Shown here: piece after piece, positions 1 to 64,000 of the stretch | How positions within the stretch are numbered: position 1 is the first letter of the stretch | Layout of the letters: each line of letters starts with the position of its first letter | IMG/VR virus record: IMGVR_UViG_3300031999_000008 | Location: 1-64,000 of that record | DNA: 64,000 nucleotides | Source: a virus | Reading direction: 5' to 3' (one strand) | Translations under genes and position numbers: made by a program | The notes under the pieces: model-generated | What the model saw: the letters and a program-made list of their open reading frames with translations, nothing else | Told to the model about the DNA's origin: nothing | Databases searched by the model: none

Positions 1-1
1 C

Positions 2-562
2 CTTACGCTTGAAAAGCGCGCAGACGCGTACAGCCGACTGTACACCGCGGCCAAGCGTTGCAATGTACAGCTCACGCCTCTGTCGCTGAAGTTTGCGGGG
101 GCTACAATATCCAACACGCACACCTTACGTGATTGGCTTGATGCGCGTACGGAAGCTGCACCGACAATCGTACAAAAAGCAGCGTACGCGAAACTCGCCG
201 AAGCCACGTACAACATGCCTAGCAATATTACCAATCGCGCGGACCTCGTAAAGGTCGCCTCTACGATTGCACAAATTGATAAGCAAGCCGGACTTGATAA
301 GTTCTACGGTAAGAAATTACCCGACCCGCTTCTGACAGTATTCAATACTGAAAAAGTAGCGGAAGCAACGTGTGACGTAGCCGGCATGCCCGTGCCTGCG
401 TCCACGCTGATGTCGCTACCGCCCCAAATATGGGACCAGATTGACGCTGCTGAAATCGGTGCCGTCGCGCAGAGCGGCGACCCTGATCAATTTCAACAGG
501 TGTTTGCGACTCTTCCTTTAGATGCCAAGATGGTTCTGCGAGAACAACTTGGGCATGTCTGA
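2..562 (+). CDS. Partial (5'-truncated) head-associated protein with K-x-A motifs
   Basis: Frame is open from base 2 (LTLEKRADAY...) into the listed ORF 215..562; carries KRA, KFA, KAA, KLA, KVA motifs. Confidence 0.7.
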   Translation, partial: LTLEKRADAYSRLYTAAKRCNVQLTPLSLKFAGATISNTHTLRDWLDARTEAAPTIVQKAAYAKLAEATYNMPSNITNRADLVKVASTIAQIDKQAGLDKFYGKKLPDPLLTVFNTEKVAEATCDVAGMPVPASTLMSLPPQIWDQIDAAEIGAVAQSGDPDQFQQVFATLPLDAKMVLREQLGHV

Positions 563-1247
563 GGCAAAAACTGCGGCGTTAGCAGCACTTCGCGACGACA
601 CGAGTTGTGCGAGCGCATGCCTCCATGCATTGACACATTTGTTTGAACGTAACTGGTTAAACTGGGAACCAGAAACGTTGTGGATTGAGCTCAAGCACTT
701 GGGGCTCGATGTACCCGTACTCAATCGCAGTCAGATCATGGCAGGCAGGTCGCTTATTACGACCGGTCGCTTTTGGTACGACGCTAATGCCTTTGAGGTA
801 GCATGCATCGCATTCAATCAGCAGATACCGACTTATTTTGGCGCTGAAGACGCCCCTGTTGTATACATTAATTGGGCTGTGTTTGAAGCCGATTTAATAC
901 ATCGAGACTTCGAGCATGAGAGTCTGGATTTCGATAGAGAACCGATTTGCTATACAGCGGTTCAATTATATCGAGAAGGCTTTGTTATTGCGCCGCCTAT
1001 GTTAGAGATGGCCCAAGCAGAGCTAACTAAGCGCCTACCTAAAGAAGCGGGTGCGCTGGCGGCTACCGTGCGTGAGGCCTGGGCTGCAGCACCGAGAGGC
1101 GAAGCGCTCTCCAATGCGGCATACCCAGAAACTCCCGCAGGTGTGCAGCTTGCACGGCTCGCAGTTGTACAGCTGTATTTTGAGAAGCGCCTACGTTTGC
1201 GAGAGCAACAACTAGCGCCCCTCAAAAACGCTTCTACGGCGACATAG
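555..1247 (+). CDS. Hypothetical phage protein upstream of the terminase region
   Basis: ATG at 555 overlaps the previous stop; begins MSEAKTAAL. Confidence 0.7.
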   Translation: MSEAKTAALAALRDDTSCASACLHALTHLFERNWLNWEPETLWIELKHLGLDVPVLNRSQIMAGRSLITTGRFWYDANAFEVACIAFNQQIPTYFGAEDAPVVYINWAVFEADLIHRDFEHESLDFDREPICYTAVQLYREGFVIAPPMLEMAQAELTKRLPKEAGALAATVREAWAAAPRGEALSNAAYPETPAGVQLARLAVVQLYFEKRLRLREQQLAPLKNASTAT

Positions 1248-2520
1248 GGTCCGAGTCCGTAATGAGGTTTGCGCTCTTCTTGTACTCGCGCATTGTGTCA
1301 ATAATGAACTTCATCTTGGCCTGGTACGGCTTTTGTTTAGCCAGTGCCGCCGAAAGCTTGTTCAAATACTTGTCCCCGTCGGTACCCTTGATTTTGCTCT
1401 GTTCGGACAGATGCTGTCCGACAAAGGGTGACAAGAGTTCATTGGGGATATCGCCCATGTACAACGCCAGTTGCGGCGCAATCTTTACAGGGTCAGGCAT
1501 GCCGCTGAACAGCTCGACTGCCAGACCCTTATTGAGCTCGCTGATAACGCTGGCGCGGTTCTTGGCCTTGCTTTCCTTTTCGACAAACTCATTGGTGTCT
1601 TTGTCGATTCGGAAGTTGAGGACAGTCGCCACACGTGTGCGTACCTGCGAACGATGAAGATACTCGTGGAGGATCTCCACCGGCTGAATAAGCGTATTCT
1701 GATCGGCCACGAAGTCCATAAACTTGTCTGCCGCGATATTGCCGATCTGGCCGGCAACTAGCGTGCGTACGTGGCTGTCTGCAATATCGAGCCGTATGCG
1801 CTCGGCCGCAAGCAGGATGTTAGAAGCTTTTTCCCAGTTGGATGGACAGGGAAAGGCTTTGCCCGCATCACGCGCACCCATGTCGTAGAGGTACGTAGAG
1901 GCGGCCTTGAGGAACGCAGGTACCAAACGGTGCCAGTTAGATTCCTTAGCATGTGCTAGGAATGCCTGGAGATCGTGTGTACAATACACAAAGTTGAGAC
2001 GCTTACGGATTGCGTGGTCCTTCTCAGCTTCGTTTACGAGGTAACTGCCGTCGCTGGGGTTCATCGCCGCGACAACCAACACATTCGGGTGTAGTTTGAA
2101 GTTGTGTACGCGACGCTCATCCGTAAGGGTAAACAAAGCATTAACCATCGCTTTGTCACCACGGTTCCACTCATCGAGAAATAGGACGGAACAGCCGTCA
2201 TCTATGGCATGCTGGTTTAGGTCCAACAACCATTGTGGGGGAACGAAGTCGAACGAATCCCCCTTCTCGCTGAACATGATCATCGACACTTCTTCTTGTG
2301 TCATGTGCCCAAAATTCAGCGGATACATGAACCCTTTCTTACTACGGCACCACTGGTGCACGATAGGGGTCTTTCCGATGCCTGTTTCACCAACTAGACA
2401 CACCGTAAGTTTGGGGTCCATAGCCCAAACAATGTCGAGTAACTTGGGGACCGAGCCGATGCCCGTTGGTCCGATACCTAGCTTCTCCCACGGTGACACT
2501 GAATCTTTTTTGTCAGCCAT
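1234..2520 (-). CDS. MoxR-like AAA+ ATPase
   Basis: Walker A GETGIGKT, Walker B LFLDEWNR, sensor VVAAMNP, arginine finger AIRKR. Confidence 0.85.
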   Translation of the reverse strand: MADKKDSVSPWEKLGIGPTGIGSVPKLLDIVWAMDPKLTVCLVGETGIGKTPIVHQWCRSKKGFMYPLNFGHMTQEEVSMIMFSEKGDSFDFVPPQWLLDLNQHAIDDGCSVLFLDEWNRGDKAMVNALFTLTDERRVHNFKLHPNVLVVAAMNPSDGSYLVNEAEKDHAIRKRLNFVYCTHDLQAFLAHAKESNWHRLVPAFLKAASTYLYDMGARDAGKAFPCPSNWEKASNILLAAERIRLDIADSHVRTLVAGQIGNIAADKFMDFVADQNTLIQPVEILHEYLHRSQVRTRVATVLNFRIDKDTNEFVEKESKAKNRASVISELNKGLAVELFSGMPDPVKIAPQLALYMGDIPNELLSPFVGQHLSEQSKIKGTDGDKYLNKLSAALAKQKPYQAKMKFIIDTMREYKKSANLITDSDPMSP

Positions 2521-2545
2521 AAACCCCTGCTATCCTGTTTAATCA

Positions 2546-4225
2546 ATGCAAGTAAAACATGCGCTGCCAGATCAGAACTTATCCATCAGGCGTTCAGAAT
2601 GGGTAACTACTTTATTGCATCTTGACGGTAAACCTTTTTCACTAGATCATTTCCCCTTTTACCGTCAAGTGTACGATAACCTGTATCCGGCGCTTTTGCT
2701 GAAGACAGCGCGACAGGTCGCAAAAAGTACGACGCTTGCAAACTTCTTGATCATGGAAGCGTGTAGCACGCCGCACTGGAAGAGTTTCTTCATTGCGCCT
2801 AGTCAGGAACAGACGACGAAGTTTTCCCAAACCCGTGTCGGCAAGACAATATTCTACTCTCCAGATATACGTAAGCGTTGGGTATCCAAAGAACTCTCCA
2901 GCCGTGTATTCCAGAAAATGTTTACCAACGGATCTGAGTTGGCATTTTCGTATGCGAGTGATGACCCTGACCGTGCCCGTGGTGTTTCGGCCGACCGCGT
3001 CGCTTACGACGAAGTACAAGATATCATGTATGACGAGGTTATTCCCGTCATTAACGAATGTATGGCGAACTCCGATTTCGCCTATGAGACTTATTGCGGT
3101 ACGCCTAAATCAATGGAAAATACCATTGAACAACTATGGCAGTGGAGTACCCAAACTGAATGGGTAATCAAATGCACTGGCTGTAATACGTACCAGTTCT
3201 TTGAAGATGACAAATGTTTAGGTAAACACGGCCCTATTTGCCTGAAATGCGGCAAGTACCTTAACGTACGTAATGGCGAGTGGGTAGACATGCGGGTCTA
3301 CCCCAACGACTACGAAGGAAAGCGCATTAAAGGATTCCACGTACCTCAGGTAATTCTACCTAAGAACGTGCCAACCTCCATGCCCTCTGATTTCAAAAAT
3401 CAAGAAGTGGCACAAGCGCGATGGCGCCGTATTATTGAGAAGCATGCCGTTTATCCCATCTCCAAGTTCAAGAACGAGGTGATGGGCGTCTCGGACGCTA
3501 TCGGTACTCGCTTACTTTCTAAAGAAGAATTAGAGAGTATGTGCGAGGAATACGATATCCAAGACTACCCCGCGCATAACCTCTTACTCACGGACTTGCG
3601 TGCTGTCGTGGCCGGCGTCGATTGGTCAGGCGGCGGCACCACAGGTGCATCCCGTTCTGTCTTGTGGATCTGGGGCATTACGGGTGGCGGTACGGAGCAC
3701 AGCTTCAAGCTGAAGACGTTGTACTTCAAAATATACCCTGAGACGAACCCCATATCCGGTGGCGTCATTGACCATATCGTGGATATGTGCGGACGGTTTA
3801 ACGTACAGCTGATATTCGGTGACGCAGGTGAAGGCGCTCTCGCGAACTCCAATCTGCGCGAACGCTTAGGTCCACACAGAGCAATGCAGGTGCAGTACCG
3901 CGGCGTTTCGAGCGCAGGCGGCGGTGGTAATTCGCGCCCGTTCTACTGGAACAAAATAGATCGATTCCTTGCGGAACGTACGACAATGATCGATCACTAC
4001 TTCATGTTCATCAAGCGTAGAGGCGTGATTTTTCCGAACCTTCGTTGTATGCAAATCCCTATTCGGGACCTGCTAAATGAATACGAAGAAGTTACGCTGC
4101 AAGGCCGTAAAGTGTGGAGACATGCGCCCTCCCAGCCTGACGACTGTCTGCACGCACAAGTCTTCGGCTGGATGGCCGCGAAGATGATGACCATGGATCC
4201 GTTGTTCACGTACAACGGAGGATAA
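2546..4225 (+). CDS. terL: Terminase large subunit (lambda GpA-like, with Zn finger)
   Basis: ARQVAKST Walker A, VAYDEVQD Walker B, GTP motif III, CxxC..CxxC, nuclease AGVDWS and PDDCLHA. Confidence 0.9.
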   Translation: MQVKHALPDQNLSIRRSEWVTTLLHLDGKPFSLDHFPFYRQVYDNLYPALLLKTARQVAKSTTLANFLIMEACSTPHWKSFFIAPSQEQTTKFSQTRVGKTIFYSPDIRKRWVSKELSSRVFQKMFTNGSELAFSYASDDPDRARGVSADRVAYDEVQDIMYDEVIPVINECMANSDFAYETYCGTPKSMENTIEQLWQWSTQTEWVIKCTGCNTYQFFEDDKCLGKHGPICLKCGKYLNVRNGEWVDMRVYPNDYEGKRIKGFHVPQVILPKNVPTSMPSDFKNQEVAQARWRRIIEKHAVYPISKFKNEVMGVSDAIGTRLLSKEELESMCEEYDIQDYPAHNLLLTDLRAVVAGVDWSGGGTTGASRSVLWIWGITGGGTEHSFKLKTLYFKIYPETNPISGGVIDHIVDMCGRFNVQLIFGDAGEGALANSNLRERLGPHRAMQVQYRGVSSAGGGGNSRPFYWNKIDRFLAERTTMIDHYFMFIKRRGVIFPNLRCMQIPIRDLLNEYEEVTLQGRKVWRHAPSQPDDCLHAQVFGWMAAKMMTMDPLFTYNGG

Positions 4226-4229
4226 AAAA

Positions 4230-4365
4230 TGAGTAGCGTCCTATTAACCGCCCAACGCCAAGGCGTCGTAAATCAACACAGACCACGAAACTCTCTTCAA
4301 CACAAACCATTTGCGTCGGAGGGAGAAAAGGAGGGGTTAGTGTTGAAGCCGGGATCGACTACTCA
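4230..4365 (-). ncRNA. Candidate structured small RNA (~135 nt)
   Basis: Terminal inverted repeat TGAGTAG..CTACTCA, inner stem CTTCAACAC/GTGTTGAAG, GACGCC/GGCGTT hairpin, early-type promoter immediately upstream, T-run downstream. Confidence 0.55.
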
Positions 4366-4370
4366 GATGC

Positions 4371-4394
4371 TTTTACCATAAAAGGTAATCTTTT
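4371..4394 (-). promoter_or_regulatory. Early-type promoter AAAA-N13-GGTAAAA
   Basis: Matches the motif at 58623, 59277 and 63789. Confidence 0.55.
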
Positions 4395-4926
4395 ATGATG
4401 CATCGTTTACTAGTTCAGGTGTCACCGCTAACGGTAATTTGGGCTTGAGCTGGTACAGTGCCATACGGTTATTGATCAAGAAGCCGGGATAGGCACCAAT
4501 CAAAACTTCGGCAGGCGGCTGTACAGAGCGAATGGCCGACTTCTTCAGGCGTAGTTTACGCGCCACATTGAAGATAGGCATAAGCTCAATGATCCCTGTT
4601 TTGTTATTGAACATCACAATGCAGGGGTCGATGAGCAAAACTTCATCGTCGTCTTCTTTGACGTTGATACCCATGATAGGCCCATCAGTGGTCGAGTAAA
4701 CCTCGATAGCATGCCCTGCAGCACAAAAACCATTGTCCTTTACCAGGGCGAATTCCACGTAGCTACGTTTGTGCATCTCCCCTGTCTTAACCCAGTCAAC
4801 GACCAACTGACCGTTCACGGTACTCGCCTTTGACTCCCACGCGGGTTCGGTATCGGTAGCGACGCCATACCGAAACTCTATACCAAACTTTTCAAATGTT
4901 TTGGTCTCAAGCTGCCTCGAAAGCAT
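4393..4926 (-). CDS. Hypothetical protein (C-terminal Sm/SH3-like beta domain possible)
   Basis: ORF follows the DNA polymerase; start uncertain (4926, 4953 or 4962). Confidence 0.65.
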   Translation of the reverse strand: MLSRQLETKTFEKFGIEFRYGVATDTEPAWESKASTVNGQLVVDWVKTGEMHKRSYVEFALVKDNGFCAAGHAIEVYSTTDGPIMGINVKEDDDEVLLIDPCIVMFNNKTGIIELMPIFNVARKLRLKKSAIRSVQPPAEVLIGAYPGFLINNRMALYQLKPKLPLAVTPELVNDAS

Positions 4927-7900
4927 CGTTTCGGAGTTCTGTGAGTAGCTCATTTTCTTCAATCACTCCCTCGGGTTGAATCAGTAATGGGTGCTTGGCT
5001 AGATACTTTGCAATTGACTGGCACTCACCATAGTTCTCACCGATTTCAGTATCGGCTTCAAACGGTACTGCCATCCAGGCGTATTTGTCGGCAACGCGCT
5101 TCTTAGCGTAGTGCTCGACAAAGTCATGGAGCTGGCCAATATGCCTCTTGGGAAGCTGGAACGCAATAGAGTCGTGAACCGTAAGCAGCATACGTCCGCC
5201 TAGGTCACAACGTAGGGGCTCTTCCATTTCAATAAGCTGTCCGATGACAATATCAGAGCTCGTGGACTGAATTTTGAAGTTACGGCCCTGGCGTTTGGCA
5301 CGTCCGGCGTGTCGAGAAATACCTGCCAAGGGGAACCGACGGCGACGCCCAAAGAAAGTCTCTACGAAATGGTCCCGTGCTACTTCGAGCTCAACGTTAG
5401 TCGCGTAAAGCGCGATCTCCGGGAACATCTGGTAGAGCAGCGCGATGAGTACCTTGGCTTCATCAACGCTCACGCCAATGGTCTCCGAGATCTTCTCAGG
5501 GCCTGCGCCATAGAGAATCCCGAACACCACGCGTTTAATGTTGCTGCGCTCTTGGTCTAGGAGCTTGCGTAGAGCTCCATCAGGAATAAATACGGCGTCG
5601 TCCCTGCGTGCGTACATCTCGTAGGGACGCTTAAATACTTTAGCCGCGAAGAAGCTGTGCATATCCATGCCGTCATTGAGGGCTTGGATAAGCGCAGGGT
5701 CTCGGGCGTAGGCGCAGAAAACACGGACCTCAGCGCCCTTGTAGTCCATGTTGACGAAAACCATGCTGTCGTCGTCGGGTAGAAATAGTTTCTTGAGGTT
5801 CCAACCTGCCAAGAACTTGGGCAGGTTTTGCATATTCATATCACTGGAGCTCAACCGCCCCGTACCCGTTCCGTTCAAATGGAACTGGGTATGTAGAAAC
5901 CCGTCGCGCTTAGACAGCGCTCGAATGTTGGCCAAGAAAGTATTACGCGCTTTACTGGCCTTGCGGTACTTGATCAACCGCTCAATGAAATACGCCGTCT
6001 CCGTAGGGCACTGCTTTTTGTCATCTTCGTACGCAACGAACTGTCGTAGTATTTTCTCAGAGGTACTTGCTTGACCCTTCTTGGTGTACGCAAGTATTTC
6101 GTACGCATCCATCTTCTTGCCGTTGGGGTGCGTCCAGCCCCAATTGTACAAGACGTTGGCTAGCGTAGCAGCGCCGTTCAAATTGATCTCTTTACCGGGA
6201 GGAGCGCTGTCGCGCGTCATCTCGTAAAGCTCTTTTTCTGTCTTCTCAATAACGTTGGTAAACGCTTCTTCGAGAACGTCAATATACGGAATGTCGACCC
6301 GCATGCCGCCAAATTCCATGCGTCCCAATACACGGGACGCCGGGACGGCGTGGCTCTTCATAAGCGGTACAACCTTGGATTGCTCCTTGGCAATACGGCG
6401 CCGCTGAAGACGGGCAAGCTGGCGTGTCACGTCACCATCGACAGCACCGTAGATCTGCAGATCGTGGATAGGCAGGTTCTCAAACCCTGCATCTTTGCTG
6501 ATCTGCTGCTCTTTCTTGGAGCGGGGATCTTCCGGCTTCTTGGGCTCTTTTACAGCCGCGGGCTTCTCCGGCTTAGAGAACCACTTCACAGGTTTCTTAG
6601 GCTTGCCGCGTTTACCCTTAGGCCAGTCCGATACCTCTACATCCCAAGCCGCCTGCTTGCCTGCCAAGGCAGATTTACAGAACAAATAGTCGTCGTAGGC
6701 AAACTGGTACGCCTTATCGGCAACATCAAATATTTGCTTATCCGCTTCGTAAACAACGAGGGCTTCTTTGTACTCTTCAAGAGACTTGAGATAGCCAGGG
6801 TGCTCCGTTGCGATGATCTCACGGAGGTCTTCTAATTCTTTCTCCGCCTCATCGACTTTAGACGCGCTCTCTTCGTCATTGAGCAAGTCGTACAGTTTGT
6901 CTTCGTACCCGCAGTACTGGGGCAAAAAGTTGGCTGTGAGTACCTTCAGGCCGTAATTGCCCTTCTTGTCCTCATCAAGCAAATGCTCACCCAACAAGGT
7001 ATCCCACGCCACGGCATTCACGGGCATACCGTATTTGAGCTCAATGAACTTCAAATCGAATTTCGCGTTGTGAAGAATCTTTGGCTTCGTGCTAGCCAGG
7101 ATCTCGCGAATCTTCGCGGTGAGCTCAGGCAACCGCGCCAAGTATTCTTCACCCGCATGTGGATGGTCGTAAAGAATAGTCGCGGACTTACCCGCGTCCC
7201 ACCCAAAACAAAACGCAATAATGCGCGCCCCTTCCTTCTCAGGATAGAGCGTTGTTGTTTCAGTATCTACCGAGATGGACCAGTGTGCTGCAGGGACTGT
7301 GGCACTGCCGTAATTTAGGATTACGTCACACGCAGCTAGTGCGTCATCCATCGTCTTGGGCAGTAAATAGTCCTTGGACACTTCTTCCAGAGGAAGTGCA
7401 AGAATGCCCTTGTTCACTACTTTATCAAATATATTGATTAGGTTTAGCTTGAACGTCTCAAACACACCCGGAGCTGCTAGCAGCGCCTTTTCACTAAACG
7501 TGGTGTAGATGGGTGCGTTGTACCCGAGATGCGTCGTGAACTTATTACGTATGTCGTTGTACTGCTGCTTCACGCCTAGCTGGCGTAGTGCAGTAGAACC
7601 CATCGCGACAATTACCTTGGGGTTGAACCGCTGTATCGTACCCTGTAGATAGGGACGACAGTGGTGCACCACTTCTTTGTTTGGCGCAGCCGTCTCATCT
7701 TCGGTCTCGGAAATACATTGAACTGCGTAGGTAAACGCATAGCGCAGTTCTTTGTAGCGCTTGTCCGATCCTATTACGGCCTTGAGCGCAGTAGTCAGTA
7801 CTTTGCCGCCATGGCCGGCCATCGGCGTGCCCGCGTCCACTGACGCTCTATCGGGCTGCTCTGCAATAAATAGGACGTCTACTTCAGCGTCAATTTTAGA

Positions 7901-8005
7901 ACTGCCACACCGCTTACTAGGATGTCGGGGACAGCCATTGCAAATCTGGCCTTTATGCTCAAGGGATAAGCCCTCTTCTAGCCCCTGGTCAGGTTCTGTA
8001 GACAT
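4907..8005 (-). CDS. polA: Family A DNA polymerase with N-terminal UDG-like domain and 3'-5' exonuclease
   Basis: Exo I SVDTETT, Exo II HNAKFD, Exo III YGAVD; TGRLSS; motif A DYKGAEVR, motif B KRVVFGILYG, motif C VHDS; N-terminal UDG family-4-like CxxC/LFIAEQP/PKVIVAMG. Confidence 0.93.
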   Translation of the reverse strand: MSTEPDQGLEEGLSLEHKGQICNGCPRHPSKRCGSSKIDAEVDVLFIAEQPDRASVDAGTPMAGHGGKVLTTALKAVIGSDKRYKELRYAFTYAVQCISETEDETAAPNKEVVHHCRPYLQGTIQRFNPKVIVAMGSTALRQLGVKQQYNDIRNKFTTHLGYNAPIYTTFSEKALLAAPGVFETFKLNLINIFDKVVNKGILALPLEEVSKDYLLPKTMDDALAACDVILNYGSATVPAAHWSISVDTETTTLYPEKEGARIIAFCFGWDAGKSATILYDHPHAGEEYLARLPELTAKIREILASTKPKILHNAKFDLKFIELKYGMPVNAVAWDTLLGEHLLDEDKKGNYGLKVLTANFLPQYCGYEDKLYDLLNDEESASKVDEAEKELEDLREIIATEHPGYLKSLEEYKEALVVYEADKQIFDVADKAYQFAYDDYLFCKSALAGKQAAWDVEVSDWPKGKRGKPKKPVKWFSKPEKPAAVKEPKKPEDPRSKKEQQISKDAGFENLPIHDLQIYGAVDGDVTRQLARLQRRRIAKEQSKVVPLMKSHAVPASRVLGRMEFGGMRVDIPYIDVLEEAFTNVIEKTEKELYEMTRDSAPPGKEINLNGAATLANVLYNWGWTHPNGKKMDAYEILAYTKKGQASTSEKILRQFVAYEDDKKQCPTETAYFIERLIKYRKASKARNTFLANIRALSKRDGFLHTQFHLNGTGTGRLSSSDMNMQNLPKFLAGWNLKKLFLPDDDSMVFVNMDYKGAEVRVFCAYARDPALIQALNDGMDMHSFFAAKVFKRPYEMYARRDDAVFIPDGALRKLLDQERSNIKRVVFGILYGAGPEKISETIGVSVDEAKVLIALLYQMFPEIALYATNVELEVARDHFVETFFGRRRRFPLAGISRHAGRAKRQGRNFKIQSTSSDIVIGQLIEMEEPLRCDLGGRMLLTVHDSIAFQLPKRHIGQLHDFVEHYAKKRVADKYAWMAVPFEADTEIGENYGECQSIAKYLAKHPLLIQPEGVIEENELLTELRNDAFEAA

Positions 8006-11000
8006 CAATCAATTCCTTGCAGAGGATCTCCCTCGTCGATAGTGAACGGCTGCTTAATTGGAATGACCTCAGCGACTTCAGATACCTTACCATTGCGATC
8101 GAACGCTTCGGAATCTGCAATAGCCTTCCGATGTTTATCGATGAGGTTGCCTACGGAAATCAGGCTATAAACGTCTGACGAGCTGGTCATGCCTGCGGCC
8201 ATCAGCCGTGTAATAATGCCTAGTTTTGTAGCTTCCGCTTTATCAATCAACCACTCACCCGCAGTCTCTGCTTCAGACTTCAACGAGAAGGGTGTCTTCG
8301 TTCGGTACTGCGCATTCTTGAGCAGTGTCTGTTTTACCTCAGACCACATAATGCCAATGCACTGGGACCGCTCATCATAGTATACGCCCACTTTACTGGC
8401 GCTGATTTTGTCCCGCTGATTCTGATCCAGAAGCATGGACTTGATGTTGGTAAATTGATTAGGCTCGTCTTTGGCCGGAATAGGCGCGTTCAGGACCGTA
8501 TCAATAATGTTGTGTCCAGCAGTGCTTCGATTACGCTCGTAAACCTGCTGCTTACGCGTCTCACGATAGTCCTCGATAAACTTCTTACCGTCAACGCCAA
8601 ACGCGTCTAGGACCGCTGCCATCGGCATTAGGTTTTCCGTGAAACGGTCGACGTTCTGAATATTGATTGCACCGTCGCCTGCTTGGCGCCGACCAAACTG
8701 GTTGTACAGGTCAGAGTAGCGTTGCTTAACGCGAGGTGCCAAATGAAGGGAGTGTAGCAACACACTCAGGCGCAATTTCTCTATTTCCTCAAGGGAAAAG
8801 GCATTGCGTAATTCTAGGCGGACGTTGTTGTGGTTTGGATTCTTCTTGAGATTGATCGTGTTAAAACGACTCTCATCCATGGCATCCACAATGGGCGTAC
8901 CGCTAGCGGTGATCACATTATTCTGTAGGTGATACGCCCGACTCTGTCCCTCTACAGTACCTTGGCTGAGCGTAGCCTTACCCGCGGTGGCTAACGTACG
9001 GCAGCGCTGGTAGAACGTCTTCTTGTTACGCGAATCAGGGGACCCGTCATCGGGATCGTTCATCTCATCGAGCGCCGATACCAACCGGGTATTCGTGAAT
9101 ATCTGGTAAAAACCCGCCTGTGTAAAGCTGTCCAACGCAAGCGCGTGATCACACAACGAGAACTCGCGTAGCTGCGTATGGTTCGCTGTCACGGACAATA
9201 GCGTGGTCTTACCCGATTCAAACTGCGCCTGGTAATGTGTGAGCATGCGACGTCCGGTAATAACGTCGTACAGATGATTGTAAAATACGAGACCGGCACA
9301 GTACAAAGAGTCGACTTCCTGATTTCGGAAACCGAAGCCTGTATTGATTAACTTGTGCACCATTGTGAAGGTCTGGTGTGCCGTGTACGGCGGCCGTTGG
9401 GTAATGTCCGCTGCGCACTTTATTTGGTTCGTCCAACCGTGCTCCATATCCTCAATGAGGTTACGGCGGTGGTCTAGGTCAAATACGATGCCGTTATCAC
9501 TAGGCCCCTCTAACTCAGTAACAGTAGAAAGACTTGATAAATCAGCGGTCCACTTAAGGCGATAAACACGATTGCCATTAACAATATACCCTGGTTTTCC
9601 GACATCTACATTCTCCAGGTGAATGCCCTGACCCTTGATGAAACCACCCGCGTAGTCAACGGCCTCAGCAGAGAGCATGCTGTACGCGCGCTGTACATCC
9701 TTCTCAATCATCTCTTCGGACTTGTCCAGCGCCGTCTGGGCTGACTCAGGGTCGTCCACGGAGGGGAAGTACGAGGGAAGGCCAATTTCATCCCGTGCCC
9801 AGTAATAAAGACTGCCGCGGGTGGTATACCGTTTGAACTGGGTAATGGCCGCTTTGTGGTCCACTTGAACAGGCAGATACTGCTTGCGTGTTTTATTCCA
9901 TAGCTTGAGAACGCCCTGGTCACAGTCCCAGGTAGTCACTTGGTAATTGCTTCTAATCCAATCCGCTATTTTCTCGACAAACCCAAGCGCGGTATCGTCT
10001 TGCAATTGCGTCTTACGGAGCAAGTCCGTTGCAGGGACGGACGGACACATCCTCGCAAATTCTTCTGCGAAAACCTGGCGCTCTGCGTCATTACGCAGGA
10101 TCGTACTGAACTCGGTACCTACCTCTTGTAGGCCAATAATATTGTCTTGGTGAATACCCTTGATACGCGTCTTCGCGCGTTCAATACACCAACGCGTTGC
10201 GAATATGTAATTCTTGGGCTCACAGACTTCTTTAAATACAACGTCGAATCCGTGTACCTTAATAGCCTCATCCGGGTCGATCTTGCCAGGTACAGGATTA
10301 CGTATACGCTGAGGCCATTTAAATACCTGAACCGCAACACGGCGAGTCTTAGGCAACACACTCGCGGGATAGCTATCTCCCGCGGCATCGTCATCGCCCA
10401 TAAGGCGACACTCGGTGAAACCGAGGTCGGCCATGAAGTCTACGCCGTTGTGACCTGCTCCGCCCAAGGCAATCACAACTTCGTCGACATCAGGGCAGTT
10501 GGTGAGCATGCCCTGCGTCAGTGCTAACGCGTCGTGTTCGCCTTCAACAGCGATAAAGCGTGTTACCTTCTCGCTTGCGTAGTGTTTATAGAACGAGGAA
10601 GTAAGTACTCCAAAAGCACCGAGTTCCCCGCCTTCCTTAGGCCGCACAAACCGTACAGACGCTTTATCCGGCCCGGGAATACGTAGCTTAAAGGCGGATA
10701 CCTCGTCTGGAGAAACAGCGTACGTGTACGTAACGCAGTTCATGTAAGTGACATTTAAATAGTCACCAACAAGTCGCATGCACCAAGTAATATCCTCTTC
10801 GTTACCGCCCAACTGCGCGCACAGCTTTTGTAGATCAGTGGATGTTGGGAGCATGCCCAACGACCCCAACATGTCTACCGACGTAATTCCGCGCTGCTTG
10901 AGCCACGTAACGGTGTTCGCCGCATTCTGCGGTACTTTGTCAGCGAGCCATACCTTACATAGGTACTGGTGAAAAACCTCGTTCAACATCTTCATGCGAT

Positions 11001-11373
11001 GTTGTTCAAGCTCAGCTTCATCCAGCTTCTTGATGTCTAGCTTTTCGAGCTTAAAATGGTCGCGGAATGTACGTGCGACTTCGATGTATGTAGAGTGTAA
11101 ATATTTATTTACGAATCGAATAGGATCTGAAGTATACGTACCACACGAAAAACAACGGTAATGTCCCTTCAGAGGACTAAGCACTCCTGATGGGTTAGTG
11201 TCCGGGTGATACGGACACTGCAGTTTAATTGTCTCCCCCGCTTCTTTAACCTTCTGTGCGCCCAGCGTATTTAGGAGGGTTACCCATGCCGCTGTAGGCT
11301 GCTTCCATAGCTTCCGAAGTTCCGCTTGATCAAGCTTCGCTGTCTTCGATGCGCTCTTCTCCTGCTTTGACAT
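8005..11373 (-). CDS. DNA primase-helicase (CHC2 Zn finger + TOPRIM + P-loop NTPase)
   Basis: CPYH..CFSC zinc finger, VEGEHD and DDDAAG TOPRIM motifs, FESGKTT Walker A, LDEM Walker B. Confidence 0.85.
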   Translation of the reverse strand: MSKQEKSASKTAKLDQAELRKLWKQPTAAWVTLLNTLGAQKVKEAGETIKLQCPYHPDTNPSGVLSPLKGHYRCFSCGTYTSDPIRFVNKYLHSTYIEVARTFRDHFKLEKLDIKKLDEAELEQHRMKMLNEVFHQYLCKVWLADKVPQNAANTVTWLKQRGITSVDMLGSLGMLPTSTDLQKLCAQLGGNEEDITWCMRLVGDYLNVTYMNCVTYTYAVSPDEVSAFKLRIPGPDKASVRFVRPKEGGELGAFGVLTSSFYKHYASEKVTRFIAVEGEHDALALTQGMLTNCPDVDEVVIALGGAGHNGVDFMADLGFTECRLMGDDDAAGDSYPASVLPKTRRVAVQVFKWPQRIRNPVPGKIDPDEAIKVHGFDVVFKEVCEPKNYIFATRWCIERAKTRIKGIHQDNIIGLQEVGTEFSTILRNDAERQVFAEEFARMCPSVPATDLLRKTQLQDDTALGFVEKIADWIRSNYQVTTWDCDQGVLKLWNKTRKQYLPVQVDHKAAITQFKRYTTRGSLYYWARDEIGLPSYFPSVDDPESAQTALDKSEEMIEKDVQRAYSMLSAEAVDYAGGFIKGQGIHLENVDVGKPGYIVNGNRVYRLKWTADLSSLSTVTELEGPSDNGIVFDLDHRRNLIEDMEHGWTNQIKCAADITQRPPYTAHQTFTMVHKLINTGFGFRNQEVDSLYCAGLVFYNHLYDVITGRRMLTHYQAQFESGKTTLLSVTANHTQLREFSLCDHALALDSFTQAGFYQIFTNTRLVSALDEMNDPDDGSPDSRNKKTFYQRCRTLATAGKATLSQGTVEGQSRAYHLQNNVITASGTPIVDAMDESRFNTINLKKNPNHNNVRLELRNAFSLEEIEKLRLSVLLHSLHLAPRVKQRYSDLYNQFGRRQAGDGAINIQNVDRFTENLMPMAAVLDAFGVDGKKFIEDYRETRKQQVYERNRSTAGHNIIDTVLNAPIPAKDEPNQFTNIKSMLLDQNQRDKISASKVGVYYDERSQCIGIMWSEVKQTLLKNAQYRTKTPFSLKSEAETAGEWLIDKAEATKLGIITRLMAAGMTSSSDVYSLISVGNLIDKHRKAIADSEAFDRNGKVSEVAEVIPIKQPFTIDEGDPLQGID

Positions 11374-12142
11374 TCCGCCCCCGGACCGTGCAAATCGTTC
11401 GGAAATCACACCAATCGCAATGCTTCCCCACGGTTGCGTCAGGTGTGTCTGCCTTTACGGACTTTTTGTTCAAGTAGTCAATTAACCAGGGTTGCAACAC
11501 ATCTTTGATATAAGACGGTTTTACCGGATTAGACCATTCCAACTTACTGTGTGCTACGTAGTGTAGGGCGCACTGAACTCCTTTTAAATCCGGAAAGTGC
11601 GCCAACGCCATTACAGTATAAAAATGTAATTGCGTAGTGTAATACGTAGCGGGACGGACCCGGCCCGTCTTGTGGTCGATGATGATAACGTGTCCGCTCT
11701 CCAGAACCAAGCTCATATCGACGATGCCTCGAATGATTCCGCGCTCGTCCGCAAAATCACAGGCTTCGTAATCTTTAGTCACTGCCCACTTGTTTTCTAA
11801 CAACACATGCTTGACCGGATAATTCGACTTAAACACACGTATGCGTTCATCGAAGTCGATCAACGGCTGTGCGAAGGTCTTCACCTTCTCTTTGTCTTTG
11901 TGCGTTAGATCCGATTCAGACTCGGTAATCGCGGTACTAAGCGCCTCGGCGACGTGCACACCTTGTAGGACAAGTTCTTGCGCTCTATGTACAGTGACAC
12001 CCACAATAGCAGCAGATCCCTTGGGACCCGTTGCTACTTTGTCGATGTATCTGTACTTAAAAGCAAGAGCACACGTCGCAGCCAATGACGCCTTTGAAGG
12101 CGACCAAGGGCCATATTTAACAAGGGGCAAGTGCTTAGTCAT
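11330..12142 (-). CDS. PD-(D/E)XK exonuclease (AddB/Cas4-like, 4-Cys cluster)
   Basis: SPS..C, GIVD, IIDHKTG, QLHFY, CDWC...C. Confidence 0.88.
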   Translation of the reverse strand: MTKHLPLVKYGPWSPSKASLAATCALAFKYRYIDKVATGPKGSAAIVGVTVHRAQELVLQGVHVAEALSTAITESESDLTHKDKEKVKTFAQPLIDFDERIRVFKSNYPVKHVLLENKWAVTKDYEACDFADERGIIRGIVDMSLVLESGHVIIIDHKTGRVRPATYYTTQLHFYTVMALAHFPDLKGVQCALHYVAHSKLEWSNPVKPSYIKDVLQPWLIDYLNKKSVKADTPDATVGKHCDWCDFRTICTVRGRNVKAGEERIEDSEA

Positions 12143-12152
12143 TTTTACCTAA

Positions 12153-12186
12153 ATAAAAAGCGCGGGTACTCGCAATACCCGCGCTT
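12153..12186 (-). terminator. Rho-independent terminator
   Basis: AAGCGCGGGTA/TACCCGCGCTT hairpin followed by a T-run on the minus strand. Confidence 0.75.
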
Positions 12187-12205
12187 CTAATTCACACCGT
12201 ACGAA

Positions 12206-13054
12206 TCAGACTGAATCAGAGAAATTGATTTCTTCTTCACTTACACTCACACCGTCGGCAGGCAATGCTCCCCCGCTGCCACCACCGCCGCCACTTGCAG
12301 CGCGCTTGGTGTACTCTTCCTGTAGAAGAAGCATCTTCTTGTAGTTCGAACTGAAGTATTCGAACAACATGTCACACACTTTGGAGACGTCTTCGGTCGT
12401 CCGCTGCGCCGTGGCATTTGTCTTCAGCACGTAATAGGTATTCTTGCCGGTGACCATCTTCTCGACACCGAGCGTGAATACACGACTCCACATGTTCGGC
12501 GGCAGAGACAATTGGCGGATATTCTTTCCCGCCTTGGCACTCGTCTTCGTAAAGTCGATGCGATAAATACTTTTCACATCGGGCGTCACGACATAGTAGG
12601 TCGACCCCGGACTGCACTGAGGGCGCTCGCCCTTTACGAATTGACCGTAGGGACAGGTCTTGCACGTGCCATAACGGTTACCCGTCAGACCGTCCATAGA
12701 CTGGCACTCGATCTTGTCGTCATCGCCCCAGCGAACACGGTTGTTGTGCGTGTAGACCGGGATGAACTCAAGTTCGTCGCCGACGTGCTCGCTCTGGGAC
12801 GTATATAATTGACCGACTTTAGTCTCGGCTGGTATCTTGTCGGAGTTCGAACTGTTCTGCTTCAGCGCAATGCGGGGAATCTGGACACGCTGCGGAGCCT
12901 CGATACCCTTTACCGCCGGGGTGGTCTTGCTAGCAAGTACCTCGATGTTAAGTCCGAGCTCCGTATCAGCAAGCGTGTTTGCATACGCCCTGAGAGAGTC
13001 CGCTACACTGTTCAACGTTTCGTCGTATTTCTGGATTTGATTATCGGTTGTCAT
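12206..13054 (-). CDS. Putative ssDNA-binding protein with Zn motif
   Basis: PRIALKQ start, C..DG..G..CxxC..C motif, Gly linker and acidic-aromatic tail EEEINFSDSV; replication context. Confidence 0.6.
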   Translation of the reverse strand: MTTDNQIQKYDETLNSVADSLRAYANTLADTELGLNIEVLASKTTPAVKGIEAPQRVQIPRIALKQNSSNSDKIPAETKVGQLYTSQSEHVGDELEFIPVYTHNNRVRWGDDDKIECQSMDGLTGNRYGTCKTCPYGQFVKGERPQCSPGSTYYVVTPDVKSIYRIDFTKTSAKAGKNIRQLSLPPNMWSRVFTLGVEKMVTGKNTYYVLKTNATAQRTTEDVSKVCDMLFEYFSSNYKKMLLLQEEYTKRAASGGGGGSGGALPADGVSVSEEEINFSDSV

Positions 13055-13142
13055 TTTTTCCTGCTCCGCACGGAGCCTGTTTGGGAACGGTCAGACTAAC
13101 GTAAGCTGCTAGGAAGCACAACAGCTGTTTCGGGGTAAAAAG

Positions 13143-13826
13143 ATGCGCGCTAATACTTCTGCAGACTCGCTATCGCGTTACTACAAAGAAGTCGAGTCGA
13201 CGCGAATGCTAACCGCAGAGGTAGAGCGCGAGCTCATCCAACGGTACAAAGAAACGAAAGACCCCAAGGCCCGCGACCTGATTGTGCAAGGTGCACTCCG
13301 GTACGTAATAGCTGAAGCTCGCAAGCATCCTCGAAGTAGGATAGAGCGATCCATTCTCGAAGACCTCATCGCTGCGGGGAATATAGGGCTCATACGAGCG
13401 CTCACTAAATTCAAACCCGAGGCGGGTACCCGCTTTCTGACATACGCTAGCTGGTGGGTACGCCACGAGATGCGTGAAGAAGGTCGACGTCTCGGTTTAG
13501 TACATGTGCCGGCGCATGCCATTGCTAAAGGCTTGCGCACGCCGCACACCACCGAGTACGTCGAGAATATCGTCGGAGACGCAGATACCAACTTAGAAGG
13601 CTATGCAGTCGATATCGAAATGCAGCAAAGCCTTCTAAAATTGTTCCAACTAACAGACCTCTCTATACGGGAGGTCTTCATCATTAAAACGTCGTTCGGC
13701 ATCCACACAGCGCCTAAGACGTTAAAACAAATAGGACGCGTATTGGAGATTACAGGTGAACGCGTGCGTCAGCTACGGGAAACAGCCGTTACCAAACTAC
13801 GCTCGGCTGCCTCCCGTTTTGTCTGA
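13143..13826 (+). CDS. Sigma70-family factor (RpoD/RpoS/RpoH type; regions 1.2, 2 and 4)
   Basis: DSLSRYYKEV; DLIAAGNIGLIRALTKF..RFLTYASWWVR; TLKQIG..ITGERVRQL. Confidence 0.92.
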   Translation: MRANTSADSLSRYYKEVESTRMLTAEVERELIQRYKETKDPKARDLIVQGALRYVIAEARKHPRSRIERSILEDLIAAGNIGLIRALTKFKPEAGTRFLTYASWWVRHEMREEGRRLGLVHVPAHAIAKGLRTPHTTEYVENIVGDADTNLEGYAVDIEMQQSLLKLFQLTDLSIREVFIIKTSFGIHTAPKTLKQIGRVLEITGERVRQLRETAVTKLRSAASRFV

Positions 13827-14840
13827 CTACGCCGTCTGCACAGCAGCGTCCGCTTTGCGAGGACGCCCGCGCTTCTTCTTCACAGGCTGGCCCTCAGAGT
13901 CCACCGCCGCAGTACGTGCCGCCTTAGGCTCGTCCTCATCGGTTTCCTCTGTAAGTACCTTGTTATCCTTCGAATGGTAATTTACGTCCGAATACTTTTC
14001 GTTGACCTTAAGGTCCGTCACGTTGGTTACGCCTGCGTCGCCTAACGCAATACGAATCCCCGCAGCGACGCCATTGTAAAACGTCTTTTCGTCCTTGCTG
14101 TTGAGCTTGGACTCGGCCTCAAAGGACACGTCACTGACGTACTGAACGAGGTTCTTCGCCGTAGGGCGTCCCTTGTTCGCGTACTTACGCCGCTTGCCCC
14201 CTTCGCTGGCAGCGTCCTTCAGCAACTTGCGAGCGTCCGCCCGCGTGTCGGCGTTCAATACTTGATCGACAAGCGCGTTCTGCTTGTCCTCTTCCACGTC
14301 AGCAATGTGTAGCGCCTGTTCCAGAGTAATATCTCCAGACTTGAGGGCCTGCTGCGCTTGGTGTGTCAGCTGAGTCGCCACCTTGTAGTGGTAGCTGACC
14401 CAAGACTGGTTGCGTCCTAGGCGTGCTGCAATATCGCGCTGTTCGAAGCCTGCGAGAACCAGACGCTTTACCTGCTGCGAGATTTCATACGTAGTCAGGC
14501 TCTTACGTTCAATATTCTCTTTGAGATTCCGAACACGCAGGTCATCGAGATTTCCCTCGTTCAATACGACGTCCAAGGAAGCATAGGCATCTTCGCCCAT
14601 TTCTTCTCGGATTTTCGTGATCGCATAGTATCGACGGAAACCGTAGACCAACAAATAGCGCGGGGATTCCGGTGTGCCAGCGTTCTGCTTCAGCGCCACA
14701 CCCACGGGTTGAAGTAGGCCGTCATCCATGATGCTCTGTTTGAGCTCATCGATTTCGGTGTACTCTTTACGGCAGTTAAAATCGAGATCCGCGATGATGG
14801 ACTCGAATGGAATAGATACCAATCGTTTCTTGGCTGGCAT
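13827..14840 (-). CDS. parB: ParB/Spo0J-like protein with C-terminal AT-hook
   Basis: ELKQSI..GLLQPV..GFRRY..ENIER, HTH QRDIAARLGRNQSWVS, KKRGRPRK. Confidence 0.85.
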   Translation of the reverse strand: MPAKKRLVSIPFESIIADLDFNCRKEYTEIDELKQSIMDDGLLQPVGVALKQNAGTPESPRYLLVYGFRRYYAITKIREEMGEDAYASLDVVLNEGNLDDLRVRNLKENIERKSLTTYEISQQVKRLVLAGFEQRDIAARLGRNQSWVSYHYKVATQLTHQAQQALKSGDITLEQALHIADVEEDKQNALVDQVLNADTRADARKLLKDAASEGGKRRKYANKGRPTAKNLVQYVSDVSFEAESKLNSKDEKTFYNGVAAGIRIALGDAGVTNVTDLKVNEKYSDVNYHSKDNKVLTEETDEDEPKAARTAAVDSEGQPVKKKRGRPRKADAAVQTA

Positions 14841-14852
14841 TGTGACGTTCCC

Positions 14853-15080
14853 CTAAATTTTGAAAAGGATGCGACGGATTATCTTGACGATATTTTTTAT
14901 AGCCGCCAGAACATGCGGTTGCATGAGCCAGTGCACTATATCGGAAATGGTTCTCAACAGGTCTTCCATGACGTCTCCCACGGAAGAAACGTGCATGGGT
15001 ACGCTTACACGTCTGTGCGCTAGCGTACTTGGACCGAACCCGTAACTGACCGTACCTACTCGCGTCTGTCTCGTAACCAA
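14853..15080 (-). CDS. Small hypothetical protein
   Basis: Fills a gap in the minus-strand operon; start uncertain. Confidence 0.45.
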   Translation of the reverse strand: MVTRQTRVGTVSYGFGPSTLAHRRVSVPMHVSSVGDVMEDLLRTISDIVHWLMQPHVLAAIKNIVKIIRRILFKI

Positions 15081-15310
15081 GCTGCCTCCTCTCTTACTTT
15101 ATCCTTGCTGATAAAAGTAAGATTGAGTTGTGATAACGCTACCCCCTCAAGTACGTCACCTACCGCCTGATGAAATTCCCCAAGAATCTCATCACGCGGA
15201 CCATTCGCAGCAATACTTACAATGTACAACGCTCGAATAATACTGGCTCTTTGCGTAACCAGATCGCTTACTGAGCGAACTATTTCACTTCGTTTGCTCG
15301 GTTGCGGCAT
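15056..15310 (-). CDS. Hypothetical protein
   Basis: ATG 15310 (MPQPSK) in the minus-strand operon. Confidence 0.55.
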   Translation of the reverse strand: MPQPSKRSEIVRSVSDLVTQRASIIRALYIVSIAANGPRDEILGEFHQAVGDVLEGVALSQLNLTFISKDKVREEAAWLRDRRE

Positions 15311-15497
15311 GTTCAAATGGCTCGGACCCGTGGATGGGACATAAAACGACACTACCGTGTTTGCGTAACACTGCCCCACAATGCGGGCACTGGTCAAGAT
15401 CCGTCTCACCTAATTTAGTGTTGACTCTAGGAGTCTCGTCAACGCCGTACTTCTCCATTTCAATACTTTCTAGCTAACAAGAGGAGTACAATCTCTT

Positions 15498-15833
15498 TTA
15501 CCTTGTTTGCTTCGCGTTTTCGTTTCTAGCACGACGTACCGGTTCAGGAAACAGTTTTGAACGCGTCAGGTCGTGTAGTAACCGCGGAATACTTTTACTG
15601 CGCGTACCTATTACATTTTCTAGTACAACTATGTTGTCATTACAGACGACAACTAGATCAGGCAAGGGGCCTTCAAGCCCCAGTAAAAATGTACGTATTT
15701 TCTCAGCGTTACGTTGCTTTAAACGGGTCTCCGTGTGGTGCAACCGCGCTTCTTCCAAGGACATAAACTGTACGGTTTCACGTCCTGTACGATCGCACTG
15801 CACACGGACTTGCACACGAACGTCACTCGTCAT
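15498..15833 (-). CDS. Hypothetical protein
   Basis: ATG 15833 with GAGGAG RBS, coupled to the upstream stop. Confidence 0.65.
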   Translation of the reverse strand: MTSDVRVQVRVQCDRTGRETVQFMSLEEARLHHTETRLKQRNAEKIRTFLLGLEGPLPDLVVVCNDNIVVLENVIGTRSKSIPRLLHDLTRSKLFPEPVRRARNENAKQTR

Positions 15834-16254
15834 TGCGCTCCTCAAAGAACGCGACCTTTTCCTCTTTCAGGCGAACAACATTCGCTGCATCCAACACCGG
15901 ATGAATGTCCCCACCCATACCCGTATATACGCGAATCAAACTGGCAATAACGGAACCCAGATTGGATTGGTCAATGACCGCAGTTGCCAAGGCGAGACGT
16001 CCACTGAAGTCTGTAAAGTCTACCTGAGCGCCTCCGTTAATACTAATCGCCGAGTTTGCTTCTTTACGGAACGTCGTGACGTTACAGCGGGCGTTGGGGT
16101 GATTCAACCCGGGTGTCTGCCGGAAAATCATGAAGGCCGCGTTACATTCATCGGGTCGATGCGGAATATGTTGCGTCATCCCCTCGCGAATGTGCAAGGG
16201 GAGCTTCATTAGATCGGGCTGTATGCCCGTGTTGTCCCACATATTCTTGCTCAT
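15823..16254 (-). CDS. Hypothetical protein
   Basis: ATGA overlap with the nuclease stop. Confidence 0.7.
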   Translation of the reverse strand: MSKNMWDNTGIQPDLMKLPLHIREGMTQHIPHRPDECNAAFMIFRQTPGLNHPNARCNVTTFRKEANSAISINGGAQVDFTDFSGRLALATAVIDQSNLGSVIASLIRVYTGMGGDIHPVLDAANVVRLKEEKVAFFEERNDE

Positions 16255-17129
16255 ACACGCTTCCTTCCGCGACAGTCTGCCCAGTAAGGGCACCATTTCG
16301 CAGAACACCACCAATTTTCAGGATTGGTTTTTCGGAAGCGTCCTGCAGCTATATCTTGCGCGACTTGGCTCACTACGTCTAGTGCGTGTAGTACCTCTTG
16401 GTTGGTACGCACTGATTCCGTACGAATGAATCGGTCCGGCAGGGTTTTAGTCGGCTTGATGAGTTGTTCCAGCCGAACGATGGGCTTACCCGTTACGTGT
16501 GCGTACAAGCTGAGTTGCAAGCTGTTATCGGCATCCGCCTGGGGGGACGCGCGCTTCTTGGTCTTTACGTCCCCGATTGCGAACTCCTCTTCTAAGTCGA
16601 TGACGCCTAGAAAAGGAATCACAAGGCTCTCGTCCGTGATGATGTTCATGCGGACAATACGCTCGGCGGCAATTGGCTTTACCGGCGCATAATTCTCGCC
16701 AGTCTCCTTGTTGCGCTCGTTGCCTGTAGCGGCTCGCCGATAACGTTTCGTCAGGCTGATGCCCACGTCCTTTATCTTGCCGGGATCGTTGTCGGTATCT
16801 TCGTCGTCAATCTCAGCAGTCTTAATCTCTTCGTCGTGGAGCTCTGAATACGCGTCGAGCATCTCTGCTTCGCTAATGGGCGCGTTGTCAATCATGCTCA
16901 AGTGCAGCTTCTCGGCTGCTTTATGTACAGCACGCCCCTGTACCTGAAAACTATTCGAAGGTACCTTCCGACGTTTTACATAACGGAAGTAATAAGCTTC
17001 GCCGCACTTCATGTACTGTGTGACTTGTGAGACTGACAAGTAACCTTGCGGGAGCTTGTCCTTAAAGGTGTCGTCCGCAGGTACCGGAGGAATAACTACT
17101 AGCTCTTCATTATCGACTTCGTCAATCAT
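16251..17129 (-). CDS. Second PD-(D/E)XK (RecB/Cas4-like) nuclease
   Basis: LSVSQ..C, GVID, GDVKT, QLSLYA, C..WCPYW..C. Confidence 0.87.
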   Translation of the reverse strand: MIDEVDNEELVVIPPVPADDTFKDKLPQGYLSVSQVTQYMKCGEAYYFRYVKRRKVPSNSFQVQGRAVHKAAEKLHLSMIDNAPISEAEMLDAYSELHDEEIKTAEIDDEDTDNDPGKIKDVGISLTKRYRRAATGNERNKETGENYAPVKPIAAERIVRMNIITDESLVIPFLGVIDLEEEFAIGDVKTKKRASPQADADNSLQLSLYAHVTGKPIVRLEQLIKPTKTLPDRFIRTESVRTNQEVLHALDVVSQVAQDIAAGRFRKTNPENWWCSAKWCPYWADCRGRKRV

Positions 17130-17130
17130 G

Positions 17131-17574
17131 TTATGTACGCTTCTCCATGTTGCGGCTTTGACGAACTATTTTCTCAATGCTACTGACTGCTGCCTCGTCC
17201 TCGCTCGCCACCGCCCGGATAGCCGGCTTGGCGCGCGTGACTTCTGTACGCCCCATGCGCGGCGTCGGGTCCATGAGGTCATTCAGAGTCAACGAGACTC
17301 CATCAGGCTCCCGCGACACGTCTTCCTCCGCGTCCTCGTCGGTATACGTTACAACATCTTCTGTTGGAACAACGTCTACGTACCCCAACGTATGTACGGG
17401 AGCCGGCGCAGGCTGCGGCAGAATGTCCGCCTCTACTTTCAAACCAATCGGGTATGCGTGCAGAAATTGTCGACATATGTCGTCAAGATTCTTTACGTTA
17501 AAACTCTCCTTCGTAAAATGATCTGTGATCATTTGTCGTAAATCAGCCTCTTCGAATTCCAGGGTTATTTTCAC
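17131..17574 (-). CDS. Hypothetical protein
   Basis: GTGA overlap with the helicase stop. Confidence 0.65.
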   Translation of the reverse strand: MKITLEFEEADLRQMITDHFTKESFNVKNLDDICRQFLHAYPIGLKVEADILPQPAPAPVHTLGYVDVVPTEDVVTYTDEDAEEDVSREPDGVSLTLNDLMDPTPRMGRTEVTRAKPAIRAVASEDEAAVSSIEKIVRQSRNMEKRT

Positions 17575-19475
17575 GGTATGGTCCTTACACTTGCGGTGTG
17601 CCGCAGCATGGTGCGGTCATACTTACATTCTTTGTCGTACAGTTTAATCTTGTATTTGTTGCACCGCGTATAAAAATCAGGACACGTGGCGCACACCGTC
17701 GCAGATGTTACGAGCAGACTGAAATCTATTTTCTGATCTAATGCTTTAGCCTTCGCGTCATCCAACGTATATCGCCCTAAGAGACGATAAACAGTGACTT
17801 TACGTGATTGGCCAATACGGTAGTTGCGATCTAAGGACTGTAAGTAATGCTCCAGGCTCCAGGGCAAATTGTAGTAAATGGTGTAATTCGCGGCATTGAG
17901 CGTTACGCCAACGCCTGTACTGACTTGTGCTAAATAAATCCGACAGATAGGGTCCGTGTTAAAGGTAGTCATCGCGGACATCAAGTCCTCACGAGCCATA
18001 CCGCCTTGAACACGTACATACTGTATACCAGACTCTTTTACCGCATTTTCGATGTCATCGAGCTCAGTGTGGAAATTAGCCCAGATGATCACTTTATTCG
18101 CTGGGTCTTCTAGAATAGTTTCGAGTAAGCCCTTACACCGATCTAGACGTGCATTCGATTTGCAGTGATGAACTGCCGTCGGAGGTTGCTTTGTTACGAT
18201 TTTACACGTTTGCGTGTACGGTTTTATACCGTCATCCACACAATTAATAACGTGTTTACAACCATTGCACAGCCCTGGGTTACGCGTAGTCATGTACACG
18301 AAGCCGCTGCTAATTTGATCGACTTTGCCTAGCAACGTGATCGTCTCATCGGCTATCACGTGCGGAGGCGTCGTTAGGCCATCTGCATGCGATAACGTAC
18401 CGTCGAGCATACGGTCTTTCAACGAAAGGCCTGCGCCCATACACCGATCTTGAACCAGCGTGTTGTATTCCTTCTTCTGGTCAGGAAACAACGCGAAATG
18501 CTCGTCGATAATTTGTTGTGCAGGTAAATCTAAGCACTCTTCCTTAGTCTTCTTCAGACTTACAAGGCTGACGCGCTCATTCATGAGCTCCAGGTTTTTA
18601 AATCCGAGTAACATCTTAGGTACGTTATCGTCTTTTTCCCACTCAGGGAAAACACCGAACATCTTACGAAAAGCCCACCAGTTTTCGGGACACAGATACG
18701 TGCCTAGAAATCGCAACTGCGCGTACATATCAAAGGGCGACCCCAGCGATGGCGTGCCCGATAGCAATACACGGCGCTTGGCTCTCAATGCCAGCGTTGT
18801 TACGGCTTTAGTCCGATTTGAAAATGGAGTTTTTAACTGATGCGACTCATCCGCGATGATGGCATCGTAACCTATTTTCAACAATTCGTCGGTATACAGG
18901 GACGCGACGGTGTAGGTGACAATCGTCGCAATCGGCGTGTGTTGCTGCGCTTGGTGGATGCGTGTGGTCTTCTCTTTTTTAGAGCCGTCGATAATTAAGA
19001 CGTCAGAGATCTCCCCGTGCTTCTGAAATTCGTCCGCCCACGTGCCCAGCATCACCAACGGACATACGACCAACATCTTGGCACCCGTGAGACGCTGTAA
19101 GTCCACGGTTATCTTACATTTACCTAAGCCAGGTGAATAGAAGAGACCTGCCCGGAGATTGCGGTAAAGATGCAGAACCCCCGCTTTCTGATGTTGGTAA
19201 GGCGGCGTAATGAAACTAAAATCGGCAGGTAGCGTTACGTCTTGTGCGAGCTGCTGTACGTGATGAAGTACTTCGGGTGAGCACTGCAGCCCTGGGATCT
19301 GTTTCTTCAAGTCCTCCAGCACAATCGCATGCACCGGATAGAAAGCAGGGAAACGCCAGGTGTTCGACGCTCCCGAAAAAGTTGCCCCGTATACTTTTTT
19401 AACTGCCGCTGACTGGCATTGCAGTGTAAATATCGGGGTACCGTAAACAGTTCCGAGTTTTAACGTGTCTGTCAC
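17571..19475 (-). CDS. SNF2-family DExH helicase with two Cys-cluster inserts
   Basis: PGLGKC, IADESH, LSGTP, GVGVTL, QSLDRNYRIGQ. Confidence 0.9.
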   Translation of the reverse strand: MTDTLKLGTVYGTPIFTLQCQSAAVKKVYGATFSGASNTWRFPAFYPVHAIVLEDLKKQIPGLQCSPEVLHHVQQLAQDVTLPADFSFITPPYQHQKAGVLHLYRNLRAGLFYSPGLGKCKITVDLQRLTGAKMLVVCPLVMLGTWADEFQKHGEISDVLIIDGSKKEKTTRIHQAQQHTPIATIVTYTVASLYTDELLKIGYDAIIADESHQLKTPFSNRTKAVTTLALRAKRRVLLSGTPSLGSPFDMYAQLRFLGTYLCPENWWAFRKMFGVFPEWEKDDNVPKMLLGFKNLELMNERVSLVSLKKTKEECLDLPAQQIIDEHFALFPDQKKEYNTLVQDRCMGAGLSLKDRMLDGTLSHADGLTTPPHVIADETITLLGKVDQISSGFVYMTTRNPGLCNGCKHVINCVDDGIKPYTQTCKIVTKQPPTAVHHCKSNARLDRCKGLLETILEDPANKVIIWANFHTELDDIENAVKESGIQYVRVQGGMAREDLMSAMTTFNTDPICRIYLAQVSTGVGVTLNAANYTIYYNLPWSLEHYLQSLDRNYRIGQSRKVTVYRLLGRYTLDDAKAKALDQKIDFSLLVTSATVCATCPDFYTRCNKYKIKLYDKECKYDRTMLRHTASVRTIP

Positions 19476-19501
19476 GTTTTACTCCTATCGAGGATGTCTA
19501 C

Positions 19502-21232
19502 ATGTCTGAACCAGGAATCGCGGATCTAGCAGGCGGCGGGGCACGCGGCGGCGGTAGCCATCCCAACCCAATGTTCGATTTTATTACGGGCTTTGCCCCC
19601 CGTAAGCTCAAGGACCTATTTCGCTGGGTTGAGTACCTTTACTACAACTCAGCCCACATTTTCGCAGCGTTAAAGAAGTTCTCGGAATACCCGATTACGG
19701 AAGTCTCGATCAAGTCGAATGACGAGTCTTTAACACAAAATTGGGAACGCGTACTTAACAAATCGATCAAGATAAAGAACATAGCCATTGCTACGGGCCT
19801 GGACCTCCACCTGTATGGCAACTCGTTTATCTCGGTTTACCAGCCGTTCAACAGATTTCTAATCTGCACGAAATGCAACGCGCGTACGGGTGTCCGCAAG
19901 GTCAAGTACAAATTCAATCTCAAATCCCTGAGCTTCAACTATCACTGTCCAGGGTGTCACTCCGCTGTCTCTGGCAAAATGCATGACGAGAAGGCCGCGG
20001 ACGAAACTCGGATAAATATTATCCGTTGGGACCCGAAGTTAATCGACATCAACCACAACCCCATCACCGGGGAGTCTATCTACTACTACACGATCCCCCA
20101 AGACTTAAAGCACAAAGTCGAAAAGGGTGACGCGCACATCATCAACACGATGCCGATTGAGTTCCTGAAGGCTATCAAAGATAACAAGGTCTTTGAATTT
20201 GCTGAAGGCCAAGTCTATCACATGAAGATAGACCCCCCAGCGGGCATCTCGTCGCAATGGGGATTTCCGCCTCTTACAACCACTATCAAACTATTCTTCT
20301 ACACAGCAGTGTTGCGTAAGGCTAACGAAGCCATCGCGTTTGAACACATTGTACCGTTTAGAGTACTACATCCTGCACCCGTCAGCGGCGCTGCTGATCC
20401 CGCCCAGATGATAAATCTGATGAAATGGCGGCAGGAGCTCACCGCAAATATCAAGCGTTGGCGGCGAGATCCTTTGCACATCATGTTCGCCCCTGCGGCC
20501 CTTGGCGTAACCATGATGGGCGGCCAGGGTCGCTCATTACTGACCCTCGGCGAGATTAAAGAAGCCGAAGAGGAAATCATCGCAGCTATGGGAATTCCGC
20601 GAGAATTCTTGTATGGCGGACTTTCCTTTAGCGGCTCGTCTATTACGCTGCGTATGCTTGAAAATCAGCTTGAAACGTATACGTCGCACCTCAACGAACA
20701 ACTGAATTGGATTATCAAGCAGACTTCGAAGATCCTCGGTTGGAAAACGGCAGAAGCTGAGTATCTGCCGTTCAAGCTCGTCGATGATACGGTGCAAAAG
20801 CAAATGGAACTGCAGTTGCAACAAATAACAGGGAACATGATTTCCAATACGTCGTTGCTCGAAGTTAGTGACCGGGACATCAACGAAGAACGTGAGAAGC
20901 GTAAGCAAGAAGCGCTTGACGAAGCGCGTATGCAACAAGATTTGCAACTGCAAATTCAGAAGATGCAGACATCAATTACGTCGCAAGCCCAGCAAGAATC
21001 TGCAAACGGGCAGGGATTGTCATATAACCCTACGGCTGTAATCGCCCAAGCGGAACAATTAGTACAGCAAATCAGCCAATCCGACCCCGCTACGCAGAAA
21101 TCCATGCTGTCGCAGCTATCCCAAGAAGACCCCGTCATGTATGCTGTCGTGAAAGACCGTTGGCAAACAATGCAAACGGTACAGAAACAACAAGCAACAG
21201 CCACAATGGCTAATGGGGCCGCACCGCAATGA
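19502..21232 (+). CDS. Portal protein (putative) with Zn-finger insert and Gln-rich C-terminus
   Basis: Size, helical pattern, YGNSF and GIPREFL portal-like motifs, CxxC..CxxC, late-strand position. Confidence 0.7.
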   Translation: MSEPGIADLAGGGARGGGSHPNPMFDFITGFAPRKLKDLFRWVEYLYYNSAHIFAALKKFSEYPITEVSIKSNDESLTQNWERVLNKSIKIKNIAIATGLDLHLYGNSFISVYQPFNRFLICTKCNARTGVRKVKYKFNLKSLSFNYHCPGCHSAVSGKMHDEKAADETRINIIRWDPKLIDINHNPITGESIYYYTIPQDLKHKVEKGDAHIINTMPIEFLKAIKDNKVFEFAEGQVYHMKIDPPAGISSQWGFPPLTTTIKLFFYTAVLRKANEAIAFEHIVPFRVLHPAPVSGAADPAQMINLMKWRQELTANIKRWRRDPLHIMFAPAALGVTMMGGQGRSLLTLGEIKEAEEEIIAAMGIPREFLYGGLSFSGSSITLRMLENQLETYTSHLNEQLNWIIKQTSKILGWKTAEAEYLPFKLVDDTVQKQMELQLQQITGNMISNTSLLEVSDRDINEEREKRKQEALDEARMQQDLQLQIQKMQTSITSQAQQESANGQGLSYNPTAVIAQAEQLVQQISQSDPATQKSMLSQLSQEDPVMYAVVKDRWQTMQTVQKQQATATMANGAAPQ

Positions 21233-21738
21233 AAGATTTCATGAAGGCGCTTGAAGAAGCGCAGAAACTACCTGATTTATCAGATAATGAAAGCCCTATC
21301 CCGGACCTACTCCGAGGCGCGGACTTAGATCGGGCAGTACGCACTGTTGCGCCCGGTACCCCCGGCAAAGTAACGGGTGCCAACGAGTTTAATTTCGAAT
21401 ACCGTTGTGCGCGTCTTCAAATCGGTAAAGAATTGATTGGCTTCGAGAACGGACAGGCGCAGTTTAGCGATATTGACGAATCTGACCGTCTTAAAGAAAT
21501 CATGGACATGTCCTTGTCTGGTGAAGCAGTTGTATCTAAAAAGACAGAGACATTTCTAAAAGACGGTACAGTTATCATCTGGCTAGAGTGGCTAGAACCT
21601 AAAAAGTCCGTAGCTAAAAAAGATCGGGAATTTCTTACGACCCCCGAACTTCTTAGCCCCGTTCGACTAACCGATAGTGATACAGACTCGGATAGCGATA
21701 CGGACGCGGACTACTCTGACACTGACGATGACAATTGA
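21229..21738 (+). CDS. Hypothetical protein with acidic DS/DT tail
   Basis: ATGA-coupled to the portal gene. Confidence 0.7.
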   Translation: MKDFMKALEEAQKLPDLSDNESPIPDLLRGADLDRAVRTVAPGTPGKVTGANEFNFEYRCARLQIGKELIGFENGQAQFSDIDESDRLKEIMDMSLSGEAVVSKKTETFLKDGTVIIWLEWLEPKKSVAKKDREFLTTPELLSPVRLTDSDTDSDSDTDADYSDTDDDN

Positions 21739-21816
21739 GTCCCTATCCGAACGTCACCCCGAATAGGGGCTTACCTCATTCGCCGAAAGGACGAACGGGC
21801 TTGACGTGTACTGCCA

Positions 21817-22542
21817 TCAGCTCTCTCCTGCTGGAGACAGTGTTTGTGCCACCAGCTGCTGTATTTTCTCAATGTCCGTGTGTTTCACGGCAGGGTTTGA
21901 AATAGAGCGCTTAGGGTGGGGCGGCTGACTGGATCGTTGTGGGGGTCGGTTAGACGGCCTCGAAGCCTGATCCTGTTGGAAACAGTGTTGGCAGAATTTC
22001 CGACTCCCATGTACCCATTGAAGCCCCCGGTACAATACGGGTGCGACCTCGCTCAACACGACGGTCTGCACTTTGGGACATCGGGTACACCCGAATGTCT
22101 CAACAATAATGTTTTCCCAACCACGGGGATTTTTCTTACGAAGAAAATCCACCGTTTCCTGCGTAGGATCACGCAGCCACACGCCGATTTCGGTGACCCG
22201 AAAGCACGTGCAGAACTCTTCCATGTGCACAGGCAATTCCCGTACACACAACGAACAGTAGGCGCGCGTTTCACGCCCTACATCCAGCCCCCAGATGATC
22301 CGGTAAAACTGCGCCAGCTCACATAGCTGCGTTACCGTAAAGTCTCGTCCCCCTTTGTGACAGTTCACTTGGGCCTGTTCGTAGGCCCCCCGACTTACTT
22401 CTTTGACGATCATCATCGCCATGCGCTGATCAACCCCCGCAAACAGCTCCGCCAAGAGCAGTGCTTGCTGATTCAGCTTTACTAGCGCCTCGTAGCTAGC
22501 AGTTTCCAATCCGTCCTCCTCTTTCAAGTAAGCAGGCACCAT
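21817..22542 (-). CDS. Cys-rich (Zn-finger) early protein
   Basis: CSLC..CTC, CTRC..CQHC; the listed GTG at 22569 lies inside a promoter-like GGTAAAAG, so ATG 22542 is preferred. Confidence 0.65.
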   Translation of the reverse strand: MVPAYLKEEDGLETASYEALVKLNQQALLLAELFAGVDQRMAMMIVKEVSRGAYEQAQVNCHKGGRDFTVTQLCELAQFYRIIWGLDVGRETRAYCSLCVRELPVHMEEFCTCFRVTEIGVWLRDPTQETVDFLRKKNPRGWENIIVETFGCTRCPKVQTVVLSEVAPVLYRGLQWVHGSRKFCQHCFQQDQASRPSNRPPQRSSQPPHPKRSISNPAVKHTDIEKIQQLVAQTLSPAGES

Positions 22543-22575
22543 AAAGGTGTCTACATATACTTTTACCACTAACAG

Positions 22576-22605
22576 TTGCTGTATTAGGAGCGGACCGCGT
22601 ATACT
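22576..22605 (+). promoter_or_regulatory. Sigma70-like promoter for the RNAP operon
   Basis: TTGCTG-N18-TATACT, 9 nt before the ATG. Confidence 0.5.
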
Positions 22606-22614
22606 AGGGCAGCT

Positions 22615-25600
22615 ATGCCGCCCAAATTACAGCCTTTATTAGCCGATGCCGACGAACGCCGTGAGCAGATTCGTCAGAAGACAATGGCAGGTCTCAACGC
22701 ATTGTTTCCTCTTGTAGGGAAAAACTCGACGGTCGAGATAAAGGATATTGGCATATCCAAAAAAGATTACTCTCAGGCAGAGCAAAAAGAAGCGCTGATG
22801 AGCGGGCGTACGCTACACGAAGCCATCCAAGGCACCATGGTTCTACGCGATAACCGTACGGGTAAAGTGTTAGACCAGCAAAAGCGAACGCTATTACACC
22901 TACCGTATTTTACTAAGCGTTACACGTTTATCGTTGGCGGTATTGAGTATGATATCCCGAGTCAGTTGCGCCTCAAGCCGGGTGTGTATACCCGCGAACG
23001 CAACAACGGTGAATACGAAGCAGCCTTCAATTTGAGCAAAGGTTCGAACTTTCGTCTCTCGATGGAACCGGAGTCAGGCCGGATTCATATGGAGTTAGGC
23101 GCTTCAAAGATCCCGTTATACTCGTTATTACGCTCACTCGGCGTGCCTGATACGGAAATCAAATCGTACTGGGGTACGGAGCTCAAGGACGTAAACGCCG
23201 CCTCGTCTAAGGACAAAGAAGAGATCATACTCAATAAAATACTGCTGAAAATTAAACGTCCCCGCGATGTACTGCCTACGACCTTAGAAGGTAAGCGCGA
23301 GTTCGTACATAATTACTTCGATAATACCGCGATGGATCCTGAGGTCAATGCGCGCACCCTCGGCAAGCCATTAGCGAAGGCCAACGCTACCGCTCTGCTT
23401 ACCGCTTCCAAGAAGCTCATAGACGTACAGAAAGGGTTGGCTGACGAAGACGACCGCGATAGTCTTGAATTCAAGACGATACATTCCGCGGATGACTTCT
23501 TTAAAGAGCGTTTGGATATCGATGCAAAGCGCACGATTGCCAAAAAGCTCACCATGCGTCTCAATCAGGCTAAAGAAAATGACCTGAAAACAATCATACC
23601 TAATTCAGTGTTTACCAAATCTATCAATTCATTCTTGACTAGTGCCGCTATTTCTTCGAGTCCTACCCAAATCAACCCCATGGAGATTATTGACCATGCG
23701 GGTAAAATAACGTCACTCGGCGAAGGCGGCATTACTAACGACCGCGCTGTGCCTTACGAATCGCGTAAGGTCCATAATACCCACTTTGGTATCCTCGATC
23801 CTGTACGTACCGCAGACGGTGCCAACGCGGGTATTGTGATCCACAGCAGTTTGTCAGGGCACCGCGACGCGGCTGGCAATATGTACGCGTATATGAAAGA
23901 TATGCGTACAGATAAAATGACGCACGTGCCCGTCATGACTTTAGCCAAAAGTGTTGTTGGGTTTTCTAACCAAGAACACCGTACGCACTGGGACGCGATT
24001 AAAGGCTCGGAAACGGTATCCGTACCGAAAAAAGATGTCGATTACATGATGCCGGATTCCATGTACATGCTGGGTCCCGCAACGTCATTGGTTCCCTTTC
24101 TAAATGGCATGCAGGGAAACCGCGCCATTATGGGATCTAAATTCCAGACACAGGCGCTGCCCTTAATCGAACGCGAAGCGCCGTACGTGCAAGCGATGGG
24201 CCCCTATAAGGGGGTCAGCATGGAAAAAGAATTAGCCATGCTAGTATTGCCCACATCCCCCGTACATGGGACCGTGGACCACATTGACGAACACTATATA
24301 CATATTCGTCCCGACAAAGAGAAGACCGCAGCGGCAGGTCCTACGCTTATCAAAGTGCCTTACAGCACGTATTTTCCATTAGCGTCTAAAACGTACCTAC
24401 ATGATGATCTCAACGTCAAAGCCGGCGACAAGGTAAAGAAAGACCAGACGCTAGCAGACTCGAATTTTACGAAGCACGGAGCGCTAGCGCTAGGTAAGAA
24501 CCTGTCCGTCGCGTACATGGCTTATTACGGCAAGAATTCTAACGACGCTGTTGTAATTAGCGAAGACGCGTCGAAAAAGCTGATCTCAGAACACATGTAT
24601 AAGGAATCTTTGCAAAAAGGCCCCGACGTAGTCTTGGGCAAAGCCAAATACGTTGCGTATTTCGGTGTCCAATACACTGAAGAACAGTTAAACAAACTGG
24701 ACGACGCGGGCGTAGCTAAGAAAGACGCGCACCTCAATAAAGGTGACCCTGTGATCCTGGGACTGCGTAAAGCCGCGCCTACGCCTGAGTCTGCGCTGTT
24801 AGGCAATTTTCATAAGTCGTTGGTGAGGCCGTACCGCGACGTAACCGTAACGTGGGACCATGATTCCCCCGGCGTGGTTCAGGACGTAGCCAATGTGGCA
24901 CGTCAGGTCATGGTCACCGTACGTACGCAAGAAGTAATGAAAGTGGGCGATAAACTCGCTAATCGGTTTGGTGGTAAAGGTGTTGTCTCCGAGATCGTCC
25001 CCAACGAACGCATGGTTAAGGACGAGAGCGGTAAGCCTATCGACGTACTATTTACTTCCGCGGGCATCGTTAGCCGTATTAACCCCAACCAAGTCGTGGA
25101 AGCCGCTCTCGGTAAAGTCGTTGAGAAGACGGGTAAGCCTATCGTCGTACCCCAGTTTAACCCTGAAGATAACGTTAAATACGCAAAGAGACTGCTTAAA
25201 GAACACGGTATTAAAGACAAAGAAACTGTGTACGACCCCGTTTCCGGCAAGCACATTCCCAACATATTCGTTGGGCGCTCATTTATACACAAGCTATTCA
25301 AGTCCACAGAGACTAACTATTCCGCACGCGGTGTGTCCGCCTATGACATCAATCTCCAGCCTACCAAAGGCGGGGATGAGGGTGCCAAAGGTCTCGGGCG
25401 TATGGAAATAAACGCACTTCTTGCGCATAATGCACGTAACGTTCTGAAAGAATCACTCACTCTAAAAAGCGAGAAAAGCGATGACTTCTGGCGTGCGTAC
25501 GAATTTGGCTTGCCGGCTCCGCCGCCTAAGACGCCATTTGTTTCTGAAAAATTCATGGCGATGCTTAAAGGGGCGGGGATAAATATACAGAAAGAAGGCC

Positions 25601-27009
25601 CGCACGTCACACTCGGGCCCATGACGGATAAGACTGTGAAAGAACTCTCTTCCGGCGCTTTAAGTGTTCCGAGTCTAGAGAAGTCCAAATCGTTCATGGT
25701 TAACGCCAAGAATATGAGCCCCGAAGACGGAGGGCTATTCGATCCTGCTCTAACCGGCGGCATGGGTGGCACGAAGTGGTCTCATATGGCGCTTAGTGAA
25801 CCTATCGTGAATCCTATTTTTGAGGATTCGGTGCGGCGTCTGTTGAGCATGTCGAAGAAACAACTGCGCGAAGAAATTGGTAAAGTAGGCGGAGGCGGGA
25901 TCAAGTCCCAGTTAAATAAACTGGACCTGACAAAGCTAGCCCAAGACTTGCGAGAACAGACCAAGTCTAAGCGGGGGTCTGATCTAGATAACGCAGTAAA
26001 AAAGCTCAAATATGTAGAAGCGTTAAAGGCCGGTGGTTTCTCGAAAGCTGGTGACGCATACACCTTGAGCAACTTAGCGGTAGTGCCTCCTGTGATGCGT
26101 CCTATTCTGCCGTCGAATAAGGGCAACGAGTTGCAGATATCCGATATCAATTATCTATATCGAGATGTCGGGCTTGCGAGCTCAGCACTCGCTAACAGTA
26201 AAGAAACTGAAGTGCCTTCGCTTATGCAAGAAGCCAGGCACCATTTGCATGACACGGTAGGCGCCCTATTCGGGGTACAAAAACCGACGAGTCCGCAGCT
26301 CTTGGGGCGTGAGGCAAAAGGCTTCATTGAACAGATCACAGGATCTGGCTCACCCAAAAGCGGTTTCTTGCACAAGAAAATTCTCAAGAGACAACAAGAC
26401 TTATCCGGTCGCGCTACAGCGACGCCTGACGCCACTCTCAACATCGACCAAATCGGTGTGCCAGAGGACATGCTCTGGACTACTTACTCTAAATTCATAA
26501 TGCGTGGGCTTATCAACCAAGGCTACAAACCGCTAGACGCACGGGAGATGATTGAAAATCGGCACGTAGCTGCACAGAACATTCTCAACAGAGAAATTAC
26601 ACAACGGCCCATGTTCGTGAACCGTGCACCGTCCCTCCACAAGCACAATGTGGTCGCAGCGTACCCTGTGTCTGTTCCGGGTAAGTCTCTCCGCGTCAAT
26701 CCGTTTATGGAAACCGGCATGAACCTGGATTACGACGGGGACGCTATGCAGCTCTACGTGCCCGTGTCGGAACCGGCTGTTGAAGAAGCGCGCAACCTGA
26801 CGCTCTCCAACCTGTTGTTCAGTGACAAGAATCCTAACGATCTCATGGTCTTTCCGCAGCACGAGGCCATTCTAGGTACTTACCTTGCGACGCACCACAA
26901 AGATGCCGGCCCTGTGCGTAAGTACAAAACAAAGAAAGAAGCGATGGCCGCTTACCATAGTGGGGAGATCACTATGAATACTCCTGTCGAAATACTAGAA
27001 TCGGCCTAG
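22615..27009 (+). CDS. rpoB-rpoC1: DNA-directed RNA polymerase, beta subunit fused to the N-terminal half of beta'
   Basis: beta motifs SQLRLKPGVY, GDKLANRFGGKG, SRIN, LGRMEINAL, GINI (~25590); beta' motifs VPPVMRP, SDINYLY, SGR, NRAPSLH and catalytic NLDYDGD (26722-26742). Confidence 0.95.
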   Translation: MPPKLQPLLADADERREQIRQKTMAGLNALFPLVGKNSTVEIKDIGISKKDYSQAEQKEALMSGRTLHEAIQGTMVLRDNRTGKVLDQQKRTLLHLPYFTKRYTFIVGGIEYDIPSQLRLKPGVYTRERNNGEYEAAFNLSKGSNFRLSMEPESGRIHMELGASKIPLYSLLRSLGVPDTEIKSYWGTELKDVNAASSKDKEEIILNKILLKIKRPRDVLPTTLEGKREFVHNYFDNTAMDPEVNARTLGKPLAKANATALLTASKKLIDVQKGLADEDDRDSLEFKTIHSADDFFKERLDIDAKRTIAKKLTMRLNQAKENDLKTIIPNSVFTKSINSFLTSAAISSSPTQINPMEIIDHAGKITSLGEGGITNDRAVPYESRKVHNTHFGILDPVRTADGANAGIVIHSSLSGHRDAAGNMYAYMKDMRTDKMTHVPVMTLAKSVVGFSNQEHRTHWDAIKGSETVSVPKKDVDYMMPDSMYMLGPATSLVPFLNGMQGNRAIMGSKFQTQALPLIEREAPYVQAMGPYKGVSMEKELAMLVLPTSPVHGTVDHIDEHYIHIRPDKEKTAAAGPTLIKVPYSTYFPLASKTYLHDDLNVKAGDKVKKDQTLADSNFTKHGALALGKNLSVAYMAYYGKNSNDAVVISEDASKKLISEHMYKESLQKGPDVVLGKAKYVAYFGVQYTEEQLNKLDDAGVAKKDAHLNKGDPVILGLRKAAPTPESALLGNFHKSLVRPYRDVTVTWDHDSPGVVQDVANVARQVMVTVRTQEVMKVGDKLANRFGGKGVVSEIVPNERMVKDESGKPIDVLFTSAGIVSRINPNQVVEAALGKVVEKTGKPIVVPQFNPEDNVKYAKRLLKEHGIKDKETVYDPVSGKHIPNIFVGRSFIHKLFKSTETNYSARGVSAYDINLQPTKGGDEGAKGLGRMEINALLAHNARNVLKESLTLKSEKSDDFWRAYEFGLPAPPPKTPFVSEKFMAMLKGAGINIQKEGPHVTLGPMTDKTVKELSSGALSVPSLEKSKSFMVNAKNMSPEDGGLFDPALTGGMGGTKWSHMALSEPIVNPIFEDSVRRLLSMSKKQLREEIGKVGGGGIKSQLNKLDLTKLAQDLREQTKSKRGSDLDNAVKKLKYVEALKAGGFSKAGDAYTLSNLAVVPPVMRPILPSNKGNELQISDINYLYRDVGLASSALANSKETEVPSLMQEARHHLHDTVGALFGVQKPTSPQLLGREAKGFIEQITGSGSPKSGFLHKKILKRQQDLSGRATATPDATLNIDQIGVPEDMLWTTYSKFIMRGLINQGYKPLDAREMIENRHVAAQNILNREITQRPMFVNRAPSLHKHNVVAAYPVSVPGKSLRVNPFMETGMNLDYDGDAMQLYVPVSEPAVEEARNLTLSNLLFSDKNPNDLMVFPQHEAILGTYLATHHKDAGPVRKYKTKKEAMAAYHSGEITMNTPVEILESA

Positions 27010-27022
27010 TATCGAGGCACCC

Positions 27023-27346
27023 ATGCCCTTCAAGAGTGAGAGACAAAGACGTCTGTTCCATGTCAAAGCCGACAAGGGTGAAATCCCCCAATCAACGGTT
27101 AGCGAGTGGGAACACGCTACTAAAAATAAGAAGGCCCTCCCTGAGCACGTAGCTAAGGAAGCCTACGCTCAAGGCAAAAGAGCAGCAGCTGTCAAAGTAG
27201 GCTTCATGGAAGACGTAGATCCTGAAGACTTACCTGCGCCGTTAAAGCATCGTAAAGAAAAATATCTACGTGAGTTGTATCGACTAAACGCAGCCACGGG
27301 ATTGCCTGCTGGCGGACTTATTTCGGAGGATTCCCGTGAAAGCTAA
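27023..27346 (+). CDS. Small virion-type protein (MPFKSERQRR start, internal leader-like motif)
   Basis: Contains KEAYAQGKRAAAVKVG. Confidence 0.7.
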   Translation: MPFKSERQRRLFHVKADKGEIPQSTVSEWEHATKNKKALPEHVAKEAYAQGKRAAAVKVGFMEDVDPEDLPAPLKHRKEKYLRELYRLNAATGLPAGGLISEDSRES

Positions 27347-27803
27347 GACGTCTATGTTCGCAGTTGTGGCTATGGCCTCGTTTCTGTTGGCTGGTTGTGA
27401 CTTCCTAAAAACAACGACGGGCCAAGCCATCATGGACTACGTACTTCAAGCGGTTGTTCTTATCGTGACGCCTGTCGTGTTACTGCTCGCTAAACGCGTT
27501 GTACAGATTGTCGAACAAAAGACAGGTTTAGCCGCTTCAGCGCACCAGCTAGCCCTCGTAGACGACGCTGTGTATAAAGGCGTTGCCTACGCGGAAGAGC
27601 AGGGCCGTAAAGCCTTTAAAGTCAACGAGCCTATTCCTGACGGGAATATGAAGCGGCAAATGGCAACTGAATTTGCATTGGATATGGTAAAGAACCACAA
27701 TGCAGCCGAAATTAGCCGCGACTACCTACTGAAGATGGTCGAAGCACACGTAAACCTTGCCCGGGATCCCGCCGATAAGAAGGTAGCCAATGCGCCTGTA
27801 TAA
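27336..27803 (+). CDS. Holin-like membrane protein (LL-H type) with lipobox
   Basis: Signal peptide ending LAGC, a TM helix, and V..AEEQ..G..K motif. Confidence 0.55.
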   Translation: MKAKTSMFAVVAMASFLLAGCDFLKTTTGQAIMDYVLQAVVLIVTPVVLLLAKRVVQIVEQKTGLAASAHQLALVDDAVYKGVAYAEEQGRKAFKVNEPIPDGNMKRQMATEFALDMVKNHNAAEISRDYLLKMVEAHVNLARDPADKKVANAPV

Positions 27804-28032
27804 CCATGGCCGTAGAGCGCTACTCATGAAGCTAGGGCTCGACGCCGAAGCGTTCACCCAAATGGTTCAACAAGACGATACTGCTGACTTCGTAAATCAA
27901 AATACGACGTCTAAAGACATGAACCAGAATCTGGATAAAGCGCCTGCATGGGGTAGCCAGAGCTCCATGGAAGCTGGCGACGCAGGCACTCGCAATTACC
28001 AGATGGGTCTTCCTCGCGCAGGCGCGGTGTAG
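27790..28032 (+). CDS. Small leader-bearing cargo protein
   Basis: N-terminus YNHGRRALLMKLG. Confidence 0.65.
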   Translation: MRLYNHGRRALLMKLGLDAEAFTQMVQQDDTADFVNQNTTSKDMNQNLDKAPAWGSQSSMEAGDAGTRNYQMGLPRAGAV

Positions 28033-29843
28033 TGTCTAAAACGCTGGGTCAGTATTTGTTGGATGGGGCGATACCCGTTGGGTACCGCCCTAAAGACGTA
28101 TATTCTAAGTCCGATCTACGTAGCAATATGCTGCGATTAGCTAAGGATGATCCAGCGCGTTACACAAAAACAATTACAGAAGTAAAGCGTTTAGGCGATG
28201 AATTCGCCACTAATTTAGGTATATCAGTAGGCCTTGATGATATCGAGCCCTTGTATAAAACACGCGACGCCATTACCAAGCCCGCGTTGGCTCGCGTTAA
28301 AAAAGCCAAGACCAAAACAGAGCGGCAAGACATTATCTCGGAAACTCAGGATAAACTCCTAGAGTACGCCATGAAGCACCCAGGAACCATGGGTGAAATG
28401 GCACGGTCCGGCGCACGGGGTAGCTCGCTCCAACTCATGCGTGCCGTAGGCGCACCCGCCGCAAGTAGCGACGAAAAAGATGATCTACAAGGTTGGCTGA
28501 CAACGCACAGTTATGCGGAAGGCCTTCGTCCTTCAGAGTGGTGGGCCAATAACCGTGAAGCCCGAATGGCTGCGGTAAAGACTCAGAATGAGGTCATGGA
28601 GCCCGGCGATTTATCTAAGATTTTGATCAACAATACCAGTGATCAAATCGTGACTATATCGGATTGTGGCACCAAAAACGGCCTACTTATAGCGCTTACG
28701 GATTCACATATTCTAGATCGCTTTACGGCACGCACCGAACACGGACTGCCTCGCAATACGCTCATGACTCCCCGGGTTGTAAGCACGCTACAGCAGCAAA
28801 AAGTCGAACGCATGTTGATGCGGTCACCTATGACTTGCGAAGCGCAGCACGGCATCTGCCAACATTGTGCAGGTTTGAGTACGCTCGGCGTCATTAACAA
28901 GATCGGTGAAAATTTAGGCATTCGTGCAAGCCAGTCGTTAGGGGAACCCCTTACGCAACTCGCGCTGAATGCTAAACACGGCGTCCGTCTTTCAGGTGCT
29001 AACCCGCTAGAAACCACCGGGCTAGAGGGCTTTCGCAAGCTGCTAGAATCCCCTGCGTCCTTCAAGAATAAAGCGACGCTCGCTCCTGAAGACGGCGTCG
29101 TTACCGCGATTTCAAAAGCACCTCAGGGTGGCTATTACGTCACGGTCAACGAAAGTAAGACGTACGTGTCCCAGGGGTTAAAACCTACTGTCTCTATAGG
29201 CACGACCGTCCATGCTGGCGACGTTCTATCTGAGGGGACGCCGCGCCCCGATGAGGTTGTGCATTACAAAGGCCTCGGCGCAGGCCGTGCCTACCTCGTG
29301 AATAAGCTCGGCGGCATCTACAAAGATAGCAAAATAAACGTAGATCGTCGGCATTTTGAAGTACTCGCGAAGTCTACGCTCAACCACGTACGTATTGAGG
29401 ACGTGGACGATGCTGACTCTGCGGCACATGGTCTCGTACGTGGTGATGTAATCGACTACAACCGTTATCGTAATATCGTGGGCGACAAGACACAGCACAC
29501 GGATATAGATAACGCTGAAGGTAAGTACCTCGGTGAGGGTGTATTGCACCATTTGGCAGGTACGCAGATTACGCAGCCAATGCTAGCTGAAATAAAAGAT
29601 GCCGGATTTACTAAGGTACGCACGGCTAGCCAGGCGCCTGTTGTGTCTGCGGTCATCGCGCCTGCGACGCGTAATCCTCTGTTGAATCCCGACTGGCTTG
29701 TTCGGATGGGACATCGTTATTTGAAGCAGTCCCTTTTAGAGGGAGCCCAAAAGGGACAAACTTCTAACATTCACGGCACGAGTCCGGTCCCCGGTCTCGT
29801 ATTCAGCGGGGAATTCGGTGAGGGTGAAAATGGCCAATACTAA
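28032..29843 (+). CDS. rpoC2: RNA polymerase beta' C-terminal half (bridge helix, trigger loop, Zn site)
   Basis: GISVGLDD, SGARGS, SYAEGL, DCGT..RSPMTC..GICQHC, SQSLGEPLTQL..H, DRRHFEV. Confidence 0.93.
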   Translation: MSKTLGQYLLDGAIPVGYRPKDVYSKSDLRSNMLRLAKDDPARYTKTITEVKRLGDEFATNLGISVGLDDIEPLYKTRDAITKPALARVKKAKTKTERQDIISETQDKLLEYAMKHPGTMGEMARSGARGSSLQLMRAVGAPAASSDEKDDLQGWLTTHSYAEGLRPSEWWANNREARMAAVKTQNEVMEPGDLSKILINNTSDQIVTISDCGTKNGLLIALTDSHILDRFTARTEHGLPRNTLMTPRVVSTLQQQKVERMLMRSPMTCEAQHGICQHCAGLSTLGVINKIGENLGIRASQSLGEPLTQLALNAKHGVRLSGANPLETTGLEGFRKLLESPASFKNKATLAPEDGVVTAISKAPQGGYYVTVNESKTYVSQGLKPTVSIGTTVHAGDVLSEGTPRPDEVVHYKGLGAGRAYLVNKLGGIYKDSKINVDRRHFEVLAKSTLNHVRIEDVDDADSAAHGLVRGDVIDYNRYRNIVGDKTQHTDIDNAEGKYLGEGVLHHLAGTQITQPMLAEIKDAGFTKVRTASQAPVVSAVIAPATRNPLLNPDWLVRMGHRYLKQSLLEGAQKGQTSNIHGTSPVPGLVFSGEFGEGENGQY

Positions 29844-30222
29844 TTATTACGAAGCGGGGCGTAGCGCCGCGCGAGCCCGTTTTGAGAAAACAGCTTTGAT
29901 CGGCGCAGCCATTGGTGCCATGAAGGCCAAAGAAATGAATCCCAAAGATCCTCAACTCTTTCCCGGTGCTATTGCGGGTGAGTTAGGTGGTTTGGGTGGC
30001 ATGGCGCTCGGACAAACCGTAGGGGCTGTAGGCGGAGGCTTAGTGGGAGCTGCCGCAGGTATTCCACTGAGCATCCTGCTCAAAAAACCCGAACTACTTT
30101 CACATCTCGCAAACGCCGGTGCAATGGTGGGTATGGTAGGCGGCGGCATCGGGGGCTTTGTGCACGGCGCTAGGCGCTTGCCCGAAGCGGTCCTTAAAGA
30201 TACCCGTAAGCCAAAGAAGTAA
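29830..30222 (+). CDS. Leader-bearing glycine-zipper protein (cargo allele A)
   Basis: ATG overlaps the RNAP stop; MANTNYYEAGRSAARARFEKTA followed by GxxxG repeats. Confidence 0.75.
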   Translation: MANTNYYEAGRSAARARFEKTALIGAAIGAMKAKEMNPKDPQLFPGAIAGELGGLGGMALGQTVGAVGGGLVGAAAGIPLSILLKKPELLSHLANAGAMVGMVGGGIGGFVHGARRLPEAVLKDTRKPKK

Positions 30223-30252
30223 AACCGAGTATGTTCCTGAACACAACAGTTA

Positions 30253-30346
30253 TTGGGCTAGACAATCAACCAGCCTATGATTAACGTGCGGCCTCTAGAG
30301 ACGCAGAGAGCTACCATGTCGAATTCACCGTTTTTTAAGCGAGCCC
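30253..30346 (+). repeat. Copy 1 of ~95-bp repeat (promoter plus 5' end of gene 31155)
   Basis: Near-identical to 31092-31185; contains TTGGGC-N17-TATGAT and ATGTCGAATTCACCG. Confidence 0.9.
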
Positions 30347-30404
30347 TGTGCTCGGTCTATTCTTCAGCAGTGAATTCGGAGAGGGGACCGATGGCAAATA
30401 TTGA
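30342..30404 (+). pseudogene. Fossil 3' end of a homologous RNAP beta'-C gene
   Basis: Translates SPVLGLFFSSEFGEGTDGKY* versus SPVPGLVFSGEFGEGENGQY* at 29781-29843. Confidence 0.85.
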
Positions 30405-31062
30405 CTATATCGCCGGTTCCGACGCTGCTGCGTATACTTTTTTAAAAACGGCAGTGACGCCGGCTTGGATTAAAGATCGTCTACGTAATGTCAGGTACGC
30501 TCTAAATGCGGATGAAGTCGCCGAGGTAGGACGTCCCGCTTTGACGTCAATCGCTAAGCGGCTTAACAACTCTATGAAATCAAATGACTCTGTGTTAAAT
30601 AATCTCGAACCACTTGTACAACACGAGTACAAACAAAATAGGTTTAAGGTTATTATGGGTACCAATGCTCCGGGTACGTACCCACATCATCAGGGTGATC
30701 ATACTAACTATACAAACTTTTTAAATAGTGCCGGCCGGCGTACTGGCGTATTGGGAACAGCGCCCGTTACGCCCCACGGCGAATACGTTTACGAACGTAT
30801 GCCGAGTCTATACGCTTGGGATAAACGTAAGACACTGAATATGCGACTCGAACAATTGCGACGGCAACTGGATGCTAGCGTGGCGCAGAGTGCGCCTAAG
30901 CTGAATAAACCGCTACCACCAACGCCGGCCGCAACACCCGCAGTAGCAGGTCCTCTGCGTAATCCGTTTAAACTAAGAGCGCAGTTAACGCCAAGTCCGT
31001 ACGCGGACGGCCGTTTTAATCACACGCGCCCCCAAATTCCACAACCCGTGCCCTACCGCTAG
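30391..31062 (+). CDS. Leader-bearing protein of unknown function (cargo allele B)
   Basis: MANIDYIAGSDAAAYTFLKTA leader, GGAG RBS; in-frame upstream ATG at 30316. Confidence 0.7.
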   Translation: MANIDYIAGSDAAAYTFLKTAVTPAWIKDRLRNVRYALNADEVAEVGRPALTSIAKRLNNSMKSNDSVLNNLEPLVQHEYKQNRFKVIMGTNAPGTYPHHQGDHTNYTNFLNSAGRRTGVLGTAPVTPHGEYVYERMPSLYAWDKRKTLNMRLEQLRRQLDASVAQSAPKLNKPLPPTPAATPAVAGPLRNPFKLRAQLTPSPYADGRFNHTRPQIPQPVPYR

Positions 31063-31091
31063 ACGTAAAACCAGTGCGACTACGAAACACC

Positions 31092-31120
31092 TTGGACTAG
31101 ACAATCAACCAGCCTATGAT
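31092..31120 (+). promoter_or_regulatory. Late-type sigma70-like promoter
   Basis: TTGGAC-N17-TATGAT. Confidence 0.65.
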
Positions 31121-31154
31121 TAACGCGATGCCTCTAGAGGAGCAGAGATCTACC

Positions 31155-32423
31155 ATGTCGAATTCACCGCTTTTTAAGCGAGCCTTTGTTCGCGGACTGA
31201 ACGCCGAGCTCATCCGCCAGGGCACCGTTGTGTATCCTTCTAAGGAAGCAGCGGATGCGTCGGCCGACTATGTCGCGGATCAATCAGGCATGCCCGACCC
31301 CTATTTTGAGGGCGAAGCGCTTGACATCAAGACGGCGGGCACTCTCTGCGAGTACCTCATCAAAGCGGCTGAATATCAGTGCCAGCAAGCCGGGGATAAG
31401 TACAACCCGACCGTGACTAAGACGGCGCAGGAAAGCACGCCTGTGGCTGTTGCCACTCACGACGCCTGGGCGTTGATGGAAAAGGCTGCATCGGAGACGG
31501 GCTCTCTTGTTGAAGGCGGCAAAGATCCGAACACAGAGCCGGACGCCGCTCGCGACAACGCCGAAGCCGCACTGGATATGAAGAATCGTCCCCAGGGTTA
31601 TGCGCACCTCGGCGAAAAAGGCGTTGGCAATTACGAGGATCCCAGCGAGGGAACCGTAGGCCACCAAGCGAAGCATCCGATGGCTCCCGGCGCTACGGGA
31701 CACGATACAAATTCGCTCAACAAGGGTGCGTCTCTGTCGGAGATCGTCCGTCGCGTTGGCACCAAGACGGCTGCCGGTACGGGCACGCTCGTTACTGGCG
31801 GCACGCAACCCAACACGTTGGCGGCTGCGGCGCAGCATGAGTCGTTGGCTGCGCTTGAGCAGAAAAATCGTCCCGAAGGCTACGCTCACCGCGGTGAGAA
31901 GGCTGTCGGAACCACGGAGTTTAAGATTCCGTCGAGCGCTGTGATGGGTCATGAGCAACCGCACCCGCACGTTCCGGGTGCCACTGCATCGGGCAGCAAC
32001 TCGATCATTGCGCAGACCAAGAACGCTTTCGATCAACTCTTCGCCAAGACGGCAGAGCAGGTTGTTCCGTATCTCCCCGAGAATATGGACGACAACATGA
32101 AGGTTGGCCACGTCCGCGCAATGCTCGGATTAGAGACGTCTGAGCGCGCCGATTACCTCGGCAATCTGTACTCCTCGTTGGGTGCCCAGAAGGAAGCTGC
32201 GGAGTCGGTGCGGGATCATTTCCGTAAGTCGGCGGCGCATGCCGAGCCCGATGGTGATGAGTGTGAGTCGACCGATAAAGCCGCCCCCATGTTTCCTCCC
32301 GCGATGAAGGCGCATGAGAAGACGGAATCCAAGAAGGAAGAAGCTGCTGAAAAGGAAGCTTCTGCGGCGCCTACGCGAGCCCTCACAGGCCTGCGCGACC
32401 GGCTTGCTAACCTGAGTCGCTAA
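31155..32423 (+). CDS. Inner-head polyprotein with two ~78-aa repeats and many K-x-A sites
   Basis: Repeats KNRPQGYAHLGEK / KNRPEGYAHRGEK; strong codon bias; the listed ATG at 31116 lies in the -10 box. Confidence 0.8.
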   Translation: MSNSPLFKRAFVRGLNAELIRQGTVVYPSKEAADASADYVADQSGMPDPYFEGEALDIKTAGTLCEYLIKAAEYQCQQAGDKYNPTVTKTAQESTPVAVATHDAWALMEKAASETGSLVEGGKDPNTEPDAARDNAEAALDMKNRPQGYAHLGEKGVGNYEDPSEGTVGHQAKHPMAPGATGHDTNSLNKGASLSEIVRRVGTKTAAGTGTLVTGGTQPNTLAAAAQHESLAALEQKNRPEGYAHRGEKAVGTTEFKIPSSAVMGHEQPHPHVPGATASGSNSIIAQTKNAFDQLFAKTAEQVVPYLPENMDDNMKVGHVRAMLGLETSERADYLGNLYSSLGAQKEAAESVRDHFRKSAAHAEPDGDECESTDKAAPMFPPAMKAHEKTESKKEEAAEKEASAAPTRALTGLRDRLANLSR

Positions 32424-32633
32424 ATGCGGCTCACACGAGCAGCATTAGAGCTCGGACTTCAGCTTGTTCAAACTAAGCTCGGGCAGGCCATGGGCGTCCC
32501 GGGCTTTTCCGTTTATGCACCTGAAGAAGCTGAAGCCCTAGCGCCACAACCGTCGATCTTCCAGCAGACACACAAAAAAACGCCGTCTACCACGGCGCAT
32601 ATAAATTCTCCGAAGATCGTAACTACCCGGTAA
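32424..32633 (+). CDS. Small protein with leader-like ..LGLQLVQTKLG
   Basis: Abuts the previous stop; KLG motif. Confidence 0.5.
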   Translation: MRLTRAALELGLQLVQTKLGQAMGVPGFSVYAPEEAEALAPQPSIFQQTHKKTPSTTAHINSPKIVTTR

Positions 32634-32703
32634 GCTAATCGGCTAGACTCCCTACGCATCAAGAAGTCTTCTGCCTCAGCAGTTACCCTACGGTAAAAAA
32701 TAC

Positions 32704-35700
32704 ATGGCCACCATTAAAAAAGCCCTGTTTTCTCCGGCTGTAAACGCTCAACAGCAGATGCCCAATGCTGCGGATGAGCAGCAGCTGTTCGAAGACAAGT
32801 TTGGGCAGATGGCGTATCAAGCCTTCTCGTCTAAGTTTCCCGATCTCGTAACAGAAATCGTTACGTTTAAGATCTTGGATGCAGACTTAGCCACGGGAAC
32901 GGCTGTTGGTGCGTTCATTCTCGAACAGGAGAGCGATTACGTTTACGTACCCGCTGTGTTGTCTGAAAATGAGCTTAAGCCGTTTGATTTAATGTACGTA
33001 AAAGCGAAGGATATATTTCTTCCGCTTACCAACGACTGGTTAGAAGAAGTAAAAAAGGGCACGATCTCGTCGCTCGGCGAAGGCAGCAAGCTCCCTGAAA
33101 CGGTTCCCACTGACGTGGATATCCGTAACATCGTAGTGCCGCCGACGACGGGACGGTACAGCTATGCCAGCTATAATTCGGTTTCTCCTCGGAGTCGCCT
33201 TGAGGCTCAGGCGACAGAGCCGCTGGGACGAAAACTGACCAAGATTGCAGGCGTCGGTCCTTTTCCGGGCAATGGTCAGCCTGGGATGCAATCTGACTTT
33301 AACCCGCAGCTGTGGGCGACGTTCGTTGAACAATTTCAACGCACGCAGCAACAGACTCCCGGTCAGGCTTTGGACAGCGGATCTCTCGACGTAGAGACGA
33401 TGGCCAAGATGTACAAGTCTCACACGAAGACGTGGGAGATGATGGCTGACCCGAGTGCCAATCCTTTGGCCAATGCGCAAATGCCGGGTCTTGCAGCGGA
33501 CGGGTCGGGTGCGCAAGCACAAGGTCAGATGCCGCAACAGGGGCAAGCCCCGCAACAAGCGCAGCCCCAAGCCCAAGCTCCGGGTATGCCCCCTGCCATG
33601 AAGATGGGCAGCCTTCCGGGTGAAATAGCCCAGGACTTAGTGCCTGCTGCACGGCCGCGTACAATTGGGAGTAAGCTTGAAAAAGTAATTACCAATCTTG
33701 TACGTAATGCGGGCATTGGCGCAGTCACGGGTGGTGTTGCCAACGCAGCGCATAACGAAGGTAACGACATTGGTGGCGCTGCAGCCCGTGGTGCCCTGGG
33801 CGGTACCGCCTTGGGTTTTCTTGGTGGCCATGCTGCAGAAGAATTGGCCGCGCAAACCGGAGCCAAGGCAAATCCCGAACGTCTTCAATCGTTAGGGCGT
33901 ATTACTGGCGCAATGGGCGGCGGGTATCTTGCAGGTCGTGCAAACCCTACGCAATTTTCGATGCCCAGCATGGGCGGCAACAGTGATTACGCTACGCGTT
34001 ACGCTGCCGATCACGGTGAAAACTTAAAGAGCATGTTCCGCCATGCCCAGAAAAAGAAGAAGCCGTACACCAAGCGCTTGCCGGAGTTTTTGGCAAAGGC
34101 GCCCTCCCGTGTCAAAAAGGCCTACCTAAAGGTCCTTAGTACGAATCCGGAACTGTTGAAGAAGACAGCGGAATTGTATGGCGAAGAAGCGCTTATTCAG
34201 GCGCTTTCTGAAACCAAGACCGCCAGCGGAGGCCCTGCGCCTGCCATGGGCTCGCCGGCTCGCGGCAGCTTGCGTGTTGCGGATCGCAGTACCAAGCCGG
34301 GTACATACACAGACTTTTTCGGTGAAGCCGCACCGGCCGCCTTCAAGGGCGTATTGATGCGCGGATACTATTTCGACGACACGCGCCCCAAGCTGAACTT
34401 GGCCGTGCACGTCGAAACAAAACACGACTACCAAGACACACTTGGCACGGGTATCTACCGATTGTTTACGTCGGAAGGTTCTGCCAAGAACGCTCTTGTA
34501 TTTAGCGAACCTTTTGATCTCACGAGTGACGCGCGAATTACTTTCCCGCGTAACGACTCGCGCGTTAAGCGTCCGCAAACACGCGTGCCTTTCGATGAGT
34601 TCAATAAGGAACCTAACAGCGCGCCTGGTTTCGAACGGCGTCCGTTTGCCGACGAAGACGTGGGCCGTTCGCACGACTACAGGCGTCTGGCGGTCCTGGA
34701 AAACGGGGACTTCGTTCTAACAAACAAGCTTTTTGGTGAATTAAGCACCGAAGGCGCGTTGAAGGGCTCCAAGCTCTACAACACCGTTATGAAAGATGGC
34801 ACGTCCAAGCCTTCCAAGGGTACGGGCATGTTCATCACAAAGCGTGGCGCGTCCTATCTCGGTACACTGCCTGTTGAAATCAGTGAATTGTCTACGGGCT
34901 CCAATGGAGTAATCCGCGGCAAGATTTCTAGCCAGTCGGGTTTCGGCGTAAAGAGCTTCGTAATCGATCCGCGTTCGCCCATTAACCGTCCCATGAAAAT
35001 GAAAGACGAAAGTCTTGTCATTATTCCTGCGGGCTGGCAGTGGATGAGTTTGGGCAAGCGCCTAGACAACGACAATTTCATGAGCTCAAGCACCGGCTTG
35101 AGTGACGTAGTCATGAACGCGCTTGGATCGATGGGCGTCCATGAAGCTGTCGTGCGTAATGCCGGACAGAGCATGTACGACGTTGATGGCACACGTACGC
35201 TCAACAAGAGCGCAGCGTTGCAATTAATCGCGTCTAAATACTACGTACACGCCTCTGCGGCTGAGGCAATGTTGAAAATTGCGTCACACCAGAATGTGTG
35301 CCGTGCACATATCGTTTCGCCCGAAGCGTACGGTATGCTCAAGTACCGTGTGAAGATCGCACAAGGCGAGGCGGCACCCCAGACCTCGATGGGCGGCCCG
35401 CCCGCAATGCAGCAACCGCTGCCGCCTCCGGTAGCTATGCCTCCACTTCCTGGGGCAGCGCCGGGCTTGCCTCCCGCAATGCAAAACGCTCCGGCTCCTG
35501 CGCCTGAGCCGCAAGGGCCGTCCCCCGTGGATCAAGCCTTCGGCGAAGCCATGGACGGTCTGCAACAACAAATGACCGCCCTCCAAGCACAGCTCGATGT
35601 GCTTAATACGGTGCAACAGCGTGCGCAGCAGATTGCGGGCGGCGGCGGCGCAGATGACGCAGGTGCTCCGCCGGCGGAAGACCCCAGCATGCAGGGTATG

Positions 35701-36219
35701 CCTCCCGGCATGTCACCTGACATGGGCAGTGCGCCCGACGCCGGGGCACCTCCGGCTGACCCCAATGCGCAAGCGGGCATGGACCCCAATGCGCAAGCGG
35801 GCATGGACCCCAACGACCCAAACGCGCAGGCTGCACAGCCCTCCATGCCGATCATGCGCACGGAAGAGCCGTCCTCGGATGAGATTGCCTCGCAAATTAA
35901 TCCTGCGTTCCTACAAGACGCAGCTAATTTGCATGAGACAGGCGCATTCGACGCAGGGACTATCGCCTCCCTAGCGCGTAACGGAAATATGAAGTCTGTT
36001 ACGTCGCAGTACGCCGCGTCTCTCGAAGAGAGCGTAGATGACCTGGGTCGCACCCTGCTTACGCTCTACATGCAGGAGCCTAAGCTCAAAGAACAACTAG
36101 GCGACGATACATTCCTTGACCTTGAAACCCAACTTCGGGATACCTTTCAAGGCCTCGGTAAACTCGTACTGTCTTTGACGCACAACGCTTCGATGCTCGA
36201 CCCCAATGCGATCGCCTAA
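32704..36219 (+). CDS. Large inner-head/ejection polyprotein (Q/P-rich linkers, glycine zipper, K-x-A sites)
   Basis: 1171 aa; KIA, KMG, KTA sites bracket distinct domains. Confidence 0.8.
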   Translation: MATIKKALFSPAVNAQQQMPNAADEQQLFEDKFGQMAYQAFSSKFPDLVTEIVTFKILDADLATGTAVGAFILEQESDYVYVPAVLSENELKPFDLMYVKAKDIFLPLTNDWLEEVKKGTISSLGEGSKLPETVPTDVDIRNIVVPPTTGRYSYASYNSVSPRSRLEAQATEPLGRKLTKIAGVGPFPGNGQPGMQSDFNPQLWATFVEQFQRTQQQTPGQALDSGSLDVETMAKMYKSHTKTWEMMADPSANPLANAQMPGLAADGSGAQAQGQMPQQGQAPQQAQPQAQAPGMPPAMKMGSLPGEIAQDLVPAARPRTIGSKLEKVITNLVRNAGIGAVTGGVANAAHNEGNDIGGAAARGALGGTALGFLGGHAAEELAAQTGAKANPERLQSLGRITGAMGGGYLAGRANPTQFSMPSMGGNSDYATRYAADHGENLKSMFRHAQKKKKPYTKRLPEFLAKAPSRVKKAYLKVLSTNPELLKKTAELYGEEALIQALSETKTASGGPAPAMGSPARGSLRVADRSTKPGTYTDFFGEAAPAAFKGVLMRGYYFDDTRPKLNLAVHVETKHDYQDTLGTGIYRLFTSEGSAKNALVFSEPFDLTSDARITFPRNDSRVKRPQTRVPFDEFNKEPNSAPGFERRPFADEDVGRSHDYRRLAVLENGDFVLTNKLFGELSTEGALKGSKLYNTVMKDGTSKPSKGTGMFITKRGASYLGTLPVEISELSTGSNGVIRGKISSQSGFGVKSFVIDPRSPINRPMKMKDESLVIIPAGWQWMSLGKRLDNDNFMSSSTGLSDVVMNALGSMGVHEAVVRNAGQSMYDVDGTRTLNKSAALQLIASKYYVHASAAEAMLKIASHQNVCRAHIVSPEAYGMLKYRVKIAQGEAAPQTSMGGPPAMQQPLPPPVAMPPLPGAAPGLPPAMQNAPAPAPEPQGPSPVDQAFGEAMDGLQQQMTALQAQLDVLNTVQQRAQQIAGGGGADDAGAPPAEDPSMQGMPPGMSPDMGSAPDAGAPPADPNAQAGMDPNAQAGMDPNDPNAQAAQPSMPIMRTEEPSSDEIASQINPAFLQDAANLHETGAFDAGTIASLARNGNMKSVTSQYAASLEESVDDLGRTLLTLYMQEPKLKEQLGDDTFLDLETQLRDTFQGLGKLVLSLTHNASMLDPNAIA
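35758..35812 (+). repeat. 24-bp coding tandem repeat (DPNAQAGM x2)
   Basis: GACCCCAATGCGCAAGCGGGCATG occurs twice plus a partial copy. Confidence 0.85.
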
Positions 36220-36925
36220 TCCCCGCCACCGCTATGATGCGCTAGTTAATCAGCGCAGAATACCAGAGACGAACCATGAGCGTTCTCTGTTCGTAGCGTT
36301 GCATGGTAAAGACGCCCTGGATAAGTTGAGCCCGCTCCGTCTTTGGAATCCTGATCAAGAAATAAACTCAATCCTCGACTACCCGATGTTGGTATTCCGG
36401 ACTGAGTCTATTCGCAGTATTCTCGAAGCGTTCATGATCGCTACGGATAATGACTTTTCGATATCTCAGGCCATTTCGATGCCGCCTGAAGAAGTAAATG
36501 TTTATCGAGAGTTGTTCTTCGATACATCTGTCTTCAAGACAGAACTAGAGATCATGGTCTTCATGCAGGAGATTCCTGAGGAGCACCCTTACAAGCCCTA
36601 CTACCGTATTGCCTACCACCAAGGCCTTGGCGCTTTGCAGTGGCACTTCTGTCGTAATAAGGGCGAAGTACTTGCACAGGACGTCATTAAAACGCTCATG
36701 ACCGATTCTTACTTCAGGTCCATGGAGCATCGAGGGCAGGCTATTACGGGCAAGCTCGCAAGAGAAGCTGCGAAATACGCTAAGATCTCGTTAGAGTGTG
36801 CACGAGCTCTGTTGGGTAATAACGACTTCATCAACGAAGACGCCGAGAACCTTCGTATCCGGTTTGAGGAAGCCCGCGGCAACCGTACCGTCGAAGATAT
36901 AGGCGCGGATAAGGTGGTTCACTAA
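36206..36925 (+). CDS. Hypothetical protein in head module
   Basis: Coupled ORF, 239 aa. Confidence 0.75.
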   Translation: MRSPNPRHRYDALVNQRRIPETNHERSLFVALHGKDALDKLSPLRLWNPDQEINSILDYPMLVFRTESIRSILEAFMIATDNDFSISQAISMPPEEVNVYRELFFDTSVFKTELEIMVFMQEIPEEHPYKPYYRIAYHQGLGALQWHFCRNKGEVLAQDVIKTLMTDSYFRSMEHRGQAITGKLAREAAKYAKISLECARALLGNNDFINEDAENLRIRFEEARGNRTVEDIGADKVVH

Positions 36926-36926
36926 C

Positions 36927-37700
36927 ATGGCTCACATCACCGAGAACGACTACAAGAAGCTGGCAGAGGCCGTCTCTGACGACTTGCTGTTAAATAAAGT
37001 CGCTTTAAATGACAGCATCTCCAAGCTGGCCTCCTCGATGGACATGAGCCAGGAGCAGGTCCGCCGTCTTTGTGAAGCGTCGAATAACACGACATTCAAC
37101 AAGATGTTTCAATCCAAGGATAAGACTGCATCCGACCGCATGGTCGAATTTGATGTAGCCGACGCAAGTCGTGTCCTGGGCGGCGCTGTAAAAGAAGCTA
37201 GCGCGCACGTACCCGACGCTGGCGTAGTTTACTTGTCCGAGTACCGGACTTTGCGACCAGACGACCCAGAAGAAACTACGACCAAAGTCGCATTTGAAAT
37301 GCGTCCTGAGTCTAAGCCGAGGACCGAACAAGACCGCCGTACCTTGCGCAAGACTCTGGATCATCTTCGGCATGAAAAGATCGCAACCGAGTACATGTAC
37401 TCTGATGCACTGCATGCCATCAAAAATCAGTTCAAGCGGCTTTACCGCGATACTGATTTTCAGACATTCGAGAAACGCGCGGCGGCAATCCACGGCGCTG
37501 CTGCCCTACGTCCTTTGACTGACATGCGTGCGCAACTTCGCATGCCTGCAGTTACCTACGATTTTGACCGCATCCAAAAGACCGCGGGCTACGTAGACGA
37601 CAGTAAGATCGAGTATAAACTCATGTCAGACGCAGTTGCGCATGCTGTTAAGCTTGCGGAACTCACTCAGGGTATCTCTAAACTGGAGACTCTTGTATGA
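36927..37700 (+). CDS. Prohead core protein with 10 K-x-A sites
   Basis: KLA x3, KVA x2, KTA x2, KEA, KIA, KRA. Confidence 0.8.
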   Translation: MAHITENDYKKLAEAVSDDLLLNKVALNDSISKLASSMDMSQEQVRRLCEASNNTTFNKMFQSKDKTASDRMVEFDVADASRVLGGAVKEASAHVPDAGVVYLSEYRTLRPDDPEETTTKVAFEMRPESKPRTEQDRRTLRKTLDHLRHEKIATEYMYSDALHAIKNQFKRLYRDTDFQTFEKRAAAIHGAAALRPLTDMRAQLRMPAVTYDFDRIQKTAGYVDDSKIEYKLMSDAVAHAVKLAELTQGISKLETLV

Positions 37701-38326
37701 GCCGGTTTGATGAAACCGTGACGAAGATTGCCGCGTCACAGGTAAAAACGGCGTTGATCGCACAACTGCCTTCGCTGTTGAACGCTGAAGCAAAGCCTAA
37801 GCACGCTGGGCGTGCCGAGACTGCGTTAGAAAAAGAAGCAGGCATTTTTGAGCATGTTTTTGGCCACGGTAAAGAAATCTCAGGTGCTCAAACTATCGCA
37901 CGTGCTATCGCGGGTGGTGTAGGCACCGCCGCGGTTATTGGCGGTGGTACATATGCGGTTGGTCGCGCGCTAGATAAAGCAAACGCAGCCAGCGAGACGC
38001 TTACGTCGCAGCGCCAGCAAATCGGTAAGCTCAAGGGCGAACAAACTTTTCGCCACAGCTTAAATGCTAAGCTCGCGCCCATGCATGTTAAAGTGTTTGC
38101 GGCTATTAAGAAAGATCCGGTCATTGCCAAGGCGGACCACGCGCTTATTCATTCGTCTTACGAAACGATGAAGCGCTTTGCCCCGCACTTAGCCGCTGAT
38201 GAAAATGCAGCGCGTAGCTTCTTGCGTGAAAACGCAATCTACGGCACGGGTCCGAGTTACGCTTCGTTGAAGAACCTCGCCGACGCTGAGCAATCGGTTG
38301 GCAAAGCTAGCGGTCTGGGAGGCTGA
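37697..38326 (+). CDS. Head protein with K-x-A leader and glycine-zipper/TM segment
   Basis: KIA, KTA, KHA, KEA, then AIAGGVGTAAVIGGG. Confidence 0.78.
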   Translation: MSRFDETVTKIAASQVKTALIAQLPSLLNAEAKPKHAGRAETALEKEAGIFEHVFGHGKEISGAQTIARAIAGGVGTAAVIGGGTYAVGRALDKANAASETLTSQRQQIGKLKGEQTFRHSLNAKLAPMHVKVFAAIKKDPVIAKADHALIHSSYETMKRFAPHLAADENAARSFLRENAIYGTGPSYASLKNLADAEQSVGKASGLGG

Positions 38327-38327
38327 A

Positions 38328-39005
38328 ATGTCTTACGATGCAATCATGCATAAACTGAGCTCGGCTGAGTTGACCCTCAGCCCTCAGATGCAAGACGTGA
38401 TTCAACGCGTACGTGAGACGGGACTCCACAAGGTGGCAGCTCCGTTATACGGCGTGGATGAAGTTACGCTGAAAACAGCGGTGCAGCAGTTGAGTACTGC
38501 GTGGTTAGCGCAGCACTACAAGTACCAGAAGATTGCTTCAGGACTCGACTCGTACGCGATCGTAAATGGTGAGAAAACCGCGGGTCCTCGGGACATCTGG
38601 AATGCGGTGCAAAGCCGTTTTTTAGGTAAGGCGCCTGCCGCAGCGGAAGCTACAGGCGCCGCACATTTACCGGGCCTTGCGGATACCCTAGCCCCCACCG
38701 GTCGCGGTATCGGCATTGGCAAGCCGGTTAATAGTTTCGGAACGGGAGGCTTAGCCGCGCCCATGTCTCAAGAACAACAACTGGGCCATCAATATGCCGG
38801 CATGGTTCGCGACGTAGCCCCGCGTCTAGAAGCAGGCAACGCAATCGCTAACAAAATGCGCACTAGCGCGATTCCTCCTGAAATGCCTCCGGCTATGGCG
38901 CAAGCTCGCCAGGCAGGGCAGGCTACAGCCAAGATGTTGACTCCCGTGTCCCAATTTAGCGGATCCAAGCGAATCCTGCCTGCCAAGCCCGGACAACTGG
39001 CCTAA
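38328..39005 (+). CDS. Head protein with K-x-A sites
   Basis: GGAGG RBS; KVA, KTA, KIA, KTA. Confidence 0.75.
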   Translation: MSYDAIMHKLSSAELTLSPQMQDVIQRVRETGLHKVAAPLYGVDEVTLKTAVQQLSTAWLAQHYKYQKIASGLDSYAIVNGEKTAGPRDIWNAVQSRFLGKAPAAAEATGAAHLPGLADTLAPTGRGIGIGKPVNSFGTGGLAAPMSQEQQLGHQYAGMVRDVAPRLEAGNAIANKMRTSAIPPEMPPAMAQARQAGQATAKMLTPVSQFSGSKRILPAKPGQLA

Positions 39006-39006
39006 T

Positions 39007-40860
39007 ATGTCTTACTCCAAGATCATCACATTAGACGACCATTTCTCGACCGGGGAACCCACGGTCCAGCTGGTATCTACGTGGGGTCGTGGAGGACGGC
39101 TGTTGCGGGAAGCAACTTCGCTGCACAAGATTGCCAGCACGCACAGCCCCGCTGTTGAGTATATCAAGACCGTCGCGCCTGAGCCCGGCAAGACTATTGT
39201 TCTTGTTATTGGCCTTGGTGACAATGAGACCTACGGTGCCAATCGTAATGGTGATGGTTTCCCGTCCCAGCCCGTAAAAGGCAAAATCGCTGCCGACGAA
39301 GTGCTTACTAAGCACTATCAGTCTTACGATAAAGCGCATGTATTTGAGCATCATGTAAACAGTGACCCTGCCAAAGCGATCGGACGCGTAAAGAAAGCTT
39401 TCTGGAATCCCCACATGCGTCGTGTGGAAATGGTTGAGGACTTCGATAATGCGAAGGCTCCCCATTTATTAGAAAAGATTGCCAGTGGTGAATATCCTGC
39501 GAAAAGTATGGGTTGCAGGATCAAGTACGACGTCTGCAACAATTGCGGTAACAAAGCAAAGACACGTGCTGATTATTGCGACCATCTGAAGTTCGCAATG
39601 AGCCGTATTGACCCGCACTCGGGTGTCCAGAATTCGGCCTTGAATCCCAGCCCGGATTTCTTCGACAGCTCTTGGGTCATTCGCCCTGCAGATCGTACGG
39701 GTTTCATGATGAAGAAGGTCGCCAAGGAACACCCGTACGAAATTCGTATGGGCAGTTTCGAACTCGGCGATATCATCAATGACTTATCCAGCAAATCGGC
39801 TGAATTAGGCAAAGCCGCGGATATTGAGAAAGTAATGCAAGGGGAACCTACTGCATCTGTCTCAAATCTAAAGCCTAAAGACGCTCAACTCGTAAAGAAA
39901 TACGTGAGCGAATGCGCTGATTCCTCCGATAAAGAGCCTGATCATACGCGTGCTGTAAGCATTATGATCAGTTACAAACCCTCAGAGGCTTTGGAAAGTG
40001 CTGACGAGTTAGGGCTTCCCCTCGGTCTAAAAGATATTATTCAATACTTCTTGGGTAAGATCGCTCCCGAGACAGCGGGTGCCGATAAGAAGACGTTAAA
40101 GTCGGCTAATGACCATTTGGGCCTGATCTATTCCGTCTACAGTAAGTATCCTCGTTTCTACAACGAGCTCGTTAAAGAAGCGGGCTTGGACGGAACAAGC
40201 ACGTCCAACCCCACGCTTCTAAAGAAATTGGCTGCTGAAAGCCCCACCACGGATTACTTGAAGCGTCAGGTCATGCCTGAAGCAATGTATCCCGGTCGGG
40301 CTAAAACAGATATGGTCTCGTGGACGGACCCGAACTCGGGTCAACGCTACCAGACAAATTACGGTGCGGTAGAGCAAACACACGATCCATTGATTCGAGA
40401 AGGTCTTGCACATAAGGCGCTGGCAGGCGGCGCCTTGTTAGGGACTGGCGCACTTTTAGGTGGGGCAGCTTTCGCAGCGCGTAATACCCGTATACCTAAG
40501 GCCCTAACGATTGGCGGAGGTCTCGTAGGTGCAGGTTTAGGCGCAGTAGGTATTCATAACCTGCTAGGGCCTACACCAATCGCCGGACCCAAGGTCGTAA
40601 CCGACCAGGGCGAGACTATCTCGGGCTGGACTCCGATGACTCCCAAGCATGCTGAAACCACGCTAGCTAACTTCCCGTACATCGTGAAGCGTGCGAATGA
40701 AGCTCCAACTGCTATGAATCCGCAATACGTAAACTGGTTCATTGATCAATTGAAGTTCGCTGAGATTCATGATGAACTAAGCCCGTATATCGGACCTACG
40801 CTCGACCTAGAAAAGGTTGCGCAAGCCCTCGGTACGTCGATATTAAAGCGCACCGAGTAA
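39007..40860 (+). CDS. Prohead maturation protease (HK97/assemblin clan) with Zn insert and C-terminal glycine zipper
   Basis: NRNGDGF, FEHHVN (His), SMGC (Ser), CxxC..CDH, FFDSSWV..PAD; located upstream of the capsid gene. Confidence 0.8.
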   Translation: MSYSKIITLDDHFSTGEPTVQLVSTWGRGGRLLREATSLHKIASTHSPAVEYIKTVAPEPGKTIVLVIGLGDNETYGANRNGDGFPSQPVKGKIAADEVLTKHYQSYDKAHVFEHHVNSDPAKAIGRVKKAFWNPHMRRVEMVEDFDNAKAPHLLEKIASGEYPAKSMGCRIKYDVCNNCGNKAKTRADYCDHLKFAMSRIDPHSGVQNSALNPSPDFFDSSWVIRPADRTGFMMKKVAKEHPYEIRMGSFELGDIINDLSSKSAELGKAADIEKVMQGEPTASVSNLKPKDAQLVKKYVSECADSSDKEPDHTRAVSIMISYKPSEALESADELGLPLGLKDIIQYFLGKIAPETAGADKKTLKSANDHLGLIYSVYSKYPRFYNELVKEAGLDGTSTSNPTLLKKLAAESPTTDYLKRQVMPEAMYPGRAKTDMVSWTDPNSGQRYQTNYGAVEQTHDPLIREGLAHKALAGGALLGTGALLGGAAFAARNTRIPKALTIGGGLVGAGLGAVGIHNLLGPTPIAGPKVVTDQGETISGWTPMTPKHAETTLANFPYIVKRANEAPTAMNPQYVNWFIDQLKFAEIHDELSPYIGPTLDLEKVAQALGTSILKRTE

Positions 40861-40863
40861 AGC

Positions 40864-40892
40864 TTGTATTATCAAAGACTACCCCCTAAGAT
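40864..40892 (+). promoter_or_regulatory. Late-type sigma70-like promoter (capsid operon)
   Basis: TTGTAT-N17-TAAGAT, followed by TAAC as at 31115. Confidence 0.7.
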
Positions 40893-40919
40893 TAACGACG
40901 AAACCCTTGAGAGGGATCT

Positions 40920-41495
40920 ATGGCTGACAATCAAGACGCATTCTCCCGTATTTTGAATCGCATGCAGGATGCAGATACTGGGATCACAGAAAAAACAGCA
41001 GCTGCGGAGCCTGAGGCACCTAATGCCGCTGCGCGCATGTTGTCAACCGTGCGCACCATCTCAAGCGCGGTGAAGACCGCGTCGGTTGCGCCTAGTACAC
41101 CTGCCACTCCCGTGGCGAGCCTGGAGCGTATGGCTAAAGAAGCACAAGCTGCGGAGCAGGATCAGTTGCTCAAGCAAGCTCAGTTTATGGGCGCCGCTGT
41201 TGCTGATGGGTTCATGGAGCGTTTTGCCCAATACGACACCGCTCTTACGAGTCAGGGCGTAAAGACGGCCGCTACGTTGCCTGCCAATAACGCCGAGTCC
41301 GAGGCGGTGTTGCAAAAGGTAGCGGAAGCTGCGTATAGCCAGGCTGTCCAAGACATGGAGAAGCAGGCCGCCGCTGAGTACGAGCAGGGTTACAACGACC
41401 AGCTCCAAGAGATTCACAAGATTGCGTCCGACGTGCATTACATCGGACAGCAGACTGCGAACCACCTCGTTCAAGAGGCGCGTAGCAGCAAATGA
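40920..41495 (+). CDS. Scaffold-like coiled-coil protein
   Basis: Ala/Gln/Glu-rich; all 8 internal Lys are in K-x-A. Confidence 0.75.
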   Translation: MADNQDAFSRILNRMQDADTGITEKTAAAEPEAPNAAARMLSTVRTISSAVKTASVAPSTPATPVASLERMAKEAQAAEQDQLLKQAQFMGAAVADGFMERFAQYDTALTSQGVKTAATLPANNAESEAVLQKVAEAAYSQAVQDMEKQAAAEYEQGYNDQLQEIHKIASDVHYIGQQTANHLVQEARSSK

Positions 41496-42154
41496 GCCGC
41501 TTCGTAAACATCGGTGAGCTGGCAGATCAGGTGCTTGAGTCCGTACGTACGGAAACACGCGCCAAGACTGCATCTGCTCAGGCACCTATACGTAATTACG
41601 TGCCTGTTGCCCGTGAATTACGGAAGCTTGCCGCTGATTTACGCGAAGCAGGCCCTGACGACGACGTAGGCGAGGCTGATATGGCCGCGCTTATGCAAGA
41701 TCCCGAAGTAATGCAATTAATGCAAGAACTCGAAGCCAATCCCGAGTTATTGCAGCAATTGCTTGAACAAGGTGCGGGCGGTCCTGAAGGACAAGAGCTT
41801 GCGGCAGGTGCTGCAGGGGCTCCCGACGGGGACATGCCTTCTCCCGAAATGCTGCCTTCGGGCGCACATCCTGGGATGGACCCCGAAGCTGCCTCCGGCA
41901 TGCCTCCCGGTGCCATGGGCGCTCCGCCGCCTGCTTCGCATCAAGAGCACGAAGAAAAGCCCCCGCACCACGGTCAGCCTGAAAAGGATGACCAAGGAAT
42001 TCCCCCGGGGTTGAAAGCAGCGAGTGAAATTCGTAAGATCGCTGCGCAATTAAAGACACACAACGAACACTCGAAGAAGGTTCGTTTGGTGAAGGCCGCT
42101 CAGATGCTAAACGCCGCGACCGGCCTCAAGCATCTCACCGAGGGTTTCAAATGA
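41492..42154 (+). CDS. Scaffold/core protein
   Basis: KTA, KLA, KAA, KIA sites; Pro/Gly-rich middle. Confidence 0.75.
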   Translation: MSRFVNIGELADQVLESVRTETRAKTASAQAPIRNYVPVARELRKLAADLREAGPDDDVGEADMAALMQDPEVMQLMQELEANPELLQQLLEQGAGGPEGQELAAGAAGAPDGDMPSPEMLPSGAHPGMDPEAASGMPPGAMGAPPPASHQEHEEKPPHHGQPEKDDQGIPPGLKAASEIRKIAAQLKTHNEHSKKVRLVKAAQMLNAATGLKHLTEGFK

Positions 42155-42513
42155 GCCAGTACGATAGGGCGAAAATTGCGGACTTGCTCGATGCGGTCGC
42201 CGAATACGTAGACGACGTAGAGTCGCAGAAAACTGCGGCTGAACAGTCGGCGCGTAATGAGCGTGTCGAGAAGCTTGCTCAGAATTACTCTGTTTCGACG
42301 GGCGAGGCCCTTCCCAACGAGTTTAAGCTGAAATTAGCAAGTTTAGACCCGACAACCCTTGATCATTTACTCAAGGTTGCCAAAAATAATACAGAGTCTC
42401 CGGATGCCCTAGGGAAGCCGGCGGATGCAGACGACACCCCGGCTCCAAGGACAGTCAAGGAAGCCGCGGAAAACGCAGAGAAACGATTCCTTGACTTCCT
42501 CATCAACGATTAA
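42151..42513 (+). CDS. Scaffold-like protein
   Basis: 7 of 10 Lys in K-x-A; C-terminal amphipathic helix RFLDFLIND. Confidence 0.75.
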   Translation: MSQYDRAKIADLLDAVAEYVDDVESQKTAAEQSARNERVEKLAQNYSVSTGEALPNEFKLKLASLDPTTLDHLLKVAKNNTESPDALGKPADADDTPAPRTVKEAAENAEKRFLDFLIND

Positions 42514-42533
42514 GGCGCAGGAGATAAATTCCC

Positions 42534-43001
42534 ATGGCAAGTCTCAATGATAAGTTTGACGTTCTCCGCGGCTGGGAGCCTGGTGGCGATGCTGGCGTTG
42601 ATCAGTCATTGCCGCCCCTCAAGATTGCAAACGTTCCCGTCACCCTTCTTCCCGGCTACATCGTAGTTGCGGATACGAACGGCGATGTGAACGTTGCTAC
42701 TTCGCCTGCCAGCGTTGCGCTCGGCACTGCCCAGCCGCCCCAGGTTTACGTCGTGCTTGAAGGCAACGGCGTCGATACGTCCACGCAGTTCGTGGAGAAG
42801 GTTGTTTGTCTTCGCGGCAAACTGACCATCAAGACTGACAAGCTCAACACTGCCCAGTCCTTCCCCATTACGGGCAAGGTTACTTACAGCAACGGACTCC
42901 TTAGCGATGCCGGCGCTGCCGCAACTACGCATGTCATTGGCAGCGTGCTTGCGAACAACGTAGCTACGGACGGCACCATCGTCGTCGAGCTGGACATCTG
43001 A
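42534..43001 (+). CDS. Capsid decoration/cement protein (putative)
   Basis: Beta-rich 155 aa immediately upstream of the capsid gene; strong AGGAG RBS. Confidence 0.65.
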   Translation: MASLNDKFDVLRGWEPGGDAGVDQSLPPLKIANVPVTLLPGYIVVADTNGDVNVATSPASVALGTAQPPQVYVVLEGNGVDTSTQFVEKVVCLRGKLTIKTDKLNTAQSFPITGKVTYSNGLLSDAGAAATTHVIGSVLANNVATDGTIVVELDI

Positions 43002-43049
43002 GTCCTTGTAATTAACCGCCCCCTAATTCTGGACACGGAGCTAAATTAA

Positions 43050-43976
43050 ATGTCTAACGCATATCGCACAGAGACTGAGAAGGTCTCGGCCCAGTTCATC
43101 AACTCTAACTTTGTTCGCAAGCTCGAACAGGGTCGGGTTAAGGAAGCCACCGAAGAAGGTTCGGCTTTCATTCGCACCAAGATGCGCCAAGAGGCGTTCG
43201 TGCGCGAAATTCTTCCCCCGGTTCTTCTTGCGGACGATGAGATCGACCGTGATGAGAACACGGACCAGCCGAAGAAAATCGTCGAGAAGGAGCCCGACTC
43301 CATCGCGACGTTCGTGCCCTTCTACGGCACTGGCGTTCGTACGCTCTTCCGCGGCCCGCGTTACGCTGTGCACTTCGGTAAGACCGAGTCGCAACGCTTC
43401 CGCAAGAGCAAGTTCGAGCTCATGACCTACCAGAACGATATCCGTAAGATTCTTTCGGATAACTCTGTGAAGGACATGGCTGACCAAGAGGACAGCAAGT
43501 TCATCAACACGATCAACTCGATCCTCACGAGCAACCCGACGCAGGTCACGACTGCGGCTTCGTTCAATGCGGCTGCCTTCAAGGGCATGTTCCAGAACTT
43601 GGTCAGCCGTCGCATCCCGATCGGCAAGGTCCTGATGACCAAGTACACGTACTACGAGGCGCTTGACCTCCCCGCGACCGACGTTGGTAACGACGTGGCC
43701 TCGGCTCACTACCGTGATGGTATTGAGAAGGAAGAGCGTCTTTGGGGTCTGCCTGTCGTGACCACCATCAAGACAGACATCCTTACGGCGCAGGCCGGTG
43801 CGACCCACTCGGTCTGGACCTTCGGTCCCGAGAACTACCTGGGTAACTTCTTCCTGCTGCAGGACGCGACCCTGTTCATCAAGCAGGAAGCGGACATGAT
43901 CTTCTTCCACAGCTATGCTGCTCCGGGCATCGGCATCGGTAACACCGCGTCGATCACTCGCTGCGACATCGCGTGA
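43050..43976 (+). CDS. Major capsid protein (compact HK97/encapsulin-like fold)
   Basis: Synteny protease-scaffold-decoration-capsid, strongest C-ending codon bias, LWGLPVVTT P-domain-like motif. Confidence 0.8.
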   Translation: MSNAYRTETEKVSAQFINSNFVRKLEQGRVKEATEEGSAFIRTKMRQEAFVREILPPVLLADDEIDRDENTDQPKKIVEKEPDSIATFVPFYGTGVRTLFRGPRYAVHFGKTESQRFRKSKFELMTYQNDIRKILSDNSVKDMADQEDSKFINTINSILTSNPTQVTTAASFNAAAFKGMFQNLVSRRIPIGKVLMTKYTYYEALDLPATDVGNDVASAHYRDGIEKEERLWGLPVVTTIKTDILTAQAGATHSVWTFGPENYLGNFFLLQDATLFIKQEADMIFFHSYAAPGIGIGNTASITRCDIA

Positions 43977-43978
43977 GC

Positions 43979-44440
43979 ATGATGGGACTGCACTGGTTAA
44001 AAATAGACCGTCCCTGTATTCTTGAGGTTCCACAACTCAAGGATTACGCAGGTCAGGCCCTGATTTTCAGGCCGCCAGCCCTGTCAACGCGCTGTGTTAC
44101 ATCCGAGGTGTTTAATCACCCCTTGGTTAAGGCGTACAGGGACCAACTTCTACTTGTAGAGGTTGCCGGAAACGGTGCAGTCCTCGCTCCTGCTGCAGCG
44201 CCTACTGTCGAAGTGGTAAAGATTGCTCCTGATTTTACGCCTGCTCCGGCTGTAGTAGAACCAGCAGCAATTGTGCCTGAAGCACCGCCCGCCCCCGCCA
44301 TCGTGGAACCCGAACCTGAAGTAGCCGCCGAAGTGCCCGCGTCAGAAGAACTCGCATCGGACGCCGTGTCCGCTGACGACGCTTCTTCTACCAGCAACGA
44401 CGACGGTAAAGGATTCGAAGTAAAGCGTCGGCGTCGTTAA
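43979..44440 (+). CDS. Capsid-adjacent protein with PAE-rich tail
   Basis: Follows the capsid gene and ends before the terminator. Confidence 0.7.
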   Translation: MMGLHWLKIDRPCILEVPQLKDYAGQALIFRPPALSTRCVTSEVFNHPLVKAYRDQLLLVEVAGNGAVLAPAAAPTVEVVKIAPDFTPAPAVVEPAAIVPEAPPAPAIVEPEPEVAAEVPASEELASDAVSADDASSTSNDDGKGFEVKRRRR

Positions 44441-44463
44441 CCTTAACCTCTAAGGAACGGAGG

Positions 44464-44496
44464 AGCGCGCACATCTGTTGATGTAGCGCGCTTTTT
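44464..44496 (+). terminator. Rho-independent terminator of the capsid operon
   Basis: AGCGCGC-ACATC/GATGT-A-GCGCGCT followed by TTTT. Confidence 0.8.
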
Positions 44497-44500
44497 CATT

Positions 44501-45064
44501 ATGGCGACACAACAGATTAAATGGCTACCCTCAGGGTCCCCAAACGTAATTGCGTACGAGATCATTAAAAGCGACGAAGGGCGTGATGGCTCCTACACGC
44601 TTTTAGCCCAGATCTTACATCAAATCCCCGGAACGAACTGGAACTCCACAGGGGCCTATTTCTTCTACAATGACGTCGAGATCAGCTACCGCTATTACCG
44701 GATACGGGTATTAGACCGGTACGGTAATGTCGCAGAAGACACGGCCCCCACACCGTTTAAAGCGGGTAATGACCCGGTAATTACTCCGACGTTACATTTC
44801 CTGGCACTACACGAACATACGAACGGACAAAACAATCTTACGTACGTGACAGACGGTGGCACGCCTATCGGTAACGCGGACATTCGCGTTTACAAAAAGA
44901 TCGACTACGACCTACGTAATTTCGCCAAAGCGGTGGGCACTACGATTACTAGTGCTGCAGGTACTTGGGTTAACCCTGTATTTGTAGAGCCTGGTGAGAC
45001 GTACACGATCGTTTATCATAAGGTAAACGAGTACGGTCCTGATACTATCGAAGTCACCGTGTGA
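44501..45064 (+). CDS. Virion protein with FN3/Ig-like domains
   Basis: W..S..Y.I and YYRIRVLD..GN FN3 pattern. Confidence 0.65.
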   Translation: MATQQIKWLPSGSPNVIAYEIIKSDEGRDGSYTLLAQILHQIPGTNWNSTGAYFFYNDVEISYRYYRIRVLDRYGNVAEDTAPTPFKAGNDPVITPTLHFLALHEHTNGQNNLTYVTDGGTPIGNADIRVYKKIDYDLRNFAKAVGTTITSAAGTWVNPVFVEPGETYTIVYHKVNEYGPDTIEVTV

Positions 45065-45071
45065 GGAGTCT

Positions 45072-45551
45072 ATGCCTGTAGTCGGTACCCCAGCTACGCC
45101 TGTGATTCTCACGGTAGATCAAGTACGGCGCTTCATGCGTGACCGTCCGGATCACAACATTCTTTTAGATGCTGTCGACTACACCCAGGACGATATCAAT
45201 CAGGGTATCGAAATGGTTACGTCTAGGTACAACTCGATAACACCGCAATCCGGGCTACTACCGCAGTCGTGGCCCTCCCACATGCAGTACGTTTTACTCC
45301 TAGGTGTATCAGCATATCTCATTAAAAGCAGCGCGTTCTTACAGCTGCGAAATCAAGCTACGTACCAAGACGGCGACATCGCTCCCATTGGTATCGACGA
45401 TAAATACCCTCTGTATATCCAGTTCTCACAGGTATTGGACGCCGAGTGGTCCCAGCTAGTGCAACAAATTAAGATTCAAAACAATCTTGAGAGCGTTTAT
45501 GGTTACGTGAGCTCAGGCTACACAAACGTAAGTCGCTTCCACCACAAGTGA
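45072..45551 (+). CDS. Head-tail adaptor (neck) protein, putative
   Basis: Helical 159 aa, LTVDQVRRFMRD start, position after capsid. Confidence 0.6.
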   Translation: MPVVGTPATPVILTVDQVRRFMRDRPDHNILLDAVDYTQDDINQGIEMVTSRYNSITPQSGLLPQSWPSHMQYVLLLGVSAYLIKSSAFLQLRNQATYQDGDIAPIGIDDKYPLYIQFSQVLDAEWSQLVQQIKIQNNLESVYGYVSSGYTNVSRFHHK

Positions 45552-45556
45552 GTTCC

Positions 45557-46300
45557 ATGTCTAGCTATTACACTCACGGATGTCATGTTGCCTTGACTAA
45601 GCTGGGTATGGAAGCAGGGCCCGCGCCCTATGCGCCTACAGACGTCCGCGACTCGACTTTCGCCGACAATAAGAAACAACTTCTCTGGAAGAACATGGAC
45701 GATGAAGCGTTCATGACCGGGGAAGAATCCGGTATTGGCATGCCGTCCCCAAGTAAAGAGGCGTCTGAAAATGACGGGGGTTACGGCGACCCAAGCGGTC
45801 CGTACGGTGCGGGTTCGTACGACGCCAACGCCGATAAAGTCGACCGCGATCAACGCAACAGCGATAGCGTGGCACGTGGTTTTGAGACAAATAGGTTGCT
45901 TGATCAAAGCTACGGACCTGAAGCTGCAATGACTCAGCCTCATGGGCCTAAGCTCGCTTTCCCCACAGGACTAAACGCTAAAGCGGGTATTTCAGGCGCT
46001 GCAAATATGGGCCGCAACATGGGCGCATTACCCAAATTGCCGAGCCCGATGAGCGTTAAAGGCATAGGCCAAAACGCACGTGCCGGAACAATGCATACCA
46101 GCATTAATTCCCGAGCACCGCTAGCAAACCAGGCGATTAGCAGCGCCGGAAGCAAATCCATGACGCCCGCACCGACCGCAGGGAGCGTCGGTAATATCTC
46201 AGGCTCTGCGTCTATTAGCCCCAGCGTTGGCATGCCCTCGATGCCATCCATTTCCCCGCCTGCGGCACCTAGCGCATCGCGCACTACGTCAGGTATGTGA
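45557..46300 (+). CDS. Leader-bearing low-complexity cargo protein
   Basis: YYTHGCHVALTKLG leader; internal KLA. Confidence 0.7.
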   Translation: MSSYYTHGCHVALTKLGMEAGPAPYAPTDVRDSTFADNKKQLLWKNMDDEAFMTGEESGIGMPSPSKEASENDGGYGDPSGPYGAGSYDANADKVDRDQRNSDSVARGFETNRLLDQSYGPEAAMTQPHGPKLAFPTGLNAKAGISGAANMGRNMGALPKLPSPMSVKGIGQNARAGTMHTSINSRAPLANQAISSAGSKSMTPAPTAGSVGNISGSASISPSVGMPSMPSISPPAAPSASRTTSGM

Positions 46301-47220
46301 TGGACCTTGTGTACTACAGCAAGTTTCCTATGCGTATTAAATACGCAGCGAACCTTGCTATGGGCGACGCTCGGCTATCCACACTGCAAAGTGCTACGGG
46401 CAACGATGGGCGGCTACACCCGCTCACTACAGGGGACCCGCGAGATCAAGCGGGGTCTGCGTTCAGTGAAATGCAGCGCCAGATGCGCATTGATTCCAAT
46501 GACGAAACGAACGAGTTCTCTGTTGGTTCGGATCAAAGCAAAACCGCACGGGCACAGCGTCTCGCTCGACGCACAACCTTTAGAGACCTGGATATCTCCG
46601 TTGAAACGGATACGGGGTCCCACCGGCAGTGGCATGACCCCCATACCGGTCGCGAAGGTAAAACGTTGATGCAATACCCCTATGGGTATATCCGTGGCAC
46701 CCAAGGCATGGACGGTGAACACATTGATTGCTTTGTAGGTCCTGACGAAGACGCTGAGAGCGTCTACATCATTACAACCAATAAGGGTCCTGATTTCAAG
46801 GATGCGGATGAACAAAAAGTAATGCTGGGCTTTGCGTCGGCTGCACAAGCAAAGCAGGCCTTCTTAGCGCATTATTCGGATCCCAAATTCTTTCGCGCTC
46901 TGAGCACCCTGCCATACGCTGCGTTCAGAAATAGGGCGTTTAAAACGCTGCACAGTCGTACCAAGAAAATAGGTTCCACAGCTAATTTCGATGGTATTTA
47001 TGACTGGAACCGGAACGCACAGGGTCCTCACCATGACCAAGTCCCTGGAGACTACCTAGGATTCCCCGCTTCTAGTTTAGTGGGTCTCCGGCAGATTGAA
47101 GGCAACCCCATGTCGCCGTCGGATCGTGTAGACCGTATGTTCCGCTTCAACGACCAAGAAATGAACACACGCGTCCTAGATGGAAACGATGCTGCGGCTC
47201 CTGCTGATCCAGGTGTCTAA
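46300..47220 (+). CDS. Inorganic pyrophosphatase-like (InPase) domain protein
   Basis: ISVE..G..R, YGYIRGT.G.DGEHIDCFVG, DEQKVMLGF; bracketed by KTA and KIG. Confidence 0.8.
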   Translation: MDLVYYSKFPMRIKYAANLAMGDARLSTLQSATGNDGRLHPLTTGDPRDQAGSAFSEMQRQMRIDSNDETNEFSVGSDQSKTARAQRLARRTTFRDLDISVETDTGSHRQWHDPHTGREGKTLMQYPYGYIRGTQGMDGEHIDCFVGPDEDAESVYIITTNKGPDFKDADEQKVMLGFASAAQAKQAFLAHYSDPKFFRALSTLPYAAFRNRAFKTLHSRTKKIGSTANFDGIYDWNRNAQGPHHDQVPGDYLGFPASSLVGLRQIEGNPMSPSDRVDRMFRFNDQEMNTRVLDGNDAAAPADPGV

Positions 47221-48053
47221 TGCGAGTCACAATTACACGCACCGTGCCCGTTCTCCGAGATCCTAAAGATCACGGCGTGTTCGTACAATGGGATGTACAC
47301 GAAGCGCCTTCTGCCGAGCTCACGTTCAAACTCGAACATGCCGCAGCACCTGAAGGTCCATTTGACGTAGTTATTGACGGGCTAAAAGGATTCTACTTCT
47401 TCGATAAGTTCAGAGGTACCCCGATACCGCCCGCGGGTGCGACACGTGAAAACATCAATTATTTGTCGATTACGCGTTCATACTATTACCGAATAACGGC
47501 CACCGCAAGCAACGGTGATACTGCACAACACGTCCTAGATTTACAAAATACGCTATCACCGCGCAGGGCTCGGTTACAGCGTAAAATGCTTCGCGATCTA
47601 TCGATTGGTTTCAAGTTTAACGGTACCGACACATACGTTTTAAAGCGAAAACATTGGGGCATTCGGTGCCGCAAATGCTTCGATGTACTCACGAAAAAAG
47701 TAACAAATAGTAAGTGTCCTGTTTGTTACGGCGTAGGTCTTGAAGGGGGCTTTGAGAATCCTGTACTCATACGTGGACGCTTCTGCGCGCCCAATTCGAA
47801 TACGGATCTTACGCCGCAGGGTTTGAGTGATGTAACGAAGGTCCGTTTTCTATGCTCCGATTATCCAAACGTAGATCCCTTGGATATTCTCGTAGACAAG
47901 AAGCAGAATCAACGATTCATCGTGCAACAACAAGCTCAAACAGAGCTACAACGTAATACAGTTCATCAATCCCTCGTTGTTAGCCAATTGGCCCAGGATT
48001 CGATCGAATATCGAATTCCTGTAAATGCTGACACCGCGCCGGTAATCTACTAA
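47220..48053 (+). CDS. Neck/head-closure protein (FN3-like + Zn finger), putative
   Basis: YYYRITA, CRKC..CPVCYGVG..GG. Confidence 0.6.
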   Translation: MRVTITRTVPVLRDPKDHGVFVQWDVHEAPSAELTFKLEHAAAPEGPFDVVIDGLKGFYFFDKFRGTPIPPAGATRENINYLSITRSYYYRITATASNGDTAQHVLDLQNTLSPRRARLQRKMLRDLSIGFKFNGTDTYVLKRKHWGIRCRKCFDVLTKKVTNSKCPVCYGVGLEGGFENPVLIRGRFCAPNSNTDLTPQGLSDVTKVRFLCSDYPNVDPLDILVDKKQNQRFIVQQQAQTELQRNTVHQSLVVSQLAQDSIEYRIPVNADTAPVIY

Positions 48054-48721
48054 TGGCCGGTAATGAAACACGTGCAGTACGGCCACGCACTCCGCAAGAC
48101 CACCTTAAGGTGGCTGCAGGGTCTGCATTGGCTATTCAAGGTATTTTCCTTGAAATTATACGTGAACGCTTCAGGCCTGACGCAGGTCTTGAATGGTATT
48201 GGGATCCAGATCCCACGCTTACAAAAATACTCATTGAAACTAGCCTAAACGAAGAGATCAATACGCGCAATCAAGCGCCAGCCGTTTACGTAACCAGACT
48301 GCAGTCAACGCCTACAAAAATGGCTGTAGGTGACCGTGCAGAGGTCAATCTTCCGGACCACAAAGAATTATTCAAAGCGCTTATGCGCGTCGATATGCAG
48401 TTAGAGTGTGTTAGCAGCGACGAAGGTGAAAGCACCGTACTCGGTGATATCGTCCAATTTATGATTCTTGCATCACAGGATGTGATCCAAAAAGCATTCG
48501 GGTTACATAACTTCACGCACCCAATACTCGGGCAAGTAACCCCTCAGTCAGAAGACCAAACGCATTGGATGACCCCGATTAGTTTTTCTATCGAATTCTG
48601 GATTCATTGGACTCAGGTCCCGATTGCCCCCTTGCTACAACAGCTAAACGAGAAAGTCCAGATTAGCGGTACAGACGTGTTTCGGCAAACTGTGCTAAAT
48701 TCTATGCGCCGAGCACCCTAG
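48053..48721 (+). CDS. Tail terminator/completion protein, paralog 1 (putative)
   Basis: Paralogous to 48732; positioned before the sheath. Confidence 0.6.
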   Translation: MAGNETRAVRPRTPQDHLKVAAGSALAIQGIFLEIIRERFRPDAGLEWYWDPDPTLTKILIETSLNEEINTRNQAPAVYVTRLQSTPTKMAVGDRAEVNLPDHKELFKALMRVDMQLECVSSDEGESTVLGDIVQFMILASQDVIQKAFGLHNFTHPILGQVTPQSEDQTHWMTPISFSIEFWIHWTQVPIAPLLQQLNEKVQISGTDVFRQTVLNSMRRAP

Positions 48722-48731
48722 CGAGGTCCCT

Positions 48732-49793
48732 GTGGCAGGACATGAGCACAGCCTCGTAAGGCCCAAACAGTTCGTACAGGATCCGTTAAAAATAGCCGCG
48801 GGGTCACCGCTTGCTATTCAGGGCGTATTCTTAGAAATCATCCGTGAGCGCTTTCGCGCTGATGCGGGTATCGGTTTAATCTGGGATCCTGATTTAACCA
48901 CGACCTCCATACTTATTGAGGCGGGCTACAACGAAGAAGTAGAGTCTCGGAATCAGGTTCCCGCAGTATATGTAACGCGTCTACAGACCGTCCCCGGTAA
49001 GATCATGGTGGGTGATCGTGTTGGCGTTCGGCTACCTGATCACTTAGAGGCTTTCGGCGCACTGACCACCGCCGTATTGTCGATTGAATGTGTATCGAAC
49101 GATGAAGGTGAGAGCGCGGTACTCGGCGACATTATCCAGTACATGCTCCTCGCATCGCAAGACGTAATACAGCGTGAATTTGGCTTTTACGACATGTCCC
49201 ACCCGTCGTTAAGCCAGACGCAACCATTTTCGCGTGACCAGACTAAGTGGACAACAACCATCGAGTTCCAGGTCCAATTCTGGATTCGATGGAGCCAGGT
49301 CCCGATTGCGCCCTTACTACAGCAAATCGCGCAACGCGTCACCTTTCACAATAACGACGCTAGTGACCATTTCGTCGATGTAACTATTAACTCGTTGCGG
49401 CGCGGAGAGTTATTCGACCCCGCCGCGCACGCCCCGTGCGTCGATCTACCTCCCAGTCGTGTAAGTATTGTGGGTCCCCCGGGACCTCCGGGGCCCGCAG
49501 GCATCCCTGGCCCGCCCGGAGCGCCTGGAACTACGGTATACCTTCTAATAAATCAGCCCCTTACAGGGCCGATAAACGGTATCAACACAGTTTTTCAGAC
49601 TGCGATTCCGTTTATGCACACAATCCCTGAGCGAGAAATTTTCTACGTAAATGGTGTACGTCAAAGAGATGGCATTGGTAACGACTACAATGTTTCTGAG
49701 TCGGTACCGCTCGCAGGCTTTAATACAATCACCATGGTATATGCGCCTAAAGCTGGCGATGTACTTACGGTAGATTTTTACGCAGCTACCTAG
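48732..49793 (+). CDS. Tail terminator/completion paralog 2 with collagen linker and C-terminal beta domain
   Basis: Shared LAIQG.FLEIIRERFR; GPPGPPGPAGIPGPPGAPG; YVNGVRQ...DY domain. Confidence 0.65.
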   Translation: MAGHEHSLVRPKQFVQDPLKIAAGSPLAIQGVFLEIIRERFRADAGIGLIWDPDLTTTSILIEAGYNEEVESRNQVPAVYVTRLQTVPGKIMVGDRVGVRLPDHLEAFGALTTAVLSIECVSNDEGESAVLGDIIQYMLLASQDVIQREFGFYDMSHPSLSQTQPFSRDQTKWTTTIEFQVQFWIRWSQVPIAPLLQQIAQRVTFHNNDASDHFVDVTINSLRRGELFDPAAHAPCVDLPPSRVSIVGPPGPPGPAGIPGPPGAPGTTVYLLINQPLTGPINGINTVFQTAIPFMHTIPEREIFYVNGVRQRDGIGNDYNVSESVPLAGFNTITMVYAPKAGDVLTVDFYAAT

Positions 49794-49810
49794 TCCCTGA
49801 AAGGCCCGTA

Positions 49811-50698
49811 ATGCGCGCCCTAGTTTTAAGCAGCGGTGGATCACGGGGACAATACCATATCGGTGCACTACGGTATTTATACAAGGAACACGCCGTAAAA
49901 CACCAAATAATTTGCGGCACGAGCATAGGCGCCATTATCGGCAGTTATATCGCACAATATCCTTACGGTCAGGAAACATTCGCGATTGACAGATTGGCCG
50001 AGCTCTTCGAGCGTTTAACCACGGCGGATGTCTATACACGCTGGCACCCCTGGGGGGTGTTAGCGGGCCTGTTTAACCGGTCCAGTTTTTACAATAGCGC
50101 GCCTTTGCGCAAGCTCATTAGTACACACATAGATGTGCACCGCATCCGCGATAGCGGACGTCAAGTACGTATTGGGGCTACGCACATCCAACCCACCGCG
50201 TTAAACACTTCTGGAATTAGTAACTACAACGTCTATACGGAAAAACACCCTGATCTCCTAAAAGCCATCATGGCATCTGCCGCGTTCGCGCCCTTCTTTG
50301 AGGGAGTTGAACTAGATGGCAGCTTAGCTGTTGACGGCGGAGTACAGACAGTCACACCCATCAAGGCAGCTATTGAGGCCGGTGCGACGAATATCGACGT
50401 TGTCATATGTTATCCCATGTATTTAACGTACCCTAAGACGCGCGACCTGACCGCCATCCATCTAGGGCTACATGTTATCGACCTAATGGTCAACCGACTG
50501 ACATGGATCGACATTGAGCGTACGCTCTTCATAAATTCGTTGGTCCAGGCAGGCCACGCCACGAAAGCGCGATACGTCGCGCTAAACATTATCCACCCCG
50601 ATGTGGATCTCGAAGTTAATTCCCTGGAATTCCTTCCCAAGGATGCAGCCCGCTTACAAAAAAAGGGCTGGGATGACGCGAAACTAGTGCTTAAGTAG
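49811..50698 (+). CDS. Patatin-like phospholipase
   Basis: LVLSSGGSRG oxyanion loop, GTSIG nucleophile, VDGG. Confidence 0.92.
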   Translation: MRALVLSSGGSRGQYHIGALRYLYKEHAVKHQIICGTSIGAIIGSYIAQYPYGQETFAIDRLAELFERLTTADVYTRWHPWGVLAGLFNRSSFYNSAPLRKLISTHIDVHRIRDSGRQVRIGATHIQPTALNTSGISNYNVYTEKHPDLLKAIMASAAFAPFFEGVELDGSLAVDGGVQTVTPIKAAIEAGATNIDVVICYPMYLTYPKTRDLTAIHLGLHVIDLMVNRLTWIDIERTLFINSLVQAGHATKARYVALNIIHPDVDLEVNSLEFLPKDAARLQKKGWDDAKLVLK

Positions 50699-50713
50699 TA
50701 AAAACCCCGTTGC

Positions 50714-50742
50714 TTGTAGGAGAATCCTAGATTCCCTATAAT
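50714..50742 (+). promoter_or_regulatory. Late-type sigma70-like promoter (tail operon)
   Basis: TTGTAG-N17-TATAAT. Confidence 0.75.
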
Positions 50743-50787
50743 CCCACACAAATACGCTGCTTTTATTGAGCAAGCCGGAGCTAGACA

Positions 50788-53517
50788 ATGGTACGACCGA
50801 TTGTTCTACTTTTTCAAGAGTTTGCGACGCTGTCCGCGACACCCACGACGCCCGATCTTAACTGCGTCATCGTCGGACCGGCTTACGCAATCCAAGATTA
50901 CCTTACAGACAAGGTAAATATCGAAGTATCGGCGTATGGCACGCTCCAGGCAGGTGTGAGCTACGTACCTCCGGTCGCGAACGTTGCTGCGATTACGCTA
51001 GCTGCTCCGCCTGGCCTGCCTGCAGGCGGCTGGGTTGATCCGGCGTCGGTAAAAGTGTACTTCGATGAAGTACGCGTCAAGATGATCAGCGGTACCGACG
51101 GTACATGCACCATCAATGACAATTTGCTGACCTCAGCGGGCGCTACGTTCGCGACCACAGGTGTGCAAGCAGGCGACGTCGTAATCGTTGACGACCCCAC
51201 AACGGTGACCCCGAGCCTCATTCTCACGATCGTGAGTCTGGCAGGTGAGACAGGACTTCGGCTGTCTCGTAATTTCACGGCCACCAACGGTGCCTCCCTC
51301 AATTACCGCGTCGAACGCCGCCTGACCAATCAGTTGATTGACAGCGCGTTTGTAGTCCTTCCGACGTACCGTCAATCCAACGAAATCCAAATCCTGGGTG
51401 GAGTTACGTGTGTTGTCGGCACCACGCCTCGTCTCGTTATGTACGCTCGCGTTTACGTCGCGTCACGCGCGTATCGCACCGACTTGCAGTCGCTTGATAG
51501 CGTCAATTCGACCACAGATATCACGACCAAACTCGGGCCAATTGACAGCCGCAACCCGCTGGCTGCGGCGGTTTACGTTGCTAAACAAAACGCCGGCCAA
51601 GCTCCTGTTCAATTTTACGGCGTAGTCTCGGATGATCTCACGGGCTACAATTTAGCCAAGGATGCGATCTCCACCGACGACAGCATTTATGCGATTGTCC
51701 CTCTTACTTCGGACATCACTGTCACTGCAGCCTTCAAGGTTGAAAACGACACGCTCGCAGATCCGACCGCAGCGCTGAATACAGGCGTGCCGCAGAAACT
51801 GCGGGTGGTTATCGGTTCGGGTGCTCTGACTGCACAGAAGACTGTCGTAGATCAGAATACGGATGCCACTGCGGAGCAACTTACAGGTGCGCTCCCCGGC
51901 GGTGGCGTAAAAAACATCACGCTGGCGTCGCCCTTTAACGCGCTCACTAGCAACCTCAGGCCGGGTGACAAACTCGTTTTGTCGGCGAGCGAAAACGTCG
52001 CACCGCTTGATGGTACGTACACGATTGCGCATATCAACAGCGCGACATCTGTCGAAGTAAACGAAGCTACCGCTGCGGTTGCCGTCGTGGCTGCCGAAGG
52101 CGTCAATTACACGGTTACGCGTCCTTCGACGGGCGCTACGATTATCGCCCTCGTCGATAACCGGGCGTCCCTGACGGCTGCTGCGACCACATTCAAATCC
52201 CGCGTCGCAGGTATTACACCGGGTGCGCGCACCATTGCACTCGTACAGAACGGTACGACTGCGAATGGGATCTTTAGCATCGTCGAAGTAGCTGGCGTTT
52301 CGACAATCGTGAACGGTGACTTCACGTCTACCAACATTTCTTCGCAAGAATTGGTAGACGCGATTAATACCGGTGCAGGCGTAACTACGTCGTTCTCGGG
52401 GTCGATCAATCTCGTCGCCTCAACTTCGTCGGGAGCAACTGCGCAAGTAGCCTTCGCATCGGCGGCACTTTCGACGGGTACTGCCGGTATTGACGCGCTC
52501 ACATCTACTGCTGCACTCGATGCGGTGTTCATCAAACTCTTCGATTCGAACGCGACGTTCATCACTGCGGGCGTGCTTGCGGGTGATATTATCGAAGTGC
52601 CTAGCAACCCTAACGGGTCGTTCAGCACGAACACCAAGCAATTCGTGGTAGATCAAATCCTCAGCGAGCAGCGTTTACAAATCGCAAATATTGCTTCGGG
52701 GTCTTACGTCAATAACACCTCGACTATCGAGAGCGAGCTCCCGCACCTAGATAATCGTCTGGGCACTGGCACTCTGGTCACGCAGGGTTCTATCCGCTAT
52801 CGCGTAATTCGTAATCTGAGCAAGGACCAGCAGGTCGCTCAATTGGTCACGAATGCGCAAAGCCTGAACTCGCGCCGTGCCATCCTCGTGTGGCCTGACC
52901 TCGTAACAGTATCCGGCTTGGTCGATGGTTCGAAGACGCCGAATTCCGATGGCAGCGCTGCCGCCGCCGACCCGCAACCCGGTTACTACTTGAGTGCCGT
53001 CGTAGGCGGTATGACCGCAGGCCTTCCCAGCCATCAGGGCTTTAGCCGCCTTGGCTGTGCGGGTATCAGCCTTATCTCACACTCCAGTGATTACTTCTCC
53101 GAGAAGCAACTCACGGATCTGTCGGATGGTGGCTGGTATGTATTCGCTCAGAACGCGCCTACGGCCCTGCCCTACAGCATTCACCAATTGACCACGGATC
53201 CCTCGACGTTGCAGTCGGGTGAGTATTCCATCGTAAAAAACTTCGATTTCGTATCGTTGTTCTACCTTGGAATCCTGGAGCCGTTCCTTGGCGTATGGAA
53301 CGTCAATACAGACACACTTGGCTTTATCCGCCAGGCCCTCAACACGGGAACGGAGAATCTTAAACTCCGCCGTGTTGCAAAGATCGGCGCTCCGCTGAAC
53401 TCTGCTACAATCACATCGGTAGCGGTGTCTCCGGCATCGGCAGATCGTGTCGAAGTCTATATTGAAGTAGACCTCCCCAAGCCTTTGAATGTCATCGGCT
53501 TACACCTCGTGGCATAA
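50788..53517 (+). CDS. Contractile tail sheath protein with inserted beta domains
   Basis: 909 aa; YAIVPLT, PGYYLSAVVGG, HQLTT and ..P.PLN.I.L C-terminus; strong codon bias. Confidence 0.8.
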   Translation: MVRPIVLLFQEFATLSATPTTPDLNCVIVGPAYAIQDYLTDKVNIEVSAYGTLQAGVSYVPPVANVAAITLAAPPGLPAGGWVDPASVKVYFDEVRVKMISGTDGTCTINDNLLTSAGATFATTGVQAGDVVIVDDPTTVTPSLILTIVSLAGETGLRLSRNFTATNGASLNYRVERRLTNQLIDSAFVVLPTYRQSNEIQILGGVTCVVGTTPRLVMYARVYVASRAYRTDLQSLDSVNSTTDITTKLGPIDSRNPLAAAVYVAKQNAGQAPVQFYGVVSDDLTGYNLAKDAISTDDSIYAIVPLTSDITVTAAFKVENDTLADPTAALNTGVPQKLRVVIGSGALTAQKTVVDQNTDATAEQLTGALPGGGVKNITLASPFNALTSNLRPGDKLVLSASENVAPLDGTYTIAHINSATSVEVNEATAAVAVVAAEGVNYTVTRPSTGATIIALVDNRASLTAAATTFKSRVAGITPGARTIALVQNGTTANGIFSIVEVAGVSTIVNGDFTSTNISSQELVDAINTGAGVTTSFSGSINLVASTSSGATAQVAFASAALSTGTAGIDALTSTAALDAVFIKLFDSNATFITAGVLAGDIIEVPSNPNGSFSTNTKQFVVDQILSEQRLQIANIASGSYVNNTSTIESELPHLDNRLGTGTLVTQGSIRYRVIRNLSKDQQVAQLVTNAQSLNSRRAILVWPDLVTVSGLVDGSKTPNSDGSAAAADPQPGYYLSAVVGGMTAGLPSHQGFSRLGCAGISLISHSSDYFSEKQLTDLSDGGWYVFAQNAPTALPYSIHQLTTDPSTLQSGEYSIVKNFDFVSLFYLGILEPFLGVWNVNTDTLGFIRQALNTGTENLKLRRVAKIGAPLNSATITSVAVSPASADRVEVYIEVDLPKPLNVIGLHLVA

Positions 53518-54344
53518 TGACCCGGTTTCACGCGGAACCTACGATACCAAAAACCTTCGTAGCCCCTTTCCAAAAGGTGGCTATCTTTGGTTTTTTGACG
53601 CGTACGCTTCCACGTTTAGCCGGGCGTGCGTTTAGCGGTCTGACCCCTACAAGCCTTGCCCGTCCATTTCACCCCGCAGCGACCGGCCTAGAGCGCGGTA
53701 TTATTGCAGGGGGAAATAAACTATTGAGTCCGGAGCACGCCGCGACCTTCGCGCGCACTATGCGCGGAGTACCTCGAAACGCTATTCGAGAGGCTATTAG
53801 CAACAGCCTTATCGGAGGTGCTTTGGAGGGAGGTATTGGTGCGTATACTGCAGACCCCGGACAAGGTGCTGCCGGCTTTATGCAGGGTTTTGGATCCGGT
53901 GCTGCATCAGGTGCGGTGTTCGGCGGGATATCTGGTGCAGCAGGCGGCGCAGTACGTAATATGCGCGGCATTAACATGTCAGGCCTCGCTAAGCAGCACG
54001 GCATGGCCCGTCCCGAAATGGCTAAAAAAGTAAAAGGCATGGGCACATGGGACGCCCTCAAAGGCTCCTTTGGTAAGACCGATGGCTTAGACAGACAAAT
54101 TGCCCGCCACAAAACGATAGGTGGCATCGGTCAGCTGGGCGCCGAGATGGCTCTGCCCATGGCGCTTCTTCCAAGTGCTTCTGAGCCGGAACCGCCGCCG
54201 CCTGCCCCGTCGATACCCAAACCCCCTACTTTTGCGCCCAATACGCCTTCGGTCTACTCTCAGCCCCAAGGTTTTAAAGGCGGCTCAGTCTCTTCTCTAC
54301 TCAAGCCCATCGATTTAACAAAGATCCCAAGCTATCATAGGTAG
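53517..54344 (+). CDS. Glycine-zipper cargo protein between sheath and tube
   Basis: TAATG coupling; FQKVA followed by a long GxxxG/A tract. Confidence 0.7.
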   Translation: MTRFHAEPTIPKTFVAPFQKVAIFGFLTRTLPRLAGRAFSGLTPTSLARPFHPAATGLERGIIAGGNKLLSPEHAATFARTMRGVPRNAIREAISNSLIGGALEGGIGAYTADPGQGAAGFMQGFGSGAASGAVFGGISGAAGGAVRNMRGINMSGLAKQHGMARPEMAKKVKGMGTWDALKGSFGKTDGLDRQIARHKTIGGIGQLGAEMALPMALLPSASEPEPPPPAPSIPKPPTFAPNTPSVYSQPQGFKGGSVSSLLKPIDLTKIPSYHR

Positions 54345-54357
54345 CGAGGAGCCCCAC

Positions 54358-55140
54358 ATGCCTATCGGTATTGCACGTAATTTAACCACATGGAAGTTCC
54401 AAGACACGTACGTGGAACGCGTGATGGATAACGCCGCATATACGTCGGCCCATCCTGATGACACGCTGGTGTTGGCAGGGCCCTCACGTAGCACCGGAGC
54501 TCAGGGGAGCGATACCACAGGCTCGGGGTCCCTACTTGCTATTGGCATGATGCAGAATTTAAACATCAGTCAAGTAAAATCGACAACGCCTGTAATGGCG
54601 ATCGGTTCAGGGCGCTCGTTCTTCGTGAGCGGCAAAGCGCAGGGTAACGGCAGTATTGCGCGTCTGTTCGTCAATGGACGCAATCTACTCCGCGTCCTTT
54701 ACCATAACGCACAGTCAAGTGATATAAACGTCGGCGCATTCGATGACAAACCGGCGGATCATACGACGTCACAGTTCTACATCAACCTGGACTCTGAACT
54801 TTACTACATCCCCTTTGGTCTTGCCGCCGTCTTCCGTACCAAGGCCCATGACGTTGTGGGCGGCTTTTACGCCGAATTAACCATGATTCAGTCTTACAAT
54901 ATTAGCATTCAAGCCGGTGCTAATATGATTGCTGAACAGGTCTCTTTCATGTTTGACCGTCTCATGCCGTACAGTGTTGCGAGCGTGTCGGCCACTGGTC
55001 AAGTTCCCCGGAGTACCCTGGATGCAATTGCAGGCTTCGTAGACCCGGATCTGTCCACCGCCGCCAATTCGGGAAGCCTCACTGAGAACACAATCGGTGA
55101 CTTTAGTAACGGCATTCCCACGAACTTTGTAAGTGCCTAA
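54358..55140 (+). CDS. Tail tube protein
   Basis: IGMMQNLNISQ..PVMAIGS pattern, follows the sheath. Confidence 0.75.
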   Translation: MPIGIARNLTTWKFQDTYVERVMDNAAYTSAHPDDTLVLAGPSRSTGAQGSDTTGSGSLLAIGMMQNLNISQVKSTTPVMAIGSGRSFFVSGKAQGNGSIARLFVNGRNLLRVLYHNAQSSDINVGAFDDKPADHTTSQFYINLDSELYYIPFGLAAVFRTKAHDVVGGFYAELTMIQSYNISIQAGANMIAEQVSFMFDRLMPYSVASVSATGQVPRSTLDAIAGFVDPDLSTAANSGSLTENTIGDFSNGIPTNFVSA

Positions 55141-55495
55141 CACCCCCGCCTATACGCACGGCCGCAGACACGCTCAGATTAAACTGGGCGTGTTTGGTGC
55201 TATGCTCGGTGGTGCGGGTGTTGGGGGTCTTGCGGGTTATGTCCTGGCTCCTGAAAATAGAAAAGGGCATGGCGTTATGTATGGCGCTGCCCTTGGTGGT
55301 CTAGGGGCGGGATTGGGCTCCGCAGCAGCCCCTTACATGCATGCCGCCGAGAATCCGGGACTACTTGCACGTACCGGAGTGTCTACGGCGAGTACAGGCC
55401 TCGGTACGCTCGCGGGTATTGGTGCAACGGGGGCTCTTGTAGATAAAACGAACGTACCCACCTCAGATGATCCGTACCACTATCGCTCCAGATAG
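55133..55495 (+). CDS. Leader-bearing glycine-zipper protein
   Basis: AYTHGRRHAQIKLG followed by three Gly-rich hydrophobic helices. Confidence 0.7.
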   Translation: MPNTPAYTHGRRHAQIKLGVFGAMLGGAGVGGLAGYVLAPENRKGHGVMYGAALGGLGAGLGSAAAPYMHAAENPGLLARTGVSTASTGLGTLAGIGATGALVDKTNVPTSDDPYHYRSR

Positions 55496-55508
55496 TTTAT
55501 CGTAGGGC

Positions 55509-57053
55509 ATGCAAAAGCCGCCGGAACTGCCGCCGCAGCCCATACGAATTAATACGCGCGCCGATCTCCCCAACCCTACCGCCTCTCGCGGAGGGATAGG
55601 CGATAAAGCCAAACACGGCGAGACCGGCACAGTTGTCGCTTATTTCTGCGATACGTACATGGCGACAGTGCTTACTAGCACTGGACGTACAGTTACCCTG
55701 CCGCGTATGCGTTCGTCGCCGGGCGACGTTGCGCATTTAGAAGTAGGTACTGAGGTACTGATTAACAACGATTACGGTGCGCCTTTTATCATGGGTATTT
55801 TAACACACCCTGCAGGAGTACCCAGCGATGGTGCGAATCATTCGATCACTGGCATCGAAGGTGTGGGAGGTAATGGTTTAAACCAAGCTAGTACGCAGAC
55901 ACCTGGGAATTACCGGCTTAGAGCCGAGCCTAAAGACTTAATACCCGGTGACTGGGCGCATGTCGGTCCGGATGGAAATTCCGTAGGCGTCCTCGCAGGC
56001 GGCGTGAACGTTATGCGTTCGAGCTCATTGTCGCAGTTCCGTACACACCAAGTAGACGATACGACCGAGATTATATCTCGAAATCATCGGCACATTACCG
56101 ATATGGGTTTCTCTGAAACCCATAACGATAATGGCAGTATCAATTATACGTTTCGGGGTGCATCGGACCAGCGTACGGAGTCGGGTCCTGATGAGGAACG
56201 CTGGACAATCAAACTAGATATGGGTGCCATTGGGGATGTGTTCAATTTTGAATTGTGCACACCTCAAAACCAGACACTATTCAAGTTCCACGTAAATTCC
56301 GATGGCCAGTGTGAAATCTTCGGACTTAATGGAGTCAGCATAAATTCCGGTTCTCAGAACGGAGGAACCAGCGCCGAAGAAAATACCGGAGACAAAGTCT
56401 CCAGCGTTGGGGGTAATAAAACCACAACAATCACGGGTAACTCCACAGAGACCGTGAAAGGTAGCGCAGGTAACCACGCGTACGTTGATCACGAGACTAC
56501 CGCAGGTAATGATATACGAAGTCAAGCATTGCGCGACCATGCAATGTCTGCGGGACGACATATGTACGTATCAGTACAAGGCAGCCCTATCCCAGGGGAC
56601 GCCATGGTGTATGACATCACATCCGGCAATTGGGTCGTGAAAATAGGCGGGCCTTTGTCGCCTGATCCGCTCAGTGCCTTTGATATGCAGACCTACGCAG
56701 GAGATATGAAATTTTCATCTCTCTTAGGAGGTAATTTCAGCGTCACTAGCCCTCTAGGTGTGCTCGAATCCAACACGCGACAGGCCGTATTATCCACGAA
56801 TATGCTCCCTGATTCCGTTATACTTGGTGGAAACGTACTCGTCAGTCATCTTGTTAAATACGAACAACTCGAAGCACACTTACGTATGCTCTACACAATG
56901 CTAGATCTCCACGTACATATCGAAAACGGCACAGCCGTCGCAGCAGGCATCCCAGTGGTAGGCGCAAGCGGTATTCCCGTAGTACCTTTCACGCCGACAC
57001 TTTCCCCTTCAATACTGCTAATGAAAAGTCTGACTACAGGGGTGACACTTTAA
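55509..57053 (+). CDS. Baseplate central spike (gp5/gpV/VgrG-like)
   Basis: N-terminal OB-fold pattern, beta-helix repeats VGGNKTTTITGNSTETVKG, C-terminal HVH. Confidence 0.75.
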   Translation: MQKPPELPPQPIRINTRADLPNPTASRGGIGDKAKHGETGTVVAYFCDTYMATVLTSTGRTVTLPRMRSSPGDVAHLEVGTEVLINNDYGAPFIMGILTHPAGVPSDGANHSITGIEGVGGNGLNQASTQTPGNYRLRAEPKDLIPGDWAHVGPDGNSVGVLAGGVNVMRSSSLSQFRTHQVDDTTEIISRNHRHITDMGFSETHNDNGSINYTFRGASDQRTESGPDEERWTIKLDMGAIGDVFNFELCTPQNQTLFKFHVNSDGQCEIFGLNGVSINSGSQNGGTSAEENTGDKVSSVGGNKTTTITGNSTETVKGSAGNHAYVDHETTAGNDIRSQALRDHAMSAGRHMYVSVQGSPIPGDAMVYDITSGNWVVKIGGPLSPDPLSAFDMQTYAGDMKFSSLLGGNFSVTSPLGVLESNTRQAVLSTNMLPDSVILGGNVLVSHLVKYEQLEAHLRMLYTMLDLHVHIENGTAVAAGIPVVGASGIPVVPFTPTLSPSILLMKSLTTGVTL

Positions 57054-57525
57054 ATGTGTCTTCATTGACCTGAACGATTCCGGGACACTCTTCGAGACCA
57101 CAGCGGTAGTTGAGCGTTACTGTTTCACGTAGGTCCTCCGTTAAGAGATCCAGAACTTCCACGTCCATACCGCCTACCATGACGTTGTGTATCTGCTCAG
57201 ATAGAGCGAGTTGCTCCCGTACAAAATTAGTTCTGTTTTTACAGATAGGACAGATTACGGGAACGACTCGCCCCGTCATGGACTTTTCCCATCGCGTCGC
57301 AGGTTCTGCAAACGCCGCTGCCGTATTAGCTTCTACTTGCGTGACGTGCTTCTGACAGCTCTCACAGCGGAACATCTTCTGTGATTCAAAAGTATCCTCG
57401 TGCTTCAAATCTAAAAAAGAAAAGTCATCGGAGTAAGGTGCTCCCTGTTGGGAATACACATAACACCCAACGATGCGCAGTTCTTTTGAGTAACAATGCG
57501 GACATTGAACTTGGTCAGTAGGCAT
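57034..57525 (-). CDS. Double Zn-ribbon protein
   Basis: CPHC, CESC, CPIC, C..C. Confidence 0.7.
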   Translation of the reverse strand: MPTDQVQCPHCYSKELRIVGCYVYSQQGAPYSDDFSFLDLKHEDTFESQKMFRCESCQKHVTQVEANTAAAFAEPATRWEKSMTGRVVPVICPICKNRTNFVREQLALSEQIHNVMVGGMDVEVLDLLTEDLRETVTLNYRCGLEECPGIVQVNEDTFKVSPL

Positions 57526-57583
57526 CCTGCCTTAATACGCGACGCTTATAGTTTTGCAAAGTAAAAACGCGATATCTAGCGCC

Positions 57584-57925
57584 TCAGTCGCACGCAAGAC
57601 CCCTGCGCTCCCATTCGGGCAAGAACACGTCCGTGAAGATGAAAGACGCATCCATAGTGACTCCTTCCGTACGAAGGTACGTATATACCCCTTGCGCCCC
57701 CTTACGGACATACGCTTCGGCCATCGCGTGATAGTCAAAATCTATGTGGGATGTATTCGACTCGGGTTCTGCATCCAACGTCCGTAACGCATAGACAAAT
57801 TCAGTATCGGCCAAAAGTATATCGACCGCTGCGCGTATAATACCGTCCATCAGGTCATGCGCTGTTCTGCACAATAATTTTTCTACTTCGGTATACTGCT
57901 TCGTCCGCATACGTGTATGGCGCAC
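57584..57925 (-). CDS. Hypothetical early protein
   Basis: GAGGA RBS before GTG. Confidence 0.6.
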   Translation of the reverse strand: MRHTRMRTKQYTEVEKLLCRTAHDLMDGIIRAAVDILLADTEFVYALRTLDAEPESNTSHIDFDYHAMAEAYVRKGAQGVYTYLRTEGVTMDASFIFTDVFLPEWERRGLACD

Positions 57926-57945
57926 AAATCCTCTCAGGGCTAAAG

Positions 57946-57967
57946 GGAAAAAGCACGTTAGTGCTTT
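57946..57967 (-). terminator. Small terminator hairpin
   Basis: AAAGCAC-gtta-GTGCTTT with T-run on the minus strand. Confidence 0.45.
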
Positions 57968-57997
57968 CTCAACCGAGTTGTACTCCGTCTAGAAATA

Positions 57998-58579
57998 CTA
58001 CCCCGCGTTGATCGCGGGGTTCAACTGCAACAACAACTGTTGGAGCGGCTCCAGCTCCTTGCGGATCTGGCGGTGCAGGTCTTTCGCCTGCCGCTCCAAG
58101 GCGCGGCTCATCTCACGACGCATCTCTGCGCGAAAGGCCACGAGCTCGGGGGCTGCCGTGGTTTCCGCCGGTACTTCCGGAGCGTCCGCGGTTTCGGCAA
58201 GCTCCGCCGAGTCCACGGTCCCCGTCTTCACCGACTTCTTCCACTTCTTGTAGACGGCGCGCATCTCTGATTCGAAGTCGTTGGACCCGTCATCCGTCGA
58301 TGCCGAAAGCGCGGGCACCAGAGACAGGTGTCCAGTGCCGGAGCGCCGCTGCACTGCGGCCATCACACTCGCCTTGACCTCCTCCGCGATCTTCGGTCCC
58401 CTCACTGCGATCTCCTTCTGGATCTTCTTCTGTGCTTTCTTTTTGAATTTCTTCTTCAGCTTCTTGGCCTCCGCGTCGTAGTCCGGCGCAGCGTCCGTAA
58501 ACTTGTTGACCACAACGTCAACCACCTTGATCGCAACCGCAGTGCCGACTGCAACCCCTACCATTTCGGTTAGTCCCAT
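57998..58579 (-). CDS. Early protein with N-terminal hydrophobic anchor and coiled coil
   Basis: AAGGAG RBS; own promoter. Confidence 0.75.
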   Translation of the reverse strand: MGLTEMVGVAVGTAVAIKVVDVVVNKFTDAAPDYDAEAKKLKKKFKKKAQKKIQKEIAVRGPKIAEEVKASVMAAVQRRSGTGHLSLVPALSASTDDGSNDFESEMRAVYKKWKKSVKTGTVDSAELAETADAPEVPAETTAAPELVAFRAEMRREMSRALERQAKDLHRQIRKELEPLQQLLLQLNPAINAG

Positions 58580-58622
58580 AACTTCTCCTTTTGAATCGAG
58601 GCTATAAATGCCTCACACTATA

Positions 58623-58647
58623 TTATACCCTTAAAAGGGGGTATTTT
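58623..58647 (-). promoter_or_regulatory. Early-type promoter AAAA-N14-GGTATAA
   Basis: Recurrent motif upstream of minus-strand units. Confidence 0.65.
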
Positions 58648-58719
58648 ACGTACCCCTAAAGAATACACACTCCGCGGTAAAGCGAAATGTGTATTTCGTT
58701 CGGAGATCCGTATACGGAC

Positions 58720-59232
58720 TCAGAACTTGTCGACGATTCGACAGAGACGCTTGTTCTCCAGAGTGAGCGCCCTAGAAACCTCCATCTCTACGAGCTCTTC
58801 GAGGGCCATCTCGCCCGCAAGTTGGACAGCAGCGGCGCGGCGTGCCGATTCTCGGTACGCTTCCGGCACGTCCTCGAACTCACTTTCATAAGTATCGTAA
58901 GCTCTCCCCAGGGCTTTGTCCCATACCGCGTCCTGCTCAGTCTCGATCTCCGACGCCGCCTCTGTCATCCATCGCTGGACGAGGGCATCGGCACGGACAC
59001 CGCGCGCAAGCTCTTTTTCTCGGCGCTCCCGCGCCTTGCGCCCGGCGGGCGTCTCCCCGCTGAGCTGGAGCTCCGCGAGCTTGCGCTTCTTCTTACGATT
59101 CTTATTCCGAGACTGTACGTCCGCAGCGTAGGTCTCAGAGTTGCAGTGTGAGGTGTACGCGCCCATCACGACAGCGCCAGTCATAGCAGCTATCGCAACA
59201 GGCACTACGAGTGCCACAGCTTCCAATGCCAT
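58720..59232 (-). CDS. Early protein with N-terminal TM/signal and coiled coil
   Basis: AAGGAAG RBS; own promoter. Confidence 0.75.
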   Translation of the reverse strand: MALEAVALVVPVAIAAMTGAVVMGAYTSHCNSETYAADVQSRNKNRKKKRKLAELQLSGETPAGRKARERREKELARGVRADALVQRWMTEAASEIETEQDAVWDKALGRAYDTYESEFEDVPEAYRESARRAAAVQLAGEMALEELVEMEVSRALTLENKRLCRIVDKF

Positions 59233-59276
59233 ATGTTCTTCCTTTTTTTAGAGCCAACTAATTGAACTCTATATAT

Positions 59277-59302
59277 TTATACCATTTTTATGGTTGGTTT
59301 TT
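59277..59302 (-). promoter_or_regulatory. Early-type promoter AAAAA-N14-GGTATAA
   Basis: Recurrent motif. Confidence 0.65.
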
Positions 59303-59328
59303 GAGTGCGCACAAGGCACTATGGCAGG

Positions 59329-59499
59329 ATGCCCAAGAACTCCTGGACCCGCCAACCGCCTATTCTTCGGTTGTTTGTGTTTCTCGAAGAGACCAAGTTA
59401 CTAGCTAAGCGCGATGCGGTAAATGCGCAGCTTGCGCGTGCTAAGGTACTCTTAGAAACCCAACTTCAAGCAATGAAAAATACTCAAAATGGCAAATAG
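59329..59499 (+). CDS. Small coiled-coil protein
   Basis: Overlaps the start of 59489. Confidence 0.5.
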   Translation: MPKNSWTRQPPILRLFVFLEETKLLAKRDAVNAQLARAKVLLETQLQAMKNTQNGK

Positions 59500-61282
59500 C
59501 TGGCATGAATTAGACGCGGGTCGCCTCCTCCCCAAAGCAGTACGGGATGCACTGCTACAGGCCGGTAAGGCACAAGATGCGGTTACCAATGCGCTCGCCG
59601 TTCTAGAACTTGCGTTAGAAATCGCAGCAGCCGTTGCGGGACTAGCTTCGCAAGACCCTATTGAAGCAGTACTCCGCGAAGCCATTGCCCAAGCAGAGGC
59701 TTTCTTAGACGGTTTGATCGGTAAGACTACCGCACACGGCATTATGATCCCCATTCAGAAACAGTACTTCGGTATTGGGGATCCTATCCCGCCGGGTAAC
59801 ATCGATACGACGACGGTCAATCCTGCGTACAATGACTTATTACGAAGCGGATCTATCCCCGTCATCAAAGACGGGGTTATCGCGCCGGAGACTATCAGTT
59901 TTATTAACTCCAATGCATACACTGTTGGAGGTAATCAAGGCTATTACCGCACACTTATTCAATCGATTCAAGATTCGGGAGACTTTGCAAAACCAGACTT
60001 CCCGTCGAATTACGCCGTTGCCGGCGTAAGTGTTATTTTCGGGTCAAAGAGCCTTACGGATATCTACCGGATTATAGCGTTGATCAACAAATTCTTACAT
60101 TTAGGATTACGTGCGGATATGGGCGCGGGCAGCCAACCGCTGCCTCCCAATCTAACCTACCGTATCGCGCCTATTCCGACAGAAGGTAGAATTGGTGTTC
60201 AATTAGACTGGACGCCGCTACCCCTGTTTCAGGTAAAGCCTTTATTTAGCCTTGAAAAGGCGCATATACGCGAAATATTCGTGGTTCGCTCCACTACACC
60301 GAACTTTAGAGAAGCGTTCGCGTGGGGTAAAGTATTTCCTGCAGAACCTACCGCGTCTCAAGGCAATCTGCCTTCAACCCCGGATACCAAGGTAATCGCG
60401 CGTCTCACCAACGATGGCTTTATCAAACGGTATATAGATAAAGACAGTACCTTAAAAATAGGCGTGGCCTATTACTATGCACTGGCCATCCGGTACACCA
60501 TCGACGGTGTCGTCCAGCCTATGAGCAATTTCTCCAACGTGGTACGTGTTTTCTACAATGCCCGTCCGGGTAGCTCCCGTGGCGGTGTACCTCCTGATTG
60601 GTACGCTACCGCGTCGCTCGCGCAGATGTTCCCCCTACTCCAAGACCTTGTAAGTAAACTGAAACTGCTACTAGAAGGATTGTTAACACGCAGCGCTTCA
60701 AACAGCGGCATCGCGCAGATGCTTAAACAAACCGTACAGCAAATAAAGCAACTCGTAGAGCAAGCAGAACTGATAAACGCCGACCTCGCGCGCCTGCGTG
60801 CACTACTAAATGATTTAGCAAATGCTGACGTAGGCGGTATTTACACGACAAGTTTCAGTGTTAAAACCGGAGGCATCCTAGCTTGGACCTCTGAGCTTGC
60901 TGTGCGCATGTCCAATCCTGAAGAAACGCACAGGCCCCCTTTTTCGGGTGGCGACTTAACGGCAGGGTTTGTGCTAGTTGCAGGCGCCCCCAATTTACCC
61001 CAATTAGCAGGATTCGTTGCGCTCATGGACTTACTTTTCGGGTCGTCCGAAGCGAACCCAATCAACAAAGCATTAGACGTTCTCGGAACGCCTACCATAG
61101 GCAGAACCGGCGTAGTTTTCAACGAACGAATGACACCCTCCGACGCGCCAGGGTCTACCCCCCCAGCCGGTACTGGTGCGCCAGCAGTGGACGCTACTGT
61201 GATCGTTGTGCCAGCTACCGTAGCCCCGACGCCCGTATTCGATACTAAAATGCAGCCGTCTTCAACGTTACCTGACTGTTAA
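59489..61282 (+). CDS. Putative baseplate/tail-associated protein (coiled coils + FN3-like domain)
   Basis: 597 aa; YIDKD..G..YYYAL FN3 pattern. Confidence 0.65.
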   Translation: MANSWHELDAGRLLPKAVRDALLQAGKAQDAVTNALAVLELALEIAAAVAGLASQDPIEAVLREAIAQAEAFLDGLIGKTTAHGIMIPIQKQYFGIGDPIPPGNIDTTTVNPAYNDLLRSGSIPVIKDGVIAPETISFINSNAYTVGGNQGYYRTLIQSIQDSGDFAKPDFPSNYAVAGVSVIFGSKSLTDIYRIIALINKFLHLGLRADMGAGSQPLPPNLTYRIAPIPTEGRIGVQLDWTPLPLFQVKPLFSLEKAHIREIFVVRSTTPNFREAFAWGKVFPAEPTASQGNLPSTPDTKVIARLTNDGFIKRYIDKDSTLKIGVAYYYALAIRYTIDGVVQPMSNFSNVVRVFYNARPGSSRGGVPPDWYATASLAQMFPLLQDLVSKLKLLLEGLLTRSASNSGIAQMLKQTVQQIKQLVEQAELINADLARLRALLNDLANADVGGIYTTSFSVKTGGILAWTSELAVRMSNPEETHRPPFSGGDLTAGFVLVAGAPNLPQLAGFVALMDLLFGSSEANPINKALDVLGTPTIGRTGVVFNERMTPSDAPGSTPPAGTGAPAVDATVIVVPATVAPTPVFDTKMQPSSTLPDC

Positions 61283-61325
61283 AGCCGTTCAAATACACTA
61301 AAATAGCCACAGCTAGGAGACTCTG

Positions 61326-61715
61326 ATGCCCAATTTAACAGTTTCGGCCACGCTGACCTACGGCGATACAACCCCCGACGGGGCCGTGCCTTGTCGCGAG
61401 CCCTTGTCGTTCACGCTCGCCTATACAGAAGCATCGATCAAGACAGTCCAGATTGCGGCTAGTACGACCGACTTCCCCATCTTGGTAGATACTGTGGGCG
61501 CCCCTAAGTTTATCTTTGCCAAGTCAGAGGCTACCGACGTAACGGTAAAACTGTCTGATGGGATCGTAGCAACCCCCACACCGACGAGCCTTTCTGTGGA
61601 TGGTGGTTGGATCATGCTTGCTAACCCTAACGGCCAAGCAATCAAAAGCTTGCTCGTAACAACACCCGCTTCTCCTGCCAGCGGTGCACGTGTTAAGGTG
61701 ATAGCCTTCGAGTAA
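61326..61715 (+). CDS. Beta-rich virion protein
   Basis: AGGAG RBS. Confidence 0.65.
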   Translation: MPNLTVSATLTYGDTTPDGAVPCREPLSFTLAYTEASIKTVQIAASTTDFPILVDTVGAPKFIFAKSEATDVTVKLSDGIVATPTPTSLSVDGGWIMLANPNGQAIKSLLVTTPASPASGARVKVIAFE

Positions 61716-62008
61716 TGGAAAACGCGCTCACAGTGATTCTGCAACAAGGTCCGCTCGGCGCGATCACTGTCCTGTTCATTTATTTGTATTTAGCCGAACG
61801 TAGCAAGAATTCAGACTTGCAAGTCACGGTCGCGGAAATACATAAACATAACTATGAAACTCTAGATAAGGTTCGTGAGAGCCAAATCCGTAGAGAACAG
61901 GAAGTTGCCGCGACTCTAGAGGAGTACGGCAAGGGCGTCATTCAAGCCGTACACCATTCGACAGTGGTGTCCGAGGAATTACGGAGGCTTCACAATGTCC
62001 GCAAGTAG
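61715..62008 (+). CDS. BhlA/UviB-like holin
   Basis: QQGPLGAITVLFIYLYL single TM followed by coiled coil. Confidence 0.6.
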   Translation: MENALTVILQQGPLGAITVLFIYLYLAERSKNSDLQVTVAEIHKHNYETLDKVRESQIRREQEVAATLEEYGKGVIQAVHHSTVVSEELRRLHNVRK

Positions 62009-62300
62009 CCTAGAAGCGAAGAGCACCTCTGAGCTAGAGATCCTGAATAAACAGCTCGCTCAGACGCAAGCGCGTCAAATAAACAAAGAACTGACGCGCT
62101 TAAAGCGTGTGTCCGACCACACTGCTACAAAAGCGCCTACCGAAGCCGACAAGACCGGTCAATTCATCGTAGTGCCCCTCAATACCGTCCAAGGGGACAC
62201 TATTGAGAAAGCCCACGGCGAGGCCGTAAAAACGTGCACTGATAGCGGCATTGAAATGGATAAAGCTAAAAAAAGAAAGAAGTGGTTTAAGTGGGGTTAG
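61995..62300 (+). CDS. Hypothetical protein with basic C-terminus
   Basis: GGAGG RBS, coupled to the holin. Confidence 0.6.
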   Translation: MSASSLEAKSTSELEILNKQLAQTQARQINKELTRLKRVSDHTATKAPTEADKTGQFIVVPLNTVQGDTIEKAHGEAVKTCTDSGIEMDKAKKRKKWFKWG

Positions 62301-62623
62301 CTGATTGTACCGGTGCCTGTACCTGACCCGGTTCCAGTTCCCGTAAGTGGGACTGTAGCGAGAGGCGCCAGCGTCGCAGCAAACGGCGTTACTGGATCCC
62401 GCTGAAGACCTGCTGTAGACGTAGTCACGTTAGTCGTTGTACTGATCGTATCGACTGTGACATTTACATTTACAGTGGCGTTCGCCTGTATATGCGTGAC
62501 GATGGCATCAGCCAACGCGTCGGCTAACTTTCGAAGAGAGGGACGTCCTTTCTTAGGCGTCTTAAACGTCGTATTTATGTTGGCATAAATAAGATCGGAT
62601 AACCCAGTCTTCGAAAGTGCCAT
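62297..62623 (-). CDS. Hypothetical, spike-associated-like protein
   Basis: LADALADAI..I helix and GTGTG tail. Confidence 0.6.
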   Translation of the reverse strand: MALSKTGLSDLIYANINTTFKTPKKGRPSLRKLADALADAIVTHIQANATVNVNVTVDTISTTTNVTTSTAGLQRDPVTPFAATLAPLATVPLTGTGTGSGTGTGTIS

Positions 62624-62628
62624 AGCCT

Positions 62629-62904
62629 TTACCCTGATTTCTTCGGCGTGTACATCGACACCTGGGATCCTTTTTTCTCAGCAGGGCGATTACCGTGCGT
62701 ATGCACGTACCCTGCTTTGAATTGTTTAGATCCCGGATACGACATTACTATAGTGTGGGGCAACACGCATGAGCTCGGCAACTTCGCAAAGTGCTTAGTG
62801 TGCTTGCACTCAGGACAGACTTCGGGCTTACCGTCTGAACCTTCGACGTAGTCATCGAATACGTGCCCGCAGTTGCCGCATTCGAAATCGTAGTGCTTTA
62901 GCAT
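62629..62904 (-). CDS. FmdB-family zinc-ribbon protein
   Basis: YDFECGNCGHVF..CPEC. Confidence 0.8.
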   Translation of the reverse strand: MLKHYDFECGNCGHVFDDYVEGSDGKPEVCPECKHTKHFAKLPSSCVLPHTIVMSYPGSKQFKAGYVHTHGNRPAEKKGSQVSMYTPKKSG

Positions 62905-63315
62905 TTATGTACGACTTCGCCGAGGTTTGATGTCGCCAACGGGGTGATCGTCTTCGTCTGTGAACCGCTGGCGGCTGTCCATCTCGTCTTGTTTCGACTC
63001 ACGGATCGAAAGGTATTTATCGCCTATTTCACGCAGTAGATCTGCAGCATCGTGTACATTGTACACGTTTAAAAAAGGTTGAATATCGATGATCTGACCA
63101 TTGTCATCGATTTTGGCAGTACCAATCTTAAAGGAGTACTTGGGCACGGGCAGGGGTAATTCATTGACCTCCACAACCACACTGCCCTTTAGTTTCTTCT
63201 CTACGGGCCTCCACGGGATCTTCGTGGCATTAGGATTAAATCGGGGTTTACGACCGGAATTGCTATTACTGTACATGGATTGGGGAAACTCCAAAATGAT
63301 TTTACGTTGAAGCAT
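62905..63315 (-). CDS. Hypothetical protein
   Basis: 136-aa ORF downstream of tRNA-Lys. Confidence 0.65.
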   Translation of the reverse strand: MLQRKIILEFPQSMYSNSNSGRKPRFNPNATKIPWRPVEKKLKGSVVVEVNELPLPVPKYSFKIGTAKIDDNGQIIDIQPFLNVYNVHDAADLLREIGDKYLSIRESKQDEMDSRQRFTDEDDHPVGDIKPRRSRT

Positions 63316-63336
63316 GTTTACTCAGACTATACATAG

Positions 63337-63408
63337 TGGGTCCGGCGGAAGTCGAATCCGCAATAAACAGGTTAAAAGCCTGCTGTCCTACCGTTGGACT
63401 ACGGACCC
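63337..63408 (-). tRNA. tRNA-Lys (TTT), CCA not encoded
   Basis: GGGTCCG acceptor stem, anticodon arm CAGG-CTTTTAA-CCTG, T-arm GCGGA-TTCGACT-TCCGC. Confidence 0.9.
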
Positions 63409-63493
63409 ATAACTATACAGGACTAAATAATACGGACACGTAAGAACAGTCAATAGTGTAACTCTAGGTTACTACTGGCCTTACGTTTAGCAA

Positions 63494-63652
63494 CTACTGC
63501 CAGGTTCCGCGATTGCCTTTGACCGCAGACTTACGGTCTTTCTTGTTACCGTGACACCAGCGGTGCACCGTGTCAGCAATGCCGTGTGCTTCTGCTTTAC
63601 ATTTGGTGCAGGACACAGCCTTGGCACCACTCGGACGAGATGACTTTCCCAT
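63494..63652 (-). CDS. 52-aa basic Zn-binding microprotein (absent from the ORF track)
   Basis: MGKSSRPSGAKAVSCTKCKAEAHGIADTVHRWCHGNKK...; GGAG RBS. Confidence 0.6.
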   Translation of the reverse strand: MGKSSRPSGAKAVSCTKCKAEAHGIADTVHRWCHGNKKDRKSAVKGNRGTWQ

Positions 63653-63679
63653 TAATAAATCTCCGAATTAAAGAAACGG

Positions 63680-63751
63680 TGGGCCTACTTGGACTCGAAC
63701 CAAGAACGTTCCACTTATGAGGTGGGGGCTCGACCATTGAGCTATAGGCCC
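63680..63751 (-). tRNA. tRNA with CAT anticodon, probably Ile2 (lysidine) rather than Met
   Basis: GGGCCTA acceptor stem with C4-G69/C5-G68, CCAC-CTCATAA-GTGG, GTTCGAGTC. Confidence 0.88.
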
Positions 63752-63788
63752 TTCACAACTGAAAAGCAGACGCTTTGCTGCTATACTC

Positions 63789-63812
63789 TTATACCGAATT
63801 TTTGTTTCTTTT
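63789..63812 (-). promoter_or_regulatory. Early-type promoter AAAA-N13-GGTATAA driving the tRNA unit
   Basis: Recurrent motif. Confidence 0.65.
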
Positions 63813-64000
63813 CATAACTCGGCGTCATCACCATCTTCAACGACAACGGGCTCTTCGTCGTCCTCTTCATCGTCTTCGGACGCCAGTCGCGTCACGCGTA
63901 TGATAAACGCGTTGCCGTCTTCATCTTCACATTCGAGAGACGCAAAGTCTTTTTTAACTTTAGGCGTCGTGTCAATACTAACTTTATCTTCGAGTGCCTC
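63812..64000 (-). CDS. Partial acidic protein (start lies beyond the window)
   Basis: Open 63 codons ending ..EDDEEDDEEPVVVEDGDDAEL*. Confidence 0.6.
   Translation of the reverse strand, partial: EALEDKVSIDTTPKVKKDFASLECEDEDGNAFIIRVTRLASEDDEEDDEEPVVVEDGDDAEL

Follow-up and report, generated by a model that had tools for sequence, protein, structure and literature searches.

A predicted small RNA gene with its own promoter and a covarying closing helix lies next to terL in an uncultured clade of large phages

Results

Genes and features at the locus

The window, that is the whole 64,000-nucleotide stretch of DNA analyzed here, corresponds to the first 64 kb of an IMG/VR record of 90.9 kb, which is estimated to hold approximately 51% of the genome. 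The source phage is a member of an uncultured clade whose phages have genomes of approximately 180-190 kb and a sigma factor and multisubunit RNA polymerase of their own; the corresponding genes of the window are listed in Table 1. The product of terL matches the Pfam families GpA_ATPase / Terminase_6N and is 76-88% identical among relatives. It converges with a replication block, the last gene of which, an ORF of 189 aa, matched no Pfam or PHROG family. The 1033-aa PolA protein of the same block starts with a domain of the uracil-DNA-glycosylase superfamily, which is followed by 3'-5' exonuclease and polymerase domains in a single chain.

The gap between terL and the replication block very probably holds an independent RNA gene on the minus strand. 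On the basis of sequence comparison, this gene is the representative of a previously undescribed family. Searches with terL in IMG/VR and in metagenome contigs returned approximately 100 loci. The closest cultured phages, Salmonella phage Arash and Vibrio phage D69, have a terL that is approximately 30% identical and a different gene order after it: the genes downstream of terL are co-directional in both phages, and the RNA element is absent. A megablast search against phage records found nothing.

Table 1. Features of the terL-replication gap and of other regions of the window
Feature	Position	Strand	Remarks
terL (large terminase)	2546-4225	+	Upstream convergent neighbour; stop TAA 4223-4225
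Predicted RNA gene, approximately 140 nt	approximately 4365 to 4224	-	
U6 run	4224-4229	-	Directly after the 3' arm of P1; predicted 3' end / terminator tail
50-aa ORF, considered spurious	4229-4381	+	GGAGG 6 nt upstream; spans the RNA gene
Closing helix P1, 3' arm CUACUCA	4230-4236	-	Pairs with the 5' arm
Inner arm of the initial annotation	4295-4348	-	CUUCAACAC (4348-4340) with GUGUUGAAG (4303-4295); alternative, less stable pairing
C/U tract CCCCUCCUUUUCUCCCUCC	4318-4336	-	First block CCUCCUUUU anti-SD-like, predicted exposed
Closing helix P1, 5' arm UGAGUAG	4359-4365	-	Predicted RNA 5' end at or adjoining 4365
Promoter core TGGTAAAAG	4370-4378	-	Extended -10-like, consensus TGGTAnAAG; 4 nt before P1
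Upstream promoter element CATAAAA	4391-4397	-	12 nt before TGGTA; shares bases with the stop TAA (4395-4393) of the 189-aa ORF
189-aa ORF	4393-4962	-	Last gene of the replication block; ends just before the RNA promoter
UDG-exonuclease-PolA fusion	4907-8008	-	Replication block, upstream of the 189-aa ORF; then a primase-like gene
Sigma-70-family protein, 227 aa	13143-13826	+	Pfam, regions 2 and 4
RNA polymerase beta fused to the N-terminal part of beta', 1464 aa	22615-27009	+	Pfam
RNA polymerase beta' domain 5, separate 603-aa chain	28032-29843	+	Pfam
tRNA-Met/tRNA-Lys operon	63751-63812	-	Same promoter class as the RNA gene

Fold of the element in the window

An initial annotation of the gap, made from the sequence of the window alone, had described a closing stem, a promoter just upstream of the stem and a U-run after it. 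All three features are confirmed. The closing helix, hereafter P1, has an ensemble pair probability of 0.76-1.0 and encloses approximately 120 nt, and it is followed by a U-run on the minus strand only. On both strands, the stability of the fold exceeds that of shuffled sequences (z = -2.75 for the minus strand and -3.1 for the plus strand). A scan for consensus intrinsic terminators (G+C-rich stem, loop of 3-8 nt, U-run) detected none in the gap.

The same annotation had placed a C/U loop on the minus strand, on top of an inner arm. The tract exists, and its first block CCUCCUUUU is exposed, with an unpaired probability of 0.69-0.99 in both inner folds; the second block, CUCCCUCC, pairs for the most part with the purine stretch GAAGAGAG. 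The inner arm itself, CUUCAACAC.AACC/GGUU.GUGUUGAAG, can be drawn but is not favored: the fold constrained to contain it reaches -42.1 kcal/mol, 5 kcal/mol worse than the minimum free energy of -47.1 kcal/mol, and its pair probability is approximately 0 because CUUCAACA pairs preferentially with the second copy of GUGUUGA. In a contig with a 100% identical terL (L002/L021), the sole difference from the RNA of the window is a change from G to C at position 4324. The change alters the plus-strand GGAGGGAG, so that the minus-strand CUCCCUCC becomes CUCGCUCC; the second C/U block is thereby broken, and the exposed first block remains intact.

We ran the covariance models of Rfam 15, a search proposed with the initial annotation, on positions 3900-4800 of the window and on the loci of eight relatives. 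No family was matched, and all hits were chance matches (E-values of 0.9-9.8) far below the gathering thresholds. ARAGORN found no tRNA or tmRNA at the locus of the window.

Conservation of the element in related phages

The RNA unit is detectable in 11 lineages (the window, L003, L004, L005/6, L007, L008, L023, L034, L035, L029 and the L026/L014/L012 group), where it lies on the strand opposite to terL and measures 59-229 nt. Its closing helix is composed of 8-14 contiguous base pairs (8 in the window and 11-14 in the relatives) that enclose 40-200 nt. In an alignment of eight sequences, 95.8% of the cells of the helix pair, and compensatory changes involving both sides occur at 9 out of 12 pairs. 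None of 500 shuffles reached these values, and only 24-57% of the cells pair when the partners are slid by one to three columns. Five further lineages have closing helices of 12-13 bp with a different sequence. From this pattern of substitutions we conclude that the closing helix is under selection. A lack of structural conservation in relatives had been named as one possible objection to the initial annotation; since the structure is conserved with covariation in 11 lineages, this objection falls.

Seven lineages have no element (L010/11, L013/30, L018/31, L025, L028, L032 and L033), and none of them has a promoter core within 1.5 kb downstream of terL. As the core is absent wherever the element is absent, promoter and structure have been gained and lost jointly, as one gene. 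When we scanned the genomes examined with a script that looks for the promoter followed by the stem, we found one copy per genome.

The interiors of the RNA cannot be aligned between lineages, and range from a rod of 59 nt (L034) to multi-helix RNAs of 190-229 nt. Given these large differences in size and shape, the shared parts are the helix, the promoter and the tract only. The large versions contain a hairpin, P2 (GCGAUGUnCCGUCGC), which is common to five lineages. Since MAFFT and RNAalifold aligned only P1 and P2 reliably, we make no claim for other helices. We also considered a packaging RNA of the phi29 type, for its adjacency to terL and for the helix formed by its 5' and 3' ends, and discarded it on account of the missing Rfam match, the variable length (59-229 nt) and the differing inner folds.

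The position of the element, exactly between the convergent late (terL) and replication units, could also be that of a mere terminator or insulator, with an RNA product that has no function of its own. Bidirectional terminators between convergent operons share with the element this position, a stable helix and a minus-strand U-run; both strands of the element fold well, and in L010 and L011 a plain bidirectional terminator, made of an A-run, a hairpin and a T-run, occupies the very site of the RNA element. However, a terminator needs no promoter, while here an invariant promoter is aimed into the element and strictly co-occurs with it. Moreover, what would be the loop is a structured interior of 40-200 nt with further conserved helices, such as P2 in five lineages, and it displays a single-stranded tract that is conserved; on the plus strand, the helix is not followed by a T-run. 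We consider it unlikely that termination or insulation is the whole function of the element.

The 3' tails differ between lineages. The window, L008 and L023 have six or seven uninterrupted U immediately after the helix, U-rich tails that are shorter or interrupted, with no uninterrupted run of more than four U, are found in L003, L034, L029, L026 and L014, and no U-run follows the helix in L004/5/7, L035 and L012. In this last group read-through is plausible. Being directed into the 3' end of terL, the promoter might drive a long antisense transcript that holds the late packaging genes down early, with the element as a stabilizing 5' domain. The U6-7 runs of the window, L008 and L023 argue against such a transcript, as does the location of the unit in L012/L014/L026/L029, where 75-430 nt of other sequence separate it from terL; the exposed C/U tract, furthermore, would be left unexplained. 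Antisense control of terL is in our opinion improbable.

Additional units were noticed in these phages. L010 (1124-1224, minus strand) and L011 (388-488, minus strand), and similarly G004 at position 201, have a unit of the same design elsewhere in the genome, which comprises GGTATAAG and a closing helix of 9 bp with an AUCCUCUUU tract immediately within, 88 nt altogether. In L010 and L011, which have no RNA beside terL, this unit might represent either a gene leader or a second small RNA. In three phages with a terL approximately 50% identical (L040:3040-3437, L042:3110-3410 and L048:3189-3500), the first approximately 400 nt after terL contain, on the terL strand, three to four copies of a lineage-specific motif of 12-14 nt (CTCYACTTCG, CATGCCGCTTTGTG or GGTACTGCT). 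Sequence able to form a hairpin comes after each copy, and these regions could be arrays of small structured RNAs or modules of promoters and terminators.

A promoter class shared with other genes of the phage

The core GGTAnAAG precedes the helix by 4-6 nt in each of the 11 lineages; 10 of them have TGGTA and L029 has GGGTA (GGGTATAAG). Upstream of the core, [AG]TAAA is retained at a fixed spacing of 12 nt in eight out of eight aligned relatives. The arrangement AAA(A)-N13/14-GGTA also occurs at other minus-strand sites, and AAA(A)-N13/14-GGTAtAnG followed by ..TAGAG is found upstream of minus-strand genes and of the tRNA-Met/Lys operon in the genome of the window phage. In this genome a regular expression for the promoter class matched 24 times, counting overlaps and corresponding to approximately 10 distinct sites, compared to 3.9 +/- 2.3 matches in shuffles, and 22 of the 24 matches are on the minus strand. 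G001, the 189.9-kb record to which L008 belongs, is the only complete genome carrying the RNA among those examined; there we found nine matches, all on the strand of the RNA, and none in the control. Because the -10-like hexamer always ends in G and not in T, we suggest that the promoter may be read by the sigma factor or the polymerase of the phage itself.

Overall, the comparison of sequences supports the gene unit, its helix and its promoter class, and the discrete minus-strand RNA proposed in the initial annotation holds as a predicted gene, with a promoter of its own that belongs to a class used by the minus-strand genes of the phage, a helix and a U-run.

The promoter of the tRNA-Met/tRNA-Lys operon reads GGTATAAG. 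The stretch from it to the first tRNA contains a hairpin and, after the hairpin, UUUUC (GCAGCAAAGCGUCUGC), an arrangement reminiscent of an attenuator.

Choice of the strand

All four U-G cells of the closing helix in the eight-sequence alignment become C-A on the plus strand. The minus-strand fold is the more stable one in seven out of nine comparisons, by 14 kcal/mol in L003. Total G-U counts (32 versus 27) are a weak basis for the choice of the strand, and the promoter is thus the main argument in favor of the minus strand.

A functional plus strand would imply either an element with GGA or GGAGG motifs in the 3' UTR of terL, acting as a CsrA-type sponge or as a parking site for ribosomes, or else a small ORF. 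The plus strand does fold as well as the minus strand (z = -3.1) and carries GGAGGGAGAAAAGGAGG, transcripts of terL must run into the element, and an ORF of 50 aa preceded by an SD sequence is present. This ORF has no match in Pfam and, since its ATG and its frame were not found in the relatives, we do not regard it as a gene. The shorter ORFs behind the SD-like tract fare no better, with no conserved start and with frames that shift with respect to the conserved motif. The sponge had been put forward in the initial annotation and finds no backing either: the plus strand has one purine tract with one to three GGA, far from the many repeats of known sponges such as CsrB and RsmZ, and both the conserved promoter and the U-G pairs speak for the opposite strand. 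A function of the plus strand is accordingly very hard to credit.

A recurring pyrimidine tract, usually predicted to be unpaired

A pyrimidine tract recurs 15-45 nt from the 5' end of the RNA, and it is usually unpaired with a probability of 0.5-0.9, compared to a mean of 0.2-0.35. It reads UUUCCUCCU in L004/5/7, where it lies in a hairpin loop and is invariant while the middle of the RNA varies, UUUCUCCUU in L008, UCCCUCCUU in L023, (U)CCCUCCU in L026/14/12, UCUCCCCC in the apical loop of L034, CCUUCUC in L035 and AUCCUUG in L003.

The motif of the window served as a hypothesis set in advance, and the test used the other lineages only, with an expectation derived from dinucleotide shuffles. 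CCUCC or CUCCU occurs within the first 55 nt (at nt 19-37) in four out of eight other independent lineages, compared to 1.13 expected (P-value = 0.0115), and it was never found on the plus strand in the lineages tested. In L003, L034, L035 and L029, that is four out of nine independent lineages, the motif is degenerate or absent. By duplex energy, the RNAs bind a consensus SD no more strongly than their own mononucleotide shuffles do. The recurrence of the anti-SD motif thus appears to lend real but moderate support to a role in pairing.

Candidate targets

A short, stereotyped leader of the form GGTATAGG-gtttt-AACAAGGAGAAA-n-ATG stands in front of at least eight small genes on the minus strand of G001, between 104 and 113 kb, and of two more located elsewhere; every one of these genes also has a promoter to itself. 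The exposed tract of the RNA in the same genome (GGUUUCUCCUUGUUAGAG) is a perfect complement of 13-15 nt of this leader. The resulting duplexes reach -22 to -26.5 kcal/mol, compared to -7 to -15 kcal/mol for other promoter units, and a match of 15 nt was obtained in none of 1000 shuffles. This extended match comes from one genome, in which the copies of the leader are not independent. The seeds of other lineages rarely match the start regions of G001, and no such leader array was found in G003, a complete genome without the RNA.

Within the 90.9 kb available for the window phage, the best complementarity between the tract and any start region is 10 nt, which is what chance would give (P-value = 0.40 in shuffles; random windows agree). 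By synteny with G001, the leader array of the window phage would lie past the end of the record. A 14-mer scan for the missing half of this genome, or for further genomes combining the RNA with a leader array, matched at least 112 unrelated contigs, and a promoter 16-mer scan for further arrays returned chance matches. Used as queries, a protein of the G001 array matched only itself, and a neighbouring protein of 698 aa matched other phage groups without arrays of the GGTA type. The occlusion of GGAGG sites by the RNA, as suggested in the initial annotation, therefore stands in part: the motif recurs, on the minus strand only, and the RNA of G001 matches a leader over 13-15 nt, but the best match in the window phage is at the level of chance.

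The products of the genes in the G001 array, which was also seen in L106/L284, are 78-309 aa long; the promoter reads CTGGTATAGG, the leader gttttAACAAGGAGAaa and an upstream anti-SD arm TCTCCCTGTT. Two sites in G000:C1, both on the minus strand and beyond the window, have a promoter core bracketed by an inverted repeat, namely GCCCTCCTTGGT..GGTAAAAG..ACCAAGGAGGG-ATG at approximately 66290-66370 and CACCCTCCTT..GGTATAGG..AAGGAGGGT-ATG at approximately 84650-84730.

At these two sites of G000 (near 66336 and 84704), as in the whole G001 array, the repeat uses the SD of the following gene as its 3' arm. Transcripts reading through the G000 sites would mask this SD, while transcripts from the internal promoter would not. 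Such anti-SD arms acting in cis around promoters indicate that masking of the SD by CCUCC-type sequences is within the regulatory repertoire of these phages.

The tract could also work without pairing to any messenger, as a decoy of the 3' tail of the 16S rRNA (CCUCCUU) that sequesters a protein binding to this tail or to pyrimidine tracts, such as a toxin or endoribonuclease of the host that cuts at CUCCU/UCCUU, or ribosomal protein S1. The tract of the window, CCUCCUUUUCU, resembles the 3' end of the 16S rRNA, it is exposed on a very stable scaffold with sealed ends, and the 90.9 kb of its genome contain no specific mRNA target that we could find. On the other hand, the decoy comes without a candidate partner protein, the motif is not universal, and the conserved flanks of the tract in G001 follow the leader of the phage itself and not the 16S tail. 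We rate a decoy function as a rather improbable explanation of the tract.

Discussion

Taken as a whole, our preferred reading combines a stand-alone RNA gene, pairing of its tract to SD or leader sequences, and a helix that doubles as a terminator; we give this complete statement a probability of approximately one half. Transcription, timing, pairing and targets are the parts that we infer. According to this reading, transcription would start from CATAAAA-N12-TGGTAAAAG, a phage-type promoter 4 nt before the first helix. The 5' and 3' ends of the transcript would then pair as the closing helix, followed by the U-run, which would end the transcript and protect both ends of the RNA. Incidentally, the helix would also keep minus-strand transcription from entering terL. 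Just inside the helix, the single-stranded CCUCCU(U) tract would be displayed; most likely, it would pair with the SD or the leader of messages from the phage or the host and block their translation.

A bolder version, which we put forward tentatively, sees in the RNA a master off-switch for a battery of early genes, which would mask the common leader and SD of many small genes with their own promoters. A very stable RNA would build up from a promoter of the early class, and its seed and the leader would co-evolve across phages. As the genes of the phage itself have strong SDs, an anti-SD RNA without specificity would affect them too.

Several known systems resemble the element in part. The c4 RNA of phages P1 and P7 (Rfam C4) has exposed segments that pair around the ribosome-binding site of a message of the phage itself and block its translation (PMC12197685). 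Like c4, the element is a small structured RNA encoded by a phage and with an exposed segment, for which we propose the pairing. However, c4 is released by processing of a longer transcript, forms part of the immunity operon in temperate phages and controls one operon, while the element appears as a stand-alone gene made of promoter, helix and U-run, its phage is large and encodes an RNA polymerase, and its targets may be many. With the hairpins of RNAIII of Staphylococcus aureus and with RsaE/RoxS it would share an unpaired C/U-rich motif that matches SDs of the GGAGG type and the organization as an independent unit that ends in a terminator. These RNAs are encoded by hosts, in the Bacillota, and are unrelated to the element in sequence and fold; unlike sRNAs with C-rich loops, moreover, the element has one tract, placed just inside a long helix between its 5' and 3' ends. 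Most likely, the RNA works in a manner closest to c4 and to the sRNAs with C-rich loops, yet it belongs to none of those families. In phage T4, early messages are shut off through their ribosome-binding sites by proteins, the endoribonuclease RegB and the translational repressor RegA. The logic proposed here would be the same, and the role of an RNA in it is suggested by the complementarity to the leader in G001.

To our knowledge, very few regulatory RNAs have been described in large phages of the lytic type, and none in this uncultured clade. A survey published in 2023 yielded over 10,000 predicted structured RNAs from IMG/VR (PMC10690425). Comparative support for the element is unusually clean, as promoter, helix and exposed tract come and go as a unit and the helix has accumulated many compensatory changes. 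The seed that matches a shared gene leader in a complete relative, in addition, provides a testable hypothesis. Should the pairing prove false, the element would still be a useful annotated family of RNAs, and a warning against calling the overlying ORF of 50 aa a gene. If it proves true, a single RNA can time the shut-off of a whole class of genes in phages. This would be the RNA-only equivalent of RegA and RegB of T4 in a clade with its own RNA polymerase, and would offer a compact set of promoter, RNA and leader for synthetic control.

Follow-up and report, generated by a model that had tools for sequence, protein, structure and literature searches.

Two phage genes likely encode the core of a bacterial-type RNA polymerase in which beta is fused to the N-terminal half of beta'

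Introduction

What kind of transcription machinery is encoded by a phage in which the RNA polymerase (RNAP) beta subunit runs without interruption into beta', and beta' in turn stops after its catalytic region and continues in a separate gene? This arrangement occurs in a 64,000-nucleotide stretch of viral DNA (positions 1 to 64,000 of IMG/VR record IMGVR_UViG_3300031999_000008; hereafter the window). The original prediction, made from the letters of the window, read it as a streamlined, bacterial-like multisubunit RNAP encoded by the phage, and Pfam, PDB and alignment evidence agrees with that reading. The question extends beyond a single genome. To our knowledge the alpha dimer is the universal assembly platform of cellular RNAPs, and the enzymes of the phiKZ/AR9 type are the only alpha-free multisubunit RNAPs known; their divergence hampers comparison with bacterial RNAP. 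We conclude, with a probability of about 0.8 for this as the whole explanation, that together the two genes specify the catalytic core of a DNA-dependent RNAP of bacterial type, which belongs to the phage and consists of two polypeptides.

Results

The list of open reading frames (ORFs) contains both chains as predicted, of 1464 and 603 aa, with three small ORFs between them (Table 1). In the first chain a complete RNAP beta leads into the N-terminal half of beta', which reaches E. coli residue ~554 (the alignment references were Salmonella RpoB and RpoC, numbered as in E. coli). Pfam matches to Rpb2_3 and Rpb2_6 extend over residues 352-919 and matches to Rpb1_1 and Rpb1_2 over residues 1118-1396, and the top PDB matches are bacterial beta chains (E 4e-73), with beta coverage of residues 77-992, and beta' N-halves (E 4e-42). 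At the junction, GAGINIQKEGP (residues 986-996, nt 25570-25602) aligns to the end of Salmonella beta, ..GINIELEDE, and the chain runs directly into beta' at about residue 19. Domain matches, alignment and motif positions therefore bear out the claim that beta is fused into beta' with both double-psi barrels in one polypeptide. The beta barrel has the lysines of the GDK..G.KG pattern (Rpb2_6, E 1.4e-45), and in the beta' barrel NLDYDGD aligns with NADFDGD and supplies the DxDGD signature (Rpb1_2, E 3.5e-21). The probable flap-tip helix TPESALLGNFHKS is presumably equivalent to the E. coli beta flap tip EEKLLRAIFGEK.

Several lines of evidence support the assignment of the beta' N-half. An AlphaFold2 model of residues 1001-1464 has a mean pLDDT of 85.3, and a Foldseek search with it ranks bacterial beta' and cyanobacterial gamma/RpoC1 at the top (E ~1e-32). 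The clamp helices, to which sigma region 2 docks, are modelled as two long helices (H177-198 and H201-219) with pLDDT >90. The beta' N-terminal Cys4 zinc-binding domain (Zn1), however, is absent by alignment, which places a 32-residue deletion there, and by composition, the fused chain having zero cysteines. GGMGG occupies the place of the ribbon and its ligands C70, C72, C85 and C88, as had been noticed from the sequence. The gap is common to 50/50 aligned phage forms and is found in 0/4 bacterial beta'.

The second chain carries the remainder of beta', with a Pfam Rpb1_5 match at residues 164-461 (E 1.3e-17) and a PDB beta' match at E 1.5e-39. It has exactly four cysteines, all of them Zn2 ligands, together with a diverged bridge helix and a trigger loop with the catalytic histidine. 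This histidine is invariant, and the bacterial MR is replaced by LN. The resemblance to Pol II that had been drawn from this LN holds for the window but is confined to its subclade, since Arash has LGTKH and single-chain relatives have MRTFH or LKTFH.

Table 1. Positions of the RNAP genes, their landmarks and neighbouring genes in the window
Feature	Coordinates	Strand	Basis or remark
Sigma-70-family factor, 227 aa, regions 2 and 4	13143..13826	+	Sigma70_r2 E 4e-11; r4 E 6e-8; PHROG sigma E 8e-28
SNF2-family helicase	17571..19475	-	Pfam SNF2-rel_dom and Helicase_C
Portal protein, just upstream of RNAP genes	19502..21232	+	33% identical to annotated Arash portal gp204 over 558 aa
Fused chain, 1464 aa	22615..27009	+	ATG start
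Beta portion, residues 1-996	22615..25602	+	Salmonella alignment; reaches very C-terminus of beta
Probable beta flap-tip helix TPESALLGNFHKS, putative sigma region 4 docking site	24781..24819	+	Sequence
Beta double-psi barrel motif GDKLANRFGGKG, two catalytic lysines	24946..24981	+	Residues 778-789, inside Rpb2_6 match
Beta' N-half, residues 997-1464 (E. coli beta' ~19 to ~554)	25603..27006	+	Alignments, AlphaFold2 model, Foldseek
Deleted beta' zinc-ribbon site GGLFDPALTGGMGGTKWSHMAL	25729..25794	+	32-residue gap in place of C70, C72, C85, C88
Lid, retained	26080-26112		Just upstream of clamp helices
Clamp helices (coiled-coil), sigma region 2 docking site	26137..26274	+	Aligned to Salmonella beta' ~262-310
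Catalytic Mg-binding motif NLDYDGD (bacterial NADFDGD)	26722..26742	+	Residues 1370-1376
Spacer between RNAP genes	27023..28032	+	Three small ORFs: 27023-27346 (107 aa), 27336-27803 (155 aa), 27790-28032 (80 aa)
Beta' C-half, 603 aa, GTG start	28032..29843	+	E. coli beta' ~570 to C-terminus, without SI3 insert
Bridge helix region, diverged	28548..28634	+	Alignment
Zn2 site, DCGT and C-x6-C-x2-C (E. coli C814, C888, C895, C898)	28662..28868	+	Alignment
Trigger loop GEPLTQLALNAKHGV, residues 304-318 of second chain	28941..28985	+	Alignment

The three ORFs of the spacer are weakly conserved or missing in relatives, and the 155-aa one has a lipobox, a TM segment and weak holin matches; judged by sequence they are probably not RNAP subunits. 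A search for a group I intron at the spacer found none. The RNAP genes lie on the late strand between the portal gene and a head-protease-like gene, and the position of the portal directly upstream places them within the head-gene module. Each genome carries a single RNAP set. An EK[TS]A motif recurs in the N-terminal regions of neighbouring head-module proteins (5 observed, 1.1 expected); the RNAP copy is located on a surface loop of beta and is conserved within the subclade. The SNF2-family helicase is syntenic with RNAP in relatives, with homologs at the matching position in Arash, D69 and L008, and one might speculate that it acts as a transcription accessory. The sigma factor is the ortholog of Arash gp196 (42.6% identity, equivalent relative position); phage sigma genes are found together with the aligned and modelled clamp helices. 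Neither this gene nor the published Arash virion proteome had entered the original prediction. Extended -10 sequences of sigma70-like form precede small early genes at 57-90 kb and might just as well indicate early-gene transcription by host RNAP.

The absence of alpha from the original view of the window extends to larger searches. Profiles for alpha (PF01000, PF01193) and omega (PF01192) found nothing in the 90.9-kb record of this phage, which is only ~51% complete. The same three profiles gave no match at E<=1 in the complete genomes of Arash (180,819 bp), D69 (186,708 bp) and G001, a 179,934-bp IMG/VR genome with terminal repeats that is 100% complete. These profiles were positive in 14/14 control genomes, although a Pfam HMM search of this kind could overlook a very divergent alpha-like scaffold.

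The phage chains are ~27-28% identical to bacterial rpoB-rpoC, and their architecture recurs in a larger family. Among the 120 best-matching clusters, 119 have beta and beta'N domains and none has Rpb1_5, and the contigs reach 207 kb. A junction-spanning query matched ~947 clusters (50% identity) across the beta/beta' junction at E<=1e-10, many of them single-chain beta-beta' forms of ~2000 aa. Equivalent gene pairs are present in cultured phages: Arash Gp206 (1525 aa) and Gp216 (606 aa), and Vibrio phages D69, D148 and D181, have the same two-chain architecture, junction, stop and loss of the zinc ribbon (GenBank OQ632216, OZ195729, OZ196545 and OZ196140; PMC10585845). Arash and D69 are 33-35% (chain 1) and 28-30% (chain 2) identical to the window's chains. 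Arash and the Vibrio phages also resemble the window in helicase-portal-RNAP synteny, in having sigma genes and in the absence of alpha and omega. They differ in an extra ~45-residue insert after the zipper and in a trigger loop of LGTKH or LSTKH, and in Arash a 4.7-kb interval containing genes on both strands separates the two. All two-chain forms examined (20/20) stop at the identical position and form one clade (SH-aLRT 94), into which the window's enzyme fits by its fused beta and beta' ~19-554, its separate beta' from ~570 to the end and its break point. The Arash paper labels gp206 and gp216 'beta' and 'beta prime' with the fusion and split unmentioned (PMC10585845), and no paper describing the two-chain fused and split architecture was found in the literature searched. 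The architecture can thus be called half described already: the genes were annotated in cultured Arash, but their fusion and split went unrecognised there.

The uncultured single-chain forms, of which P0145 and P0178 are examples, extend to ~2900 aa where inteins are present and align colinearly with the two chains taken in order. They are encoded on 160-210-kb contigs and, like the window's enzyme, have the same junction and have lost beta' 1-18 and the zinc ribbon, but their beta' is unsplit, and in many the trigger loop is still the bacterial MRTFH and the catalytic motif NADFDGD. None was found in a cultured phage in the GenBank phage set. Because this large family has the identical junction and zinc-ribbon loss, the layout is best read, by parsimony, as an ancestral full beta-beta' fusion that was secondarily split. 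Beta and beta' would have been fused once, with loss of the zinc ribbon, in the ancestor of the family, and beta' would then have been split once, at a variable loop, on the branch that this phage shares with Arash and the Vibrio phages. The tree itself leaves the order of fusion and split unsettled, as an AU test did not reject a topology with the single-chain forms as a separate clan.

Comparison with known systems delimits what is particular to this enzyme. In the cellular RpoBC of Helicobacter and Wolbachia the beta C-terminus is likewise covalently linked to the beta' N-terminus. Those fusions comprise both subunits in full, zinc ribbon included, and function with alpha2 and omega; Helicobacter retains alpha despite its beta-beta' fusion. 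In cyanobacteria and plastids beta' is split after the catalytic barrel, into RpoC1 (gamma) and RpoC2, and the model of the window's beta' N-half matches the gamma chains 8gzh_D and 9dvs_D over most of their length. As predicted the phage split is nearby: PDB match offsets put the start of the C-chain 8-15 residues before RpoC2 residue 1, although the sites are not identical. Cyanobacteria, unlike the window, have a separate beta as well as the zinc ribbon, alpha and omega, and the cyanobacterial and phage splits are independent events. The vRNAP and nvRNAP of phiKZ/AR9 are also phage-encoded and multisubunit, without alpha or omega and with beta' divided beyond the barrel at the site used by cyanobacteria, and one set is packaged in the virion (PMC7598289). 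In that type, however, beta is also split (into two or three chains, giving 4-5 in all), nothing is fused, there is no sigma and there are two paralogous sets (PMC7598289), whereas the window has a whole, fused beta, a sigma and one set. The phiKZ/AR9 type is also far more divergent, with YerA41 at 22.6% identity and an AR9 match at only E 5e-8. The mReC phages resemble the window's in being uncultured and tailed and in encoding cellular-like beta and beta' that can be aligned, but on the contigs listed beta (~920-1560 aa) and beta' (~900-1370 aa) are separate proteins (Weinheimer & Aylward 2020, PMC7481178). The filter used in that study demanded an 800-aa beta' bearing NADxDGD, and 'fused' was used for crAssphage only (PMC7481178). 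By the mReC criteria beta and beta' are to be separate and at least 800 aa each; the window's enzyme is screened out, its beta'C having 603 aa and its motif reading NLDYDGD.

Discussion

The results are consistent with a core in which chain 1 would contribute beta and beta' ~19-554, with both double-psi barrels, clamp helices, lid and flap, and chain 2 would contribute beta' from ~570 to the end, with the bridge helix, trigger loop and Zn2. Such a core would assemble without alpha and omega, phage sigma factors would direct it to promoters, and the phage, having its own RNAP, could carry out transcription with no dependence on that of the host. The covalent bond between beta and beta' may take over part of the scaffolding by alpha. 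In phiKZ/AR9 RNAPs alpha is missing although nothing is fused (PMC7598289), and fusion is therefore not required to explain the absence of alpha.

When this enzyme would act during infection depends largely on how the Arash proteome is read. Gp206 is the most-detected protein of Arash virions, with 128 unique peptides and 3516 spectra against 1333 spectra for the major capsid protein, and Gp216 (40 unique peptides, 1210 spectra) and the sigma Gp10 (24 unique peptides) were detected as well, in a virion table restricted to phage proteins (PMC10585845). Because these data suggest packaging, we infer that the RNAP core, more likely than not, travels in the virion together with a sigma and enters the host by injection. 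The other reading, which we consider rather unlikely, is that of a middle or late RNAP made after infection, whose abundance in the 'virion' fraction is carry-over of a large, highly expressed complex. Carry-over is possible, as the Arash authors also state, since the virions were purified on sucrose only and 116/272 encoded proteins (43%) were detected, including metabolic enzymes such as ribonucleotide reductases (PMC10585845). A post-infection enzyme would also agree with the sigma70-like promoters of the early genes, and with the fact that gp196, the ortholog of the window's sigma, is missing from the Arash virion list (PMC10585845). It fits less well with the excess of Gp206 spectra over those of the major capsid protein, with a single RNAP set located among head genes on the late strand, and with the EK[TS]A motif that the beta surface loop shares with the N-terminal regions of head-module proteins.

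The core could instead be a hybrid, in which the large phage chains assemble on the host alpha dimer, with omega, much as phage sigmas borrow a host core. No cellular RNAP is known to do without the alpha platform, and the phage chains have moved only moderately away from bacterial beta and beta'. No substitute scaffold protein was found; the small ORFs adjoining the RNAP genes are not conserved. The Arash virion table, being restricted to phage proteins, is neutral on whether virions contain host alpha (PMC10585845). The family, however, spans disparate hosts (Salmonella, Vibrio and those of environmental metagenomes), so that conserved docking to every host's alpha would be demanding, and alpha-free multisubunit cores exist in phiKZ/AR9 (PMC7598289); a hybrid is thus improbable. 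A frameshifted, mis-assembled or decaying rpoB/rpoC, or cellular DNA of the Helicobacter rpoBC type, has nothing but the unusual layout in its favor and can be rejected, given the identical junction and stop in independent assemblies and cultured phages at 33-90% identity, the flanking phage genes (portal, head protease-like, SNF2 helicase), the intact catalytic motifs and the peptides of both proteins detected in Arash.

Returning to the two-polypeptide, phage-owned core, its fullest form would be a minimal self-sufficient holoenzyme in which one or two chains and a phage sigma suffice, without alpha, omega or zinc ribbon, and which is loaded into the capsid and coinjected with the DNA. We offer this tentatively, at rather less than even odds. 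If it is true, these ~180-kb phages would need no host RNAP for transcription even in the first minute, relying on what would be the first sigma-dependent virion RNAP. They would also be a natural experiment on whether joining beta covalently to beta' can make up for the loss of the universally conserved alpha platform.

The family to which this phage belongs can be aligned to bacterial RNAP residue by residue, keeps the sigma-docking elements and encodes sigma factors, yet has no recognisable alpha, omega or zinc ribbon, and occurs as one chain or as two. It thereby offers a natural minimal system for asking which functions really require alpha, omega and the zinc-binding domain, how a split of beta' is tolerated, and whether a sigma-type holoenzyme can serve as virion cargo. 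Arash, which infects Salmonella Typhimurium ATCC 14028, and the Vibrio phages are in culture, which makes these questions directly testable, and a compact, sigma-programmable RNAP of one or two genes could serve as an orthogonal transcription tool.

Results

The two-chain RNA polymerase is a real and conserved feature of this phage, whose full record comprises 90,903 bp and is ~51% complete by CheckV. Chain 1 carries the Pfam domains Rpb2_3 and Rpb2_6 at residues 352-919 followed by Rpb1_1 and Rpb1_2 at residues 1118-1396, and Rpb1_5 is in chain 2, with three small ORFs between the two genes. The best solved relatives of chain 1 on the beta side are Thermus 1iw7_C (E 4e-73) and cyanobacterial 8gzg_C, which aligns across residues 77-992; in the same PDB comparison chain 1 also matches bacterial beta' N-halves and chain 2 matches beta' C-halves. 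An AlphaFold2 model of chain 1 residues 1001-1464 (mean pLDDT 85.3) retrieves bacterial beta' and cyanobacterial gamma chains with E ~1e-32. Alignment with Salmonella RpoB and RpoC (phage-collection record L007), which supplied the E. coli numbering, indicates that the beta part is complete to its final residues (GAGINIQKEGP versus GINIELEDE) and passes without a linker into beta', entered at approximately residue 19. The lid and clamp helices are kept in chain 1, together with the catalytic motif NLDYDGD, and the trigger loop in chain 2 reads LNAKH in place of bacterial MRTFH. The ORFs, domains and alignment agree with the original prediction that beta is fused to the N-terminal half of beta' and that the C-terminal half is separate. 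The predicted deletion of the N-terminal zinc ribbon is likewise borne out, with a five-residue glycine loop in place of the Cys4 element (beta' residues ~66-97); chain 1 contains no cysteine at all and chain 2 exactly four, all of them ligands of the second zinc site, Zn2.

Locations of the polymerase genes and associated features
Feature	Position	Strand	Remarks
Chain 1	22615..27009	+	uninterrupted ORF, 1464 aa
Chain 2	28032..29843	+	uninterrupted ORF, 603 aa
Sigma-70-family gene	13143-13826		regions 2 and 4; ortholog of Arash gp196
SNF2-family helicase	17571-19475	-	conserved beside portal/RNAP block in Arash, D69 and the closest complete relative, G001
Adjacent genes with shared leader	30277..31062; 31116..32423		261 aa and 435 aa; leader regions 30258-30350, 31097-31190
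EK[TS]A site in chain 1	24313-24342		residues 567-576
Other ORFs with EK[TS]A sites	8005-11409(-); 29818-30222; 38298-39005; 40920-41495
Genes with upstream -10-like sequences (examples)	57998-58579(-); 58720-59232(-); 66574-67131(-); 88530-88694(-)
tRNA cluster: tRNA-Lys UUU, tRNA-Met CAU	63336-63408; 63678-63751	-

Chain 1 stops near beta' E554 and chain 2 picks up near K570; the loop containing the break varies among relatives and is even deleted in some. From PDB alignment offsets chain 2 starts 8-15 residues ahead of residue 1 of cyanobacterial RpoC2, and so the split site is near, and not identical to, the cyanobacterial and phiKZ site; phiKZ beta' has been described as split at the position used by cyanobacteria (PMC7598289). 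A group I intron or trans-splicing as the cause of the gap between the two genes was rejected, as 26900-28150 gives no Rfam match. Together with the separation of the genes for Arash gp206 and gp216 by 4.7 kb, with intervening genes on both strands, this result shows that the split is real at the protein level. A 20-residue tblastn match to the beta' C-terminal tail at 30342-30401 is out of frame with the local ORF and spurious. Relatives do not conserve the three small intervening ORFs, which are therefore probably not hidden subunits. One of the ORFs between the polymerase genes (27336-27803, 155 aa) resembles a lipobox at its N-terminus (LLAGC), contains a single strongly hydrophobic segment and weakly matches holin families; a membrane protein would be an odd neighbor for polymerase genes.

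The layout is shared by a large phage family. The best 120 clusters retrieved with residues 900-1464 of chain 1 are 49-90% identical to it; 119 of them have beta and beta' N-half domains, and none has Rpb1_5. Their lengths run from ~1454 to 2133 aa, with the few shorter entries representing fragments and the longer ones containing inteins, and they lie on contigs of up to 207 kb. Among GenBank phages the layout occurs only in Salmonella phage Arash (gp206, 1525 aa; gp216, 606 aa) and Vibrio phages D69, D148 and D181, and megablast of 22000-30500 detected no near-identical DNA in GenBank phages. The position at which chain 1 ends is identical in 20/20 two-chain proteins compared, and the polymerase of G001 is 65-68% identical to that described here. 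Searching with chain 2 for longer proteins recovered many single-chain forms, ~2000 aa long or up to ~2900 aa where inteins are present, from contigs of 160-210 kb. One of them, the uncultured phage protein P0145, is colinear with chains 1 and 2 in series. No cultured single-chain member was found among GenBank phages. Single-chain forms have the same junction and zinc-ribbon gap as two-chain forms, and the gap occurs in each of the 50 aligned phage forms and in none of four bacterial beta' sequences. Among clusters formed at 50% identity, 947 representatives match a 161-residue junction-spanning query at E<=1e-10, and most of the 150 matches listed align across the junction over most of the query. 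The 'beta/beta prime' gene of Ralstonia phage RP13 is not such a fusion, being a 486-aa phiKZ-type fragment. Four beta' C-half relatives (P0122-P0125; 1076-1263 aa, 41-44% identical to chain 2) have a C-terminal extension, which in two includes GNAT acetyltransferase domains (PF00583, PF13508).

In a quick tree built by maximum likelihood from the beta' N-half, all phage forms group against 15 bacterial beta' sequences (support 100) and the two-chain forms, including Arash and D69, make up one clade (SH-aLRT 94) nested among single-chain forms. This nesting is not established because, in an AU test, a tree with the single-chain forms as one clan scores better (lnL +17, p-AU 0.87); the two-chain forms may be either nested within the single-chain forms or sister to them. 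Given the shared junction and zinc-ribbon loss, parsimony favors a single fusion and a single zinc-ribbon deletion in a common ancestor, followed by one split of beta'. The polymerase genes of the family are clearly targeted by mobile elements. Inteins are frequent, and the chain 1 gene of Vibrio phage D181 (L015) is broken by a group I intron (4533-4813; RF00028, 100.7 bits) with a homing endonuclease inside it, and the exons are annotated as separate hypothetical proteins. The D148 chain 1 gene is probably also interrupted by an intron, and that of D69 has none.

Discussion

The original prediction noted that no alpha subunit was seen, and this holds for the rest of the record and for three complete relatives. 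Six-frame Pfam searches for alpha (PF01000, PF01193) and omega (PF01192) gave no match at E<=1 in the full record, Arash (180,819 bp), D69 (186,708 bp) or G001 (179,934 bp with terminal repeats), and the controls scored in 14/14 genomes. That host alpha2 completes an enzyme built on the phage chains is in our view improbable. Sigma genes, in addition to the one in this phage, are present in D69, G001 and genome G003, and an ortholog of the Arash virion sigma Gp10 was not found in the 90.9-kb fragment, about half of a genome.

The Arash virion proteome, obtained from sucrose-gradient material (PMC10585845), bears on how such an enzyme could be used. Gp206 is the most-detected virion protein, with 128 unique peptides and 3516 spectra, exceeding the capsid protein; Gp216 has 1210 spectra and sigma Gp10 467, and sigma gp196 is absent from the list, in a preparation in which 116/272 proteins were detected and the authors note possible carry-over (PMC10585845). 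There is one polymerase set per genome, and the order SNF2 helicase, portal, polymerase and then a head-protease-like gene is kept in relatives; a Swi2/Snf2 helicase is linked to polymerase genes in phiKZ-type phages too (PMC7824862). From the Arash proteome, the location in the head module and the single polymerase set, we infer a self-contained core that would depend on sigma and need neither alpha nor omega, probably packaged alongside a sigma serving early transcription and later re-programmed by a different one. The architecture with its conservation and its losses, along with the presence of sigma genes, is established; in the phage studied here the core is predicted to assemble without host alpha, to use sigma and to be packaged.

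An identical 19-nt leader, CTAGACAATCAACCAGCCT, lies immediately 5' of the ATG in both adjacent genes downstream (two copies versus 0 expected), and both encode a near-identical N-terminal peptide of ~24 residues, MIN..PLE.QR.TMSNSP.FKRA; the two may serve head proteins as a shared translation leader and propeptide. GTAAAACC recurs ~45 nt upstream of both of these late genes (30277 and 31116). ORFs of the record contain the motif EK[TS]A five times, against an expectation of 1.1 and a maximum of 6 across 200 shuffles, and in 3/5 cases it lies at residues 17-24 of the protein. In the polymerase the motif falls in a beta surface loop that varies; K-T-A-A at this point is retained throughout the subclade and not in Arash or D69. 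Judged from sequence, it could be a head-protease site. Extended -10-like sequences (GGTATAAT, TGGTATAAA, TGGTAAAAT) precede small, divergently arranged genes between 57,000 and 90,900 of the full record, and by their sequence look like sigma70-type early promoters. More tRNA-like sequences are found at ~65-69 kb, and upstream regions further on are also tRNA-like.

RpoBC fusions in cells are full-length proteins that retain the zinc ribbon and work with alpha, and in cyanobacteria beta' is split at a nearby site with all other parts retained. The phiKZ and AR9 enzymes are divided into more pieces, have no sigma and are related only at a much greater distance. Membership in the mReC phages is rejected, since their beta and beta' are separate, unlike the fused chain here (PMC7481178), and three relatives have contig numbers that the mReC tables list only as non-RNAP references. 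The Arash paper names the genes beta and beta' without comment on fusion or split (PMC10585845), and the literature searched, in full text outside subscription journals, contains no description of a fused-and-split or single-chain family. The occurrence of the layout in cultured phages makes the fused-and-split RNA polymerase testable.

Follow-up and report, generated by a model that had tools for sequence, protein, structure and literature searches.

The locus lies on a contig of an uncultured jumbo phage, a 90.9-kb fragment from a single metagenomic assembly that is classed as linear and about 51% complete. The analysed window is a 64,000-nt stretch of this contig, and the features discussed here are collected in Table 1. 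Searching the phage collection at the DNA level gave no match, the nearest relative returned when viral contigs were scanned with a profile was no closer than 66%, and no Rfam family was detected between positions 27000 and 33000. Relatives were compared as a set of 80 non-redundant related loci; an earlier scan had taken in 63 loci.

Table 1. Features of the slot between the RNA polymerase gene and the first head-module gene.
Feature	Coordinates	Strand	Basis
RNAP β′ C-terminal subunit gene (603 aa); conserved gene to the left of the slot	28032–29843	+	Pfam RNA_pol_Rpb1_5
True RNAP 3′ tail, last 20 codons and TAA	29781–29843	+	Direct reading; kept in relatives
Cargo A, basic glycine-zipper protein of 130 aa with N-terminal tag	29830–30222	+	Relatives at 44–84% identity
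Leader copy 1: predicted promoter, 5′UTR, vestigial ATG 30316, 10 codons of gene 31155	30253–30345	+	Repeat of 31092–31184
Novel joint CGAGCC	30340–30345	+	Direct reading
Fossil RNAP 3′ tail	30342–30404	+	SPVLGLFFSSEFGEGTDGKY, then TGA; similarity to the true tail
Cargo B, basic hydrophilic orphan protein of 223 aa	30391–31062	+	Best codon likelihood of six frames
Leader copy 2: putatively functional promoter/leader, first 10 codons of gene 31155	31092–31184	+	Repeat; conserved hexamers
Gene 31155, first head-module gene, right conserved flank of the slot	31155–32423	+	Orthologues follow the slot in relatives

Two conserved genes enclose a variable interval, which we call the slot. The gene on the left belongs to the C-terminal β′ class of multisubunit RNA polymerases (RNAPs), with a match to Pfam PF04998 (E 1.3e-17, above the curated cut-off) tblastn matches to phage RNAP β′ genes, and a syntenic position beside a β–β′N gene that is conserved; its orthologues occur in more than 100 loci at 27–79% amino-acid identity. 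Downstream of gene 31155, on the right, a match to a head maturation protease family lies at 39007–40860. The phage also has a sigma factor gene of its own, at 13143–13826. The order of RNAP gene, slot and gene 31155 is conserved across the 80 loci. To our knowledge, Salmonella phage Arash is the only cultured relative of this clade, and a distant one. Homologues of RNAP β and β′ are among the most abundant virion proteins of that phage (PMC10585845).

The initial annotation had read the slot as two tandem cassettes, in the order RNAP tail, cargo A, leader, second RNAP tail, cargo B, leader and gene 31155, and every element was found where it had been placed. The true RNAP tail translates as SPVPGLVFSGEFGEGENGQY followed by the stop codon, and cargo A begins inside it, overprinting the final 14 nt. 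The fossil tail aligns with the last 20 RNAP codons only. Without gaps, the two tails agree at 45 of 63 nucleotides and, as had been counted before, at 14 of 20 residues, with their stop codons in register. The fossil tail is unique in the genome: the next best 63-mer match to the RNAP tail on either strand of the 90.9 kb reaches 32/63 (mean 15.8, s.d. 3.5). No second tail is present in the other non-redundant related loci, where the best score was just 33/63 nt; the first 63-locus scan had likewise given at best 32/63 nt and 8/20 residues.

The leader is also repeated, with 85 of 93 positions identical between the copies and an exact stretch of 29 nt in common. These are the only two copies in the 90.9 kb (the runner-up reaches 43/93 over the full unit and 21/34 over the promoter core). 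Copy 1 contains a σ70-like −35 hexamer TTGGGC (30253–30258), a 17-nt spacer and a −10 hexamer TATGAT (30276–30281), and it encodes MSNSPFFKRA as does the beginning of gene 31155. The −35 and −10 hexamers are conserved in two relatives, L005 and L006, and are kept with their spacer in copy 1. Five of the eight differences between the copies are derived in copy 1, all of them downstream of the −10 hexamer at sites invariant in copy 2, L005 and L006. A promoter scan listed only copy 2 (9/12 σ70-like, 31093–31120), its total number of sites being equal to chance. In copy 1, GAGGAG has changed to GAGACG, but this site lies 12 nt from the ATG, and we do not claim that a lost Shine-Dalgarno sequence killed the duplicated start; because the proximal AGAGAG persists, ATG 30316 is not called dead. 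We found no convincing terminator stem-loop in the leader cassette, and no terminator-like site on the + strand between cargo B and leader copy 2. A terminator-like hairpin at the joint (30340–30354) has a 5-bp stem, and it was not interpreted since such sites are as frequent as chance.

Similarity to the leader stops, and similarity to the RNAP tail begins, at the CGAGCC joint, which had been proposed as a microhomology. The motif is indeed common to codons 9–10 of gene 31155 (31179–31184) and to the start of the captured RNAP tail. To its left stand 10 codons of gene 31155 and to its right 21 codons of an RNAP gene, which makes it an illegitimate joint over a few bases. The true RNAP tail reads CGAGTCC at 29779–29785 against CGAGCC at the joint, which puts the microhomology at an estimated 4–7 nt. 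At the joint, AAGCGAGCC / CTGTGCTCGG, at most 7 nt are common to the two parental contexts. This number bears on the question of whether a metagenome assembler could have stitched an A-carrying and a B-carrying strain together in tandem. The origin of the contig from one assembly, its linear and incomplete state, the frequency of strain mixtures and the 29-nt exact stretch between the leaders would all be compatible with such a chimera. However, a graph assembler switches at shared k-mers, which are available only inside the leader, and a switch there would yield one cargo gene and not two. A joint with so few shared nucleotides is not the product of a k-mer assembler and must exist in the reads. 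Leader copy 1 has substitutions of its own, hence it is no repeated path through a single sequence. An assembly chimera is accordingly very improbable.

Both cargo genes were described initially as being overprinted on an RNAP stop region, and their ATGs each lie 11 nt before the real or the fossil RNAP stop in the +1 frame. The overlap of the cargo A start with the RNAP stop implies translational coupling. For cargo B, the fossil tail provides the Shine-Dalgarno-like GGAGAGGGG together with the ATG. Read from the duplicated ATG 30316, the frame of cargo B also runs without a stop across the fossil tail, and initiation at that ATG would give a protein of 248 aa.

Cargo A (pI 10.1, hydrophobic segment at residues 66–84) has relatives in P0003 (84% identity), P0004 (66%) and the slot gene of L005 (44%), the last with the same overprint, and shares N-terminal homology with gene 55133 (hhalign P 6e-5). 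Scanning the cargo A family alignment against viral contigs returned nothing. Membership of cargo A in a widespread slot family of about 210 aa was rejected as hhalign gave no match to the main slot-family profile; a lone weak BLASTP link from the A-like protein of L005 to L046 lies in a glycine-rich region and is probably compositional. For cargo B (pI 10.1, no membrane segment), searches of 5.8 billion and of 1.84 billion proteins yielded no true homologue, a word-based search returning B alone. Two matches from exhaustive phmmer searches were long, repetitive, low-complexity proteins and were dismissed as compositional. The AlphaFold2 model of B had a mean pLDDT of 41.7 and was unusable, and ESM Atlas hits scored below 0.9 with TM ≤0.40. 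That B is a diverged member of the 210-aa slot family (L011, L012, L014, L021 and others) is unproven; hhalign aligned just the N-terminal 36 columns at E 0.14, and against an 11-member profile it aligned nothing. Neither cargo protein matched a PHROG or Pfam family at E up to 0.01, and Pfam at E up to 5 produced sub-threshold noise only, for cargo B a sub-threshold coiled-coil match.

The payloads of A and B, described at the outset as unrelated, show no similarity (BLASTP E 0.45), whereas residues 5–26 of the two proteins are significantly alike, with a score of 36 where the 346 other ORF N-termini reach 28 at most (shuffle P 0.0006). The canonical form of this tag motif occurs seven times in the genome against 0.9 expected, five times at N-termini. 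P0004 of the A family matches a tag profile made without the A and B families (E 7.8e-5); the N-terminus of cargo B does not match the canonical tag profile and resembles only the tag variant of A. Slot genes of the relatives have Y..G...AL...GL.K.A in common, and K-x-A follows the tag in most slot proteins. As to the role of the cargo, the most likely reading is that both proteins bear the tag, are produced late and might be packaged in the virion.

Both slot borders could be placed in 33 of the related loci. Of these, 11 have an empty slot between conserved flanks, and in the other 22 it holds genes from at least four unrelated families; L006, L007, L008 and L002 have empty slots, and other relatives hold unrelated genes there. 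In L014 and L019, which are about 83% identical in nucleotides, the slot gene forms a clean 601-nt indel, with a remnant of about 25 nt in L019. The first slot gene normally starts atop the RNAP stop codon, often with a short conserved N-terminal tag. The interval between the RNAP β′-C gene and gene 31155 is a hotspot for gain and loss of small accessory genes in this clade, as the suggestion of an exchangeable slot had anticipated. L005, at 79% RNAP identity the closest relative, carries a single A-like gene that overlaps the RNAP stop by the same 14 nt, and it shares the leader; the flank after this gene matches the flank upstream of leader copy 1, not of copy 2.

These comparisons also bear on the idea that A and B are long-standing partners in an old, selected operon, with the leader and tail-like repeats being regulatory and not a scar. 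Such a history is favoured by the frame open from the duplicated ATG into B and by the intact hexamers of copy 1, and two-gene slots do exist in L029 and L031. However, the A–B pair, the second tail and the repeated leader were found in none of the related loci examined, a complete 180-kb relative lacks any member of the A family, B is without a homologue in any library searched, and leader copy 1 carries derived changes at otherwise invariant sites. Internal direct repeats were absent from the other multi-gene slots (L029, L110, L038). A fixed two-gene arrangement in all relatives, which the initial annotation had regarded as contrary to its reading, was seen in none. We consider an old operon extremely unlikely.

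The same architecture could result from a tandem duplication within the genome, in which a unit of RNAP tail, A, and leader with 10 codons was repeated through CGAGCC and then diverged or had its payload replaced by B. Such a duplication fits the geometry exactly, with each unit starting with a tail and ending with a leader, and it would explain the homologous N-terminal tags and the leader copies that are still 91% identical. The pattern of divergence argues against it. By direct count, the dead tail has kept 71% nucleotide identity and the coding tag right after the stop about 48%, the opposite of what local decay would leave. Differences between the fossil and the true tail favour the third RNAP codon position (5/3/10 at positions 1/2/3; P 0.043 for the bias over 18 differences), as they do between tails of real RNAP orthologues (2/0/11 and 3/3/16). 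The payloads, of 130 and 223 aa, are dissimilar in BLASTP and neither fits the main slot-family profile in hhalign, a change too great for the time implied by 9% divergence of the leaders. The fall in identity at the stop and the third-position bias together point to capture from a diverged, functional RNAP gene, the origin first proposed for the tail, and make a local duplication improbable. At positions that are invariant elsewhere, the fossil tail also shows non-conservative changes (P to L, V to F), and some decay after capture must therefore be assumed. Its unusual ending, EFGEGTDGKY before the stop, is the real C-terminus of an RNAP β′-C homologue in one viral contig, L087, identified by a back-translated pattern search. 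L087 is ruled out as the donor by the distant relationship of its RNAP and by DNA differences at the majority of synonymous sites.

We consider it likely, with a probability of roughly 0.7, that out-of-register recombination with a related but diverged phage stacked A and B in tandem. The ancestor would have had the RNAP gene, cargo A, the leader and gene 31155, as the closest sampled relative still does. At the microhomology CGAG.CC of 4–7 nt, codon 10 of gene 31155 would have been joined to the final 21 codons of a donor's RNAP gene; we infer that the donor was a related, diverged phage and that its own tagged gene, B, differed from A. Unequal crossing-over during mixed infection or, equally, a circularised donor fragment integrating at the leader could have led to the same product. 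The outcome would be tandem cassettes in which B retains its own ribosome-binding site and ATG within a dead RNAP tail and now lies downstream of a copy of the head-gene promoter, itself predicted. The leaders differ by 9% and the tails by 29%, a discrepancy that calls for gene conversion, for a leader under strong constraint or for a second crossover within it. Neither the search with the fossil-ending pattern nor the profile scan of viral contigs found a donor phage carrying B. The model predicts a B homologue directly after an RNAP β′-C gene ending near FSSEFGEGTDGKY and a stop codon, with its ATG 11 nt before that stop.

Modular shuffling mediated by PeSLs is known from the hyperplastic regions of T4-type phages (Arbiol et al. 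2010, PMC2839356; Comeau et al. 2014, PMC4122927). As in that system, a conserved regulatory cassette of about 100 bp with a σ70-like promoter, predicted here, occurs in direct repeat on both sides of an orphan gene; in the present case 93-nt repeats (85/93) enclose the fossil tail and B. If these repeats, whose starts at 30253 and 31092 lie 839 nt apart, recombined, the gene would be lost or freed as a circle; the inserted gene brings or gains its own promoter (predicted here), and gene presence varies among close relatives. The PeSL cassette combines a strong σ70-like promoter with a stem-loop terminator, whereas no terminator stem-loop was found here. Also unlike PeSLs, the cassette exists in two copies in 90.9 kb and not as a dispersed family, it takes in the first 10 codons of a head gene, and its left joint is illegitimate and lies inside coding sequence, leaving a fossil gene end.

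A second parallel is the polymorphic internal-protein (IP) locus of T-even phages, which, as summarised in a later source, encodes unrelated proteins with a common capsid targeting sequence (Repoila et al. 1994, as cited in PMC3012670). Like the IP locus in that summary, the slot is a fixed locus, variable among relatives, in a late, virion-related gene context; A and B are unrelated basic payloads with only a short N-terminal sequence in common, and the conserved 5′ parts could act as homology arms. Unlike the locus as summarised there, the first cargo gene starts atop the stop codon of a polymerase gene, and PHROG and Pfam revealed no sequence relation to T4 internal proteins or their targeting sequence. 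A tag that steers proteins into the prohead and is then removed by the prohead protease would complete the parallel; the pointers to this are indirect, namely the protease-family match at 39007–40860, the K-x-A behind the tag of most slot proteins and the virion RNAP of phage Arash.

Hendrix, Juhala and colleagues reportedly described novel joints and 'morons' that arise by illegitimate recombination in lambdoid and other tailed phages. The present joint resembles these in its short microhomology near a gene border, in the leftover pieces of flanking genes and in an extra gene with its own, predicted, promoter between conserved genes. Morons are bracketed by a promoter and a terminator of their own, and here no terminator-like site was found behind the inserted gene. 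Moreover, the insert has the tag of the resident gene and the end of the flanking gene, thereby resembling a slot allele added in tandem and not a foreign gene from elsewhere.

A wider interpretation, which we regard as doubtful, is that the slot is an effector locus of a large uncultured clade of RNAP-packaging jumbo phages, in which a portable tag (Y..G...AL..LGL, often followed by K-x-A) would send unrelated payloads into the head for injection. If so, homology arms for cassette exchange would be provided to one side by the RNAP tail plus the tag and to the other by the head-gene leader, B would be an injected protein of recent capture, such as a counter-defence factor, and the slot would be a functional parallel of the T4 internal-protein locus, unrelated to it in sequence.

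In summary, the locus is a new example of known phage modular shuffling, clear and not unprecedented. Since modular shuffling, morons and novel joints are well established, what it contributes is a clean example and a lead rather than a new mechanism. Recombination intermediates of gene exchange between phages are rarely preserved, and here one joint still displays both parents, a foreign polymerase gene by its last codons and the resident head gene by its first. The accessory genes of this clade would then move as cassettes between the RNAP 3′ end and the head-gene leader, and misaligned exchange could stack alleles and give the newcomer a strong, predicted promoter. The slot offers a defined hotspot in more than 100 related contigs in which to seek fast-changing, possibly injected proteins, and the short N-terminal tag is a candidate packaging signal.

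All elements that the initial annotation had listed between the RNAP beta'-C gene and gene 31155, the first gene of the head module, were found in the sequence (see table). In this interval, the slot, two cargo genes A and B stand in tandem. The true and fossil RNAP tails are identical at 45/63 nucleotides without gaps and at 14/20 residues, with the stop codons in register; the runner-up 63-mer match to the tail on both strands of the 90.9-kb record was 32 (mean 15.8, s.d. 3.5). The leader, a 93-nt segment comprising a sigma70-like promoter, the 5'UTR, and the ATG and ten first codons of gene 31155, occurs in two copies (85/93 identical), and no third copy was found in the genome, where the next best match reached 43/93. 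Leader likeness ends and RNAP-tail likeness begins at CGAGCC, which is also found as codons 9–10 of gene 31155. The true tail has CGAGTCC there, putting the length of the junction microhomology proposed earlier at 4–7 nt. The ATG codons of both cargo genes (ATGGCCAATACTAA and ATGGCAAATATTGA) lie 11 nt 5' of the RNAP stop in the +1 frame, thereby overprinting the real stop region in A and the fossil one in B. We also noticed an ORF absent from the initial annotation, which runs without a stop from the duplicated ATG (30316) across the fossil tail into cargo B.

Features of the slot and its genomic setting
Feature	Position	Strand	Remark
RNAP beta-beta'N fusion gene	22615-27009		
Three small genes	27023-28032		
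RNAP beta'-C gene	28032-29843		Pfam Rpb1 domain 5, E 1.3e-17
True RNAP tail	29781-29843		reads SPVPGLVFSGEFGEGENGQY*
Cargo A	29830-30222		
Leader copy 1	30253-30345		
ORF into cargo B	30277-31062		
CGAGCC joint	30340-30345		
Fossil RNAP tail	30342-30404		reads SPVLGLFFSSEFGEGTDGKY* in its own frame
Cargo B	30391-31062		
Leader copy 2	31092-31184		
Gene 31155	31155-32423		
Head maturation protease family match	39007-40860		in head module, downstream of RNAP genes
Site 5' of gene 40920	40864-40897		TTGTAT, 17 nt, TAAGATTAACG
Glycine-zipper protein gene	55133-55495		in tail/neck region
Motif genes in window	27790, 45548, 55133	+	
Motif genes in genome G000 (this virus)	67185, 73716	+	

The window covers the initial 64 kb of an IMG/VR virus record that is 90,903 bp long and is classed as linear, at a CheckV completeness of about 51%; its multisubunit RNAP is split over two genes. 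No DNA-level match to the window was found among the phages of the INPHARED collection; the nearest cultured relatives, Salmonella phage Arash and some Vibrio phages, are very distant, with about 28–30% amino-acid identity. Three small genes separate the two RNAP genes: one is holin-like (Pfam Phage_holin_6_1, below the curated cut-off), two contain a Y..G...A..K.G motif, and the gene content of this interval is unlike that of the related loci L002 and L003.

Cargo A encodes 130 residues (pI 10.1) with glycine-zipper hydrophobic segments and has relatives of 84%, 66%, and 44% identity. Cargo B encodes a hydrophilic protein of 223 residues (pI 10.1) with a proline-rich C-terminus; its codon likelihood, −4.09 in frame and at best −4.47 in the five alternative frames, indicates that it is coding. 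Searches of 5.8 billion clustered proteins and of 1.84 billion representatives gave no real homologue of it, and its predicted structure was unusable (pLDDT 41.7). The two payloads have no overall relationship, as initially proposed.

The fossil tail could have arisen by local duplication and decay or by capture from a diverged functional RNAP gene, and we favour capture on three grounds: the codon-position bias, the drop in identity at the stop, and a viable ending found elsewhere. The 18 differences between the tails fall 5/3/10 over RNAP codon positions 1/2/3 (binomial P 0.043), next to 2/0/11 and 3/3/16 in true orthologous tails. RNAP-frame positions correspond to 3/1/2 in the now-open frame, so present-day coding does not account for the bias. 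Nucleotide identity is 71% in the fossil tail, which has no polymerase function now, and by direct count about 48% just 3' of the stop, in the cargo N-terminus that is still coding. The dead tail is thus better kept than the coding N-terminus, the reverse of what local duplication predicts. The unusual fossil ending, EFGEGTDGKY*, is the true C-terminus of a distant RNAP beta'-C homologue on contig L087 and hence a viable polymerase ending. These observations back the diverged-phage source put forward initially. The fossil tail matches the window's own tail at 45/63, that of the closest relative L005 at 44/63, and that of L006 at 36/63 positions, which would place the donor in the same subclade. 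Some decay of the fossil sequence since capture is suggested by its P-to-L and V-to-F changes, which are non-conservative and affect residues that do not vary elsewhere. The homologue on L087 (11890-13716) ends in GSEFGEGTDGKY*, its last 10 residues being those of the fossil. We rejected this contig as the donor, its RNAP being only distantly related. The next gene there begins on the RNAP stop (TAATG), and a RESGFN stretch within it may recall lytic transglycosylases.

Scans with the beta'-C protein and a four-sequence alignment yielded over 100 loci on contigs of viral or metagenome origin, in which the gene order beta'-C, slot, 31155, 32424, 32704 is kept down to about 38% RNAP identity. 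A complete RNAP end was present in 80 non-redundant loci, and for 33 of these the two borders of the slot could be located; 11 slots are empty (61–102 nt) and 22 filled (404–1312 nt), the window's being the longest of the 33. L005 (79% RNAP identity) has a single A-like gene, 44% identical to cargo A, with the same 14-nt overprint on the RNAP stop and the same leader 3' of it. The slots of L006 (73%), L007, L008, and L002 (about 66%) are empty, and no A-family gene occurs anywhere in the complete 180-kb genome containing L002. All-against-all BLASTP grouped the slot genes into a large family of about 12 members (L011, L012, L014, L021, L029, L031, L038, and others), a second family (L022, L026, L030, L081), the A family, orphan B, and further singletons; profile comparisons linked neither cargo to the large family. 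The slot is polymorphic among relatives, in support of the exchangeability first proposed, with conserved flanks, variable content, and no fixed two-gene layout. L014 (4898-5498) and L019 (2521-2600), about 83% identical in nucleotides on either flank, are distinguished by a clean 601-nt indel corresponding exactly to the slot gene, of which about 25 nt of the 3' end persist in L019. Empty slots can thus form by deletion, and scars exist elsewhere in the clade; the L019 remnant adds another scar to this slot, of independent origin and left by deletion. No second RNAP tail was found at any other locus (best 33/63 nt; 32/63 nt and 8/20 residues in a first scan of 63 loci), nor were internal repeats in other multi-gene slots.

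In the leader alignment with L005 and L006, TTGG at −35 and CTATGATTAACG at −10 are invariant, with a 17-nt spacer. The putative promoter call relies on this conservation across relatives, not on the consensus scan, which listed copy 2 alone (9/12) with a total site count equal to chance. Of eight differences between the copies, five are derived in copy 1, one in copy 2, and two are ambiguous. All five lie 3' of the −10, at sites that do not vary among the other three sequences, which fits a copy 1 whose untranslated and coding parts are less constrained but whose promoter is retained. The 25–30 nt 5' of copy 1 resemble the L005 flank after its A-like gene and those 5' of copy 2 do not, which fits cargo A with copy 1 as the resident arrangement. 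The site 5' of gene 40920 has an extended −10 (TA.GATTAACG) in common with the leader promoter, which suggests a small late-promoter family.

The out-of-register recombination with a diverged phage proposed initially is supported by these data. In the most probable history, a resident phage (RNAP, A, leader, head gene) and a donor relative (RNAP', B, leader', head gene') would have undergone a misaligned exchange that fused the head gene, at codon 10, to the final 21 codons of RNAP'. Cargo B would thereby come to lie 3' of a head-gene promoter copy, retaining a putative ribosome-binding sequence, GGAGAGGGG, and its ATG, both placed within the conserved codons for EFGEG in the dead tail. The duplicated ATG, if used, would add 25 N-terminal residues to B, which would be lost if the tag were cleaved. 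Divergence between the leader copies is 9%, against 29% between the tails. Each of four processes would account for this mismatch: another, homologous crossover within the leader, a circular fragment integrating there, gene conversion, or a strongly constrained leader. The 93-nt repeats would permit deletion of the 839-nt unit, implying that B is recent or held by selection. A chimeric assembly of strains is very improbable, because a k-mer graph changes strain only within shared k-mers, here inside the leader, and would yield one cargo, whereas the actual joint has at most 7 nt common to both parental contexts and leader copy 1 carries private substitutions.

Over residues 5–26, which lie past the part forced by the RNAP overlap, A and B align with a BLOSUM62 score of 36 and 9/20 identities; the N-termini of the genome's 346 other ORFs scored no higher than 28 (shuffle P 0.0006). 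First slot genes of relatives have a like N-terminus, Y..G...AL...GL followed by K-x-A. Among the ORFs of the genome the strict motif was counted seven times, where shuffles gave 0.9 ± 1.0, and five of the occurrences lie within the first 8 residues. As [YFW]..G...[AL]...G[LFMVI], typically YxxGxxxALxKLGL, it opens at least five otherwise unrelated genes. When the A and B families were left out of the profile, it recovered P0004, the 66% relative of cargo A, at E 7.8e-5 and cargo A itself weakly (E 0.15), whereas cargo B was missed. The N-terminus of A also aligns with that of gene 55133 (hhalign P 6e-5), a protein of 120 residues in which, as in cargo A, a glycine zipper follows the tag; its residues 1–28 are homologous to the A family. 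The tag is thus a genuine recurring module, of which cargo B has A's variant only. The Arash homologues of the RNAP genes at 28032-29843 and 22615-27009, gp216 and gp206, are among the most abundant virion proteins of that phage by mass spectrometry (PMC10585845), so RNAP of the window's clade is probably packaged in the particle. This abundance, the head-module context, and the protease family match are indirect points in favour of what we think is the most likely role of the tag, which would be to direct late proteins into the particle, perhaps with its cleavage at K-x-A. The more novel reading, in which the slot is a hotspot of tagged effectors, we consider unlikely.

The slot layout works like the PeSL-flanked orphan genes in T4-type hyperplastic regions (PMC2839356), although the cassette here is not a dispersed family and no terminator was found in it. 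A further parallel is the polymorphic internal-protein locus of T-even phages, in which a capsid targeting sequence is common to unrelated proteins (PMC3012670); there is no sequence relationship to that locus, and packaging is putative here. The joint is a classical illegitimate novel joint. The initial observation is thus confirmed and its interpretation supported, and the locus presents a clean new instance of an already known process, in a phage clade not studied before.
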